Assembly: GCA_965113315.1 (NCBI GenBank)
Contig: OZ220376.1
Origin: Podarcis vaucheri
Taxonomy: Eukaryota
DNA length: 64,000 nucleotides
Strand: one strand, 5' to 3'
Positions 1 to 64,000 of this stretch are shown here, piece after piece; positions within the stretch are counted from its first letter, which is position 1; each line of letters starts with the position of its first letter. The notes below the pieces were generated by a model, which was given only the letters and a program-made list of their open reading frames with translations, was not told the origin of the DNA and did no database searches. Both the position numbers and the translations under genes were made by a program.

Positions 1-2131
1 TTCATTCTGCACTCAATTATAAAGTTCTCATTTCAGAAGATTTCTTAGAGATTTCTATTTCCCAAGAGGGAAGACCTGGGAGTATACAAATTTCACTGCT
101 TTTGCAGGTTTCTGTATTGTTTCAGAATCCTCTTTTGACCAAAATGTCTCATAACTGAGGTAAAATGATCCTATGGGGTAAATTGCGGCCTTGGGCCATG
201 TTTTCATGAAAAGATGTATAATACAGAATGGTGGATATTCAAAAACACCTGACCACTACATTTGGGGTTAAGAGGATTTACTTCTTGGAGATTCAAAACA
301 ATCAATAGTGTGCCTGCTATTCCATAACCAACATTGAATATCTTGTGGTTTCCATCTGGGGAAACAGTAGAAATGTTCCTAGTCATATTTACCGGTATGT
401 GTATCGAGGGAAATAAAATACTTAGTAAACTCTCAAATTGTTGTGAGCCAGGGGAATAGGAATTTATAATTGTCATGGTTGTGATAACCTTTTCAGATTG
501 AAATCTTGCTTATTTTCCATTTTGTTTGAACTCAGTTTGAGTGTATGCTGATTAGTTAGTGTAACTTACAAATGGATGATTTGTACTTAATGTGAAAAAC
601 AAATCTAAAGGCGATACAATTTCTTGAAGGGTTTATATCTTACAGAGCATCAGAGTGTTTTATAAACTTTAAAACTATATTCTTTTAATAATGCTTTAGT
701 AGGTCCATTAAAATTAAACTTCTAATAATATTGAATTTTGAGGACAATTTTATTACAGCGCCATTTGAATTGTAGAAGTTCAGGTGTCAGATGGAGTGCT
801 AGATAATATCCAATGACCTTAAACTTTGACGAGTACAGCTGGAGTTGCCACGTGTTCCTGGTCATGGACAGGCCAAGACCATGGATGGTTGTACTTAGAT
901 CTAGACCTGAAGGTATTGTTCAGTAGGTGCTTGACTAGGCAAAGGCAGAATACCAAGGCTCCCAGAATTTAAAATCATACTACCTGCCAGTTGTAGGAAT
1001 TGGTATTGGTCAGAAGCCCATTTTCCTTCTAATCTGTTTAGGCATCACCAGGTTTATAGTAGCTCACCAAGTTAGACCTCAATATTTCCTGTTCAAACCA
1101 TGGAGCCGAAGAAACCCCTTGTTGTGGAAGGTTGATCTGTGCTTCAGCACAGTAAAATATAATGCAAGTATTTCAGCTGCAATTGTTGAGGACTTATTTT
1201 CAAGCTTTTTTTCTTTTTACTCATCAGCTGTAGAGAGGCAAGTGCCCAAAGGCGCCGACAACAGCTTTGTAACATACAAAAAGTGTCGGTTGGGGGACAG
1301 TAAAAGAATATGGGGAGAAGATTAAGCTAGAAAGAAGAAACAGGAAAATATCCCCAGAGTGGAATTATCTTTCTATTAACGTAGGTGTTGGTATAAACTA
1401 ATGAAAATGGATAGAAAGAGATAATTTGGGTAACTATTTGGTTTTTAGACATCAGTTTCATTGGATAGCTCAGCAGTTTCCTAGAGGGGGGAAAAGCGGA
1501 CTAGTGGATTTATTCCACAACTGCCTTTCACACATGCTGGCAATTCCCATTGATTTGAGAGGACCCTGGGGCAAACTTTACTTACTTGCTTATGGGCTGC
1601 AGCATGCAAACTGTTCATAATTAAGTTATATAAAACTTTTATGCCTTTTTCTCCATAGTTCTGAAACCTACTGTGGGTGGGTTTTTTAAAAACACATTTT
1701 TCTTGTAGTTTTAAAGAAAAATGTTACTAACAGAAGTTCTTTGATAATAGAGGTTTTGCCATGGGCATCAGTGAAGCCCGAATTCTCTTTCAGAGTGTAC
1801 TAAGCCTGGAGCAGTGAGTATTTTCCATTCAGTGCCTGTATTCTAGATTCTATTAGTTAGATGGCTGTTCCACATTGAGCTTGACTTGCCCACTGCTATA
1901 CCCAGGAACCTCTCTTCTCAAGCTCTGCTCCTTCTTCACCCATAATGTCCACTGTTGTTCTGCATCCTGGAAGAGGAGACTAGGGGCAGATCTTGGACTC
2001 CTAGCTCCCACCCTTGGAGGAAAGACTTACTCAGGAAATCCTATGCATTGTATTAAAGAATTTGGTGCACAGCACATCAACAGAATCTAACTCCCCCTCA
2101 CCTGAAAATAAGGGATATCCATGTTCATGGC

Positions 2132-2499
2132 GGGGACGCGGGTGGCGCTGTGGGTAAAACCTCAGTGCCTAGGACTTGCCGATCATATGGTCGGCGGTTC
2201 GAATCCCCGCGGCGGGGTGAGCTCCCGTCTTTCGGTCCCAGCTCCTGCCCACCTAGCAGTTTGAAAGCACCCCTAAGTGCAAGTAGATAAATAGGTACCG
2301 CTTTATAGCGGGAAGGTAAACGGCGTTTCCGTGTGCTGCGCTGGTGCTGGCTCGCCAGAGCAGCTTCGTCACGCTGGCCACGTGACCCGGAAGTGTCTCC
2401 AGACAGCACTGGCTCCCGGCCTCTTAAGTGAGATGAGCGCACAACCCTAGAGTCGGACACGACTGGCCCGTACGGGCAGGGGTACCTTTACCTTTACCT
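2132..2499 (+). mobile_element. Sauria SINE, full length
   Basis: tRNA-like head (GGTGGCGCTGTGGG A-box, GGTTCGAATCCC B-box), (ACCTTT)n tail, perfect 11-bp TSD ATGTTCATGGC at 2121-2131 and 2500-2510. Confidence 0.92.
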
Positions 2500-2525
2500 A
2501 TGTTCATGGCATTTTTATTTATATA

Positions 2526-2875
2526 AAGGTAAAGGGACTCCTGACCATTAGGTCCATTCGTGGCCGACTCTGGGGTTGCGGAGCTCATCTCGCTTTACTG
2601 GCCAAGGGAGCTGGCGTACAGCTTCCGGGTCATGTGGCCAGCATGACTAAGCCGCTTCTGGCAAACCAGAGCAGCACACGGAAATGCCGTTTACCTTCCT
2701 GCCGGAGTGGTACCTATTTATCTACTTGCACTTTGATATGCTTTCGAACTGCTAGGTTGGCAGGAGCAGGGCCTGAGCAACAGGAGCTCACCCCGTCGCG
2801 GGGATTCGAACCGCTGACCTTCTGATCGGCAAGTCCTAGGCTCTGTGGTTTAACCCACAGCGCCACCTGCGTCCC
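2526..2875 (-). mobile_element. Sauria SINE, full length, different subfamily from its neighbour
   Basis: Reverse-complement head (gggattcgaacc, cccacagcgccacc) and aaaggtaaagg tail; 13-bp TSD TTTTATTTATATA at 2513-2525 and 2876-2888. Confidence 0.92.
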
Positions 2876-3455
2876 TTTTATTTATATAGACTTGTTATAA
2901 TTTTTATTATACTTACAGTCTGGAATGCATTACCAATGTTTCTGACCCCACTTTCGTTTTGCTTTGATATTTCATATCAGTTTTCCTGTGATTTTGTTTA
3001 TGCTAAAAATAAAAATAATCTGACTGTGTGCAGGGGAAGACAGAAACTCTGTGTGCTTAGAATTCTGCCTGCACTTTCTGATTTCATACAACTGCTCATG
3101 GAAGCAGCAATGCAGTATTAGCACACATAAACTGCTATCATACCTGGAAGGGACATGTAGAGGGGGGTCTTTTATATCTTGAGAATAAGGCTGAAGTTCC
3201 AGAAAAATAACTGAGTACAAACTTGGAAATGGCCACACACTTTGACAAGTTAGGAGGGGCCAAACTAAGTATTTTAAATGTGTGATTGCATTTAGCAAAT
3301 TTAGGCATCCCCTCCTTTAAATATCAGCTGTGGGGAGATAAATATGTGCATGGTGTATAGGAATGGGAGGTTAACCCTTCCCTACAACTGCAGACTCAAT
3401 TATAATCATCACCCCCCCAAAAAAAAAAAATATTGGTGCAACTGGAAGTTTTATT

Positions 3456-3702
3456 CATAGAATCATAGAATCAAAGAATTGTAGATTTGGAAGGGACCCC
3501 AAGGGTCATCCAGTCCAAGCCCCTGTAATGCAGGAAACTAAGCTAAAGCTTCTATGACAGATGATTAACCTCTGCTTAAAAACCTCCAAGGAAGGAGAGT
3601 CCACAACCTCCTGAGGAAGACCGTTCCACTGTTGAACACCTCTTACTGTCAGAAAATGTTTCCTGATGTTTAGTTGGAATCTCCTTTCTTGTAACTTGAA
3701 GC
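3456..3702 (-). mobile_element. CR1 LINE 3' fragment
   Basis: (CATAGAAT)n is the reverse of the CR1 ATTCTATG tail; minus-strand translation [45 protein letters not shown] is the CR1 ORF2 C-terminus. Confidence 0.9.
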
Positions 3703-5346
3703 AAATAAGAGCTTGAACAAATAAGAGCTTCAGAGTGTTGTCGTTTCCAATGTGGACAGCACCTGAGGTGTGTGGGGAGGGGGATGAAACTAAGCAGCAG
3801 AACCCACTTGATGAAGCTGCCACTCTGCCTCTGGACATGCCAAGACTGTATGAGTTGGGGGACCCTGGGGCTTCCCAGTCTGTGGAGGATGAGAGATACC
3901 CAGGGCCCAGACTGTTCTGACAGAGTGGAAGAGTTTGGAGAAGGAGGTGACTGGTAATGCCTTCCAGGGAGAAACAATGCCATAAGAGACAAGAGGAGAC
4001 TCCCTTGCCCCAGAGATTAGTGCCTTTCTTCAGTCTAGGAATTCTTGCAGGTAGAGGGACTCTCACGAGTAATCAAGTCTTCTCTGACTGCATAAAAGCT
4101 TGTTGGGTAGATGGATAACCTTGTTTACCTTCCCACTGGAGTGGTACCTATTAATTTCAATGGGTCTACTCCAAGCAGAACTTAGTTGAATACAACCAAC
4201 CAATTTAAGTTTGCATGTTTCATATAAATTGTAGAAAAATAAAGTGTGTTTAGAAGTGCATTCCTGAACAAGCCTTACACTAAATAAGACTTGAAATAGG
4301 TTTAATTTTAAAAGTTGGTTGGTTGTAGATTTGGAATGGAAGGACTGACATAGTAATTATGGCTGGGTTGGTAAGAGATCATACATAATGTTGGCTAGAT
4401 CCTTTTCCTATTGATGTGTAAAATAACTGCAAAAGGGCATAGAATGAATAAAAAAATGCTCTTTGATATTTTCTCCCTGCTGAAGAGCCTTTTTATGACT
4501 GATTCTCCAGCTCCTGCTTTCCTATCATGGAATCTTGTTAGCAATTTTGATCCACAGGTTGATGATAGTTTCAAAACTATATCCAACACTTGCACACTAT
4601 TAAAAACTCTCTCATTCAAACCCCAAAGCGGATTTTTTCTTAAAAAAAAAAGAAGTAATTTTAAGACCGTCTGGTTAAAGACAATGTTGAAAGGCACATT
4701 AATCTTGCTGTTCTACAGGATGTTTTTGTTCAAAGCTGCTATCAAAATTCTTCATTTATCCTGAGACATGTCCTGCTGTGATAATCATTTCATCCAAGCT
4801 TACTTTTCTAACTTTCTAAAGAGAGTTTAATGAACTGCATTTAATTCTTGTGAATGCAAGAAGCAGAACAGCCTAGCGCCACGTATTATACCAGAGGGTA
4901 TAAACACAACTATATTTGAGGTCAGAACTTCAAATACAGTAAAGAGTAAAAAAAAACCTGAACATACTTTATTAGAATATTGTGCTCTGCCCCTGGGGAA
5001 GGGGCACATCAAAGGAGGCATTTTTCATACTTTCCATGGACCATACCTAGCAGAGGGCTCAAAGAAGGCACCAACTAATATCTGGTCAGCTGTATGTCAG
5101 CCTTTAGCCCAGTAATATTGCTTCACAACATCTGATTTTGCCTATGGCCCAGTGTCCTCTCAGCAATAAGTCCTTTGGCCCACCTCTTCTTCCAGGCTGG
5201 TCCACTGTCTGACTCATCCTCAGGCACCTCCCTGGAGCTGGGGCGCATTTCTAGGATGGGAAGCAGTGCCAAAGACAGGTCAGGCAGCTCCTCCTCTCCT
5301 CTTGGGATGTCCAATAGTAATGAGGCTGGGCCTCAGATCAATAACC

Positions 5347-5438
5347 TAGAATCATAGAATCATAGAGTTGGAAGAGACCACAAGGGCCATCGAGTCCAAC
5401 CCCCTGCCAAGCAGGAAACACCATCAGAGCACTCCTGA
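5347..5438 (-). mobile_element. Very short, 5'-truncated young CR1 3' end
   Basis: Matches the 3' ends of the copies at 9002-9549 and 31761-32055; possible 6-bp TSD TAACCT (5342-5347, 5441-5446). Confidence 0.85.
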
Positions 5439-8400
5439 TTTAACCTGCTTAATCCCTCCCCAACAAACATATCAACACCTCCCCCCAACCACTGGACTCC
5501 ACCCCAGAATCCAATTCCACAGCCTTGTCCCATTCCTCTGCCCCTTGCCTTGCCAATATGTCTCTACAGGACATCTCTACATTACAATCCCCGTGTCCTG
5601 TCTCCCACCTAAGAGGTGATTACTGTAAAAGTAAAGTACTAAACTTTTACTATACCTGTTTAACAGTACAAACACAGTAGCTAGGCAAGAGCAGCAGCTA
5701 ATCCAGGTGCTCTTACAAGGCAAATGAGTGACAACAATAAATCCAATTTGAGGACAAAGGCCAAGTTTCAGAAGTTCAAGAGTAGTAACAAGAGTTCCAA
5801 GACTTGAAACAGTTCTGCTTGGAGTAGACCCATTGAAATTAATAGAACTAAGTTCTAACAAGAATCAAATATGGGTTCAGGACAATGCACACTGTTAGGA
5901 AGTGAGTGCCTTTGCTTGAACATCAGGAAACCTTAGCAACTTATGAGTGTGTTCTTATGCACATTTATTAAGAAGTAAGCCCTGTTGAATGGAGGCATAT
6001 AACTTACTTCAGTCTCGGGGCTGAATGTGTTGGAGTACATAGCCTGCTAAACAGCAGTTCCCTGTGGTGGATGGTAAACAACTCCAGTAGCTATAGGTAA
6101 TATCAGATGAACTTTGGATTCAGTGCTATTTAATTTAAACAGCAAACCTGAATAGTGTTTAACCTAGTTCAACTGCCATGCCCCCCTCATGGAAATTATT
6201 GTGTCAGGTCATATATTTAGACTTGGACACTTAGACTCTATCATCTTCCCCAGCTCTTGCTGCACAATCTTATGTAGTCTTTTGTGCAACTAATCTCTCA
6301 TTGTGTGCAGATAATAAATTTATTGTGGTAAAACTTTTAATAAAATTGCATTTATATTAAACATTTGAAATTATAAATACAAATCACATCTTTGCATTTC
6401 AAAAGAAAACAATGCATGATAAAGAACCTTGAATAAGATATTACTTTGTAGCAGCTTTATATATTAACATTTTCATTGTATGTGAGTGCTGAGTATAAAC
6501 AATGAAGTTTAAAAGGATTGTTATATCCTGCTTAACTTGGGCCTTGATATTTGCAGACAATACTGTACAAAACCATAACAGAAACAGTTTAATTACATTA
6601 CCAGGCCTGGATTTTAGTTCACAGCTTAAATTTAAAATAATTAAATTGAGAGGGTGAACCAAGTGTCAGGGACCCAGTCAGCAAAACATCACATGGAGTT
6701 AAATCTTTATCAGCAGAAGCAAGGCTGGCTCAGGTGTACCAGGCCTAGTGAGCCCAGCAACTCTTCTCTGTACGTCTTGTCCCTATGAGGCAGTCATGGA
6801 GGCTGAAGTTCCCTGCCTTCCCACAGCTGCCTAAATCTCTCTCCATCCCCCCCCTCCCGCAGGTCCTTCCCAAGCAATCTGAGACTACGCTGATGTGCTT
6901 GTGTTTGCTCCTCCCTCTTCATACCTCTTCTGGTCCTAGGAGACCAGGAGGGAGGGGAGCTTGCTGCAGCAGAAGCAGGAGACACCCCCCTTAAAACATC
7001 TCTACCACATGGCCTCCCTTCTTTCCTGCTTCTGCCTTTGCCTCTGATTCTGATTTTGGACTTCACTCCACCACAAACTTTCCCTGCTCCCAGTGACCTC
7101 TTCAGTTTCTGACACCTCTTCCTCCCAACCTTCTCCCTCTCTGTTGCTTCTGAGATCAATTCCACATCTATTTAAATTTGAGTGTGAGACAGCACACTCA
7201 TACAGACTTCGTGAAAAAAGCAATAACAGCAGGCAGCTATGCCCTACTATGGCTTTTTAAAGTTTTATGCAGGGGGTGGGGAGCTGGAATGGGAAGATGA
7301 GAGGGAAGGTAACATATTGGTTTTGTAAGTTACTTGGGCATGTAAGGAAATCCTGGCATACATTTATTACCAAGTTCTATCACTGTATTTTCCCTTCATT
7401 GTTTTTTATGTAGGATTCAAATATCTTGTACAGCGATACGGTATGCTCTCATTCTATGAAGCATTGGTTTTTTTAAAAAAAAATGAAAAAGTTAGGGACT
7501 AAGGATGAGTGGCAGAATAATGATATAACTTCAGTATAGATATCCATTCCTCTAAGATCCCCCCCCTCTCTCTCTGTGTCTCTCTCTGTTTTTTAATCCT
7601 CCAACCCTCCCCCCCCCATATTATCTTTTCAACATTTTGGCCACTGATGAAGATTTTTCAGAAATTAATTTATCTTGATTTAATTTTCAGTACAAAGAAA
7701 GATACAGGCTTATATTGAGATAAGTGGGCAGTGAGAGATTCATAAATACATACATACCTAGAAGAAAGGAATAAGAAAAGCTTACTAGTCTGAGAAAGGA
7801 AGGAATAGGATATGAAAAAAAGAAACAGCTATTATCTTTAATTATCAGAGCAGGAAGTGAGTGGTGAAATGTTATAAAGCAGTATTATTATTATTCTCTC
7901 TTTTCTTGGGCAGATACATGTAAGTGATACGGAATCTAAAACTCCATCAAAAATAATCAATAACATCAAAAAAACAACAACATTCAAAATACAGGCGTAT
8001 CTAGGTGGGAGGGTCTGAATATTATTTCCATCATTTATTTATATGCTGAATAAAAGTTTGCCAAACATTAATTTTTTTAAAAAAATTGCCCCAATATTTT
8101 GCATTATCAGTAAAGAACGCGCATGTCTGTATCAGGCCTCTTTGTTAATTCTCTTCAAATATTTCCAACCTTTAGCTGTAAGCATTTGTGCTGCAGCTAA
8201 TAGTTGTTGGACCAGAGTTTTAAAGCAATAGTCTTCATTCAGTACAACCCAGACACCCAGCAAAGCCAACAAGGGCGTGGAGGTCAGGGGCACCCGTCCC
8301 ATTTCCCCACCTGAGATGAAACAAGAAGGTGTCCTTCTCACCTAAGTCTTGCTTACGGGGGTCGTGTGGCTGCAATGGTTTATGGCAATATTTTGTGATA

Positions 8401-8500
8401 TCTCATGCAAGTTCTGCAAGATCTCACTGGAAGAAGCCACCGCCATGCAACCTCAGTTGCTTTAGCCTGCCTCATGGGCAGGCTGGCACTGCTGGAAATA

Positions 8501-8742
8501 CAGTGGTACCTCAGGTTACAGACGCTTCAGGTTACAGACGCTTCAGGTTACAGACTCCACTAACCCAGAAATAGTACCTCAGGTTAAGAACTTTGCTTCT
8601 GTTTGAGAACAGAAATTGCACGGTGGCGGTGTGGTGGCAGCGGGAGGCCCCATTAGCTAAAGTGGTGCTTCAGGTTAAGAACAGTTTCAGGTTTAGAACG
8701 GACCTCCAGAACGAATTAAGTTCTTAAGCCGAGGTACCACTG
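8501..8742 (+). mobile_element. Non-autonomous Tc1/mariner (Tigger/pogo-like) MITE, family A
   Basis: Terminal inverted repeats (TIRs) CAGTGGTACCTC...GAGGTACCACTG flanked by TA on both sides; homologous copies at 23445, 49727 and 62841. Confidence 0.92.
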
Positions 8743-8821
8743 TACTTACTGTTTTATGATTAAATTAATTTCAACAAAAATCATTTCTCCAAACTCGGCC
8801 GGTAGTAAATAGGTACACTGC

Positions 8822-8901
8822 TGTTGGAAACCGCCCAGAGTGTTGGGGCAACCCAGTCAGATGGGCGGGATAAGAATAATAAAAAATTTGTTATTGTTAT
8901 T
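8822..8901 (+). mobile_element. L2-type LINE 3' tail fragment
   Basis: ggaaaccgcccagagtg...cccagtcagatgggcgggataa followed by a (TTA)-like tail; related to the end of the 26205-26512 fragment. Confidence 0.6.
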
Positions 8902-9725
8902 AGTGGAAGTAGTGATGGTCACCAACTTGGACGGCTTCAAAAGAGGATTAGATGGATTCATGGAGAATAAGGCTAACAATGGCTTTTAACCAGGATGACT
9001 TGGCTTGAGATGGCTTGAGAGCAGTACACGTGAAAAGGATCTAGGAGTCTTGGTTGACCACAAACGTGACATGAGCCAACAGTGTGGCACGGCAACTAAA
9101 AAAGCCAATGCAATTCTGGGCTGCATCAATAGGAGTATAGCATCTAGATCAAGGGAAGTAATAGTGCCACTGTATTCTGCTCTGGTCAGACCTCACCTGG
9201 AGTACTGTGTCCAGTTCTGGGCACCACAGTTCAAGAAGGACACTGACAAACTGGAACGTGTCCAGAGGAGGACAACCAAAATGGTCAGAGAAGCGGACAC
9301 GGAGCAATGGATTCAAACTACAAGAAAGAAGATTCCACCTAAACATTAGGAAGAACTTCCTGACAGTAAGAGCTGTTCGACAGTGGAATTTGCTGCCAAG
9401 GAGTGTGGTGGAGTCTCCTACTTTGGAGGTCTTTAAGCAGAGGCTTGACAACCATATGTCAGAAGTGCTCTGATGGTGTTTCCTGCTTGGCAGGGGGTTG
9501 GACTCAATGGCCCTTGTGGTCTCTTCCAACTCTATGATTCTATGATTCTATGACTTTGCTCCATCTGCATGATCAAAGGCAGTAATGCTTCTGAATACCA
9601 ACTGCTGGAAACCGCAGAAGGGAGAGTGCCATTGACATTGAATCCTGCTGGTGTCTGTGAGCCACTATGAGAACAGGAAGCTAGATTAGATGGGCCTGAT
9701 CCTGCATACCCTTCTTATGTTCTTC
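8902..9725 (+). mobile_element. Old CR1-type 3' end interrupted by a younger CR1
   Basis: ggcttcaaaagaggattagatggattcatggag resumes after 9556 and ends in a ttcttatgttctt tail. Confidence 0.7.
9002..9549 (+). mobile_element. Young CR1 LINE 3' fragment with internal deletion
   Basis: ORF2 peptide [18 protein letters not shown]...[19 protein letters not shown]; (ATTCTATG)n tail; 7-bp TSD ATGACTT at 8995-9001 and 9550-9556. Confidence 0.93.
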
Positions 9726-9997
9726 TTTGCACAGAAGTTAGATTATCAGAGTAGCAATATGTACATATATGTGATGTGTATTGAACCACCTATGATGGGA
9801 AGATTAAATAAAGAATTTGGATAGGCATTTTCTGTCTGTTCTCTTTGGTTGGTGTGAAATTCTAGGAGGTACCTGAACCCTTTCTAGAAAAATCAAAACC
9901 GTAAGCGCTTGATTTGTAGACTGTCTTGAAAAAGAACATAAAGCAATTTCACAACCTCGTTCCCTCATTTTGACTTTCTTTTTCTATCCTATTTCAG

Positions 9998-10157
9998 ATG
10001 ACGTTGCACCCTATTTCAAGACAGAGCCAGGCTTGCCCCAGACTCACCTAGAAGGGAACCGCCTTGTGCTTACGTGTTTGGCAGAAGGTAGCTGGCCTTT
10101 GGAATTTAAATGGCTGCACAATGGCAGGGAAACCACGGCCTTCACCAACGAGTACAC
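9998..10157 (+). CDS. SDK1: Sidekick-1 internal coding exon (equivalent to mammalian exon 2), start of Ig-like domain 1
   Basis: Polypyrimidine tract + tttcag acceptor; GTAAGT donor at 10158. Translates (D)[52 protein letters not shown](T). The [15 protein letters not shown] and CLAEG residues match SDK1 as I recall it, not SDK2 (DDVSPYFKTEPVRTQ, CMAEG). 160 nt, phase 1 to phase 2. Confidence 0.96.
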
Positions 10158-10320
10158 GTAAGTGGCTTTTAGAACAGCAATCTATAGATTCTATTTTTCA
10201 GCTTTGTAATGAGGAAAGATTTTTGTACCGTTGCATCACAAAAGAACAAAATGGGGAAACATACAATACAGTTAAAACTTAAGGCAGTAGAACTATCTTC
10301 TGGGCTGCCTTTATCATATC

Positions 10321-10390
10321 TCATAGAGTCATAGAATCGTAGATTCAAAGGGATCCCGAGGGTCATCTAGTACAACCCCCTTCAATGCAG
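10321..10390 (-). mobile_element. CR1 tail remnant
   Basis: catagagtcatagaatc...aagggatcccgagggtcatctagtacaacccc. Confidence 0.7.
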
Positions 10391-10413
10391 GTCCTTTCTT
10401 CTAATACATTGTA

Positions 10414-10700
10414 CATACTCTCTAACATTTATCTGATGAAAATAGGGACGTCCCATTCCATAATGATAATTTTACTATTTATACCCTAGACATCTTGCCC
10501 CAGCCATTCTGGGCAGCTTCCAACATATATAAAGCATTAAATATTTTTAAAAAACCTTCCCTATACAGAAATGCCTTTAGACGGCTCAGGAGTCGGATAC
10601 CTCCATACCAAATGGGACATTCCAGGATAAAATCAGAACCTGGGACGGCTTCTCAAAATCAGGGACCGTCCCTGGAAAATAGGGACACTTGGAGGGTCTG
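10414..10700. mobile_element. Putative non-autonomous DNA transposon (hAT-like)
   Basis: Degenerate inverted ends (catactctctaa / ttggagggtctg) and repeated subterminal GGGAC motifs; imperfect flanking duplication cattgta/cattata. Confidence 0.5.
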
Positions 10701-12469
10701 CATTATAGACATTTTTTTTATCAAAATAGATATTGTTATGAAAACCTGTATTGCCAGATTACAAATGTTTAAACAACTAAATGCTTGGCAAACAAAAGGT
10801 CATTTGTCATTTTACCGCTGCCTCCCTCAAGTAGGCAGGGACCACCCCCTCTCGAAAGGAGGTAGTAATCACCTCCCTGGCCCTGCCAGCTGTTCCATTC
10901 CTGCAAGTTTTTATCAGCCCAAAGGGGCAAAGGTCCAGAGTGCAAGTGGTTGCCCTGACTGATCCAAGCACCATGTCTACATCCTCAAGCCTTACTAACA
11001 GAAACTCATCCAACAGGACTAGGCAGTGCTCTGGACACCTTTAAAGGTTCATCTGGTTTGATGGTGGAGTCAAGGTCTCAGTGGATGCAAGTGAAGAATT
11101 GGATGCTGGGCTAGATGAGGCTTTGGTCTGACTCAGCTGAAGGGCTCCTCTTATGTTGTCAGTGTGATTCACTGTGGGGTTCAGGGATGGGTGGGGTAAT
11201 CGACATGTAGTGATTTGTTCAATGCATTCCATGGCAAACTCCTTGCATTTGAACTTTCTACCAAATTTAGTCTGATCGAGATACACATTTTGCCATATCA
11301 CTTAATGTCTGAACTGTATGAGCTTGGTATCTGTGTGGAAACTGTTCGCTGAGAGGTGGCATCGCATAGTGGCTACACGTATCAGCTGTGAGCTAAAATG
11401 TCTCTGCTTCAAGCCATGAACTCAACAAGTGGTGTTAGATTAGTTTTGCTGTCTCAGGTAAGCCCTATACCTGCCGTATAAAATTGTCAAAGCCTATGTT
11501 CGTGTAGGAAAGAGGGAGAAATGTCATGCCTCTGTCTTAGCTTGCAATAAAAGTGACTCACTGGGCAGAACAAATATCTCTGGCCCTTTAGCCCTTAGTC
11601 CATGCAAAATAAGACTCCATTGCCAACCAGCTGCTGATGGCTGTGATGTGCGTGGAACACTCAGAATGCAGGATTGTTATATATGGAACTGCAATTTAAA
11701 TTACTATTTAGAGCAACAACGTCTACTGGCTTGATTAATCACAGAAGAAAGCATGTCTGTGATTTTGATATTGGGTTGATCAATGGGGGTGCTTTACTGC
11801 CGTCAGCAGCCAAAAAACTGAACAGAAATCCACAACTCTGATGGGACACCAACAATATTTGGGAGGTGTAAAAGAAAGCAGTACAGAAAGGTGGGCTAGG
11901 AAAGAGGATAGGAAATAGAACAGGCCTTAGTATGACGATTGTTATACATCCAGCATCTTGCATTACTTAATATTATATTATAATTCTGTAATACAAAAAC
12001 CAAGTAGTGTATTGTTACATATTGCTACTGAAGGGACATACAGAAGACCTTTCCTTTTAAGTGCTGCTTGCTGCACTTATATATTATACTTTGTTTTTTT
12101 AAAAATTCCTTAGGTTGCCATGAAAACCATATTTATTTTGTTTAGGGTTTGATTAACTTGTTTTGAATACTTGAAGCATTTTTCTTCTACAGAATGTGCA
12201 TGGAAAGCTAATCAAAATTTACTATAAAGTTTGAATAAATATATTGCTATGAATATTTCAGCTCTATTATTTATTTCTAATTGCTTTCCAAAAACCAAAA
12301 TCACTCTGGATGTTTTTGTATTTATATGCAGGGAATTGCATTTATTCATTAAGATGAAATCATTGCAGAAAAAAGTATATTTTCTTTTGGTTGAATAACA
12401 TTGGGCTATATTTGGCCTTAGTCTCATCACGTCAACAAGCTGCATGTTCAAATCCCCCCCATATTGTGC

Positions 12470-12575
12470 ACCCCAGATCTTGGTATTTTGTTGTATGGCA
12501 AATATTAAGGGCTCTAGAAAAAGATGAAATATCAGTGGGAAAAGAAGGCATCCCCGTCTGGTTACCCACTGCATG
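12470..12575 (-). mobile_element. Degenerate L1/Tx1 reverse transcriptase fragment
   Basis: Minus-strand peptide VTRRGCLLFPLIFHLFLEPLIFAIQQNTKIWG resembles the non-LTR RT motif GTRQGCPLSPLLF.L..EPL...IR. Confidence 0.65.
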
Positions 12576-13344
12576 GGGAGGGGGGGAACCTGACAATATG
12601 CCATTTGCCTGTATCTTGGACATGGGTGTTATGTACATGGTTTTCACCCAGTGCACATGTTCTTGGGGTATACCACAGAGCCAGTGCCCTAGGGTAAAGA
12701 AAAAGAGCCACTGCACCAAATCAAATTCATTTTCAGCATCCAAGGAGAACAAGTCTAATGGCGATGTGCTAGTACTGTTGAGTGCTACTAGATCAATTAC
12801 AAGATGGAGCTTATCTACCCTTTGATGGTGTCATATAAATCCAACCTGGTTTGGGTGGATTAGGATGCTCATCACTTCCTGAAGCCTGTCCACTAGAACT
12901 GCTACAAGGATTTTGCTGTCAGTGTTGATTAGTGAGATTTAACTCACAGAGTTTGGGTGTTTGCCAGGTTTTGGAATTACGGAATTTGGAATTTGTGTTA
13001 CGTACAGAGAAGGATGGGAGAGTGAGGATCTTTCCGAAGCTTCTTAGTAAACGGAATGCAGTTTGGGGGTTAATAAGTCAAGATGACACTTGGATCACTC
13101 CACAAAAAATCTTTCTGGGCCTGGCACCTTAACAATACTCATTTGCTTCATTATTCTCTTTATTTCCTCTCTTCTCATGGGTGCTGCAAAGAATGCCCCC
13201 TTGATCTGCACCTAACTGTGTGAGTTCTAACTGGGTCATGAATTTGAATATTTCTGTTTCTTTAGTCATAGCATTCCTTTGATATAAGGCGGAGTGCAAG
13301 TTAGAAAATAGTTGCATAAGCACTTTTCATAGCTTAAATGTTAT

Positions 13345-13515
13345 TTGTTGCATTTATATCCCATCTTATTCTCCAGGGAGCTCAAGGTGGCAAACATGGT
13401 TCTCCCCCTCCTCTTCCCACAATAACCCTGATTAGGCTGAGAAGTAGTGACTGGCCAGTGACTGGCCAAGTGGGGGTTCAAACCTAGGGTTCCCAGGTCT
13501 TAGTCTGACACTCTA
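13345..13515 (-). mobile_element. Degenerate MIR-like/Squam3-like SINE
   Basis: catttatatccc...ctcaaggtggc...cccacaataaccctg...ttaggctgaga...gactggcca...ttcaaacc; related to 40709-40950. Confidence 0.65.
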
Positions 13516-14904
13516 AATATTTGGAAAGTTTGCTGCAAGCATTGAAAAGGCAGGACTGAGGAAGGAATGTGAAGGATTGTCTGCATCTTCCCTCCCCTCT
13601 ATTCTAAGGGGAGCAGCTTGCAGCATGAAGAACAGGAACAAAGTGAATGATACCTTGTGCCTTTAGTAGCTGTGTGACTGGCACAAATTAAACTGGGAAA
13701 GCCTGTATATTTTAATGGAAATATAATTATGGGGAAAGCTTCACCTGATGATAGTCTGTCTGTCAAAAATCTTATATGTGGCTCCTGATTTGCTATTGGG
13801 CCCTATACCTCAGCACAGCAGTTTATAACACTGAATGCCGAGGATGAACATTTTATAAACTAAAAAGTTCATTTGGCTGAACTACCTCAGTTTCTAAATT
13901 AACTTTGCAGGACTGGAAATTACTAAGCATGGCTTGTAGTTTTTCTTTTTAAAAAATGCCTCCTGGTTGTCAAAAGTAGTATGGATGGTGGGAAAGTTCA
14001 TTAAAAGCCAGCTGAAGAGCTAGCTCCTTCAAAGCTTGCATGTTTGTGCAGAGCTCATGAGCAGTCTTCAATACCAATCTTATGATAAACTTTTCACCCC
14101 AAACTTCTTACTCCCCACTGTTCTCAATCTCTGTGCTTAAACTCATAACTCTGCTTGGCACTCTGCCATTGTTTTTGTGCATTGGAACTGTCTGTGCACT
14201 CTGTCTTTTATATTTAGGTGATGACCCTGTGCCCTCCATTGGCATTATGCAACAGACATACACAAGCCCCGTTTTTAAAAAAAGGCAGATTCTCTCTACT
14301 CCTGTCAGCAATCAGCAACATGCATTGACCAAAGCAGAAAAGCTAGGAAATAAGCAGTCTTTTATTTCTTATGGGAAGGTGATGCCGTGGGTTTATTTGA
14401 TTTACAGCAATGCACACTCTTTTCTTCCATTACCCCCCATCTATTACCCATTCAGAGACTTAATCTTATGCTGAATTAGAAATGTTTTGTATTAGTCTGA
14501 ATGTTCAACATCTTCTTCAGAAAATATTCACTTACTAATTAAATACACTTTGCTTTTAGGCAGCGGGTATTTTTTCAAGGAAAGCCAAGGATAATTAAAT
14601 GCTTATTTTTCGCATTTTTACTACAACAATATATTTCATTTTATTTTGTAAATAAAATGAGACGGTGGCCAGATGATTCTAACTGTGCCTTGGCTTTCTT
14701 TCCCAGTACATCATGGTAAGGTAAACTAAAAATTAAATTCGGTTGAAAAGTCTTATAGTGCTGGTCATGTAGCTTTGTTTAGACTCTTGTTTGTCCTCCA
14801 AATACAGTATTTCTTTGAAATACTAATTTTACTAAAATACTAATTATTTTTATAATTATTAGTATTTTTTAATTATAGTAAAACTTAACCCCCCCCCCGC
14901 ATTT

Positions 14905-14965
14905 CAGAGGATTGAACTAGATGACCCTCAGGATCCCTTCCAGCTCTACTATTCTATGATTCTAT
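14905..14965 (+). mobile_element. CR1 tail remnant
   Basis: ttgaactagatgaccctcaggatcccttccagctctactattctatgattct. Confidence 0.75.
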
Positions 14966-16344
14966 TTTATTGTAAAATAAAATATTGTCTGGAGAACTCA
15001 GACAAATATAACAACAGTTAAAAGCTTAAGGATGGATGTGGTTAGTACTTTAGGTAATCCTGTCAAAGAGGAAATGGCTAGGGTAGGGGAAAAAATAATG
15101 TTATTTGTTTAGGTGTCTGTCCCCTGCAGGCAAAGAAAGGATCCTGTGATGAAATGGCTGGCTGAGGCAAAGAGGACTGGAGGGGGGAATGTAAATAATA
15201 TGTAGAATTTCAAATGGCGGGTGGGAACAGCAAAGCAAAACTATTTATTTTGTGGAGGGGACATTAACAACATTAAAACAAATGCATATAATATTACAGA
15301 ATATGCAATACAGAAACAACCTTAAGAAGCACGCCATTCTTCTCTATGACATTCTTGTCTGCCCTGGGAGGAGATGGTTTACATTAGAGTTGACATCAGT
15401 CATTGCATTTTCAAGCTTGCAGCTCAATGTTTTGGGCTCAACAGACTAAAGCTTGACAGCAGAGCCTAGTTCACTGCCAAGAGCGGTATGATCACAGGCA
15501 CGCAGCAAGCCCCAAGCAAACTCTTGGGCTGGGGTGTTGTTTCAGTTTTTGTTGTGTATGTGTGTCAGTGGGGGGTGTTGGTGGTGGTGGTGTTTTTTTT
15601 AGTTTTCTTTCAGATCTTCTGATTTATGTGGAAATTGTTCCATTTGGTTGTGTATTTTTGATGTTTTATTTATTGCTTATGACTACTTTTGTTATGTTGC
15701 TGTTACGCTTTTCGTGTCGTAAGCCACCTTTAGCATGGTTTGAACTGTGGAAAGGTGGTTAAAAATAAAATTATGTATATGTAGACCAGCTGACATAAGT
15801 CAGTTTCATATGTTCTTTTTTTTTTAAAAAAAAATATGTTTTAATCCCTATTGAAGGTGCCTTCGAAAACTATAAAATGCATTCCAGACTTTGGAAAGCC
15901 AGATTTTGAATTTGGGCACTCAAGTCATGACAGCCCTCTTCTAGCCATTGAGCTCTGGAACAGAAAGGAAAAGAAATGCTAGGAATCATTTCCAATGTTT
16001 TCATTGATATTTTCACTTATTGATGTACTATCCATCTTCTGTCTTAGATTTTCTTAAGCAGCAAGCCTCTTCCAGGCTGCTCCACTCAAAACAAATTGTC
16101 CATTTTCCTAAATTGCTTGCTCAGATCTGCAGAAACTTTAAGTGCCCTTCTGGCTTCCAGACAATGAAAATGCCTTTTTCTCTCTTGCATGCAAAATCAC
16201 TAGAAAACTATTATTGGGAAACACTCTTAATGTTTGAGGATAAACTTAGCATTTAATACCTGGTACACCCTTTTATGCAAGTTTCAAAGATACTATGCAA
16301 CAATGGCAAGAGCTTGGACCAAGAGAATGCTCTGAGACCTAATG

Positions 16345-17690
16345 ATATTCAACAACTACTGTCCAGTTGCAAATATCCACTTTGTGGGCAAGGCACTCAA
16401 AAGGGTCATGGAGATGCAACTGCAGGCATTCCTCAAGGAAACTGAATTTTTAGACCCATCTCCATTTGGGTTCAGATTTGAACCTGGCTTGGTAGCCCTG
16501 ATGGATGACCTTTATCAGCTTTTGATGCCATTGACCATTGTATCCTCTTGGATTGCCTATGGGAAATGGGTATCAGGGGCAGTGGTTCCAGTCTTAACTC
16601 CAGAGATGCTTTCAGAAGGTAGCACTGGATGCTCCTCAGCTTCTTGGCTTTTGAGCTATGGGCTGCTACAGGGACTATATTGCCTCCAATGCTATTTAAT
16701 ATCTACATGAAGCTGGTAGGAGTAGTCACTGGGAGTTTGGGACCAAGGTGTCATCAGTATACTGATGATACCCAACTCTATTTCTTGGTAACATCTGAAT
16801 CAGCAATGAGACGCCCTGGACCGGTGTCTGGATGCAGTGGTGGGCTGGATGAGAGCTAATAAACTGAGTCTGAAACTGAATCCTGTCAAGAAGGAGGCTC
16901 TGTGAGCGAGTAGTTCCTGGATCTGGGAAGTTGGTAAGTTGCCTGCCCTGGATAGAGTTGAAAGAGCAGGTGCATAATTTGGATGCGCTCCTAGATTCAA
17001 CCCTGTTACTCTAGGTACAGGTGTCCTCAGTGGCTAGGAGTGACTTTTACCAACTTTGATTCCTATGATATCTGCAGCCATTCTTGGAACCAGATAGCTT
17101 GACCACAGCTATCTATGCATGTGTAACCTCACACTTGGATTACTGCAATGCACTCTAAGTGAGACTTCCCTTGGGGTTGATCTGCAGGCTGCAGCTGGTG
17201 GAGAATGTGGTGGCTAGGTTGTTTGTGGGGGTTAATGCCCACAAGCATATAACACCTTGCTTGTGGTATTTGCACTGGCTGCTAATTTGCTACCGGGCCA
17301 TGTTCAGGGTGTTGGTACTGACATATAAGTACCTACATAGCTTGTGACCACATTACTTGATGGACTGTCTTATTCCTTATATACCCAATAGATGTCTGTG
17401 GGAGATTCTCTCCTGCAAGTTCCAAAGACCACAGAAGCCCACTCTGCAGTAAATCAAAGCAGGGTTTTTAATGTGGCTGCTCCTGTCCTGTGGAATAGCA
17501 TCCCTGTCGAGAAATGACAGGTGCCCACTATCTACACTTTTCAGAAACTGTTGAATACATTTTTGTTCCAATGGGCTTTCCCAGCTGGGTAAATGGGTCT
17601 TTACCATGAGAGTCCTTGGGTTGTCATTCTGTTTTTAATTATTTTATGTGTAAATCACATCAAGATGGTAGTTTAGAAGGTGTTTAATAA
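16345..17690 (+). mobile_element. Degenerate L2 LINE, RT domain through 3' end
   Basis: Frameshifted peptides NNYCPVANIHFVGKALKRV, ILPPMLFNIYM...HQYTDDTQLY (YADD-like), RLQLVENVVARL...HITPCLWYLHWL are typical of L2/CR1-group ORF2. Confidence 0.88.
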
Positions 17691-17699
17691 ATCAGTTAC

Positions 17700-17733
17700 A
17701 CTACTACTACTACTACTACTACTACTATTACTA
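17700..17733. repeat. (CTA)n microsatellite
   Basis: Read directly; sits at the L2 tail. Confidence 0.9.
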
Positions 17734-17752
17734 TGCTATGTTGTAATAAGCT

Positions 17753-18076
17753 AAAAGGGTAACGGCCCCTGGGCGGTTAAGTCCAGTCAAGGACAGCTAT
17801 GGGGTTGTGGCGCACATCTCGCTTTCAGGCCAAGGGAGCCGCCGTTTGTCCACAGACAGCTTTCCGGGTCATGGTGCCAGCATGACTAAACTGCTTCTGG
17901 CACAAGCCACAACCGTACCTATTTATCTACTTGCACTGGTGTGCTTTTGAACTGCTAGGTTAGCAGAAGCTGCGACAGAGTAACAGGAGCTCACCCCATT
18001 GCAGTGATTCAAACCACCAACCTTCCAATCGGCAAGCCCAAGAGGCTCAGTGCTTTAGACCACAGCGCCATCCGCC
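17753..18076 (-). mobile_element. Sauria SINE, older diverged copy
   Basis: Homologous to 2526-2875 (gtacctatttatctacttgcac, cacagcgcca); degenerate flanking duplication tgttgtaataagctaa / tgttgttatagctaa. Confidence 0.85.
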
Positions 18077-19703
18077 TGTTGTTATAGCTAAGCAACACTC
18101 AGCATGTCCAGTGTCTGAATGGAAGATCTGCCTGAGATCTCTGTGAAAGACACTTCGAGCTTTCCAGAAGCAGAATGAATGTGATTTATTAAAACAGGAA
18201 ATGTTTTCACGAGCCAAATACTAAGGTGTATTGGGTGAACTGTTTTAGTCTTATGTGCTGCTACTATTGCTACATCTAAACTTAGTTAATTGTTATTAGG
18301 GTTACTGAGAATGTATAAGAACTTATTTGAATACTTTTAAATGACTATAGAGATATACTCTAAAACATAATGTATAAACTGAGGACTCTGCCTTATAGAG
18401 AGTCAGACCATTGGTCCAACTGACTCTGTATTGTCTGTATTAGGGAAATAAACAAATTCATGAAAGATAAATAAATTTACATAAATAAATAAATAAATTT
18501 ATTTATAAATGTAAATGTATTAACTTTCATAACTTTTGAATTAATTAATTGAGTTGTTCATTGGTGAGTACTTTGGGGAAATAAAGAAATTAATTTTTGC
18601 TGCATTATTTTATTTTGGTGCATTTGCAAATTAATTTAAAATGTTGCTGAGTTTGTAATAGATTTTTGTCATGATGTATTTTCTCAATTAACAGAGTGTA
18701 ATATTACAATAATCAGGATGTGGGCTTCCAAAAAAGAAAAAAGAAAAAAAGAGTTCAAGCTAAAAAGGGGTGCTTGCAGAGGAACCACCATTATATAATA
18801 TTTGATTACTTTGGGCTTGTTAATCATCATCTGGGCTTGTGACAATCTCACTGAAATGCACTGCTATAGTAGATTTATGTGCTCTTCTGATTTTGAGTTT
18901 TGCAGGGTACAGATTGAAGTGTCATAAGAAACCATGAAAATTGGTTTAACCAGAAATCATGGCAAGATGCAAAAAATTAAACACCTGTCCTGGCAATGAT
19001 GGCTCTGGAGAACTGCCTTCAGCTCTCTGCATCTTACAGAAGGGAGGAAATGAAGATGGGGTAGAGGAAAGCAGAACAGGCAGGATGTGTGTTTGTGGAA
19101 GCCTATTGAGAAAAGGAAGACAGTACTCATTGTGATCATTTTTTCTTAATCATCCGTTATCTTTTTTCAGTACTTTTATGAGTTCAGTTGATTGTGCTAT
19201 ACACTTTTTTTAAAAAAAAAAGACTTCAAAAGTGGGGATGTTATGTTGCTGAACATCTTCCCCAATATCATCACTTAGATTTCTGTTTGGCTTCTTGTCA
19301 CAACTGGACAAGAAATTTGCTTTCCTGCCTTGTAGATGGAGGAATATTTGAGTGCTAGAGGATGCTCAGATATGTCTCTATAACGCTAGTATGGAATTCC
19401 ATCTATTTATTAATGGTTCTTTAAGAGGAAGTGTGATGTAATTCATCTCAGATTTTCACATATACCTTTTCGTACAGCATGTTGGAGAATCGTGCAAAAA
19501 AAGAAAAAAAAAGAATTGAGGACTGATAAATCATGGACAGAGTGAGTGAAGATCTACATCAGGAACAAGGGAGGCAAATAAAGAGCTACATTGGGATCTG
19601 TTGCTCCTGTGGATCCTGCTGCCTGGGGCTCAAACTGTTTTTGAGAACAGATATCAAAGTCCAAGTACATGTTTTAATTGTGATATCCCTTTCTGTCTTA
19701 CAG

Positions 19704-19810
19704 GTACGTTATCCCATCCTTGCAAAGATCTGATGCTGGTTTTTATCAGTGTGTTGTGAGGAACAGAATGGGGGCACTCCTGCAAAGAAAATCAGAAGTT
19801 CAAGTGGCAT
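19704..19810 (+). CDS. SDK1: Sidekick-1 internal coding exon (exon 3 equivalent), second half of Ig1
   Basis: ctttctgtcttacag acceptor; GTATGT donor at 19811. Translates [35 protein letters not shown](Y), containing the Ig DxGxYxC motif. 107 nt; phases 2 to 1 join the flanking exons in frame. Not in the ORF track. Confidence 0.96.
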
Positions 19811-21777
19811 GTATGTATGATTGGCATTTATTTCAAAAATTTCCTAATTTTTGCTCATTTTTCCAGATTACAATGTCATAGTCATTTTCCTGACCATTAG
19901 CTCAGGCCAGTTCCTTTGTCTCAGAAAGGAATAAAGTTCTCCCCATTTCATCTCACAGAGTATGCTTAGTATGAGGTGAGTGCTTACCTGGACATTAATT
20001 CCATCTTCCAAATATATCAGTTGACAATGCAGACAGTTGTTATGCCTATAGTTTGGCAAGCTAAAGACCACCAAGGATAAGCCGCCCTTTAATGTGAAGA
20101 GGTTAGGAAGCTGCTAAAAATGCACATACAAAGCACCCAAAAGAGAGGTCAGGTTTAAATTCAGCAGAAATTAAATTCAACTGGAAATTAATGGGTTGGT
20201 TGACAGTCAACTACTCCAGTAAGACTGCGTGAGCCAACTCATTCAGGGCTGACATGTCCAAACCTCTGATTGTAGAAACTGCCAAGCTTGACCTCTGATT
20301 AAATACTTGACTTTTACTTGGGCATAAGTGTTGATTTTCTCAATTATAGATGCCAAGACATGTGCCTTGTAAAATGAGTCTGATCTCATAATCAGCCAGT
20401 GCTTTGGGGTTTTTTATAGCCAATATTCTCTCCAAACTTAAAAAAGTTTCCATCTGAACTCTGAAAAACATGACTGTAGATATAAATTAGTGTACATATT
20501 CTAAACTGTGATTCAGTTGTTAGATTTCCTTTAAGATTTTCTAGCAAAAAACCCTATATCAGTATTTCTGTTTCACCTTTCTGCTCATTCAAGGGGTATT
20601 CAAGGTGACTCACAAAGTAAATTGTCTTCCCTTCCTCCTCTGGTTTTTCTCCATTTCATTTCCCCACCTAAGCATCACTAGGCAGGGCTGTTTAGGCCAA
20701 CCTTTTTGGCTGATTAGGCCAAAAACATTTATATCTACTTCTGCTGAAAAGCTCATTGGCTAGATAAGCCAACTTTTCAGAGAGCAGTTGCTGAAGGCTG
20801 TACTGGGTAGTTGGGGTTTATACTGTTCAAGGCTCAGATTATTTTGCAGATGGAGGGCATTTGCAAGATAATCTTCATCTTCTGAATTATTTCAGTCCAA
20901 CCAGTGTTGGAGCTGTCTCCCGCCCTCTCCTGCCTTGTTTCCTTATAACTCAGGACCAAACTTCACATTATGGAGACTAGCAGGATCTTAGCTTAAAATC
21001 AGCCCAAACTGGTTGGACTGGAGCAGTGGTATTAAACCCCCTTTCCCTGTGTTGTTTCCTCAATCTAAACTATTCCTCTCAGTCACCTGAAGGTGAGAAG
21101 GGAGGCCTTACCTTGTCACACACACCCATTGAACCTCAGAACCCCAGGCGGATGAGGGAGTTTGGCCTCAAAGGAGGCCCCAATCTCACCCTCTGAACCA
21201 CAAAGTCCAAGAAGTGAGTCTCGGGGCTGACCCATAACCTGAAAGGTGACTACAGGGCATCACTAGGCTAAACCAAACTTTCTTTTCCCACACCTAAACT
21301 GCCCAAAGTGCCCAAATCTAGATGAATAACCTATTTAAACAACACAGCAAACCAACAAACACTCTGTCCTGCTATTGAGTATGAAGTAAGTAAATTTTCC
21401 CAATCTGCATTTTTGCAATCCAAAATGAGGATTGGGGGAAAAATCCTACATGGCCCCCCCAGTGGTGACCCTGAAACAATAGGGTGACAGGGAGGGAGAG
21501 TGAAAGCTGCTGCAAACTCAGAGGTTGGAGGGAAAGCAGATTGTCCCTTTTAGAGGGTCCAAGCCCTGCCCCCCCAGACCACCTTAGGAATGCACCCATT
21601 GGTGCCAAGGATTTTCCCACTGTGCCTCGCTTGCAAAGGTGCCCAGCCTTCTAGGCACCATCTAAGCCTTTTGACTGAAGGTCCTTCTTTCTATATTGGA
21701 GAACTTTGAAACTGGATTTTTTTTAAAAAACTTAATCTGTATCAGTAAGTTAGTAAGTTTAGAAATTATGTCCCAAG

Positions 21778-22153
21778 CAGGGCTGTCTTTGGCAGATGCG
21801 GCGCCGGGGTGCAAATATCCTTCCAGAGCCCACAAATTACCACCGATAGTGGGGGGCGAGCTGTGCCCTGCCGCAGAGGCTTGGGAGGGAAGCTGTGTGC
21901 CGGCCAGCCATATGGTTGGTGGGGTGCAGCTTCCATCCTAAGCCTCTGTGGGGATCGCTCTCCTCCCGCGGAGGCTTGGGAAGGAAGCTGCATGCCTGCC
22001 AGCCATATGGTTGATGGGGCGCAGCTGGCGGGTGTGCGGGGAAAGGGGAGGCCGCTGGCAAAGCCGCACAGCTCCCCCACTTGCTGTGGCGCCCCTGAGA
22101 GGCCGAGGCCCTGGCACAATGAACCACTAACCCCTATGGGAAAGATGGCTCTG
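21778..22153. mobile_element. hAT-superfamily non-autonomous element
   Basis: TIRs CAGGGCTGTCTTT / AAAGATGGCTCTG; perfect 8-bp TSD GTCCCAAG at 21770-21777 and 22154-22161; GC-rich interior with a duplicated unit (gaggcttggga.ggaagctg...cagccatatggttg.tggg). Confidence 0.9.
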
Positions 22154-23066
22154 GTCCCAAGATCTGGTATTACTGGAGGAGAATATGGAGAGTGCTTCCC
22201 ATGGAATTGAGGCATCTTCAGTTAACTTCTTCTGTTAGTGGAAAATTTTATCCACCAGTTCCATATCATCATCTGCCTGTGGAGAAGACAAGTAGAAATA
22301 TCACAAGTAAGATGAAGTTTCACTGTTTGTTTATACTCTACACGTCTCTGTCTGAGACTTTGATTATTGTTCCTCGGGGCACTTAACTGGAAGGTCAGCA
22401 ACAGTGGCTGTCATTTGATAAATGGCAGGAAGATGAAGTGGGTGAATGGAATTCTTTATTAGACATGACCATTTACAAGGAAGTGATTAAATGGAGAAGA
22501 TAGGTATCATGAGGGAAAATGTGCTGAATTTATTTTTCCTGCAGTTTAATATTAGCATCAAGAATAATAATGTATAATGCTGTATGAATTGGTCAAGCAG
22601 CCACCCACTCTTCTAGCTAGTCATTATTTAATTCCTGTTCTGCAGATATCATGCAACACAGACTGGTTAAAAAAGCTAACGGGACTGTAAAATATTTAAG
22701 GTTTAACCAATATTGGATTTGCGCAGAAACTAATAGTGGGGCTATCTTAGCCATATTTGTTTATTCTTTATTTATTTATATAGAATTATATAGAATTTCT
22801 GTCCCACCCTTCTGTCGTTGGGGGCCTTACAACAACGCTACATGTTCTAAGACATCTTGAGTGAACTGTCAAATTGCCCAATTCTTCCCCACCTCCATTC
22901 TGAAGTGTGAATGTTCATCTCACTTAAGCATTACATAGTATGTACATAATGTAATTTAACATAATGTAGCATATTATATAAAGCAGTAACACCCACATAA
23001 ATACTTTGAGCATTACAGCTACAAGTTGCATGCTCATTTTGTTAGAAAAGCACTTTTGGAATCATA

Positions 23067-23442
23067 CCGTTTTCGCCCGAATATAAGCCGTACCTGAATA
23101 TAAGCTACACCTTTAAAATTGGAGGGGGTGGGGAGGAAAAATGAAAAAATATCCGAATATAAGCCACTCAATTCCTCACTGCTCCTGGCTGCATTCTGGG
23201 GGCGGGGGGGGGGCTACACTGTGTTGCTGGCAGCCTTTCCCTTTCCTCGCTCTCTCCCTTCCCAGCCTTGGGGGAGAGGATGAAGAACTATTCATGGGGC
23301 AGGCGCCACTTTGCCCCTCTCCTGGCACTGTTTGCCCCATGCCACTGGCTGCATACCGTAAGGTCACAAATATAAGGCACACTTTACCTTTTCACAGTCG
23401 GAATTTGGGGGGAAAGTGAGGCTTATAATCAGGCCAACACAG
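23067..23442. mobile_element. Tc2/pogo-like non-autonomous element
   Basis: TIRs CCGTTTTCGCCCGAATATAAGCC / GGCTTATAATCAGGCCAACACAG, TA on both sides, internal repeats of GAATATAAGC. Confidence 0.8.
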
Positions 23443-23444
23443 TA

Positions 23445-23670
23445 CAGTGGTACCTCGGGTTACAGATGCTTCAGGTTACAGACTCTGCTAACCCAGAAAT
23501 AGTACCTTGGGTTAAGAACTTTGCTTCAGGATGAGAACAGAAATCACACGTTAGCGGCGTGGTGGCAGTGGGAGGCCACATTAGCTAAAGTGGTACCTCA
23601 GGTTAAGAACAGTTTCAGGTTAAGAACGGACCTCCAGAATGAATTGAGTTCTTAACCCGAGGTACCACTG
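23445..23670 (+). mobile_element. Tc1/mariner MITE, family A
   Basis: CAGTGGTACCTCGGGTTA...TAACCCGAGGTACCACTG with TA TSD. Confidence 0.92.
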
Positions 23671-24304
23671 TATATCGTCCTAGAATATAATTATTCTCAT
23701 AGGGTATGATAGAGGAAACCAGTTTCCAGTGTAGGCACTAGTTGTGCTAAATCCTCTGATAAGGGAATTGACAGAGAAAACTTATACTCGCATTACACCA
23801 GGACTGGAGAGACACTGCCGCTGTTCCAAGCAAATCCCTGCCATACTGTGCTCAGTGTGGAGGGGAGGAAAAAGCTGCACACAGCAAAAAATATAAAGAC
23901 AGGAGAAAAATGGCAGATACATCCACAGCTCTCCTGGCAATACCGCCACAGCCCACCAGCCAATCACTGTACTAGGAGGGACATCCACAGGCCACCCACA
24001 CAGAAAGAGTCAATGAATATATAATGGAGATGCTCTCTCCCCAGTACACCTCCTGCATCAGCACAGCAGGCAAAGCACAAGAGGACACCACTGTGCACCC
24101 ACACCAGCAGCCCCAGTGGGACAGCCAGAAATGACCCAGGCTTCCTTCCAGGCATTTAAATATAAGAACATAATAATAAAAGACATTGGATTCTTATCTC
24201 ATTATACATGACTAAGCCATTTCTCACCTTCTCACCCCTTGCCTTTTCCTGTAAGACCTATTACAGTCGTTAAGAGTCGTCAACAGGCTCATCTCAGCTA
24301 TCTG

Positions 24305-24391
24305 CCAATCTCCCATTCCCACCACCCTTCTGAGTAATACCCCTCCCCACCTTCTCACTATATAGAAGGATCTGGCAACTTCTGTTTCAGT
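24305..24391 (+). promoter_or_regulatory. Candidate Pol II core promoter of the Penelope pLTR
   Basis: CCAAT at 24305, TATATAGA at 24359, initiator-like TCAGT at 24387-24391; the first T of TATA is 30 nt before the Inr A (24389). Confidence 0.55.
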
Positions 24392-24429
24392 GTATCTGAA
24401 GAAGTGTGCATGCACACGAAAGCTCATGC
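24392..24429 (+). ncRNA. Minimal type-I hammerhead ribozyme motif
   Basis: GTAT-CTGAAGA-A-GTGTG-CATG-CACAC-GAAA-GC-TC-ATGC: CUGANGA and GAAA cores, 5-bp stem II, palindromic AGCU in place of stem III, stem I GUAU/AUGC (one G:U). Predicted cut after C24425. Confidence 0.72.
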
Positions 24430-24484
24430 CAAGAACTAACTTAGTTGGTCTTTAAGGTGCTACTGGAAGGAATTTTTTTATTTT

Positions 24485-24640
24485 GAACATAATAATAGTC
24501 TTGCTGGATCTGGCCAATGGCCCTCCTAGTCCAGCGTCCTGTTCTCACAGTGGCCAACCAGATGCTTGTGGGAAACGTGCAAGTGGGACTCAAGCTGAGG
24601 AGTGCCCCCCCCTCCTGTGGCTTCCAGCAACTGGTAATCT
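24485..24640 (-). mobile_element. Old CR1-type 3' tail, target of the Penelope insertion
   Basis: gctggatctggccaatggccc...tagtccagc...tgttctcacagtggccaaccagatgc; reverse of the 9600-9725 type of tail. Confidence 0.7.
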
Positions 24641-24659
24641 GTTTCTCCTCAAAAACAGT

Positions 24660-25365
24660 CAGTTCCCCAAGGCCTGTTCATGGAAGGACAGCAAGGGGGG
24701 AAGCCAGTCTGACTTCTCTAGGGAGGGAATTCCAAAGCCTGGTAGGACTGAGAGCAGGATGGGTTCATATGAGGGAATAGAGTCTTTCAGACAGCCCGGA
24801 CCTAAGCCATATGGGGCTTTGTAAGTCATAGCCAGGGACACAGGTGGTGCTGTGGGTTAAACCACAGAGCCTAGGACTTGCCCATCAGAAGGTCAGTGGT
24901 TCAAATCCCCGCCATGGGGTGAGCTCCCGTTGCTCGGTCCCTGCTCCTGCCAACCTAGCAGTTCGAAAGCACGTCAAAGTGCAAGTAGATAAATAGGTAC
25001 CGCTCCAGCAGGAAGGTAAACAGCGTTTCCGTGCGCTGCTCTGTGGCTTAGTCATGCTGGCCACATGACCTGGAAGCTGGCTCCAATAAAGCGAGATGAG
25101 CGCTGCAACCCCAGAGTTGGTCACGACTGGACCTAATGGTCAGGGGCCCCTTTACCTTTACCTAAGTCATAGCCAGCACTTTTAATTGTGCCTGGAAACA
25201 GACTGGTGGCCAGTGGAGAAGTTGTCATGTGTTCCCTATAACTAGCCCCAGCCAACAATGGCTCTTTGAACCAGCTGAAGTTTCTGAGCACTTTTCAATG
25301 GCAGCCCCACATAGAGTGTGTTGCAGTAATCCAAACAGGATGCAATTAAGGTGTGTGTCACCGTG
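24660..25365 (-). mobile_element. L2 LINE fragment interrupted by a SINE
   Basis: Minus peptide MTYKAPYGLGPGCLKDSIPSYEP; ttgcagtaatccaa is the reverse of the L2 LDYCN motif. Confidence 0.75.
24835..25162 (+). mobile_element. Sauria SINE nested in L2
   Basis: tRNA-like head and ACCTTT tail; 13-bp TSD TAAGTCATAGCCA at 24822-24834 and 25163-25175. Confidence 0.92.
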
Positions 25366-26204
25366 CTTCTAGCTTGCAATGAATTACATTTGAAATATTT
25401 TTCTATACATGTCAAAGTTTAAATTCATAACATTCCTGGAAAAACATCAACAACATTCTTAGGCAACCTTTATGGTGCAGACCATCATTATACCCCTGAA
25501 ATAATTAGCTGAGTTGTAAATTAATGCAGACAGAGACACATAAGAATTGCTAAACAATTCTTAATTAGAAAATGTCTGAATTGTGAAAGCTAAACTGATC
25601 ATTTAACAACAGGGTTAATTAGGACTACTTGCATGGTTCAATACTTCTTTTTAAGTAGGTAATCTGATTACAACAGTAAACAAAAGATGCAGACTTTGCG
25701 AACTATATGCAGTTAATTATTTTAATCCTAGAAAAATCACACCGTTAATTAAAGCCTCTTCAGAGTAAGACCCTCCTCTCAGGAAGGGAGGGAGTTTATG
25801 GGAAGGAAGGGAGTTGATGGGAGTCAGATGAGGATGGGGTGTGGTTCCAACAGCTCCACTCAAAAACTCCTAGGTTGGAAGAGCCGCTAGAACAATGTCT
25901 GTGTACCTGCTCAGTTCCTGTCTTCAGATCTCCTGTCTATGTTGTACCTGCCCATGGACTGCTCTATCCTTGCCTCTTGCCTGACCCTTTGTTGTGCACT
26001 CCATTTGCTTGGATTGGTGATGGATACTGCTTTGGTTGCTGCTGGCAAGCTCCCCGTTTACTTAGAAGCCCAATGGTAACAGGATATATGAGCCAAGCTG
26101 GCAATTAAGTTCTTTCTCTCAATTTCCCCATTTTCAGATGGATGTCTACTGGGGGAAAAGAGAGAGAGAGAATACTTGCGGAATATCACCACCCCCTTAT
26201 TCAG

Positions 26205-26512
26205 CCTGGACACTGACGTCCAGCTATGAGGGGCTTCCAGTGATTCCCTCATTGTGAGAAGTGAAGTTGCAGGGAACCTGGCAGAGAGCCTTCTCAGTAG
26301 TTGTGCCTATCCTGTGGAACACCCAACCATCAGATGTTAAAGAATTAAACAATGAAATGACTTTTCGTAGAAAGCTGCCCTGTTTCAGGGTGTGTGTGGG
26401 GGGGAGTTTGATGTTTCAATATGTCCCTTTATATTTTGTTGGAAGTTTCCCAGAGTGTCTGGGGTAACTCAAGTCAAATGGCTGGGATATTATTATTATT
26501 ATTATTATTAGT
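26205..26512 (+). mobile_element. L2 LINE 3' end with (TAT)n tail
   Basis: Peptide QRAFSVVVPILWNTQPSDVK resembles the L2 C-terminal RAFS...P.LWN.LP motif; followed by 3' UTR and TAT/TAG repeats. Confidence 0.75.
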
Positions 26513-27598
26513 AGTAGTAGTAGTAGGAGTAGTGTGGTGCCACACCATCTTTCGAAGTGATGAAGCTTGCTTAACACTTTCTCTCTCATTATTTTAGTAT
26601 TTATTTATAGCCTTCCACATCTACTGTATGTCTCAAGGCTGTGTCCAGGTGGTTTTAGGGTGGCATGACTGGTACTTGCACTGGTCACTGCACTGTAGGA
26701 GGCACCAAATGCTGTAGAACAGAGCATGAGAGGTGTGTATTTGAGTGTGTGAGTGCACCAAATTCTAGCCTTACTCAGGGCGCTGAAGTTTGATAGCTCC
26801 AAGTCTGTCACTGGCAGTGTACAAGATATAATGGAGCAACAAAACAAAAACAAAAAAAAGAAAGAAAAAAGAAAAGAAAAGTCAAAAACATTTTTTTAAA
26901 AAGATGAATTTAAAAACTACAGAAAATAGATACCCATGGCAGAAACTTAGGCACCTGATCCACCAATGATGATAAAATTAACGTCAATACTTTTTATCAC
27001 TATTGTCACTATTATTATTTTTTCTCCTTTTAGCTTTTATTCTGTATAGTTGGTTTGATCAGTGCTGATGTTTTATTTTGGCAATGTTTATTTCTGGATT
27101 GCATTCTTGTAGTGGAGATGTGGGATAGATTTCTATTAAAATAAAGATTCCGGTACCCCTTACTTGCCCAAAATCCCCGTGAACGAGCTACCATAGAATT
27201 GCAACGTAAAGCTGTTTTGCTTACATGCGCCTTAGGAGTGTTTTTTTATATTGCAAAATTACATTTTAGAAGCTCTTCTGCTGTTAAATGTGTCAATTTT
27301 CAATTGGGGGGAAAAGTCAATTGCCTGTCCAAGGAAATGCAAGCATGCCTTAGTGCTGACGGAGACATTTCTTGGGTGTCCTCCTAGAGTCACTGGGCTT
27401 TGCCTCATGCCTCGGTACACACCCGCAAACTTGCACTCCTCAGCACTACCCCAAGGTTGTTATCTCTTGCTGCTTAATTATGGCAATGCCAATGACTGCT
27501 ATAAAACATAATTATTATTCTCTGTGACCCCTTTTAAAAAAACGAGGCCTCATGTAAGATGAAACTTCTGGTTTTCTTAATGTAACTTCTCTTTGCAG

Positions 27599-27746
27599 AC
27601 ATGGGGAATTTCCAGGATGAGGACCAGAGGAAAACAGTGTCTGAAGGGCAAGCCACAATCCTAAACTTTCCACACATCACAAGCTACCCCAGACCACAAG
27701 TGACTTGGTTTAGAGATGGGCACAAGATTATACCAAGCAGCAGAAT
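27599..27746 (+). CDS. SDK1: Sidekick-1 internal coding exon (exon 4 equivalent), Ig-like domain 2
   Basis: cttctctttgcag acceptor; GTAAGT donor at 27747. Translates (Y)MGNFQDEDQRKTVSEGQATILNFPHITSYPRPQVTWFRDGHKIIPSSR(I). 148 nt, in frame with the previous exon. No further SDK1 exon was recognised up to 64000, consistent with a very long downstream intron. Confidence 0.96.
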
Positions 27747-28581
27747 GTAAGTTAAAGTAAATTATTGTTTGAAATATGACTAATTGCACTTGATAATGCT
27801 GCTTACACGTTAAGCACCCTAATTAAGGTCTGGAGATAATAAAGCAAGCTAATGCATCTGTATAGTGGAGATATGTGGGTGTTTTAGGACTGGGTTTAAA
27901 ACCCTTCAGCAGAATAATTTGTGTGATAATAATATTTTGGCCTACTCCTGTAGCAGCCTGATCCTTGCTCTTTCTAACCATTGTCTTGGCATGCTTTTAG
28001 GAAAGCACACAATTATCCGACTAGCAATGATTTCCGGTATTTACCTATAAAATGGGGTTTTGCATACTGTGCTGCTGTGCTTGATACTCTTTTCTTTGAC
28101 AATGAAATGGCAATTAGTTTTTGTTTTCTTTTATACTCTTTTACCCTGCAATGACAGTGTTTTTTTCCTCTTTGGTCTAATTAGCACTTCACCCATTCAT
28201 AGTGAAACAGTTGTACTCTGATTACCTAAGCATTGTCTCTAGGTGTACCAGTGTTCTCAATTTTGACACATCTAAAATGCCAATCTGATTTTAACTTGAG
28301 CTTTACCCTTCCTGTTAATTAGGGTATTTAAAAACATATTTTAGTCCTCCAGCATTTCCCTTATGTAATTTAGTTAGCAATTAATGGATCATCAAGGCTT
28401 TTTGTATGTAGTGGATCAGCAATGTCAGAAGAGCAATGTACTTACATCCAGCTGTCCAAGGAATGTTATAGGAGGATTGTGTGTGTAATAGTTGACTGTA
28501 CCTCCTTGTCTCTTGCCGTTAAACCCTCTATGACCGCCCCCCTCCTTATCTCTCCACTCTTATATCATGATATGTCTCTGG

Positions 28582-28878
28582 CAGGGCCGGATTTAGGTTT
28601 GATGAGGCCCTAAGCTACTGAAGGTAATGGGGCCCTTTATATGTCCAGCTGTCCTTTGTCAACAACAAATTGTTGCTGTTTTTTGTGTTGAATATATTCT
28701 ATATGGTAATTTATGGACCTAATAGGTATCTAAAGCCATTTGCACATAACAAAATATGTATTTTACCAAAGTAATTGTTGAACTGAAATACAACTTAGAA
28801 GATGTATATTTGGGGGGGGGGGGAGAGAGTGGGGCCCTAAGCTGTAGCTTGTTTAGTTTATACATTAATCCAGCACTG
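28582..28878. mobile_element. hAT-superfamily MITE
   Basis: TIRs CAGGGCCGGATT / AATCCAGCACTG; perfect 8-bp TSD GTCTCTGG at 28574-28581 and 28879-28886; repeated GGCCC(C)TAAGCT subterminal motif. Confidence 0.9.
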
Positions 28879-31760
28879 GTCTCTGGCCATTAGCTTCGCC
28901 CCTCAGAAGTTTCCTGGCTCCTCCCTAAAAATTGTCATTCATTTCATTAGTTATATGTTGCTTCTCAGGGATGTTCCTTCCCTGAGGTACCTCACAACTT
29001 ATTAAAACAAAGCATAAGATAACACAAATATAAAGCTATAATGTAAAACACAGCTAATCTAAAACAGTATTGGAAGAGAATAATAGACTTAAGCTGGCTG
29101 GCTTTCTTTTAAAAATCTGTAGGGTTCTCCTAAAAAGCAGCAGAGAGGAGGCCATATGCAAAGAGGTTGCAGAAGTGATGGGGTCATGACAGGAAAGGCT
29201 CTGTCTCTGGTACTTACCAGCCTAACAATTTTTGCTGAAGGACCAGAGAGCAGGGCCTCAGAAGCCAAGAGTAAGGCTCTGGCAGGTTGATATGAGTGCA
29301 GGTGGCCCTGCAGATGGCCTCAAAAGACTCCTCCTCCTGCTGCCCTATAATCTGTGGAAATGCCTCCTGGAACACCTGCAGGATACTATGTCTCTTGCTT
29401 CAAATCCCTCCCCCAAACCTACTTTTTATTTGAAGCCTTTGGCACAACCCCATCTATACTGTAACATAACTCCTTGTTACTGAAGCTACTGCATGTTGTT
29501 TCCCTGTTCACCTCTGCCTCTCCTCCATCTTTTGATGGCCCTGTATCAAATTTTAGACACTGAGTTTCTTGGGACAGGGATCTGCCCTCTTGTTCTCTGT
29601 AAAAGTACCATGGACACTAATGACAATTTATTATTAAAAATACTTTTAATCAGGGAGAACATTCTATCTTGTTAATTTTGTAATGCTTTTACCCTTTCCT
29701 TGTTAAACACAATGAATATTTGGTTACCTTTAATTGTATATTAATAAATGTTATGCCATTGAATATATGGGGGCAGCTTTGTAAGAACAAAAGACTAAAT
29801 ATCAAGGCAGTGGAATTCAGGATGGGGTTACTAGGGGTTCCGTTGCTTCAGAAATATAAATGTAGAATTAAAATGTATCAAAATATAGACACCACTCACT
29901 TAATTTACATTTTAATATCTATTTTTGTTATTTTCCAGGCTTGTATATACCAATGCTCAGATAGTAAGGATGTAGCCTTACTATCACTGATAAGTTTGTA
30001 AAGTAGAAACTATATATTCTGATGTTTAACATTAACATACTAGTTTCCTTTTTATTTTTTAAATAATCTGTCGAGAGAGATCTCATTATAGTTCCTGACA
30101 CATTATCTCATCATTCTTCTTTTGGATATATTTTTGCAAACTTTGTTCATTCCTCCTTATTCTTCCTAATGGTTACTATTGACACCTTAAGATGGTTTCT
30201 GTTCCTACTAGAGACACCCTGAACTTGTAATAAGTAGAGAAAATAGTCCAATTTCTTATTCTTCTTTGTGGGTCATTAAGTGGGTCATTAAGTTAAGAAC
30301 TGTCAGTTATTTAGGCTAGGATAGAAAACCATTATGATTCAGTGAAGAGATGAGTTTTCACCTTCCTTCCCTCATCAAAAGTCAAGAGAGAGATCCTGCA
30401 TATATGAAACTGCAGTGACTGAAGAAGGGAGTTTTCTTCAAGGGGGAAGAAAAGCCCCTGGGCAATTTATTTCAGATACTAAGGATTGTAAATTAAATAG
30501 TTTCATAACTCAAAAATGAATAATCATTTTTTTAAAAAAAAAAACCGTTCAACAATGTATTGATTCAGCTGGCAATTTTTTTTTAGCTGTGTTTGGCAAG
30601 GATTGTTTTTGCTAGCAGTTCATTGCACATTAAATACAATGTGTAAAACACATGCTCACACAGACCACACTATTCATTGTTACCTTGTCCTTGGCTACAT
30701 TTCTGGCTGGTTCTTCAAGAGATGAGTCATGCTGTATACTCCAAGATGCTCCATTTTCACTTTGGTTGTGGCTAGGGTAGCCTCTTTAATGCTCTACAGA
30801 AATAACATTAAAAACAGTTCAAAAGTGGGATCTTAAAACTGTAAGGTCACATTCTACCATCTGAAGGTGAGACTTTACTTTCTGAAGGCTACATTTTCTC
30901 TATCCCAGTAATGCTACCAAATTTAGCTTCTGTTGTAATGTGTGTGTTTTTTTACTAGTAAATCACTTAAACTCAGAAGAAATGCAATGTTTTTCTTTAC
31001 TCTTGTCCTATACCTAACAATCTGCATCTTTTGCTTAAGGCTAGAAGCTGGTTCAGTAAAGATGAGATTTTACATTTTCAGAAATGGGATCATCCATTGT
31101 GTGTTCCTTTCTTCCATTTAAATAAGTGAAAGTTTCTTCTGGGTAAACATGAATAGGTCTTACTTGCAATTGTATTTTTATTATTGTTTAATATGAAGGA
31201 ATGGTTATTGAAGTTATTGGAGGCAATGTTTATGTGTTTGATTAGAGAAAAACCATTGTTAATTGTTTTGGACTTTTTGTAGGAAAAGGAAAGGGAAAGA
31301 ATTTGAGAGATTTGGGTCTGAAGATTGAGAAAATATTGCCCAACAGAAAGTAGAATAGTTGGATGTTATCCTAGAGTGAATATTTTGAATAATTTCTTTT
31401 ATGTAACTGACAGTCGGAAAACTAGAAGTCCTTTTAATCTTTTCTTTTCTTCTTTCATTCTTTTCTTTCTTCTTCTTTTATTTTTCCTTTGGTGTCCTCT
31501 GCTCTGAGCCATTACTGGGGTCCAATGATTACACTCACACATGGAGGTAATGGATGGATGGAAGGACCCTGAGTGGGAGGAAGGGAAGGAAGACCTCTCA
31601 GGGTGAGAGATTGGGAGAAGGGAAAGCTCCCAGGTGAAAGCTGGGAGGGCTCACCACTTTCTGTGTGAGACAAGGGTTAAGAAATACCTTTAAGAGAGGA
31701 CTCTGTGTTTTCTTTCTCTGTTTTTGTTTTTATTTAGTTTCTTTTATCTTGTATTTTCAT

Positions 31761-32055
31761 GAATCATAGAATCATAGAGTTGGAAGAGACCACAAGGGCC
31801 ATCGAGTCCAACCCCCTGCCAAGCAGGAAACACCATCAGAGCACTCCTGACATATGGTTGTCAAGCCTCTGCTTAAAGACCTCCAAAGTAGGAGACTCCA
31901 CCACACTCCTTGGCAGCAAATTCCACTGTCGAACAGCTCTTACTGTCAGGAAGTTCTTCCTAATGTTTAGGTGGAATCTTCTTTCTTGTAGTTTGGATCC
32001 ATTGCTCCGTGTCCGCTTCTCCGGAGCAGCAGAAAACAACCTTTCTCCCTCCTCT
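31761..32055 (-). mobile_element. Young CR1 LINE 3' fragment
   Basis: Minus peptide [66 protein letters not shown]; possible 5-bp TSD ATGAA (31759-31763, 32056-32060). Confidence 0.93.
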
Positions 32056-32074
32056 ATGAAAAGGGTTTAACAAA

Positions 32075-33389
32075 TAATTGTTAGATTTGGAGGGATTCAA
32101 CAACAGATTTGGGTGGCACGAGTACCTATGGTATGATAAGAAGAAAATCCATAAAGGTTTTGAAAGCCACATCTTTAGAGGTCCCCTGAATGATGTGTGG
32201 GAAAGGCATAAATGCCTATTAGAACCTAAAGTACCACACTGGCTATCCCCATTAGAAGCTATGAGTGTTAAGAAGATTAATATGAGAGGCAATTGGATTA
32301 CCTATGATCAATTGATATTCAAAGAAGGGGGAAAATGGAAAATGAAACCTTATGAACAGGTTAAAGAAAATGTATTTGATTGGCTACATTATTTCCAAAT
32401 AAATGAAATGTTCAGGAAAGACACTAAGGCCAAAGGCTATGCCGACAAGGACTCTAAATTTCAGATTGAAATAATAAATAATGACTATAAAATTCTATCC
32501 AAAATGTATAACTTGCTGCTAGAATGGAATTTGATAGATGAGAAAGTTAAGTCGGTCATGATACATTGGGCCAGGGACATTGGACTTAATATACAATTTG
32601 AAGATTGGGAAAAACTATGGAAAAAAACCTAAAATTTATGGCATGTATGACGTTAAAGGAGAACACAATGAAGATGTTTTATAGATGGTATATAACACCC
32701 GCAAAATTGGCAAAAATGTATAAAATCTGTAATAAATGCTGGAAATGCAGGGACAAAGAGGGTTCTTTCTACCATATGTGGTGGGAATGCAAGAAAGTAA
32801 AAGGCTTCTGGGAAAGTGTATATAATGAAATGAAGAAAATCTTAAGGTATACATTTGGAAAAACCCCCCGAAGCCTTTCTGTTAGGAATATTAGGAAGGG
32901 AGATAAAGAGTAAGGATTGCAAACTGTTTCAATATGCAGCGACTGCAGCAAGAGTTCTGCTGGCCCAAAATTGGAAACAACAGAAAATACCGACAGTGGA
33001 AGAATGGAGAATGAAACTGTTAGACTACGCTGAGTTGGATAAATTGACTGGGAAAATTAGATATTTAAGAGACCAAAGGTTCATTGAGGACTGGGGAAAA
33101 TTTGTGGAATATCTGGAAAGTATAAGTGAGGGACAGATAACGCTAGTGGGGTTTAAAAGAGCACTGTGAAAAACGTAGGAGTATTGTCTAAAGAGAAATG
33201 GAATGCAAGGATATAAATAATGTCAATATAAATTATGAAATGCGTATTGTAAAAAATGACTACGGATGATTTGTGGAGAAGCTGAAGGAAGTCCAAAAAA
33301 AGAAAGTAATCTGTGAAAACAGGAAGTAGAATTTTATGTATGTTTCGTTTTGTTGTAAATTAATAAAAATTATGTATAAAAGAAAGAAA
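32075..33389 (+). mobile_element. 5'-truncated L1/Tx1-clade LINE (ORF2 C-terminal region, 3' UTR, A-rich tail)
   Basis: Three overlapping ORFs (32078-32632, ~32630-32860, 32855-33169) joined by two frameshifts; CCHC knuckle CWKCRDKEGSFYHMWWEC; AATAAA at 33362; 17-bp TSD GAAAAGGGTTTAACAAA at 32058-32074 and 33390-33406. Confidence 0.92.
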
Positions 33390-33659
33390 GAAAAGGGTTT
33401 AACAAAAATCTTATGAAGAAAAAAGAAAAGAAAAGAAAAGTTCCAATGTATTTTAACAGCCCTAGGGTGTTTTGACCGTTAGCATTTCACATCTAACCTT
33501 ATGCAGTTAAACAACTTTATTGCTTCATGGAGAAAGATGCTTTGCTGATTGGTGTTCCTTGATCAAACAATCAACTGAGTCAGCTTCATTAACTCTGAAC
33601 TCCCAAAATTCGGGATCTGCCCTGTCCAATACACCCTGTCCAATACCCTTAAAAGCATT

Positions 33660-33978
33660 CAAGAAAAGGAGGAGGGTGACCAAGATGATTAAGAGTCTGG
33701 AAATCAAGCCTTGAGGAACAGTTGAGGGAGTTGCGTATGTTTAGCCTGGAAAAGAAGAGACTGCCAGGAAATATGATGACATCTTCAAATATCTAAAGGA
33801 CTGTCACAAGGACTTTGGAGGAAGCTTGTTTTCTCCTGCTCTGAAGGATAGAACCAGAACCAATGGATTCAAGGTACAAGAAAGGAGATTCTGACTGAAC
33901 AATCAGAAAGAACTTTCTGAACAGTGAGAACTGTTCAACAGTGGAATGATCCCTCCCAACTCTGCAATTCTATGGTTC
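33660..33978 (+). mobile_element. Older CR1 3' fragment
   Basis: RRVTKMIKSLEIKP, tttagcctggaaaagaagagact, aatggattcaaggtacaagaaaggagattc, ending in an attctatgg tail. Confidence 0.85.
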
Positions 33979-35691
33979 AGTGAAAGATCAGTTATTCTGG
34001 GAAGCAAAAGCCTCCATGCAGTATTTAGCCAGGTTCCTCTAGCAGCGAAAGAAGGAATATTCTCAAGAGAGAGCGCACACATTATTGTGGTTTTGAGGGA
34101 TGGAATGAGGAGGACAAGTTTAGCTCTGTCCCATATCATCTACCAACTGTGGCAAGTTTCTCACATTGCCTAATTATGGAGTCAGCATAGTTGTACTCCA
34201 TGGGAAAAGAGGTTACTTGTTCATTGAGACATCCTGATCTTTTATATTGGTGGTGCATAGCAAACTTGAGCAAACTGGCTTGCAGCTCCCGGGCAATTTG
34301 GCTGAAGAGTGGATATTCCACATTAATTCTTTCCTGTTAAGGCTGTTCTCCAGGCTCCTGTTAGTTAACATTGAACTTTTGATTGTGAACTTGCCTTAGC
34401 ACAGCTTATCAGTAGCATTTGATAAATACCTGTCTTAGCAAAGCTTATCTTTGAGTTCTCCTGTTGTGTATTTCTACAAATATCAAAATATTGTTTTGAC
34501 TTTTTCTAAATTGTGGAAATCTAGATACCTTCATTGTCATAGTGCACTGTAAAGTGATAGATATTAGGCTGCTTCTGAACTAATTTATTGGCTTTTGCAT
34601 TAAACTGCTTTGGATTATTTTTTATTAATTATGCTGCCCAGTGCTTTGGTAGTCATTTCTCATATTTATTAAATAGTTCTTTAATGCATGCTGTGCTTGA
34701 AATGCTTCATCTAAAGGCTCCCTTGTGCTTGCTGGATCACTGCTCTGAAGATCGGAAGTGAAGTTATATCTTTTTAAGACTTTATCTAGAAGGTGTCTAT
34801 AGAGAAGTAGAATGCATGATTTGCTCCCTTCTTAAATCCATCCACAGTAAATATTCTGCACTGCTTTCATCCATTTGGTACTTGCTGATTTCCTTGAGGA
34901 TTTTCTGATACACCAGCTGTTGTGGACGCCACCCCTGCTCAACTGTGATAGGATGATTTACCATTCTTGTGCCAGGAATGTAGTAATCCAATTTACTAAT
35001 TTTGATCTCTTCATTACATGTTATCATTTTAAGCTCTTTAAGTTGTTTCAGCATCTTTTGGGTTTGCTTATATGTTTCACTCCTTATATTTATAGACAGA
35101 AAAAACTCACTAGGTGGTTGCTTTTTTATTTGAGTCGTGCTGATATTTAAATTAATTTACAGTCTTCAGTATCTGAAAGAAAGTGCCTGGTTATTAGTTT
35201 TTTTCTTCAAGAAAATCTGCCTTCTAGTAGTTAATGGAATTATTTTTGGTATAGAACAAGTTCAGTTCAAGTTATTGTTTGATAATCAGTAGCATTTGAG
35301 ATGTATAACTTACTTTATGACTAGTTTGCTAAGGCAACCAGAAGAACGATTAGTAAAGCATTTTTATCAGATAAGATCTTTTATATAACTGAACAGATGG
35401 CCAAGTTTTTCCTAATTACCTTGCACAGAAAAGGGCAACTGACCATATTAACAAAACTGGAGAAACTGTATTTTAACTCTGCATTTTAACCTGAATGGGT
35501 CTTATGACTGTAATAAAGTTATGGATTGCCGGGCAAAAATTATCAGCAAATGTAGCTCATCAAAAGTGACAGAGATATTTCATTCTCCTTGGCTTCTTTG
35601 CAAGAACAAGGAAGTCATCAGAATCACCTCATTTGTATTTCTTCTTCAGCTGCATGATGGGTGTCCAAAGGCTGCCCCGTGCTGTCTGGCA

Positions 35692-35941
35692 TAGGTAAAG
35701 GTAAAGGAACCCCTGAGTGTTAGGTCCAGTCGTGGATGACTCTGGGGTTGCAGCGCTCATCTCGCTTTACTGGCCAAGGGAGCCGGCGTACAACGTCCAG
35801 GTCATGTGGCCAGCATGACTAAGCCACTTCTTGCAAACCAGAGCAGTGCACGGAAATGCCATTTACATTCCCGCCAGAGCGGTGCCTATTTAGCTACTTG
35901 CATTTTGACATGCTTTCGAACTGCTAGGTTGGCAGGAGCTC
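35692..35941 (-). mobile_element. Sauria SINE, 5'-truncated
   Basis: aggtaaaggtaaagg tail; body collinear with 2526-2770. Confidence 0.9.
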
Positions 35942-37895
35942 CTCAAGGGCACACTTAGTGTTTCTGTCTGTGCAAAGTCAAGACATGTGCAGCAGGGCTT
36001 CCTCTGGCTGTCTCACCCTCAAAATCTTTGAGGAATTCTCCCACTCCCAGTGCTAGTCATTCACAAGAGTGGCCCAAGCAGTTTCAGTCTTAAAAATCAG
36101 GCTAGTAGCCAGATTTCTGCAGGGTTGAAATTATGTTTAATTTTACATAAATTGCTATATTTTCGTTGTATTGTATTCAGATTGCTATAAAGAACAAGCA
36201 TGTAGCCAATATTTTTCCATAGGTAGCTGATGTTTTTTGACCCAAGGTTGTGGTAGGCTACCTTGTGGCTGGGTCTTATGTTTGGATCACAAGTTGAATC
36301 ACAAGACAACGATGAAAGGACCTTCAACCTGAGTGTCTTTGCTAATGTTTATATATGCAATCAAGCTGCTTGCATTATACAGACATACAAAGAATTGCAT
36401 GTAGCAGTTGGTCTTTGGGTGTTGCAGTAGAAGAAAGAGGGAGAAACAATATTTTTATTCTTTTTTAGCTAGAAAGCTACATTTTAGTAAAAGATGTTTA
36501 AAGGCTCACACTGGGACTAGTGTAAAAAGTTTATAAGACTGAAACAATGTATCTTTTGCCATTTGTAACATTTTAAACCAGGTTTTCTTAGGAAAGGAAC
36601 TTATTTCTTGTGTTAAAGAAGATTTCTTCCTGTGCAAAGGTCACATCAGAGATCTTCCTCTGGTGCAATATATAATATGCAGATCCCATCAATTGTCAAG
36701 CTGATTTGCCACATGATCAAGAAGGTTTTCCAAAAATGATAAATGAAGACTAGCCTTCTGTTATTTCTCAGCAGAATCTTAAGGCCTCACTTAAGAAGGA
36801 ATGGGCTGAATCCTTTTGGGCAAGGGACCCACTGAGCACCAAAATCAATGGGTTGGCCAGTCTCTAGCAGGTAGATCTTATTAGTCAGGAAGGGTAAAAA
36901 TTAAATATACATGTGGTCAGCTGGGCCTCTCCAAGCTACTTGTCCACACACTTTGAAAAGCACATGACCCTGTAGCCATCCTATGCATGTGTAAAATAAA
37001 GTAATATTGTAATTAATTTAGAATTGCATAAAACAATATTGCCTGTTTGTGCATTTATCATAGTTGACTGAACACCTATCTCAAAAGCTCTCTGCCTTTT
37101 GGCACTTTACCAGAAATACCAAGACCTATGCAGTGCAGATTCACATGCGTCTCTATGTTTCAACAACAGTATATCAGTGCGTGCTTCTTTTGTAAGTGGC
37201 TATTTATATTTTTGTGGCTTTTCATAAGCTGCCCTGAGCATCAAATGATAAGGCAGTGTATGGATGCCTAACATAAAACTACAGATTTATGGTAGGTGTA
37301 CATTTGAAGCCATGCTTTCTCTGCAGTAGCAAATCTGCAAGGAGACTAGCTGCTCATGCAAAATCCAATACAACCTTGATTTGAAAGAGCAAATTATCTT
37401 AATTTTATCTTGTCTCATAAAGAGATTAGTATATAATTTTTCCCTTGGGAAATTGTATGTATGTACTAGTGTCAATCTGAGGAAACAAACACTGCAGGTG
37501 CTTATCATGGTAGACAGGAATACATGTTTTAGAAAGTGCCAGGCTTCTACTTAACTATAGGTTGTTTCCATCAAAGTGCATTCCTTTCTCTTCCAGCCAA
37601 GAACAGGGAGTGTCTTATACCTCTTACACGTGCCATCCTCTTATGGTGTCCTATAATTCCTGCAATACACAGATGAAACACCTCAAACTTTCAGATTCTC
37701 TTGTCGTGTTAAGCTTGCTTGTGCAATAATATCAGCAGCCTGTCACATGCAGGTGGCTAGATCTTCTCAGGTGAATTATAGGTATTATTGTGTGTTTAAA
37801 TGCTAGAACTACCATGCAGCTCTATCACTGAAGGCTCAAGCAGCTTCAGTTTCTTCAAAACAAGACAGTCCCTGCCCCCAGGCTTACAATCTAAA

Positions 37896-38007
37896 GAATT
37901 AAAAAATTCCTTCCAGTAGCACCTTAAAGACCAACTAAGTTAGTTCTTGGTATGAGCTTTCATGTGCATGCACACTTCTTCAGATACCAACACGGCTACC
38001 TATCTGT
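37896..38007 (-). mobile_element. Short Penelope-like insertion: inverted pLTR joined to a plus-strand tail
   Basis: Reverse complement of the 24392-24480 pLTR, then caacacggctacctatctg; 8-bp TSD AATCTAAA at 37888-37895 and 38008-38015. Confidence 0.85.
37950..37987 (-). ncRNA. Minimal type-I hammerhead ribozyme motif
   Basis: Minus strand reads GTAT CTGAAGA A GTGTG CATG CACAT GAAA GCTC ATAC: intact core, perfect 4-bp stem I, one G:U in stem II. Confidence 0.68.
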
Positions 38008-40254
38008 AATCTAAAAAATGATGCAACACACAAGGGAAAGGGGGCAGGGTAGGAAGGCAAAAATCAAAACCAAAACTCAGGCACCAGTTTCTAAACAGTT
38101 GCTCCTATAATGATCAGCTGGCATAGTTGAGGGGCAGGAGGTGCCTGGTGAAGCTGGGCCTCCAGCAAATCTGATGAAATGAGCCCTGCTTCCCAGCTCT
38201 CCCACTGCTGGAATTTTGTCAGGGCAGATTTGTATAATCACAAACAAAAAATATTGCATATGTGAGGAGTGTTCACAAGAGTTGGTACAGCTGAACTAAT
38301 ACAAAGCTGTTGACCTCATCCATTGGTGGGGAGCCTAAACAAGGAAATTCCTAACCTCATATGTCTTTGTAATTGTTCTGTTGAAGTCTTTATTAACATC
38401 TTTTCATGCATGTAATGTTGTCAGGCATATTGTGCCCTTTCTTGCTAAGATAGATTGGCAAAGACTGCAATGGAACACTTAGAACATCATAGCTATAGTC
38501 GGTTACCTTTGTATGGCTAGAAAAGGAAGCAAATAAATAAATAAATAAATAAAACTCTGAAAATCACCTGCTAGGGCTTGCAGTTTTTGCTTTGATTATG
38601 CAATGGCTCAGCTTAATGTTCTATCTATCCATTTTTCACTTGAAAACAAACACCACTTTATTGTACATCTGCTGAACCAATACCAGTGCTGCACTTTTCT
38701 GCAAATATTAGCCTGCCTTACAGCTTATGCCAGTTGCACATAATTGCATTTCACATATACCAGATAATACTTTAATTAAAATTGTGATAATTAGCATGTA
38801 TTTTTAATGAACAATAAATTCTGAGATTGCCAAGCCAATGGTGCATTTTCTGAATAATACTGCTGCTTATGGTGGGGGAGAAAAGAAAATGAAGCTTTTA
38901 AATATGCAAGGTTTATTTTTAGAATGTCAGTATTTATCCATACATACATTAAAACTCCCAGATCTGTATAGGTTGCCTTCTTGAGCTATACAGCTATAGA
39001 TATAAAAGCCAACACAATGAAGCTTCCCTCCCATTGTTAGGGTTTAATTTGAGTAAGTCTTACAAACCCTGCCTCCTAAATCATCTCAGTTTGTTATGGC
39101 CTCTTCAAATACACTTTCCACTGCTGGGTGGCTGTTAATGCTTCATTACCTGCCTCATTTCCACCCTGGGTGTAGACATAAAAGTTTATCTTGTTGCCAG
39201 CAATGGATGTTGATGTGCCATAACTATTCCAACATGCAAAGGGCCTATGTTACACATATGCTCACTGACCTAGAAGTCCTGTGTGTGTTGGTTTTAATTT
39301 GGTTAAAATGGAAAAACAAAACAAAAACCTAGCTATGGTAAAATTTTATAAAAGAGAATTCATTGGATATCTAAGATCCAGGTTTTGACGCAAGAACTCT
39401 TTGGTGAGAGAGCCCCAGCAGTGATTTAAAATCACAAAACATGTAGCAAAGTAAAGCATGGAAATCGAGGCTTCTAGACCTTTAAAATGTCTCCTCCTAA
39501 GTTTCTTACTTACAATCTCTTCAAAGATCAGATTCATGGCTTTTTCTATGCAACAGTAGGAAAAAACAGGCTTAGGTTCCCCAAAAGGTAAATGGTTCTA
39601 AATTATTTGTATAGAAACACAAATATGGTTTGCTTAAGCCACACTGTCTAAGCTTGGGGCATCCAGCTTAGACCTCTTTCATGTGGTGAAAATAAAAAAC
39701 CAAAGAGTTTATTCCTTTCCTCCCATGGTGAGGGGGTGCAACCTAGCTAATCCTGGTAGGAGTCATGCATTTTTTTTTAGAGTTGAGCATGTTGGTTGTA
39801 TGAGGCTGATATATCCCACAGTGTGTGAGTAGGATGTTCAGAAAGGATCCTTTTGGGACACATATCTAACAGTGATCTTAGTAATTAAAGTGAAAAGCAC
39901 ATAGTTTAGTACATTTCAAGGTGTGAAAAAGTATATCAGTACTACAGGCCATGACCTCTTCTCTTATAGCTTTTCTATAGATCTCTCTTGATGATCATTG
40001 ACCTCTCTGCCTTTCCTGCCTGCCTTTATGTACTTTCAGAAGCATTTCTTTTGTTGAGTAGCAGCAAGACAAGAGATCAAAAAAGCTAAATCAACAACCA
40101 GTGTCCACAACACCACTGCCAGGCAGGCCTTTTGTGCTATCAGAGCAAATAATCTCTTGGCCTTCCCTGCCTCCCTTCATGCCATTGTGGTGATGTTCAG
40201 AAGGCTGGTGCTGGCCACAATGCTATCTTGGCTCTGCACTGACTGTCCCTGCAC

Positions 40255-40708
40255 AACTGGTCATGTTGTGCCAATGCCTGATGATCGTCTTCCAAAGCAA
40301 CTACTCTATTCCAAACTTAAAAATTGAAAGCGCAGTGCTGGTGGTCAACAAAAGATGTTTAAAGACTGTCTCAAGGCAAATCTAAAAAAATGTAATATAA
40401 ACACTGACAACTGGGATACACTGGCCTGCGAGTGCTTCAGTTGGAGAACAGCCTTTACCAAAGGTGCCATGGGCTTTGAAGACACTTGAACTTATGATGC
40501 AAGGGAGAAATGTGCTAAGAGGAAGGCACACTTGGCAAAGCCACACCATGATCAACTCCCACCTGGAAACCAATGTCCTCACTGTGGAAGGATGTGTGGA
40601 TCCAGAACTAGCATCCACAGTCACTTACGGACTCACTGTTAAAACTGTGTTTATGGAAGACAATCTTACTCAGCTACGAGTGACTGCCAAAGAAGAAAAA
40701 AGAAGAAG
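40255..40708 (+). mobile_element. RTE-clade LINE 3' end
   Basis: Translates TGHVVPMPDDRLPKQLLYSKLKN*KRSAGGQQKMFKDCLKANLKKC; C-terminal CPHCGRMC...HSHLRTH zinc finger; (GAA)n-like tail. Confidence 0.85.
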
Positions 40709-40950
40709 AGTTTGTATTTGTATTTGATATCCCGCTTTATCACTACCCGAAGGAGTCTCTATGCAGCTAACATTCTCCTTTCCCTTCCTCCCCCACAACA
40801 AACACTCTGTGAGGTGAGTGGGACTGAGAGACTTCAAGAAGTGTGACTGGCCCAAGGTCACCCAGCAGCTGCATGTGGAGGAGCGGAGACGCAAACCCGG
40901 TTCCCCAGATTACGAGTCTATTGCTCTTAACCACTACACCACACTGGCTC
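40709..40950 (-). mobile_element. tRNA-derived SINE with MIR-like core (Squam3-like), full length
   Basis: Minus head gagagccagtgtggtgtagtggttaagagc (A-box) and gggtttgcgtctcc (B-box-like); core gtgaccttgggccagtcac; 3' end gggatatcaaat. Confidence 0.85.
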
Positions 40951-41845
40951 TCAAGACTCTCCCCCCTTTCCAAGAGCTGCAGCTTAATGCTTCTAGAAAT
41001 CACAAGTAGGAAAAGAATAGGTACCTGGCTACCTATCAATGGAATGTCTTTGGGGCATATTTATATCACAAACGTATGCCAGTTTTACTCCAGTTGAAGT
41101 GTAGTCGCTTCCTCATTGTGGTGAGAAAATAAACCTAGGAAGAAGAGTAGGCTTGCTCTTCATTGAGTGTTCATTTGTTTTATTTATTTAAGGCATGGAT
41201 CACCTTTTGCATGCATCTCAAGGCCATTTAGAAGCATGCCATAAAAGCAGCTAAAAATAGTTGTTAAAGCAGTACGAACTACAACACAAAATGAGTTTAA
41301 AAACAACACAGAATGGACACCTAAGGCAGAGAGCTTTTCATCCAACTGGAAAAGCTTGCCAAAACAAAAATGTCTTTAAGTGTTACTGGAAAGTGCAGAT
41401 AGTGGGAGTCTGTCATATCTCTACAGGGATGCTGTCAGGCAACCATATTCATTCTCATATTATTTGCCCGAAACTGCAGAGGTTATATGGCAACAACTGT
41501 TTGTTCAGCATTCCTCTTGATATGTCTGCTCAGAGGTTATTTTTTATCGTTTTTTTCTTTGGATTTATATTCCACTCCTTGTCAATTTTGTGATCCCAGA
41601 GTGGGTAACAACAATTTTCATAAAAAATTATTTAAGCAAAATTCAAAATAATCTGCAGCAAACACATACAAAGCAGCCAACAATAATGATCAGAACCAAC
41701 CCCATCGAAATATGGCTGCAATTACCAAAGCCTTCCCCAGCAACGCAATAACAGAATATCTGACAAAATATCTCCCTCTGGGGTAAGAAAAAAATGTTTT
41801 AAATTGGTGTCAAAGATGGCTTAAGATGATGCTCACCCGCCATTA

Positions 41846-42222
41846 TGTTCGGATACTGCCAGGGAGACATCATCCATCTAGGCCCCACGTCGATTCCGGA
41901 CGATCCATCGATCTCCCGTAGACACGCAGTATCATTCAATTAGTGACACGAGCCCCAGAAATAGCTTCCCACATTCCAGAGCTCTTGCATGCTCTATCAG
42001 TAGATAATGCACAGCGAAAGATGCACGCAGGAGAGCATTATTTACAATTTTATTCAGCGTTGGTCAGAACAAAGAAAACATGACTGCCTGCTTCGGTGTC
42101 TCAGGCACACAGAGAGAACGAAAGCAAAGACAAAACATAAACTTCCTGTGAACAGGAAATACACAGACTCTGTGACTCACAAAGCCTGCTCCCTTTTAAG
42201 GTGGAACGGAAATATCCTAACA
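41846..42222 (-). mobile_element. Solo LTR (377 bp)
   Basis: TG...CA ends with 10-bp imperfect inverted termini TGTTCGGATA / TATCCTAACA; perfect 5-bp TSD CATTA at 41841-41845 and 42223-42227; AATAAA on the minus strand near 42050; CpG-rich. Confidence 0.88.
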
Positions 42223-42782
42223 CATTATACATGTACATATCAGGATGCCTCCTCTATCTGTGCAAGAAGAGGCTCCAAGAGGAAATGGAAACCAGAGCCC
42301 CACCCCCTCAATGGAGTTATACAACATTGCCAGCTAGTGGTTGTTATCCTGCATTTTCCAGGGCATTTTCCCTAATGGGCTCTTTTCATGTTTAAACAAG
42401 TGCTGGGATAATCACACTAGAAAGTGTGGGATAACAACCAGATCTTGCGCAAATAGACAGCCTGCCTGGAAGCAACCAGATTCTAAAGTCTGAGTAAATT
42501 TGTGTAGCGAGACCAGCTTGATAATTACAGAATCTATTGCCATCTTCTTCTGTATACCCAACAAAAGTGACAGTTCCAGTGCCTGTAAGGCATGTGGTAT
42601 GATGCAGGGACTTGGTGCATTTTAAGGGTTCCCATCTGCAACGTAGGTAACAGTTTCTAATTCCCCCTAATACTGATAGCATTGGTCTGATAATTCTGGA
42701 CAGTATCCAACTACATAAAAAAGTTCTGCTTGTGCAAGTCCTTTCCACTACTCAGTGGAACTTTCTCCCTTCCTCTCATAAT

Positions 42783-43200
42783 TTGTTTTATTTGATTTTC
42801 AAAAATAAATAAATAAATAAATAAAAAAGAGAAAAAAGATAAGCTTACATCAAAAGATCATACAAATTCCGCTTGTCAAGATTACGCTGAATCTTCTGAC
42901 CCTCCCCATCCCCTCCATGGGTCCTCTTAATTCTGTTTTCAACTGCATAGCAATACTTCTCCAATTTTTCATCTTCCTAAGTTATCTGTACATTAAGTTA
43001 TCTGTTACAAGTGTATTTAGAATCCTGTTAATGCTTTAACCTGTTTGCAATGATTTTGTATATATGTTACAAACTTTCCCCATTCTTTTTTAAAATTTCT
43101 TGTCTTCTTGGTTCCTGAGCTTCCCAGTTAATTTTGCCATTTCAGCATAGCCCATCAACTTGGTTTGCCGTTCTTCTTTGGTCAGGACTGTCTCTTCCTT
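42783..43200 (-). mobile_element. L1/Tx1-clade LINE 3' end
   Basis: Minus peptide LMGYAEMAKLTGKLRNQEDKKF.KEWGKFVTY is homologous to LLDYAELDKLTGKIRYLRDQRFIEDWGKFVEY of the 32075 element. Confidence 0.8.
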
Positions 43201-44706
43201 CCATCTCTGGGCTGCTCTTCCTCTCTTCTCCATATGCCCCCAAAACATATATAGGTGTGCAAGAAGAGAACAGTGCTTGCGCTAGTGGAACATTAGTTGG
43301 ACACATGTTTCCTTCCTTATGTTGTGACAGTGCTTGTTTGTATTTTTTAATTATAACAATAATAGCTGTTATTATTCAGCTAGAAATAAAGAGGAACCAC
43401 AGAGTGCAGAATGTTGCTTGGCCAGTTACATAACCTATTGCTATGGATTTTTGATGCAAGTTTTTTTTTTTTTTTTTTTTAGAGGACTGCTTTAAAAGCT
43501 TTCCTTTTCATGTTTGAAAGCTTTATTCATGATTCAGTAAACAAAACAACAAGCAAACCCTTGCATGCTTGCGATGTGCTTTGGCTTTTTCAGCCTATGA
43601 GTATCAGGTCAACTGTGCTGAACAAAACTTAGCTTGTATTTGAAGCATTTGGTCCATGGAAAGGAATGTGAAGCCGACTTTGCATTAATTAGTGCTGGAG
43701 AGAAAGGAAGGAGCTGGCAGCCTGCCCGTGGCTTATCTATGATCCTTTACTGTGAGTGGAATCTCTAGCAGTTTTGTGTCTGGCCTTCACCTAACAGATT
43801 GCAAATTCATTTAAATAAATTGTAAACGGCCCGCCTGAAATTTCATGGGCCTCTTTGATGTATGTTAGATGTTTGGCTCCTGGTCACACCAGAACTTTAG
43901 GTAACAGGTGTGCAATTAAAAATGGATATTTTTTTTTGAAAAAAGAAACACACACACACACACAAGCAAACACACAAACCAATCCAGAAATATCCACAAA
44001 CAAACCCATTTCTGATGCATGTTTTAAAATGTCATCTGCATTTGTGAATGTGTCATTACTCAGCAAAATTTGTATGACCTATATTATTTCTTAAAATACA
44101 GAAGAGTCTATTGTGGATTTAAAACATTTACATAGGATAAAAAGGTCAACCTCTGAGGAAAAGAATAAGTGGACAGCAGGCCAGCCTGAAACACGGTAAC
44201 ACTCAGGAACCAGTGTGGGAAGCATTTTAATCTTCCAGGACATCCTGTGGCAGACGTTATCCTTGCCAAAAACAGCAGCGATAACACCGAGTTTCTGAGA
44301 CAGATTCTCACATGAAGTCCCCCAACTGGAATTTGTTAGCAGATCTAATACTGTGGAACATGATGTCAACAAATTGCAGAAGTAACTTACTCAAAACAGA
44401 AAGTAATTGTCCTGCAAGTGTTGGTTTATATCACTGCTAACGGTCATTCAGATATTGATAGTGTATTTCGTTATGGTGATATTGCTTTTTGCTTTGCATT
44501 TGTAAGCTGCTCAGAGATTAGAAATGATAAATATACTATATATCCACTGATGTTGCTGGGCCTGCCCATCACACGTGTCTGGGAATGGAGTGAATCACAT
44601 TCAAACACTGCTTGAATTGGATTGTCTGTTCAGCTGTGACTGCATATCTAGTAATGCTTGACCTTTTGTCTGCAGCTGGTAAAGCATTTTTTCTCCTCTG
44701 TGAACT

Positions 44707-45333
44707 CAGGGTTGCCAGACCTGCAGGGCTGACCTGAAGTCTCCGGGTTTGCCCGGTCCCCTGCTGCTGGCAGTGGAAAGACTTGAATCTGCAGATGGGT
44801 GAAAGTGCCTTTAAATTTTGTTTATATTAATAAGGCTGGTTGCTTAAATCCTTCTGGCCAGAAGCAAGTAGGAGCAAGTAGGTCTATAAGATGCCCCCAT
44901 GTATAAAACGCCCCCTATTTTTGGGGACTTAGATTTCAGAAAATGGGGGAAGATGGCCCCATGTAGAATTTTCAATATTATTTTAAAGGAAAAAACCCTA
45001 GTCTTATACATGGGAAAATACGGTAAATATTCCCTACCCAGGCTTCACAAGCAGGTGAGAAAGAAAGGTCCCCTCACTTCAGCTGGACCTGGGAACACAT
45101 TCTTTAGCTAAGGGTTCTATCTTAATTTCCAACTAGTGACCTCTTTGCTCATTTGCTAGACTTTGCATTTTTTTATTTCAAGGACATATCCAGAAACTGG
45201 TTAATGCTTAATATGTCTTGCCTAATGATGTCACTGGGGCCCACCCCCAAGGACAGCACCAGGACTACCCCTAAGTCGCAAATTTGGGCTCTGAAATCTC
45301 AGGGCCTGGGATGCTCCTGACCTGGCAACCCTA
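44707..45333. mobile_element. Old DNA-transposon remnant with a nested Tc2-like fragment (44884-45023)
   Basis: Inverted ends AGGGTTGCCAG / CTGGCAACCCT; the internal fragment ends cttatacatgggaaaatacgg+TA. No TSD recovered. Confidence 0.55.
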
Positions 45334-45355
45334 ATACCTAGCTGAAACAAAATTT

Positions 45356-45441
45356 TAAAAAAATTCCTTCCAGTAGCACCTTAGAGACCAACTAAGTTTG
45401 TTATTGGTATGAGCTTTTGTGTGCACGCACAATTCTTCAGA
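45356..45441 (-). mobile_element. Penelope pLTR fragment with decayed hammerhead
   Basis: Homologous to 37900-37987; on the minus strand the GAAA core reads AAAA, stem II has a mismatch and the 5' strand of stem I is lost. Confidence 0.8.
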
Positions 45442-47085
45442 CAGTGTCTCTCCATCTCCGGAAAAGTAAGGGAGGTTTTAGGAAATTGAAAAGGACCAAC
45501 AGGAAAGGTAGTCTTACAACTTGAAAGAATGAACTCTAAATCTAATTAGACTCAAATTGTAGAGTGGAAAAAGCAATGCACTCTATCTCCAGGGCAAGAT
45601 GACCAACCCAACATGGCCAGTGCTGCTAGCTTACAAAGCCCAAACTCAGCTCTCTTTCTCTGTCATTCTGTGTCTCCGTTCCCTTTTCAGTCTGAGACAC
45701 AAAACTGCAGAATATTGTTCTCTGCTCGCAGCTGGCTCTCCTGCTCCCCTGCCCCTGCTAGAGGCAACAGGGTGCCCACCATTACCCAGCCATCAAATTG
45801 TAGTTTCTCTAACAAAGCATGTGTCTCACAACTTGGCCCACTGACCATAACCCTCAGCTGGCCAAACCCCAGATCTTAGAGCAATACATTCACTTCTCAT
45901 GCAGTGCCAAATGTCATTTTACACCTCATTAGCTATGAAGAGAAAGCAGAGGATGCTTGCTTTTCATTGTGAACTGTTTTCATGCATGGTTCCTATTGTA
46001 CACCGCTTCAGTAGTTTTTGGCTATTAAGCAATATATAAATCTGGAAAAATGGAATGATTTGGGGAAGCACATTCAGTGGTATGCATGAAAGAAATGCAT
46101 ACTGGGAACACCTCATCAACATTGTCTCTGATGGATTCTTCTTACTCTCACCTCTGGTTTTTATGTCTTATGTATGAAAATGGAAGATGGTTGATCCTAC
46201 TGAAGTCTGCATTTGATTTTAGAGAAAGAAGCAGTTTATCTTGATTAGTACCAAATGACGCCTGCCGGTGCTCTAAAATCTTTGTTGCTGGCTGCCAGCC
46301 GCCATTTATTCTTGTCCTTCTCCTCCTTTAGGACTCCTGCTCTACTAGACACAGAATGTGAGACTTTCTTAATAATGATCACTGGTTCAAAGCACTGATT
46401 ATTTTAAAACTTCAGGTCACATTTTTGGGCAATCCATCATCTATTGTTCCCATGGAAACAAAAATGGGAGGGAGCATTGAGAATGCAGAGTTTATTGGGG
46501 AGCTTGTAAATTTTAGTTCTGGCAATTGACTAACTATAGATGCTTTTCTTTCTTTCTCTTTTAGTGTCTGCAGATATTGGAACTATCCCAATTTTGAATC
46601 CCACTACAGATTCATTTTGGAATTACATTAATTAAAAATTGTGAAGCAGACAAAAACATTTTTTTTACTTTCTCCATGGACAATCTCTCTCTCTCCCCCC
46701 CTCTCTTGTTGAGATGTTGATGAATAGAGGATGATGAATACAGAGGTGTATATTTAAAAAGTAATGATTGCCAGGTCAAAAACTTTTTCCAGGTTAACCT
46801 TTGTCCACTTCTACAATGGTGGCTAATAAATAAATCCCATGCTCTGTGTATCATCAAAACTTGTAATGGAGCAATATAGATTTACACTGGGGAAAGAAAT
46901 AGTATTTGTTCTTGCACCTGTTTCCCATTTCTGTTGTCATTCCTTTGGAGGATAATAGCAAATTTGTGTCCCTCGATGTCTTCTGCATGTGATTATGACG
47001 TCATTGAGAATATTAACTCTCCCTGTGTCTGAATGTTTTAGAGGGAAGGGGGACAACTTTCCAAAACAATAACAACTACCAGTTA

Positions 47086-47361
47086 CAGGCAACCCCCCAT
47101 TTACGCACATTCAATATGTGCCTGATGCATCATAACCCATGCATTATGCCGAACCTGGAAGTGACCCAAAACATTGCAAAAATGATACAAAAAGGAGTAG
47201 AATAGGGTGTGGCAGAATGGGGCATAGTGGAATGGGGTGTTTGCAGGGTTTACAATGGTTTTTCAACTATATTTATATATATTCAAAAAATGTTATTGAT
47301 GTGTGAGGTAACACAGAACATAACCCCCGCGTCCATGGTTTGTGTGTGTTATTTGTGCCTG
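47086..47361. mobile_element. Putative old Tigger-like MITE
   Basis: TA-CAGGCA...TGCCTG-TA termini; interior is degenerate. Confidence 0.45.
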
Positions 47362-49302
47362 TATGTGGTACATACTAGTCCCACACCAACATCCTCACAG
47401 CTCCTCTGTGGCTATACATCTCTGCTTTACTCCAACCTCTGTTGTAGTTTAAAACCTCCATTGGAAAACCTGCCATCTCTTTTCTCTACTTTTCTCTGAC
47501 TTCATGCAAATTCAAGATTGTGTTGTGGCACTACAAATCTAATAGGGGCTGCATTTTTATGCACATAGGAAGAAAATTTCAAATCCAGATATAACATGGA
47601 CTTACATATTGGTTATTAATATCAACACCCATCCACAGGATGACCTTTGTGAAATTGCTCAGCAATATCATGCCACTTCACAATTTTTATTATTGCTCCT
47701 CTAATACTTTCGAGAAGAGAGGTGTGCATGTTTCTGGGCATAGTGCTGATAGAACAATTCTTTTATTGGAGTTGGGAATTGGTAACATTGAAGAGGGTAA
47801 TCTATTGCCAAATAAAGAAAGGAGGAGAAGGATGAGTCTGTAGTTGTGCCAAGAAGGTCTGGTGAGCGGGGTCGGTTCTCCCAAAATACCCTCGGGGTCC
47901 CTTCCAACTCTACAGTTTTATAATTGTATGAACTATTCAGGCAGCTGCAAAAATATTCCTTTACATCTACAAGTTACCAATTAAATATGTCACTGGCCAG
48001 GGTCTGGTGCAGTCTCTGCACTTTTTTTTTTTAATCCATTGACCATGGAAGAAGGAAAGCAAAGCCACATGTATCAGGTTGAAATTCTACCAGGCCCTTA
48101 CACTTGATCACCTGCCTATTCTGTATCCAAGAGCTATGAGGCAGTAATACTGAATCAAGACGAAATTATTTATGCATTCAGGTTTCAGTTGGGCTGCAGT
48201 GCTGCACACAGTTAAATATACATCAGTCTTGTTTCGTTGGAGGTTCTGCTGTCTTATAATTGGGACTAGGACTGGAATGCAGGGTGAGCTGAGAAGTTGT
48301 ATACTTGCCCATCTAAAGTCTGAAGCAACAACATGTCTTGTGGCACCTTAACAACTAACACATCTTGTACTCTAGTATTTGCTTCATCTGGTTTAAGGAC
48401 TGGTTGAATTTACTGACAGCTTCCACACATGCACCTCTGAAGTGTGCAGGACTGACAGTGCTTATAGCCAGACAGCATGACAGCACTTGTATGTGAGGCC
48501 TAAATGAATGACTGTTGAGAGTTGTGGAACTGGACTGGTTGTGGGACAGCAACACAATCTCAAAAGTTTGCAGTGGTGCCATATATAGATACTGGGCGGC
48601 TGTGGCCCCATATGGTACCACACAGCACGTAGTGTTTGAGAATGAAGCGGAGATGTAATTTGATTTTTTGTGGGGGTGTCTCATGACCTGTGAATGCCCT
48701 AGTGCTGTAAATTTAGAAACAGTTTCTGTACTGTCTTTGAAGAGAGTATGCCCCACTCTTTGTTTAATATCCTGTTTTGATTAGTGACCTTGTAAATAGT
48801 GTATTTCTGACATGGTGGTGATTTAGATTTCCATTAACAGAGTAAAACTGATATATCATTGATAATGTAATGGGTTGGTAGTTTGCAAGGAAAATGTTTT
48901 TACGGAAGTAAAAAAAAAAGGCTTAATAGTTTAATGCCTGATAGCTTTTAATCTATAGCTGTCAGTGTTAATTCCATTGTATTTTTTTCCCTTTGAGAAA
49001 GGTTCATTGCTCTGAGGTTTTGCTAATCAAGATTCATAAAGGTAAAATATCACTTGTCACCTCCGTGCAGTACATGATAAACCAATTTAATTCTGAAGAA
49101 ACTCCGTGAGGATTTAGAATAGAGGATGAAAAACCAATATATGGGATGAAGAACTGCACTTTTACCTTTTATAAAAGTATATGGATTTCTCTAATGCAAA
49201 GCATCATATCCTTTTTGATAGTGTATAATGGGACACCAAAAGGAACAACTAATGGGTAACTTTAGTTATTGATTAGCATTGAAATATGTTTATGAATTAT
49301 GA

Positions 49303-49512
49303 GTCATACAATTATAGAACTGCAGAGCTGGAAGGAACCCCGAGGGTCATCTAGCCCAACCTCCTGCAATACAGGAATCTCAGCTAAAGCATCCTTGAAA
49401 GAATCCTTTAACCTTTGCTTTAACCTCCGCCTAAAAATTCCATTGAAGGAGAACCCACCACCTTCCGAGAGAGTCCGTTCACTGTCAAACAGCTCTTACC
49501 ATCAGAAAGTTA
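49303..49512 (-). mobile_element. Older CR1 3' fragment
   Basis: catacaattatagaactgcagagctggaaggaacccc...cactgtcaaacagctcttaccatcagaaag. Confidence 0.75.
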
Positions 49513-49726
49513 GTCTTTGAAGGTTATGTTATAAGCCTTGTAGCTTTGACTTCTTAATAGGATATTTACTTAATCTTTTCAAATAATTTGCAGTCTGTAC
49601 TAGGTCTCAGATTTGAATAATCATGGTAACTAGACAGATGTGCTCATTTAATAGACAACACTCTTCTTTTTCATTGTTTATTGAATAAATTTCAGGTAAC
49701 TGTCATGTATAGCATTATTATTGGTA

Positions 49727-49958
49727 CAGTGGTACCTTGGGTTAAGTACCGGTACTTAATTCGTTCCGGAGGCCTGTTCTTAACCTGAAACTGTTCTTAA
49801 CCTGAAGCACCACTTTAGGTAATGGGACCTCCTTCTGCTGCTGCGCCGCCAAAACACGATTTCTGTTCTCATCCTGAAGCAAAGTTCTTAACCTGAGGTA
49901 CTATTTCTGGGTTAGCAGAGTCTGTAACCTGAAGCGTATGTAACCCGAGGTACCACTG
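49727..49958 (-). mobile_element. Tc1/mariner MITE, family A, opposite orientation to 8501 and 23445
   Basis: CAGTGGTACCT...AGGTACCACTG with TA TSD. Confidence 0.92.
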
Positions 49959-52900
49959 TATTGGTTTTATTCATTACCATACATCACAAGGTATCTAAGT
50001 GATTAGAGTGAAGTAAATTGGGCTGAGAGGCAGTGACCGACTGGCCCAAGGTAGCCAGTGAGCTTGATGGACGGATGGGGACTAGACTCTGTCTCTCGTG
50101 GTCTGACACCCTAACCACTAGACCACAATGGCTTAATTCACATGATAAACTTTTTATAGTCTGGGGTTCCGATACGTTGTCTGTTGCTTATATGGGGCTG
50201 TAGATTAGAGCTAGAAAATAAAACACAACTTAATCCAGGAATAATTTTAAAACACTACAACCAGCCATACGTGCATAGTCACAAACTAGATGACTCTTGT
50301 TGTCCCTTTCAGGTCTACAATTCTATGATTCTAAAAATAAAGACATGCTTTATGCTGGTTTGTAAGTATATATTTACTATTTTATGGAGCAGAAAACAAT
50401 GGAAATACAAAGAAAATTCACGGAAAATTCACAAAAGGCAACAATTCTGGCCCAGACCAGTGTGATATTTGAGGGCAAATATAATATATGGGCTTCTCAG
50501 AATTAGGGATAAGCCACTGATAGTGTTTCTGCCTTTGCACTGTGCTCCTCCTTCCCCAAACAACTTGGGAGAATTCTTGCTGTGGGCCAGGAAGCAGAAG
50601 CAAGAAAGGCTTGCCATATCCTCCCCAAACACGTTCAACTGAGGCCTCTCCCAAGCAGATGTATGTTCCACATGCAGGCAGCAAAAATAAAAATTAAAAA
50701 ATGGGGGAAATTAAAATAAAACCAGAGCAGCAAGAGGGGGATTCCCATGTAGCTTCTTCCACCCCTGCATTTTCAAAAAGTTCATCAAACAGCTGCTTGT
50801 TGATGGTTCCATACAGCCAGCAGGCAGAAAAATGGTTGACAGGTGATTCCCACACTTTCCCTCCCAACCCAACATACTTTTTTTTTTTAATGAAGTCTCT
50901 CAAGTAGCTGCCTGCTACAATACAGCTGGCAGGCAGCAAAATAGAGCAGCAAGCAGATGCAACCGGCACATCTTTCTATAACTATATTCCCATAGTAGGC
51001 AGGACTTAACCTGCTGAATTTCTGCTTGCCATACAACAGTTAAAAACTCAAGAATTGTTCCCCCTTCCATTCCTGAACCAAAGCCTAGGCTACCATCCTA
51101 TGCCCACTGACCTGGGAGGAAGCCCAATTACCATAAGAGATTTACTTCCAAGTAGATATGCATACCATTGTACTTTCAGTTAATTATACAGGGGATTCTT
51201 AACAAGGGCCTGTTTTTTTTAGTTCCTGCACAGCAGGATACATGCCTAAACCTCTTAGCAAAGTTTTCATATTTGTCTTTTGCTGGTTTTTTTTTTTTTA
51301 AATATCCACCCACATTTCTTGGGACTACCTGATCTCAGACGAACCCCCCACAGGCAAGCTGCACCCTTGTTGTTAGAGGGAAAGGAAGAGCAAACTATGA
51401 AGAGTTCAAGGACTATAATTAGAGAAATAGGAAAAGCACACTCAAGAGGAGGGAAAACAGCTGTTGTTTAGGACCCCAGGGCTTACTTTTTGCTGGGTGT
51501 CAAAACACTTATCAATCACAGCTCTGATGTCACTCATTAGAAAGCGCTGACAGGCAGGAGCAGCTAGGCTGACTCATATCACAGAAATTGCTTAGGCTGG
51601 TTTTTCTGCATAACTTTAGAGACTTCTTAAAAATGAAACCTCAGAGTCTGGGGCCCCTGCTGGGGTGCCAATGAAAGCCATTGTCGGTACCATGGGTCCA
51701 CAGGAACTGGGGTGGCAATTCTCGCCTTAGTATTCTGATACAGTATGACAGTTTTGTTCTTGTTTCTGATATCAGGTGACATCTTAATTTTTACCCCCAA
51801 CATGGTAGGCAGTGTTATCCCTATCTTGTCTCTACAGTGAGTGAAAAGGTTAATCCTCGCCACAAAACACCTGTTCTTCTTGCCTCTGCTTCCTGCTGCT
51901 TTGTTTATTCTCTGCCTGGTATTTTCACTTAACTATATGGCAGCCAATAACTGCACTCTGAGGGAACTAAAACAAATGTTTGGTTCATTTTTAAATTACA
52001 TTGTATTGCTTTGTTCTAACTCTCCCTTTAAAATAAACATTGAAAGTAGAATTATTGATGTGTGTTTTTTTCTTTTAAAATAGAGTTGCATTTCATTTAG
52101 TTCAGATAATTTTAAATGGTCCTTCAGCAAAAGTAAATCAATTTTTGTACCATATAACTTTCAATTACAGTCTTTGGAGTGAAAGAACAGCATGTTTGAA
52201 AGAGCTTAAAAAGATCTCAGCAAGATTTTCTTACATAGTCTGCCTGAAATCTGGGAAAGGTTATTATTATTTTTTTATTCCCAGGGAAAACCCATCTAGT
52301 TAGAAAGCCAGGCGTGTGAGTGAGAAAAACAGTTTAAACCCCAGTCACATGCTTTAAATTTAGGTCACATCTTACTAGTTTCTTACACTTTCTTTTCTTT
52401 TAGTCCCTCAGTAACAATGTTTAAGGAAATATCGTTGAACAACAACAACAAAGCCGGGGTGGGGTGGGGAGTCCTAAATGCTTATGAAACAACTAGTGCT
52501 ATCCCAGCCTGCAGCTTATGGGCAGGAGTGAATTTGCTCCATGTCCTCCCCGCTTGCAACAGATGAAGATTGAGTGAGAGGTGTCAACATTGTCAGCACT
52601 CATCTGAGAGGATGGGCAAATCAAAGGAAGGTTGTAAACTGTTGTAAGAGGACACTTCCTCTCTTCCTCCTTAGCATTTGGTTTATTTAAACCATTTATA
52701 CTTCACCCTTTAGCCAAAAAAAGACTGCCAGAACAGCTTGTAAAAATCAGTAGGAAAAAGCTGTGGGAAGGAGGAGGAGGAAGAGGAGGAGGAAGAAGGC
52801 TAGCAAACCCTTATGGCTCCAATGAGACAAGTACATAGTGCTGTCTACAGATTTTGTCTATCTAGGAGAGGGCACCCCACCCCAGATCAGATCTGGGAGC

Positions 52901-53389
52901 AGAGCAGGTGACTATGTCTGGACCAAGCAATCAAGGTGGCTCCTCCCTAGAGTTCTTTCTTCAGACAACTGACTTGATGCCACGTGGAATCTCCACAGGA
53001 GGAGGCTTAGAGGAGTTGCCCTCCTCCCTTCCTCCCTTGCTGATGTTGGTGGTGGTTCTGGTTGTCTTGGTGCTGTCCTGCTTTCTTTGAGCAGCACCCT
53101 GGTGCTGCCCAGTATCTGCAGTTTGGCACTAATAAGTCATCTGTAGGAATTGGGAGGATATTCCTTGCAACTGGCATCTGCATCATCTCTCTTCACTTCT
53201 TCATGCTGCAGAGATTCTACATAAATGCAATAATCCTCTTTCCCCACAAAGAGTATTTGCTGCTCTGTGTGACATTCTCTCCCCCTCCCCCAATACTCTA
53301 GGTTATTTTTCCTACCCAGCTGGTAACATATTCATCTCCTACGATGGCAAAGCCCTGAGCTCTATGGGCACAAAAACCAGAGTCCCTGC

Positions 53390-53533
53390 ACCTTAGTGAT
53401 GGAGCACATGCTTTGAATGCAGAAGGTCTCAGGATCAGTCTCTGGCATCTCCAGTTGAAGAGTTGAACACATGCACAATCTGAGTTGATATTGATGGACC
53501 AGTGCTCTGACTTGGCACAAGGCAGTTCCATAC
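53390..53533 (+). mobile_element. Degenerate tRNA-derived SINE
   Basis: gagcacatgctttgaatgcagaaggtc...ctggcatctccag head; related to 61301-61505. Confidence 0.6.
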
Positions 53534-54385
53534 ATCCACATGTTTCCTATGCTGTCAGATAATGCCAGAAGATCCAAACCATATAGAAGAAAACTTATGT
53601 TTTGGCTTCTTCCACATGGCCTGGAGCTTCTCCTGCCACCGAGCAGCAATGATTCCCATGCCACAAAATTAATGTTGGAAAAGAACCTTATGCCAATAAA
53701 TGTTGCCATCTAAGATACTTGAATAAAATATAAATAACATAAATAGAATAAAGATATTTAAAATATCCAGAGCTGTGACCCCTCTGAGGCATTGTATATA
53801 TCTGATTAATGGAGACAAACTTTGACGGTACCATTTCAAATGTTATCCTGAACAAATATATTCAATAACATAATTTTTTTTCCTTGAAGCAATATTTAAA
53901 AGGGAGACAAAGCTGAAAATTCTGCTTAAGGTCCTTTCATTACACATTTTTCTTGTTCTTTTTCCTTTTCCTTTCAGTAACAGGAATGGTTAGGAGAGAG
54001 CAGGGCTGCATTCCACAAGGGTACATAATATCTTATGACATCCAGCTTAAGGAGAACTCATAACTCATGAATGCCATAGCTGTAAAACAGCTGAGTTAAG
54101 GGGCCATTTTTAACCTGAGATAATAAATTGTGCACCAAGACTTCACTTACTGTATTAAAAGGGCACCTTATAGCACTAGACAATGAAGATGTGATGCCAC
54201 TGTGCATTCAGCTGTGTTAATATAACTCAGGCTGCCTTTATGTGCCATCAAAACACAGTATTTTTCCTTTCCCACAAAAGCATACCTGTAAATAGAAACA
54301 GATGGGTAGCCGTGTTGGTCTGCCATAGTCAAAATAAAAAAATTCCTTCCTGTAGCACCTTAAAGACCAACTAAGTTAGTTCTTG

Positions 54386-54423
54386 GTATAAGCTTTCGTG
54401 TGCATGCACACTTCTTCAGATAC
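54386..54423 (-). ncRNA. Hammerhead ribozyme motif, left arm
   Basis: Reverse complement of 54428-54465. Confidence 0.65.
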
Positions 54424-54427
54424 AGGT

Positions 54428-54465
54428 GTATCTGAAGAAGTGTGCATGCACACGAAAGCTTATAC
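54428..54465 (+). ncRNA. Hammerhead ribozyme motif, right arm
   Basis: GTAT CTGAAGA A GTGTG CATG CACAC GAAA GCTT ATAC; the cleavage-site nucleotide is U here, versus C in the other copies. Confidence 0.65.
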
Positions 54466-54524
54466 CAAGAACTAACTTAGTTGGTCTTTAAGGTGCTACA
54501 GGAAGGAATTTTTTTATTGTAAAT

Positions 54525-54525
<1 letters not shown>

Positions 54526-54581
<56 letters not shown>
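54526..54581. repeat. (GAAA)14 microsatellite
   Basis: Perfect tetranucleotide array, read directly. Confidence 0.95.
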
Positions 54582-54583
<2 letters not shown>

Positions 54584-54759
54584 GTATGCTTTTATAAATC
54601 TTATTTAGGAATTAAATGAGAACATACATGTGTGCTCACAAAGCAGAACTAGCATATAATAGGCTGATTTTGACCATAGTGTAAGCATTTTAACTATTCA
54701 AATGGAGGGAGTTGGAACACCAGTCTCTTTAGACGCATCCCACTTTCCCCCCATTTGTG

Positions 54760-55520
54760 CCTTTGGTATTTCACCTTTAAGAAATTCCCATCCATCTTGG
54801 ATTCCCTTCTCTTTGAGTGTTTCTGACCATGGGATCTCACCCAGTAGTTCCTTAAGCTTTTTAAATCAGCCTTCTTAAAACCCAGAGTGCTTGTCTGACT
54901 TACACTCAGCTTTCCTTTGCCTCTGTATCAGGAAAGCCAGGAGGCCATGATCACTTTCTCCCACGTTTCTCCATACTTTCACTTTGTCGATCAGTTCCTC
55001 CCTGTTGGCAAGGGCCAGGTTCCCCTTGTTCCTTCCTCCACCTTCCTGGGAATGAAATTGTCAGTGAGGCAATGGAGGAATTTGCTGGACCTTTCCTTCT
55101 TGGCAGAGTCTGAGTTCCAACAGATATTGGAGTAATTGAAGTCTTCCATGACTACTATATCTCTCCTTTTGAATGTTTGGAAATCTGCTCTAGAAAGGAA
55201 TCATCCAAGTCTTTGGTCTGGCTTGGAGGTCTCTAGCAGACACACCCAGTAAGGTCACTGTTGTTTCCCTCTCCTACAATTCTCTCTCCTATGATACCAT
55301 ATATTTCAGTTTGCCTTCCATTCTCCAGGTCGTGTGCCCCTAGACCCTTCAGTTTCCTGCCCAGAGTCTCATAGTCCCTTGCTATGTGTTGAAGTCTGTG
55401 TCTGGCAGTATCATTTGTAAGGGGTTGTGGTCAGTGGGCTTTATAACACAGGGCAACTTCTCTGCCACATCGTGAATCTTTGCACCTGGAAAGCAGCACA
55501 TCTCCTGGGACGTCCTGTTT
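54760..55520 (-). mobile_element. Degenerate CR1 5'/internal fragments (ORF1 esterase-like domain and ORF2 AP endonuclease)
   Basis: Minus peptides QEMCCFPGAKIHDVAEKLPCVIKPTD (CR1 ORF1 SGNH-like) and VC*RPPSQTKDLDDSFLEQI...VMEDFNYSNICW (APE YRPP and GDFN motifs). Confidence 0.8.
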
Positions 55521-57462
55521 GTGCAATTGTGAAAACAAATGCAGTGCAAGCACACACACACACAACACAAGAAATCCAACATGGTGTGTCATGGCATGAG
55601 GTGTCATGGCAGTCCAATAACAATCAAATGGACAGGAAAAAAAGGATAGAAAGAATAGATAATTATAAAGAGAGAGTTTTAAATTGAAATGAGAGTCATT
55701 CACCTAGGTAGCAGGCAGGGTTTGTCTGTGTGCATTCAACATGTGCATTCTGGGGGCTTCACTCTGCAAATCCTTTATGTGAGTCTCATGGAAGATAGAA
55801 GCATTGAAAACATTCTGGATACAGTTAAAGTGCTCAGCCCTTGTGATCTCTTCATAGTTGTGCTTGAACCATTTGCAGATTTATATTGCTTTTACACACA
55901 ACTTTGCATTTATGTGGATGATAGCCTGTGCTAAAAATATTTCTCTATATTTGGGCCACCGCTTCTCACTGGAACTTTGAAGCATTTCCTGTTTGTTAAT
56001 TTCATACTCTCTTCCCTGATGGCAGAGGTATGTTTGCTAGGTGATGCCTTCACAAGTCTTTATCACTACTGGAGATGTGAGCTCAGTACATGTTACGTTC
56101 TATACAGCAAAAAGTGTCTCTCTCCCATTTTTGTGAAAGTGCTGTATTCAGCAGTAGCAGTCAAGAATGCTGCTGTTAATACCCATTATTCTGTTTCCTT
56201 CCACCTGCCATAGCTGTGGGGTTTTTTTTTTTGGTATTATTAAACTTGAATATCCCTAAAAACATAGTATTTTTTTTTAAAAAATGATGTATTCTCTTTG
56301 ACAGACTTCCCAAGAGTACCAGAACTAATGGCATAGTCTTTGAAAGCAATCTTTTTTGATAACATAATCAGATAAAAAATTGCTTACATTATGACAAGAA
56401 GTTTTGGTTGCTTCATGCTCGACATTGTGATGCATCTTGACAGATGTTATTATGGCACACAATTTGCATTGCAACTATTTTTGCCATGCTACAGCTTATG
56501 ACAAAGTATAGATTCCCCCCCCTCCAGTTGTTTCTATGGCATCGGTGGCTCCAGTTCTAATTCCATGGCTCGTTATGGTAACAGTCCCATTAATGTTAAG
56601 AACCTGGATGGTAATGGGATAAAAAACAACAAATAACAACAGTACATTTATTTGCTGTACAGCCGATTTGACAGCAGCATCACACAATTCCCAAGCATCC
56701 CTGACATGTACACAGGCCACTGTCATCTTCCACACCAAAGAACATGCGGCATATGTGGGGAGTTGCCAAAGGGCCTATTTAAGGAAAACACCCTATGAGA
56801 TACACATGGCTAAAGCACAGGCAGCTGTGGTGAGCATGGGGCTGATAGCAGGCAGCTGACATCTGCTCCTCCACTGTGGTGTGACAAGCAGCCCTGCTCC
56901 CAACCCCACCTTGGCCACCACTGCACCCATGGGCATAGCCAGGATTTATGTTAGGGGGGCAGAAGCTCAGTTAGTTAAGTATTTTTCTTTTATTTACTTG
57001 ATTTAGGGGGCAGTTGCCCCCTGCTCCCCCCGGCTGCATCCACCCTAAGCACCTCCTTCACCTCCTGCTGCATTTCAGCCTCTCCAGCTGAGGCAGAATT
57101 TCCTAACCAGGCTTTTTATTTTGTACTTACATTCCCCCTCTCTCCCCACATGCCTCTCAAAGTATTTCAGTCATCTCCTTTGTCATGTTTTCCCCTTCTC
57201 ATTTCACATGTAAATGGATGGGTCACAATTTTTCATCCTTCTTCTCTGCCTCTTTTGCATGGTGTGGAGATATGAATGTGTATTTGTGTGTTTACGTTTG
57301 TGTGAAGGGTAAGGGCCAGAAGGTGGAGCAGCTAGAGCTGCCATATGTCCGTTTCTCCTCCCCTGCCTCTAACCATGTATGCCCCAAACTTACTCTCTTA
57401 ACTCTCTCTTTTGCATTCCCACATGCTGTGCATGTTTGGGGCTGCTGGTTCAGTCAACACTA

Positions 57463-57690
57463 TTTGTTTATTTAATTTGTGTACTACCGGTATTCTACAT
57501 TCGTAGATCTCAGGGCGATTCACAATATAAAAATACAACATAAAAACACAAAATACATGATAAAAATAAGAACTAAAATCACAAACCAATCAACCCCCCC
57601 CCCCGAGGCAAGCAAGTGAGGACACAGACAAGGATGGATGCCCTTTGGTGGTGAGGACCACCTGAAAGTAAACTGAAGTCCACTGGTGGT
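57463..57690 (-). mobile_element. L2-type 3' tail remnant
   Basis: tttgtttatttaatttgt...ccg...atctcagggcgattcacaatataaaa is a typical reversed squamate LINE tail. Confidence 0.5.
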
Positions 57691-58703
57691 CCCTCACACA
57701 TATGAACTCATGTGCATTAACTCTGAGGGAATCTCCACACTTTCCAGTGCAGCTCTGATCTGTGTATCTGCAGCTTCTCACAACAAACTTGTCAAGTCTG
57801 GACATCACACTCAATACTTCAAATGTCTGTGTGCAGATATTTGGGGTTTCTCCTTTTGTCCAGAGTTCCTTCACAAGGGTATACATGTAAAGATGTGTGC
57901 AGGATTCTGTGCATTGTATTTACTGTGGAAAACATCAGCATTAGCATTTTGTGTTTCTTCCCACAAGATATGCATGGAATTATAGTAAGTTGTTGTTGTT
58001 GTTGTTACCCACCTACAAGGCTTAGTGAACTAAAAATCTTCATGCCACCATGCTTGGTATAATAGGAGTTGTGGCTCTTCCTTTGGAATCAATTTTTTTT
58101 TTTTGAGGGGGGGAAGGATGCCCTGTTCTGAATAGCAGGGCTTAGTCATATGAAATAATTATATAATCTTTGCCTTTTAGTGTTATGGCATATTGGGGGA
58201 AATGTTGTCTAGCCAGCTCCAATGCAGAACAATTGTGTCAATTTTTTCTCTCTTTTTCACCATGACCTTTTTCTTTTAGTGTAAGAATGAACGTGCTTCA
58301 GCTAATATTATTCCTAGTTAGGCTCAAATTCTTGAGAATTCAGATAACGTGTAAAAAGCTAATTCAGTGCCTGACAGTCAAAACAAGGCATGCAACATCA
58401 ACAGCTTGCATTTCATAATAAATCCTAACTACTAATGATTGTATGCTGAGAATAGTACCAGACTGCAAATATTTCACATACCCTTTCAGTCCCAAGCCAG
58501 ATTTTATTTACTAGCATGGCATTTTGGTAGTCTAGTGACAAGCATCCAGTGCTTTGCTTTCCAGACTGTCCTAATTGCCACTCTGCAAGATGAGTTATGC
58601 TGCTCTCAGGCCACTAGGAGTCAGACTGTATAACAAAATTGATTGGAGACTGCCTTTAAAAACCCAATTCCTTTCTGCATCCTCCTTTGAATCTTATGTC
58701 TGA

Positions 58704-58942
58704 GGGCTCGCCCACACTTCTGCTACAAAGCATGGGTCCAATGAGTTTTCTGCTTGGCCAGTGCTTTCTAGCCATGGGTCCGAGCCGTCTTCCCTTTGCC
58801 CCATTCCTTTCCCATGGAAACCCCACTATTTAGTGCAAACGTCCATCTGAAGACAACCCAATTGTCATTTGCTCCAATTGACAACAAAGAGAAGTTTTCC
58901 CTAGGGAAAAGCAGCAGGATGAGAGGAAGTGTGGATAAGCCC
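58704..58942. mobile_element. PIF/Harbinger-like MITE
   Basis: TIRs GGGCTCGCCCACACTTC / GAAGTGTGGATAAGCCC; 3-bp TSD TGA at 58701-58703 and 58943-58945. Confidence 0.75.
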
Positions 58943-60211
58943 TGAGCTGAAGACTTTTGTTGCCTTTAGAGACAGAGAAGAGTCGCTCAGATCACCAAAG
59001 GAGCACGTTATACGGGTGAACACCTCAGAGTTCGTGTTTGTCAGATCTCATTACAGGGGCTGCTATTGCAAGGCCACATTGCAGTTGCTTTTTGTCCTTC
59101 ACATGCTGCACACTGCCAGCCATTTCTACCATCACTTATGTGGCCTGGAAAATCAGCATGACACAAGCTACTGTAAGTTGCTAGCCTCAGGTCTAGTCCT
59201 AGAGGATTGGTGCAATGCACCGACATTACTGCATGCTTCCTCTGTCCCCACAATTTCAACCTGAGCCTGGTGGGAAAATATAGTTCTTTTCAGGGAATGA
59301 GCAACCCATGGGACTTTGGAGAAATGTGAATTGCTACGTTGGTCTTTCTGCTGTGGTATCTGGGAGCTGCGTCCACTTATAGCTAACTGCGGAATGCATC
59401 TCTTGGACACACAGATTAGCCAATTTGTTTGTTGCATTCATGCAAATATATCAACAGGACCAAAGTCAATATGCATTCAACAAGCGGATGGACAAATGTA
59501 GATTATGGGATTTTATTATTTAGCAATGATGGAAGTTGTAGTCCAAAAACTTTTTGAGGACCACAGGTTTCCAACCGTTTGTTTAGAGTGATCTTCATTT
59601 GGCCCAAATGCATTTGCTTCCTCAAATGAAATGAATTCTGTGCTGGCTGCACTCTTATCATATCCTTGATGCAGAGAGCATACACTTTGCTCTTTTTAAG
59701 TTGAACACAGACTTTATATCTTTGTTTATTTGTTAGAAATGCAGAAACAGATCAATGACAGCAAAGGCAAAATTGCTTGTCCAGTATGAATTCAGAAGTA
59801 GGTATGGTATAGATTGAATGGTTTGTTCCTGGTATTTTGTTGTTGTTTTTATTACACTTTAAGAATTTCAAAGAAGCCAACAGAACAGGACCAGAATGAC
59901 ATATCTGAAACCAAACTCCATATAAATTCTCTCACACTAAAACTAAATTGAGGGGAAGAAATGTTAAAATATATTGCCCTTTAAAACAACATTAATAGCA
60001 TTTGCAGGCGGTAAGCAAGGTGACACCATAAATGTGAGAGGAAACTCACAGAACTTCAATAAGAGCTTCTTTGGACTCTTATCTGTCCTCTTCTCCACCC
60101 CACCTTCCCTCATCGTATAGACTACCTCCCTCGGTAGATTTTGTGTGAAACTGAATCCTAACATGAGACGCAAAAATGAAAGTTGGCTTGCTTTCTTGTA
60201 TTTATGTTTTG

Positions 60212-61070
60212 TGTGGACAGGCGGAGTCCCCCAGATTCCGGGTTGCCCCCCCATCATGTGGAATAACGACTCAAGACAACGTGCTATGGGATTAAATTGG
60301 CCACAACTTTATTATATTTTAGATGTGGGTAGACCTTGGCTCAGGCATTGGGCGTTATCCCTCCCCAGTCCCCAGCCAGGGACCTAGGGAACATCAGGGT
60401 TATCCAGTGTGTGTGTGTGGGGGGGTGGTGGTCTGGCTCTGGAGAACATATGTTCAAGCAGAGATAGCTGCTTATGACGCCGCCACAGGGGAGAGCAATG
60501 ATGACCTCTCGGCGTACGGTCAAAGCCTCCCTTCAGAAACCCCTTTAACGGGGAACCCTGGTATCACCGCTGCAAAGAGGAAGATAGACTAAAGGATTCC
60601 GCCCAAGGCCTGATACTGCCAAAGTTGTGACGTTTTGCTACGTGAAAGGCAAAACCTGCCAATGCAGGGGAATTCCTTTCCGGCCCTTTAACAGCGACCT
60701 TGACGTAGCAGCGCCCGCATACCTGTGAAGAAAAGGTTAACCTGCAAAATAAGACTTAACTGGGGGTGGGTAGGGTGGGAGAAGCTCTGGAGCCAAGTGA
60801 GGATTCCCAGGTAAGCTCTTCCCTCTATTGTGTGGGCAGGTAGTCCCTCCCCTACCTGGCCTGGTCTCCTTGGCAACGCTTCCCCCAGGCGCGATTGTAC
60901 AACTGACTGAGGTAGGCGGAGGCCTCCAGGTATCCCACCTGAGGGAAAGCAAAGCGAAGCCTGTGTTGATGGAGCCACTCCAGATCCAGGGGCTGCGTGC
61001 GTCCATGCAAAGAGCGCCCCCTGTTTTATGTGGGGAGCGGTCACTCTGATTGGATTGCTCTGATTTGCAA
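60212..61070 (-). mobile_element. CpG-rich LTR-like retroelement segment, class uncertain
   Basis: Sharp rise in GC and CpG; the minus strand reads AATAAAGTTGTGGCC, then a GT-rich tract, and ends ...TCCACA at 60212. The other boundary and a TSD were not resolved. Confidence 0.45.
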
Positions 61071-61300
61071 TATGTGAAAGTGTAGCAATGATATGCGGTC
61101 AGTCCCCCGTCCCCCCCAAAGTCACATCAGTAGCATCTTACCTTTCCAAGGATGGATTGTATAGGAGGGAATATGCTAGGATTAACCTGTCAGAAAGTTA
61201 CCATTTTTTGTGTAGTATTTCCATTCTTTTTTGTCCCTGTTTCTTTTGCAGCCCAATACATACAGATCAGATCTTCCTAACATTTATTTGTCATTGTTAG

Positions 61301-61505
61301 GGAAGAGGACCATAAGTGGTAGGAGAGCACATGCTTTGGATGCAAATAATTCCAGGTTCAATTCCCAGTGCATCTCCAGGGAGGGCTGGGAAAGACCCTC
61401 GCCAAGACCCTGGAGAGCTACTGTCAGTCAGTGTAGAGAGACAATACTGGGCTAGATGCGCCAATAATGGTCTGGCTCAGTGTAAGGCAGCTTCCTGTCT
61501 TCCTC
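61301..61505 (+). mobile_element. tRNA-derived SINE with CR1-like 3' part (Squam2-like)
   Basis: agtggtag..gagcacatgcttt...ccaggttcaattccc head; 3' part ctgggctagatg...tggtctggctcagtgtaaggcagcttcct. Confidence 0.65.
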
Positions 61506-61594
61506 TTGTGCAGTTGTTCTGTTCCATTTGCATTTTCATATTCATGTGCATGGCTTCTGGGGCCTAAAATGAACAGCAACATAAAAATGAGCCT

Positions 61595-61630
61595 TAATCT
61601 AATCTAATCTAATCTAATCTAGTCTAATCT
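61595..61630. repeat. (TAATC)n pentanucleotide microsatellite
   Basis: Read directly. Confidence 0.85.
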
Positions 61631-62840
61631 GACTCTGTCAGATTTCAGTGTGGGTATGTTTAATTTAAGACAAAGGCGAAGAACCAGTAAACATGTAAGA
61701 TGTACTCCACTCCTACTCTATCTTGCTCTTGTGATGCACACCAAGATAAAGTACTGTACTGATTTGAAGAGCAAACAATCGCTTTGATGCAAAATCAGGA
61801 GATAGCATCAGGCACCTGAAACTTCTTATTCTCTTACAATGTTACCTCTCTATGTAAACTTCTATGAGTATGAAAATCTTTAATTTTTTCCCCTGGTGTG
61901 ACCTTCTGTGCTACAATATCAAAAACTTATTAAAGCAAAATAGATGGAGAATGATGTTAGGAAACCCCAAGCCTCTCAATTAGCTCAAATTTCCAAGTGA
62001 TGGCTTGAGGACTCATATTGAATGCTAAGGCAGCCTCACTTATAGCTCCCTGTGATCCAGAATAATTGCACATATCATTAGCATTCAATTAACACGAGTT
62101 AAATTTCTCTAAGTACTGCTAACTTGGAAGACCCCATTTATTGATGTACTGCAATAGATTCTCCTAATTTGATGGCTACCAATGCTAGACATCTATGCTG
62201 CTTTAACTGGCCTGTAGAAATGAAATTTCTACTCCTTGTCTGCCAATTCTCTAATGAATGCAAGATGGGGCATATTTTACCATATTTAGAGTGAGAAGCT
62301 CTCATGAAAGTCACAAATGATCTCCTTGAGGTTCTTTGTTCTTAATTTATTTCATCTCTCTGTTGCATTTGGCACTGCTGGCAACCACCTTTATTTCCTC
62401 CACCAAACAAATTTCTAGCACTTAGCTATCAGTTTATCTTCTTTCTCTTTCACAGCCTCCCTTGAGGTGCTCCCTGTTTGCTCACGGTGTTTCGTAAGGT
62501 CTAGCCTTCTGCTTACTCTGAACTGGGAGTTGCTTGGTGTGACTCAGTTTCCCTGAGCACACACCAAACATTTTACATGTTTCATACATGTACTGGTGAA
62601 TGAGCCAGGTGAGTCATCAGACCCACCTGAAAAGCATCCATTAGACTGAACTGAAGCCCACTGTGGATTTCCTATGAGGCAGAGCAAGACAGCAGCAGCA
62701 GGAAACAGATGCTGTTGGGTAAAGAGGAGCACCGAGCTATTAGAAGACAGACTTGTGGGTCATGCAACCTATCCTGTGCCTCCACCCCACCACCAGCTAG
62801 TCTGTTGCCCCCCACTGTGCTAGAGTGCTACAGAGTACTA

Positions 62841-63082
62841 CAGTGGTACCTCGGGTTAAGAACTTAATTCGTTCTGGAGGTCCGTTCTTAACCTGAAACT
62901 GTTCTTAACCTGAAGCACCACTTTAGCAAATGGGGCCTCCTGCTGCCGTCGTGCCGCCAGAGCACGATTTCTGTTCTCAACCTGAAGCAAAGTTCTTAAC
63001 CCGTGGTACTATTTCTGGGTTAGCAGAGTCTGTAACCTGAAGCATCTGTAACCTGAAGCATCTGTAACCCATGGTACCACTG
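62841..63082 (-). mobile_element. Tc1/mariner MITE, family A
   Basis: CAGTGGTACC...GGTACCACTG with TA TSD; carries the duplicated 15-bp TGTAACCTGAAGCATC-type unit also present at 8511-8552. Confidence 0.92.
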
Positions 63083-63416
63083 TATTGCCAGTGCTGAAGT
63101 TACGTTGGACTTCTGTAAATGAAATAGACATGAGTGGGTGCCATCTTGTCCTTTTGCTCAGGCAGTCCCCACCTCTCAAATTTGTCATTTTGGGGAAAAG
63201 TGATGACCTGGTGGTAGTGACCCAACTCAGTGTTTAATTAGATGAAACAGATGATCCTCTCCAGTCTGGATTTGGGGCTGAGACATGTTTCAGGTACATG
63301 ACTCAATTATACTGCTAAATCTAGGATGTTCTTGTCCTATAACCTGCCTGGGTGGGTCAACTGTTTGAGTTCTGCATGTAAACTGCTCCTTGGAAGAGAA
63401 TCCTTGGAAGTAAATA

Positions 63417-63601
63417 CCATATTTACTCGAATGTAATGCACACCTTTTTTGGCCAAATTATGTTGCGATAATTAAGGTGTGCATTAGATCTGCTGGCGCA
63501 TTTATATTTGCTAGCAATTTTTGTTTGTTTGTTTGTTTCAAGGTTTTGAAAATTGTGGTGTGCATTAGATTCAATGGTACATTAGATTCATGTAAATACA
63601 G
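63417..63601. mobile_element. Tc2/pogo-like MITE
   Basis: TIRs CCATATTTACTCGAATGTAATG / CATTAGATTCATGTAAATACAG, TA on both sides, repeated internal GCATTAGAT. Confidence 0.75.
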
Positions 63602-64000
63602 TAATCCCTAATGATTATTACTGGTAGTATTATTATCCTTAGCTTTTTGGCTGCAACAAACAGCAGCGGTTCTGAATCTATAGTGCTAGCAGATCTCAGT
63701 GATGGCTCTAGAACAACCCAAAACTATATGAGTTTTCAGGTGTATAAAATCTAATCCAAAATTTCTTCTGTTTCTTTGCTGTTGTATAACATTTTTTTTA
63801 AAAAAATGCCACAAGTTTTGTCCTTTTTGTTTAGTGGACTAAACTGCACATTTCACATATTTTGTGACTGCTCTGAAATGCTACAGCAAAATGCTTCCAC
63901 AACTGTACATGAAGAAATGTGACGTTATAGCATATTAATGACAGTGGGACTCCTTCCAAGTGAAATGTTTAGGAGCTGCTGTTCATTGCTCATGATAAAC

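Follow-up and report, generated by a model that had tools for sequence, protein, structure and literature searches.

A probable 5′-truncated Penelope-like element end with a putative promoter and an intact minimal hammerhead motif in an SDK1 intron of the lizard Podarcis vaucheri

EN+ Penelope-like elements carry just one open reading frame (ORF), which encodes both a reverse transcriptase (RT) of the telomerase-like type and a GIY-YIG endonuclease. Their insertions are described as having inverted 5′-truncated pLTRs, a one-sided tail of 30–40 bp and short target-site duplications (PMC8557442, PMC3846280). PAc (Poseidon_Ac) of Anolis carolinensis is a lizard Penelope-like element with a pLTR hammerhead, for which both the protein and cleavage have been studied (Frangieh et al. 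2024, PMC11167929). The PAc protein makes a nick in each strand and primes internally, at two sites that set the tail; hammerhead cleavage requires this protein. In that study the cut site coincided with neither read starts nor read ends. Pen2a_Av, a low-copy element of the rotifer Adineta vaga (Arkhipova et al. 2013, PMC3846280), has an inverted 5′-truncated pLTR, a 31-bp one-sided tail and target-site duplications of 8–10 bp. A minimal hammerhead (min-HHR) of the turtle Chrysemys picta bellii is given as a row of Fig. S3 by Cervera and De la Pena (2014, PMC4209133), and is unmarked in that figure as coming from a recognisable full element. The CPEB3 ribozyme (PMC10274809), a self-cleaving motif on the sense strand of an intron, was the model for an earlier idea about the locus described below; it is single-copy and monomeric, with a half-life of 2–3 min. 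Publications already cover the motif class and its placement in pLTRs, as well as the anatomy of the insertions and the idea of a dimer. Literature searching, with most subscription journals and Repbase outside its scope, found no account of the lizard family described here, nor of inverted copies or stubs ending at a transcription start.

The window, which is the whole 64,000-nucleotide stretch of contig OZ220376.1 (P. vaucheri assembly GCA_965113315.1) that was analysed, contained four insertions of this hammerhead family, designated A, B, C and D. The host gene was SDK1, encoded on the + strand. The best match of the 27599 exon among solved structures was Sidekick-1, and 13 of the 150 proteins used as queries gave exons near 9997–10155, 19699–19815 and 27599–27747, with none beyond these to the end of the window. 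Insertion A was in the intron preceding the 27599 exon and the copy at 54428 in the following intron. A first-pass annotation had placed a module at 24305–24484 in the sense orientation of the SDK1 pre-mRNA, which was borne out by the + strand SDK1 exons found on both sides of it. Our main reading, to which we give a probability of roughly 85%, is that insertion A is likely a 5′-truncated Penelope-like end, and that its intact hammerhead motif and likely promoter belong to the element itself and are probably inert passengers in the SDK1 intron. The features of insertion A and the adjacent exon were as follows.

24166–24178, unstranded: target-site duplication, left copy (13 nt, exact direct repeat of 24485–24497)
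24179–24484, + strand: insertion A, a 306-bp 5′-truncated retroelement end, likely a Penelope-like pLTR lacking the optional tail (target-site duplication, depth step)
24179–24211, + strand: a run of ten codons closed by a stop (KDIGFLSHYT*), probably the final residues of the element ORF (translation)
24305–24391, + strand: putative core promoter, with CCAAT at 24305, TATATAGA at 24359, TCAGT at 24387 and a predicted +1 at 24389 (motifs, 5′ ends of short arms)
24392–24429, + strand: minimal type-I hammerhead motif with an intact core and a predicted cut at 24425/24426 (motif scan, comparison, folding)
24449–24465, + strand: strand of a rival helix, predicted to pair with 24389–24403 (−11.4 kcal/mol) and to mask stem I and the CUGA box
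24485–24497, unstranded: target-site duplication, right copy (13 nt, exact)
27599–27747, + strand: SDK1 exon (Ig domain), between two sense hammerhead copies

The left edge of insertion A was also visible as a step in summed contig depth (not taken as copy number), from ~130 on the unique flank to >1 million from 24193. Insertion A alone among the family copies in the window keeps the upstream region; no antisense arm adjoins it and its hammerhead core is intact. The ORF in the window amounts to the 10 terminal codons. They may resemble Neptune-type C-termini, and membership of the Neptune clade, which is defined by RT phylogeny and a Zn-finger-like linker between RT and EN, is our guess. A metagenome scan with this ORF end gave 0 loci and thus no full element with RT and GIY-YIG. 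Because that ORF was not found, it is the hammerhead together with the anatomy of the insertions that makes 24179–24484 likely to be Penelope-like. As in EN+ Penelope-like elements, there was a pLTR with a hammerhead, an optional tail at one end (about 32 nt on one arm of insertion B, partial in C and missing in A), inverted 5′-truncated copies (B and C) and short target-site duplications at AT-rich sites. Insertion A sits at the edge of a second high-copy repeat, at 24498–24600, which we take by resemblance to be a CR1/L2-type end. One contig from a related species ceased to align at 24165, immediately ahead of the left duplication, which hints at an empty site (a joint additional to those listed).

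The complete hammerhead core, 5-bp stem II, 4-bp stem I and AGCU in place of stem III that had been annotated were all recovered in insertion A. CTGAAGA was at 24396–24402 (C3 at 24396), stem II at 24404–24408/24413–24417 with a CAUG loop, GAAA at 24418–24421, the palindromic AGCU at 24421–24424, C17 at 24425 and stem I at 24392–24395/24426–24429. One of the four stem I pairs is a U-G wobble private to insertion A; most family reads have an A at 24428, and the wobble still keeps the pair. The motif matched the min-HHR consensus core CUGANGAH ... GAAA ... UH, with the extra nucleotide before G10.1, the G10.1-C11.1 pair and both stems present, and the palindromic 15.2–16.2 (AGCU) stands in for stem III. 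Stem II had a predicted probability of 0.87–0.98 in short contexts. A minimal-hammerhead descriptor matched the window 4 times but found nothing in any of 100 Markov shuffles (both strands), so the hammerhead of insertion A is not a chance match; BLAST added a fifth, damaged copy. Among the five window copies there were 0 compensatory changes, pair-keeping wobbles were found once in A and once in C, and pairs were broken in D. In a covariance-model search for hammerheads, proposed as a check with the annotation, Rfam matches to the whole window at gathering thresholds, and to 24100–24700 at E up to 10, included no hammerhead model.

Comparison with the Chrysemys row (PMC4209133) revealed its core, CUGAAGAA, to be identical to that of insertion A. 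The two also share the extra nucleotide before G10.1, G10.1-C11.1, a 5-bp stem II, a 4-bp stem I, the GC palindrome at 15.2–16.2 and similar flanks (PMC4209133). Aligned by eye, they differ at two stem pairs by compensatory changes, from C-G to U-A in stem I (family majority) and from G-C to U-A in stem II. The analysis as a whole supports 24392–24429 as a minimal type-I hammerhead of the Penelope-like kind, for which self-cleavage is predicted. Stem II of insertion A together with its loop (24404–24417) forms a perfect 14-nt palindrome, for which intermolecular pairing was predicted at −25.2 kcal/mol, whereas the turtle loop II is non-palindromic (PMC4209133). Pairing of this palindrome between two molecules may nucleate the active dimer or compete with it.

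The promoter motifs were likewise found where they had been annotated, with CCAAT at 24305–24309 (−84), TATATAGA at 24359–24366 (30 nt to +1) and TCAGT at 24387–24391, the predicted +1 being the A at 24389. The TATATAGA TATA box meets a relaxed consensus only, and relaxed CCAAT+TATA+Inr triples occurred 5 times in the window and 1.8 times per shuffle. This frequency is near chance, and the motifs were rejected as stand-alone evidence of a promoter. The annotated +1 near 24389 stood better on other grounds. All four short arms (three independent insertions) begin just inside it, at 24390, 24391, 24392 and 24395 (+2, +3, +4 and +7), and the predicted pLTR layout of Pen2a_Av is likewise a TATA box, 20 bp and an Inr-like TCACT (PMC3846280); Drosophila Penelope is described as having no TATA box (PMC2377424). 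In each of the two DNA runs the summed depth stepped up ~2.5-fold at the 24382–24408 bin. Among the joints listed (12 of 34), 7 concerned the hammerhead region, of which 5 fell on 24391–24396. Because the short arms begin at +2 to +7, a start near 24389 is supported at the level of the family; promoter activity of insertion A itself is a prediction. Alternatively, the 5′ ends at the edge of stem I could have arisen where copying stalled at RNA structure, with no transcription start involved.

The remaining insertions were as follows.

54299–54517, unstranded: insertion B, a head-to-head single event (12-bp target-site duplication at 54287 and 54518)
37896–38007, − strand: insertion C, an antisense hammerhead arm behind an inverted tail piece (8-bp target-site duplication; C11.1 to U)
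45354–45444, − strand: insertion D, an older antisense arm (core damage G12A and G10.1U)

Target-site duplications were present on three of the four insertions, being 13 bp in A, 12 bp in B and 8 bp in C; none of 7 bp or more was found for D. The first-pass annotation was correct that a plus-strand copy is present at 54428, across the 27599 exon from insertion A. It had left out that this copy belongs, as one of two arms, to a perfect-type inverted repeat of ~97 bp, and that two further antisense copies lie between the sense copies. Insertion B consists of the tail and antisense arm (54299–54424) and the sense arm (54426–54517), the arms being identical at 93 of 94 positions. In the SDK1 pre-mRNA it is predicted to form a ~97-bp hairpin (−173 kcal/mol), a candidate substrate for RNA editing. 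An extra G (54425) lies between the arms, whose first bases correspond to +2 and +3 relative to the predicted start; cap copying might leave such a base. An ATG in the tail at 54306–54318 (− strand) is a possible start of the element ORF. The PAc ORF instead starts at stem II (PMC11167929), and in the window family the ATG of loop II leads to a stop after 9 codons. In insertion C, a short microhomology at 37986–38007 joins the inverted distal tail piece to the hammerhead arm, inside the 8-bp duplication. Insertion D has a 5-bp micro-hairpin at its 5′ junction (45440–45450), which may be an inverted arm of very small size with its centre close to the predicted start.

The copies decay like neutral DNA, with G12A in D and C11.1U in C. 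Every window copy spans the cut site, and the templates were therefore uncut RNA. PAc likewise has uncut-RNA templates and AT-rich targets, and its two internal priming sites yield an optional tail, as in the window family, which is known here from sequence (PMC11167929). Pen2a_Av, for which the promoter is also a prediction, shares the inverted 5′-truncated pLTR, one-sided tail and short duplications with the window family (PMC3846280). Unlike in Pen2a_Av, the inverted arms of the window family break at the predicted +1 (PMC3846280).

The family was very abundant, with 26447 and 14704 matching contigs in two DNA runs. Two RNA runs from a related species, of which ~12% and 6% were sampled, represent the family and not the SDK1 locus, and they held no reads on the unique flanks of insertion A. 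Of the matching RNA reads, 95% and 94% continued into unlike sequence. Coverage of the hammerhead motif (24409–24435) was nearly equal on both RNA strands (399 and 347 in one run, 225 and 198 in the other). In one of the RNA runs, coverage of the upstream part of the family was biased towards one strand (about 60 versus 7–18), and loose read ends behind 24479–24486 matched the optional tail. No pile of read starts or ends above threshold was found at 24389 or 24425/24426 at family level in the two RNA runs, where bins of 27 nt and a one-fifth threshold could leave partial cleavage below detection. A>G or T>C difference sites numbered 49 and 34 in the RNA runs and 14 and 14 in the DNA runs, and C>T plus G>A sites were similar across the RNA and DNA runs (26, 28, 24 and 23). 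The excess is the pattern expected of double-stranded RNA editing, and is a hint of it in a comparison where individuals differ and the second repeat is included.

These observations suggest the following scheme for copying. RNA made from the pLTR promoter of a complete tandem element would begin at about 24389. The hammerhead would then lie at the RNA 5′ end, where the rival helix is predicted to mask it. By extension from Anolis and Schistosoma experiments, unmasking would come when the element protein binds and a second hammerhead is supplied. Reverse transcription would begin at two internal positions of the RNA, which lie roughly 95 and 125 nt from +1, as in the published internal-priming mechanism, in which two sites set the tail (PMC11167929); two 3′ ends, with and without the tail, were observed among copies and reads. 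If the first pLTR of the RNA were primed, copying would run off at the transcription start and leave ~95-nt stubs, either single or head to head (B, C and D), the latter forming palindromes with the start at their centre. Longer copies that retain upstream sequence, such as insertion A, would come from priming on the last pLTR. The abundant stubs may be run-off products whose ends mark where transcription of the element starts. In the predicted +1 transcript the rival helix had an energy of −11.4 kcal/mol, which 8 of 500 shuffles equalled. Stem I was weak against almost any flank, with a probability as low in 139 of 500 shuffles, and its low probability was rejected as evidence for a specific off-switch. 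Since stem I is weak against most flanks, masking of the hammerhead core by the rival helix in the +1 transcript is a hint from folding.

The idea modelled on CPEB3 was that insertion A and the 54428 copy pair in cis within the SDK1 pre-mRNA and cleave the intron co-transcriptionally. Both copies are sense with intact cores and the AGCU palindrome, and minimal hammerhead dimers show some cleavage in vitro (PMC4209133), but published dimers cut poorly even as adjacent tandems (PMC4209133). At this locus the sense arm of insertion B would be held in the −173 kcal/mol hairpin with the arm just transcribed, leaving predicted stem I and II probabilities of ~0. Dimer cleavage has reportedly been studied by Lunse et al. 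(2017). Helix III of the proposed dimer was predicted at −2.5 kcal/mol, against −135 to −157 kcal/mol for A with each of three antisense copies, so that each sense copy has much stronger antisense partners available within that pre-mRNA. The copies are also 30036 nt apart and in different introns, the intron of insertion A ending 3173 nt past its cut site; at mammalian rates of 3.5–4.1 knt/min (PMC10274809) the partner would arrive ~7–9 min later, versus <1 min to the intron end. In addition, the Anolis motif did not cut without protein (PMC11167929), and slow intronic hammerhead cuts left splicing running (PMC2995048). Unlike the CPEB3 ribozyme, the motif of insertion A is a repeat copy that would need a dimer partner and probably protein too. 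Pairing in cis is unsupported on these points and extremely unlikely. Cutting in trans would take place in element-expressing cells, where the protein would refold insertion A and element RNA would complete the dimer, with occasional trimming of SDK1 pre-mRNA. The intact core, the missing adjacent antisense arm, the protein assistance of the Anolis motif (PMC11167929) and the upstream strand bias (one RNA run), which is compatible with element transcription, favour it. Insertion A, however, lacks the tail, which may hold part of the protein-binding site, and family-level read ends show no pile at the cut site, in agreement with the Anolis report (PMC11167929). We consider cutting in trans very unlikely, and the hammerhead of insertion A likely does not cut SDK1 RNA.

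Two further explanations concern the element itself. Its promoter could be active in place, giving an intragenic transcript from 24389 that could splice into the 27599 exon. Insertion A keeps its upstream region and Drosophila Penelope 3′ pLTRs can drive downstream exons (PMC2377424), but with a TATA box of relaxed consensus and promoter triples that are common, such activity is unlikely. Somewhat less probable again is a reading of the element as a hammerhead SINE or retrozyme, which would be non-autonomous, in place of a truncated Penelope-like element of the autonomous kind. Stubs of ~95 nt make up most copies, and animal retrozymes have been proposed to descend from pLTRs (bioRxiv 10.64898/2026.07.22.740005). 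Against this, insertion A opens in an apparent ORF end, and the tail and inverted arms are Penelope-like. Tandem head-to-tail units, by which non-LTR retrozymes are recognised, were absent from the window, where copies are dispersed or head to head, and a tandem retrozyme was rejected. Insertion A is best read as a probable truncated Penelope-like end.

Other repeats were observed in the window. Two copies of a 261-nt repeat (9288–9548 and 31761–32021) are in opposite orientation in the SDK1 pre-mRNA and 99% complementary; this pair is very young and flanks two exons. An element of ~230 bp with terminal inverted repeats has four copies (8492–8744, 23440–23672, 49754–49963 and 62839–63091), and is presumably a non-autonomous DNA transposon. 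SINE copies in both orientations, which we take from their resemblance to be Sauria SINE, were present at 24834–25169, 2133–2876, 17862–18042 and 35687–35939.

The SDK1 locus itself carries little weight, being one intronic copy of an abundant repeat. There is a very small chance that sense intronic copies are latent cut sites, which would refold and dimerise in trans where element protein and RNA are expressed. If this were true, trans activation of intronic copies by the element protein would be a new route from a retroelement to host pre-mRNA, and a Penelope burst would introduce nicks into pre-mRNAs from many lizard genes, among them SDK1. Latent cut sites would then set a host cost and an orientation bias so far undescribed for Penelope-like elements. 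Insertions A, B, C and D together are a compact natural series, which suggests that both the head-to-head palindromes and the most frequent stubs stop where transcription of the element begins. If true, stub ends at the start would link published internal priming to the unexplained inverted insertions.

Follow-up and report, generated by a model that had tools for sequence, protein, structure and literature searches.

The perfect palindrome at 54287-54529 of the window (the 64-kb stretch of Podarcis vaucheri DNA that was analyzed as a whole) is best read, with a probability of roughly 0.55, as a reptile Penelope-like element (PLE) insertion that is 5'-short and was dead on arrival, built head-to-head in one integration event by two-ended priming. 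The structure and the hyper-editing of lizard Penelope RNA are already known in kind, and the locus is a tidy example. It consists of the following parts.

54287-54298, plus strand: left TSD copy, TGTAAATAGAAA, 12 bp (sequence match)
54299-54332, minus strand: PLE 'tail' of 34 nt, on the left arm only and unpaired, matching the 30-40 nt tail of PMC3846280, PMC8557442 and PMC11167929
54333-54424, minus strand (sense): left arm, a 92-nt pLTR fragment, 126 nt including the tail (palindrome and family alignment)
54386-54423, minus strand: left-arm minimal type-I hammerhead, which the SDK1 pre-mRNA carries as antisense (motif parse and published consensus)
54425-54426, no strand: GG spacer, in which 54426, but not 54425, agrees with the base preceding the arm in the long family copy (24179-24484)
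54427-54518, plus strand (sense): right arm, a 92-nt tail-less inverted pLTR fragment (palindrome and family alignment)
54428-54465, plus strand: minimal type-I hammerhead of the right arm (motif parse; fits the consensus and the turtle example of PMC4209133)
54518-54529, plus strand: right TSD copy, TGTAAATAGAAA, whose first base, 54518, is common to arm and TSD
54525-54583, plus strand: pure (AGAA)14.8 microsatellite, which abuts and overlaps the right TSD

Outward expansion from the centre gave 92 perfectly complementary pairs between 54333-54424 and 54427-54518. When the window was scanned for perfect palindromes with a spacer of 0-30, all 15 longest entries belonged to this structure. The 12-bp duplication TGTAAATAGAAA occurs in the window, with both strands checked, only at 54287-54298 and 54518-54529, and such a TSD is expected by chance at about 2e-5 (11-mer, slack of ±3 at both ends). 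The arms, the GG spacer and the TSD were thus recovered exactly where the sequence-only reading had placed them. Nevertheless, the insertion is asymmetric, as the 34 nt of 54299-54332 on the left arm are without a partner. The last 21 nt of this tail match 37986-38006 at 20 of 21 positions. The tail forms a weak stem-loop with an AC-rich 5-nt loop, for which no significance is claimed because it folds no better than shuffles, and the ATG inside it may be the start of the ORF. Spacer base 54425 is untemplated or altered. Cap-templated addition of an extra G is a known phenomenon; it fits the spacer, as does a once-perfect 93-bp palindrome with one central change, and the two are indistinguishable.

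Judged from its sequence, the insertion would be classed as Penelope-like, since every testable non-coding PLE feature is present. The features of EN+ PLEs that were found are a hammerhead-bearing pLTR, a one-sided 34-nt tail, an inverted 5'-truncated copy in head-to-head orientation and a TSD at an AT-rich site. The earlier proposal of a Penelope-like origin with an inverted partial pLTR is therefore borne out, as hammerhead, one-sided tail and TSD fit the published PLE structure. No Pfam match to an RT or GIY-YIG domain was obtained in 41 ORFs (40 of at least 105 aa and one shorter). Head-to-head insertions of EN+ PLEs carry the same inverted 5'-truncated copy at their 5' end (PMC3846280; Craig et al. 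2021, PMC8557442; for D. virilis, PMC2377424). Published PLEs likewise have a tail of 30-40 nt on one end (34 nt at the focal locus) and TATA/Inr-like motifs in the pLTR (PMC3846280, PMC8557442). Their TSDs measure 8-10 bp in rotifer examples, compared to 8-13 bp in the Podarcis copies (PMC3846280, PMC8557442). The focal locus is a minimal form of this arrangement; its arms meet via a 2-nt spacer, in contrast to the overlap of about 15 bp in Pen2a_Av (PMC3846280, PMC8557442). There is no ORF between the focal arms, and the whole insertion is consequently a hairpin.

Two other classes of element were considered. A MITE or foldback DNA transposon was rejected, as the left end has 34 unpaired nt and a second full arm is absent from all three other copies in the window. 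Non-LTR retrozymes are likewise non-coding, hammerhead-bearing and pLTR-related (bioRxiv 10.64898/2026.07.22.740005). They were rejected too, because a retrozyme needs at least two head-to-tail hammerhead units on the same strand (bioRxiv 10.64898/2026.07.22.740005), and the focal units are head-to-head, with no such tandem among 18 rows.

The right-arm hammerhead was parsed as follows.

54428-54431 and 54462-54465, plus strand: helix I, 4 bp, GUAU/AUAC
54432-54438, plus strand: CUGAAGA core, with an extra A at 54439
54440-54453, plus strand: helix II, followed by GAAA (54454-54457), a palindromic AGCU and U17 at 54461

Type-I PLE hammerheads are defined by a helix I of 3-5 bp, palindromic positions 15.2-16.2 and an NUH cleavage triplet (PMC4209133). 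Both focal hammerheads agree with the consensus on all points: helix I is short, 15.2-16.2 is palindromic, and an NUH triplet is present with U as H17 (PMC4209133); helix II is closed by G-C. The CUGANGA and GAAA core is intact in four of the five arms of the family in the window, namely both focal arms and those at 24 and 38 kb, and G12 is lost at 45 kb. The closest listed example, from Chrysemys picta (Cervera and De la Pena 2014, PMC4209133), has the same CUGAAGAA core, G10.1-C11.1, palindromic GC at 15.2-16.2 and U17. Helix I differs in a covarying manner, GUAU/AUAC in the focal arms versus GCAU/AUGC in the turtle, both of 4 bp (PMC4209133). Unlike published minimal type-I hammerheads, the focal helix II is 14 nt long and self-complementary, without a real loop (PMC4209133). 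The text of PMC4209133 that was covered gives no lizard example of this type. A cleavage-rate ranking that includes the CUU triplet was not found in the literature; GUU is listed among the active NUH sites. Helix II is a perfect 14-nt palindrome in both arms (54440-54453, 54398-54411), and cofolding favours intermolecular pairing; according to the folding model, this may aid or hinder dimer formation.

Three further loci of the family were found in the window by BLAST, making four in 64 kb with the focal one.

24179-24484, plus strand: longer family copy, 306 nt, tail-less, with a 13-bp TSD
37896-38007, no single strand: family copy in which a tail-less 91-nt arm (minus) is joined to a 19-21 nt tail end (plus) at a 2-nt microhomology
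37888-37895 and 38008-38015: 8-bp TSD flanking 37896-38007
45354-45450, minus strand: older family copy, a single tail-less arm (45354-45445) that has lost the catalytic G12 (BLAST and motif parse)

The copy at 24 kb starts with ten codons and a stop (24179-24211), which we take to be the end of a PLE ORF, followed by the upstream pLTR. It carries a TATATA at 24359 and, directly before the arm, a TTTCAG which is Inr-like or 3'-splice-like, so that in sequence terms it could be a promoter-bearing solo pLTR. Together with its TSD (24166-24497), it lies between the second and third SDK1 exons found, in sense to SDK1, and its C17 hammerhead is intact. The copy at 45 kb has an inverted stub of 5-6 nt next to the 5' end of its arm (p ~0.005, noticed post hoc), which may be the vestige of a second inverted arm that was deleted. 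No TSD was found at this copy; the other three of the four loci have one.

In the event proposed for the focal locus, the endonuclease would make two nicks 12 bp apart. The top-strand end would prime a cDNA of 126 nt from the distal start site, and the bottom-strand end one of 92-93 nt from the proximal start site, the template being a single RNA or a pair of RNAs from the same source gene. Both cDNAs would end at one shared 5' position, for which the simplest candidate is the start of the transcript, 30-32 nt below the pLTR TATA box; the joining of their ends would add about one base. At 37896-38007, the distal cDNA would have stopped early to give a collided product, whereas at the focal locus both would have run through.

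The end points of the four loci are consistent with this scheme. The tail-less 3' ends, four in all, are no more than about 5 nt apart; the two tailed ends coincide at a single base 34 nt beyond them. The 5' ends of three of the four loci lie within about 4 nt (p ~0.002 for a uniform distribution over an assumed 300 nt, in a test chosen post hoc). This cluster is found 30-32 nt below the TATATA of the long copy, which suggests run-off at the transcript start, equivalent to 24389-24391 in that copy. The target junctions share just 1-2 nt, in line with what is described for PAc (introduced below; PMC11167929). The locus at 38 kb is a non-overlapping version of the same layout, with an inverted proximal arm and a distal tail end, a 2-nt microhomology and an 8-bp TSD. 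With its twin-priming-like structure, 37888-38015 is mechanistically the most informative neighbour.

Biochemical data on a related element point in the same direction. Poseidon of Anolis carolinensis (PAc) is likewise a squamate PLE with a hammerhead in its pLTR (Frangieh et al. 2024, PMC11167929). In vitro, the PAc protein cuts and extends both target strands, and reverse transcription has two start sites within the RNA, one on either side of the tail; uncleaved RNA is used, a dimer is predicted, and no homology to the target is involved (PMC11167929). The Podarcis end points suggest two tail-flanking internal start sites of the same kind, from sequence in this case and from in vitro work in the case of PAc (PMC11167929). 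The two elements differ in the start of the ORF, which is in helix II in PAc; in Podarcis the frame opened by the helix II ATG is just a few codons long, and the first ATG-led open frame seen is in the tail (PMC11167929). Inverted pLTR, tail, TSD and TATA/Inr motifs in the pLTR have all been described as typical of PLEs (PMC3846280, PMC8557442).

Several points weigh against two-ended priming. It rests on four loci, and for an overlap of 92 nt either a strand must be displaced or a second RNA used, neither being a known step. The transcript start was deduced from motifs, and TTTCAG may instead be a splice acceptor (helix I marks the end of an intron in D. virilis, PMC4209133). The D. virilis Penelope, moreover, has a TATA-less internal promoter (PMC2377424). 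The shared 5' point could also be a pause of the RT at a cDNA hairpin. Neither of the presumed nicks is at the ATT motif preferred by PAc (PMC11167929), which may be a distant model for the Podarcis family.

The same hairpin bears on self-priming, an account that is less probable but not negligible. Here, the cDNA or antisense template would reach the 5' end, fold back and copy itself, and the product would be resolved 34 nt short to leave a tail-less arm. Arm identity would then follow from a single RT. For head-to-head PLE junctions, the published preference is self-priming on an antisense template (Arkhipova et al. 2013, PMC3846280), and EN-mediated resolution has been proposed for the tail (PMC8557442). 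Moreover, the cDNA strand of the long copy forms a hairpin exactly at this point (-7.9 kcal/mol, z -2.38, 2/200 shuffles). However, fold-back on that hairpin would keep its 5-nt loop once, and the observed centre has these 5 nt in both arms plus the GG. Self-priming also leaves 37896-38007 unexplained, where the inverted arm and the tail end do not overlap, and in PAc one of the RT start sites is at the proximal end (PMC11167929).

Two-ended priming can be compared with a process known from other retroelements. In L1 twin priming, as reportedly set out by Ostertag and Kazazian in 2001, two target ends prime two cDNAs, resulting in an inversion inside one TSD. These cDNAs are said to come mostly from non-overlapping parts of the RNA and to start at the poly(A) and by internal annealing. 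This layout is seen at 37896-38007, whereas the focal cDNAs differ by their 92-nt overlap and fixed internal starts. Literature pairing 'twin priming' with 'Penelope' dealt with telomerase RNA, human elements and L1.

Another question is why the arms are still perfect. Both focal arms have T at arm position 35 and A at 74, where all three other copies have C and T. As only three copies serve for comparison, these 'private' variants may be subfamily markers. The two shared variants had been noticed before, and together with the identity of the arms they support the earlier statement that the arms were made from one template or homogenised later. An 86-position comparison shows no difference between the focal arms, and 3, 4 and 8 differences between them and the other copies. 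For the same positions, the changes specific to each locus number 1 at 24 kb, 2 at 38 kb and 2 at the focal locus. The absence of differences over 92 positions bounds the divergence of the arms at ≤3.3% (95%), about the distance among the three closest loci (~3-4/86); the case made for a recent insertion is accordingly weak.

It is quite unlikely, though conceivable, that the insertion is of the same age as its neighbours and that hairpin-templated repair or gene conversion fixed two mutations in both arms. This explanation bears only on why the arms are perfect and leaves their origin aside. The 1-2 changes of their own at each of the three closest loci are as expected for similar ages, and about 3 arm-to-arm differences would be expected at that age, so that none has p ~0.05; the focal locus is thus somewhat younger or homogenised. 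On the other side, a young insertion from a source with both variants fits the same data, the TSD copies agree at 12 of 12 positions, and the microsatellite is 100% pure. U17 is, furthermore, the natural state in the turtle motif (PMC4209133).

The host gene was identified from three coding exons.

9998-10157, plus strand: SDK1 coding exon, Ig1, residues 7-55 of 5k6w (PDB match, E 1e-26)
19704-19810, plus strand: SDK1 coding exon, residues 60-91 of 5k6w (PDB match, E 3.8e-17)
27599-27746, plus strand: SDK1 coding exon, residues 97-144 of 5k6w (PDB match, E 1.1e-22), ending at a GTAAGT donor

All three have canonical splice sites, and sidekick-1 is their best PDB match, ahead of sidekick-2. A six-frame search found none of the motifs expected of the next SDK1 exon. 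Since the exon at 27599-27746 ends at a donor and these motifs were not found, the palindrome would lie within the following intron, 26.5 kb downstream. Its placement in the SDK1 pre-mRNA, as first suggested, agrees with the three plus-strand exons upstream.

As RNA, the palindrome region folds at -172.7 kcal/mol (z -28.5), and none of 200 shuffles was as stable. When some 230 nt of flanking sequence are included on either side, the arms pair with a mean probability of 0.986, and 90 of the 92 pairs exceed 0.9, in agreement with the dominant 92-bp hairpin predicted earlier. Folded separately, the single arms and the tail did no better than shuffles (z 0.46, -0.01 and -0.62). The window holds 24 inverted repeat pairs at E<1e-8, and the focal hairpin is therefore not the sole source of dsRNA, although its spacer is by far the shortest.

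Each arm carries one hammerhead, as the sequence-only reading had it, but 'back-to-back' needs the qualification that the two are on opposite strands. No transcript consequently holds both in sense; one sense ribozyme is paired to antisense. A dimeric ribozyme between the two focal arms was rejected for the same reason, and a dimer with the copy at 24 kb is unlikely, as that copy is 30 kb off and in another intron, and the hairpin out-competes it. For the same 42 nt, the canonical dimer fold reaches -12.5 kcal/mol, versus -32.8 for the cofold minimum and -75.7 for the sense/antisense duplex. For minimal PLE hammerheads, cleavage was absent in monomers and weak in dimers (PMC4209133); that of the anole PAc ribozyme required the PAc protein and was dispensable for insertion (PMC11167929). 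The postulated sequestration of the ribozyme is thermodynamically true but probably moot, given that minimal PLE hammerheads are inactive as monomers and the anole one depends on protein. On these folding models, sequestration is real on paper and unlikely to have an effect on anything.

A likely reader of the hairpin is ADAR, by which it would probably be edited if the intron is transcribed. The earlier suggestion of ADAR is backed by data at the level of the class: in lizard brain RNA, Penelope is massively hyper-edited, with over 40K sites versus 8663 in all SINEs (PMC5625713). A useful comparison is the palindromic Harbinger of Xenopus (Porath et al. 2017, PMC5625713), which is also a self-folding insertion of about 200 nt with a short loop, editable without a second copy. 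Harbinger, in contrast, is a DNA transposon with a palindromic consensus, and the focal palindrome arises per insertion from a retroelement (PMC5625713). The editing of the frog Harbinger was ascribed to self-palindromy, and in the covered text of PMC5625713 the same is not said for Penelope.

The palindrome gives no sign of a host function; its consequence would be passive, and the hairpin in the SDK1 pre-mRNA transient. Intronic nuclear hairpins are poor Dicer substrates, and long loop-less duplexes are poor substrates of Drosha; Dicer is mainly cytoplasmic. It is very improbable that the palindrome was selected as a regulatory RNA, be it as endo-siRNA or miRNA against the family or for the tuning of SDK1 splicing or expression. 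The duplex is very stable, its plus strand contains 59 adenosines, and small RNAs from PLEs have been reported in rotifer and Drosophila (PMC3846280). However, the locus lies deep in an intron, the nearest exon found being 26.5 kb away, and the window already has its 24 inverted pairs. The literature searched contained no report of PLE siRNA in reptiles, which leaves the Dicer and endo-siRNA claim of the earlier reading without backing. Its proposal of a cruciform-prone, unstable site in DNA is weak or unsupported as well. The whole window gave no Rfam match at gathering score. A permissive scan of 54200-54620 (E<=10) returned 30 matches, all below threshold, mostly to miRNA hairpins and none to a hammerhead family; these were rejected as structure-driven. 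A miRNA precursor was likewise rejected, the best Rfam match being MIR1222 with 66 bits of the 90 needed.

Perfect palindromes with a short spacer are also a known chimera signature. Complex PLE insertions do trouble short-read assemblies (PMC8557442), but an assembly or library fold-back artefact is scarcely credible here, as the mirror ends at the family's own proximal end, common to three other loci, and includes no host flank, the 34-nt tail is asymmetric, the TSD is unique in the window, and the 64 kb contain no N bases.

Other repeats in the window are noted for completeness. The overall repeat content appears to be of lacertid type. A 743-nt quasi-palindrome (79%) at 2133-2875 consists of two inverted SINE-like copies and is another intronic source of dsRNA; its repeat recurs at 17754-18070, 24834-25179 and 35679-35940. 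At 9288-9553 and 31757-32021, 22 kb apart, a 266-nt repeat is present in inverted orientation with 98.5% identity; the family is young and has a further partial copy at 5347-5438. Four repeat copies of about 230-250 nt with TACAGTGGTACC-type ends (8492-8744, 23440-23672, 49725-49963, 62839-63091) contain internal 16-nt tandem units and are MITE-like. A perfect 35-nt inverted repeat at 4148-4182 and 5811-5845, 1628 nt apart, is possibly the terminal inverted repeats of a DNA transposon. On the plus strand, 32078-32632 is an open frame of 184 aa without a Pfam match, which to our eyes resembles the C-terminal part of a LINE ORF2. On the minus strand, 54994-55200 has a sub-cutoff Exo_endo_phos_2 match (E 5.7e-4), the sole Pfam match among the 41 ORFs, and is presumably a remnant of a CR1-type LINE.

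Taken singly, the locus matters little: the repeat is abundant, this copy is intronic, and its structure is typical for PLEs. The fixed 5' and 3' end points of the four loci could, nonetheless, separate two-ended priming from self-priming. With reverse transcription presumed to start internally just below the 5' pLTR, a dimer that primes both nicks would give either the collided product or the full 92/126-nt palindrome. Two-ended run-off from the 5' end of the mRNA might hence routinely seed perfect intronic hairpins and explain the hyper-editing of lizard Penelope, a tentative idea about which we are rather doubtful. It was not found stated in the literature searched; subscription papers (e.g., Arkhipova 2006) and supplements may hold it. 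Palindromic insertion points to a simple explanation for why lizard Penelope RNA is so heavily A-to-I edited. If true, routine hairpin seeding would explain why Penelope is the outlier among hyper-edited 'LINEs' in lizard, and it would provide a genomic read-out for how head-to-head PLE insertions form.
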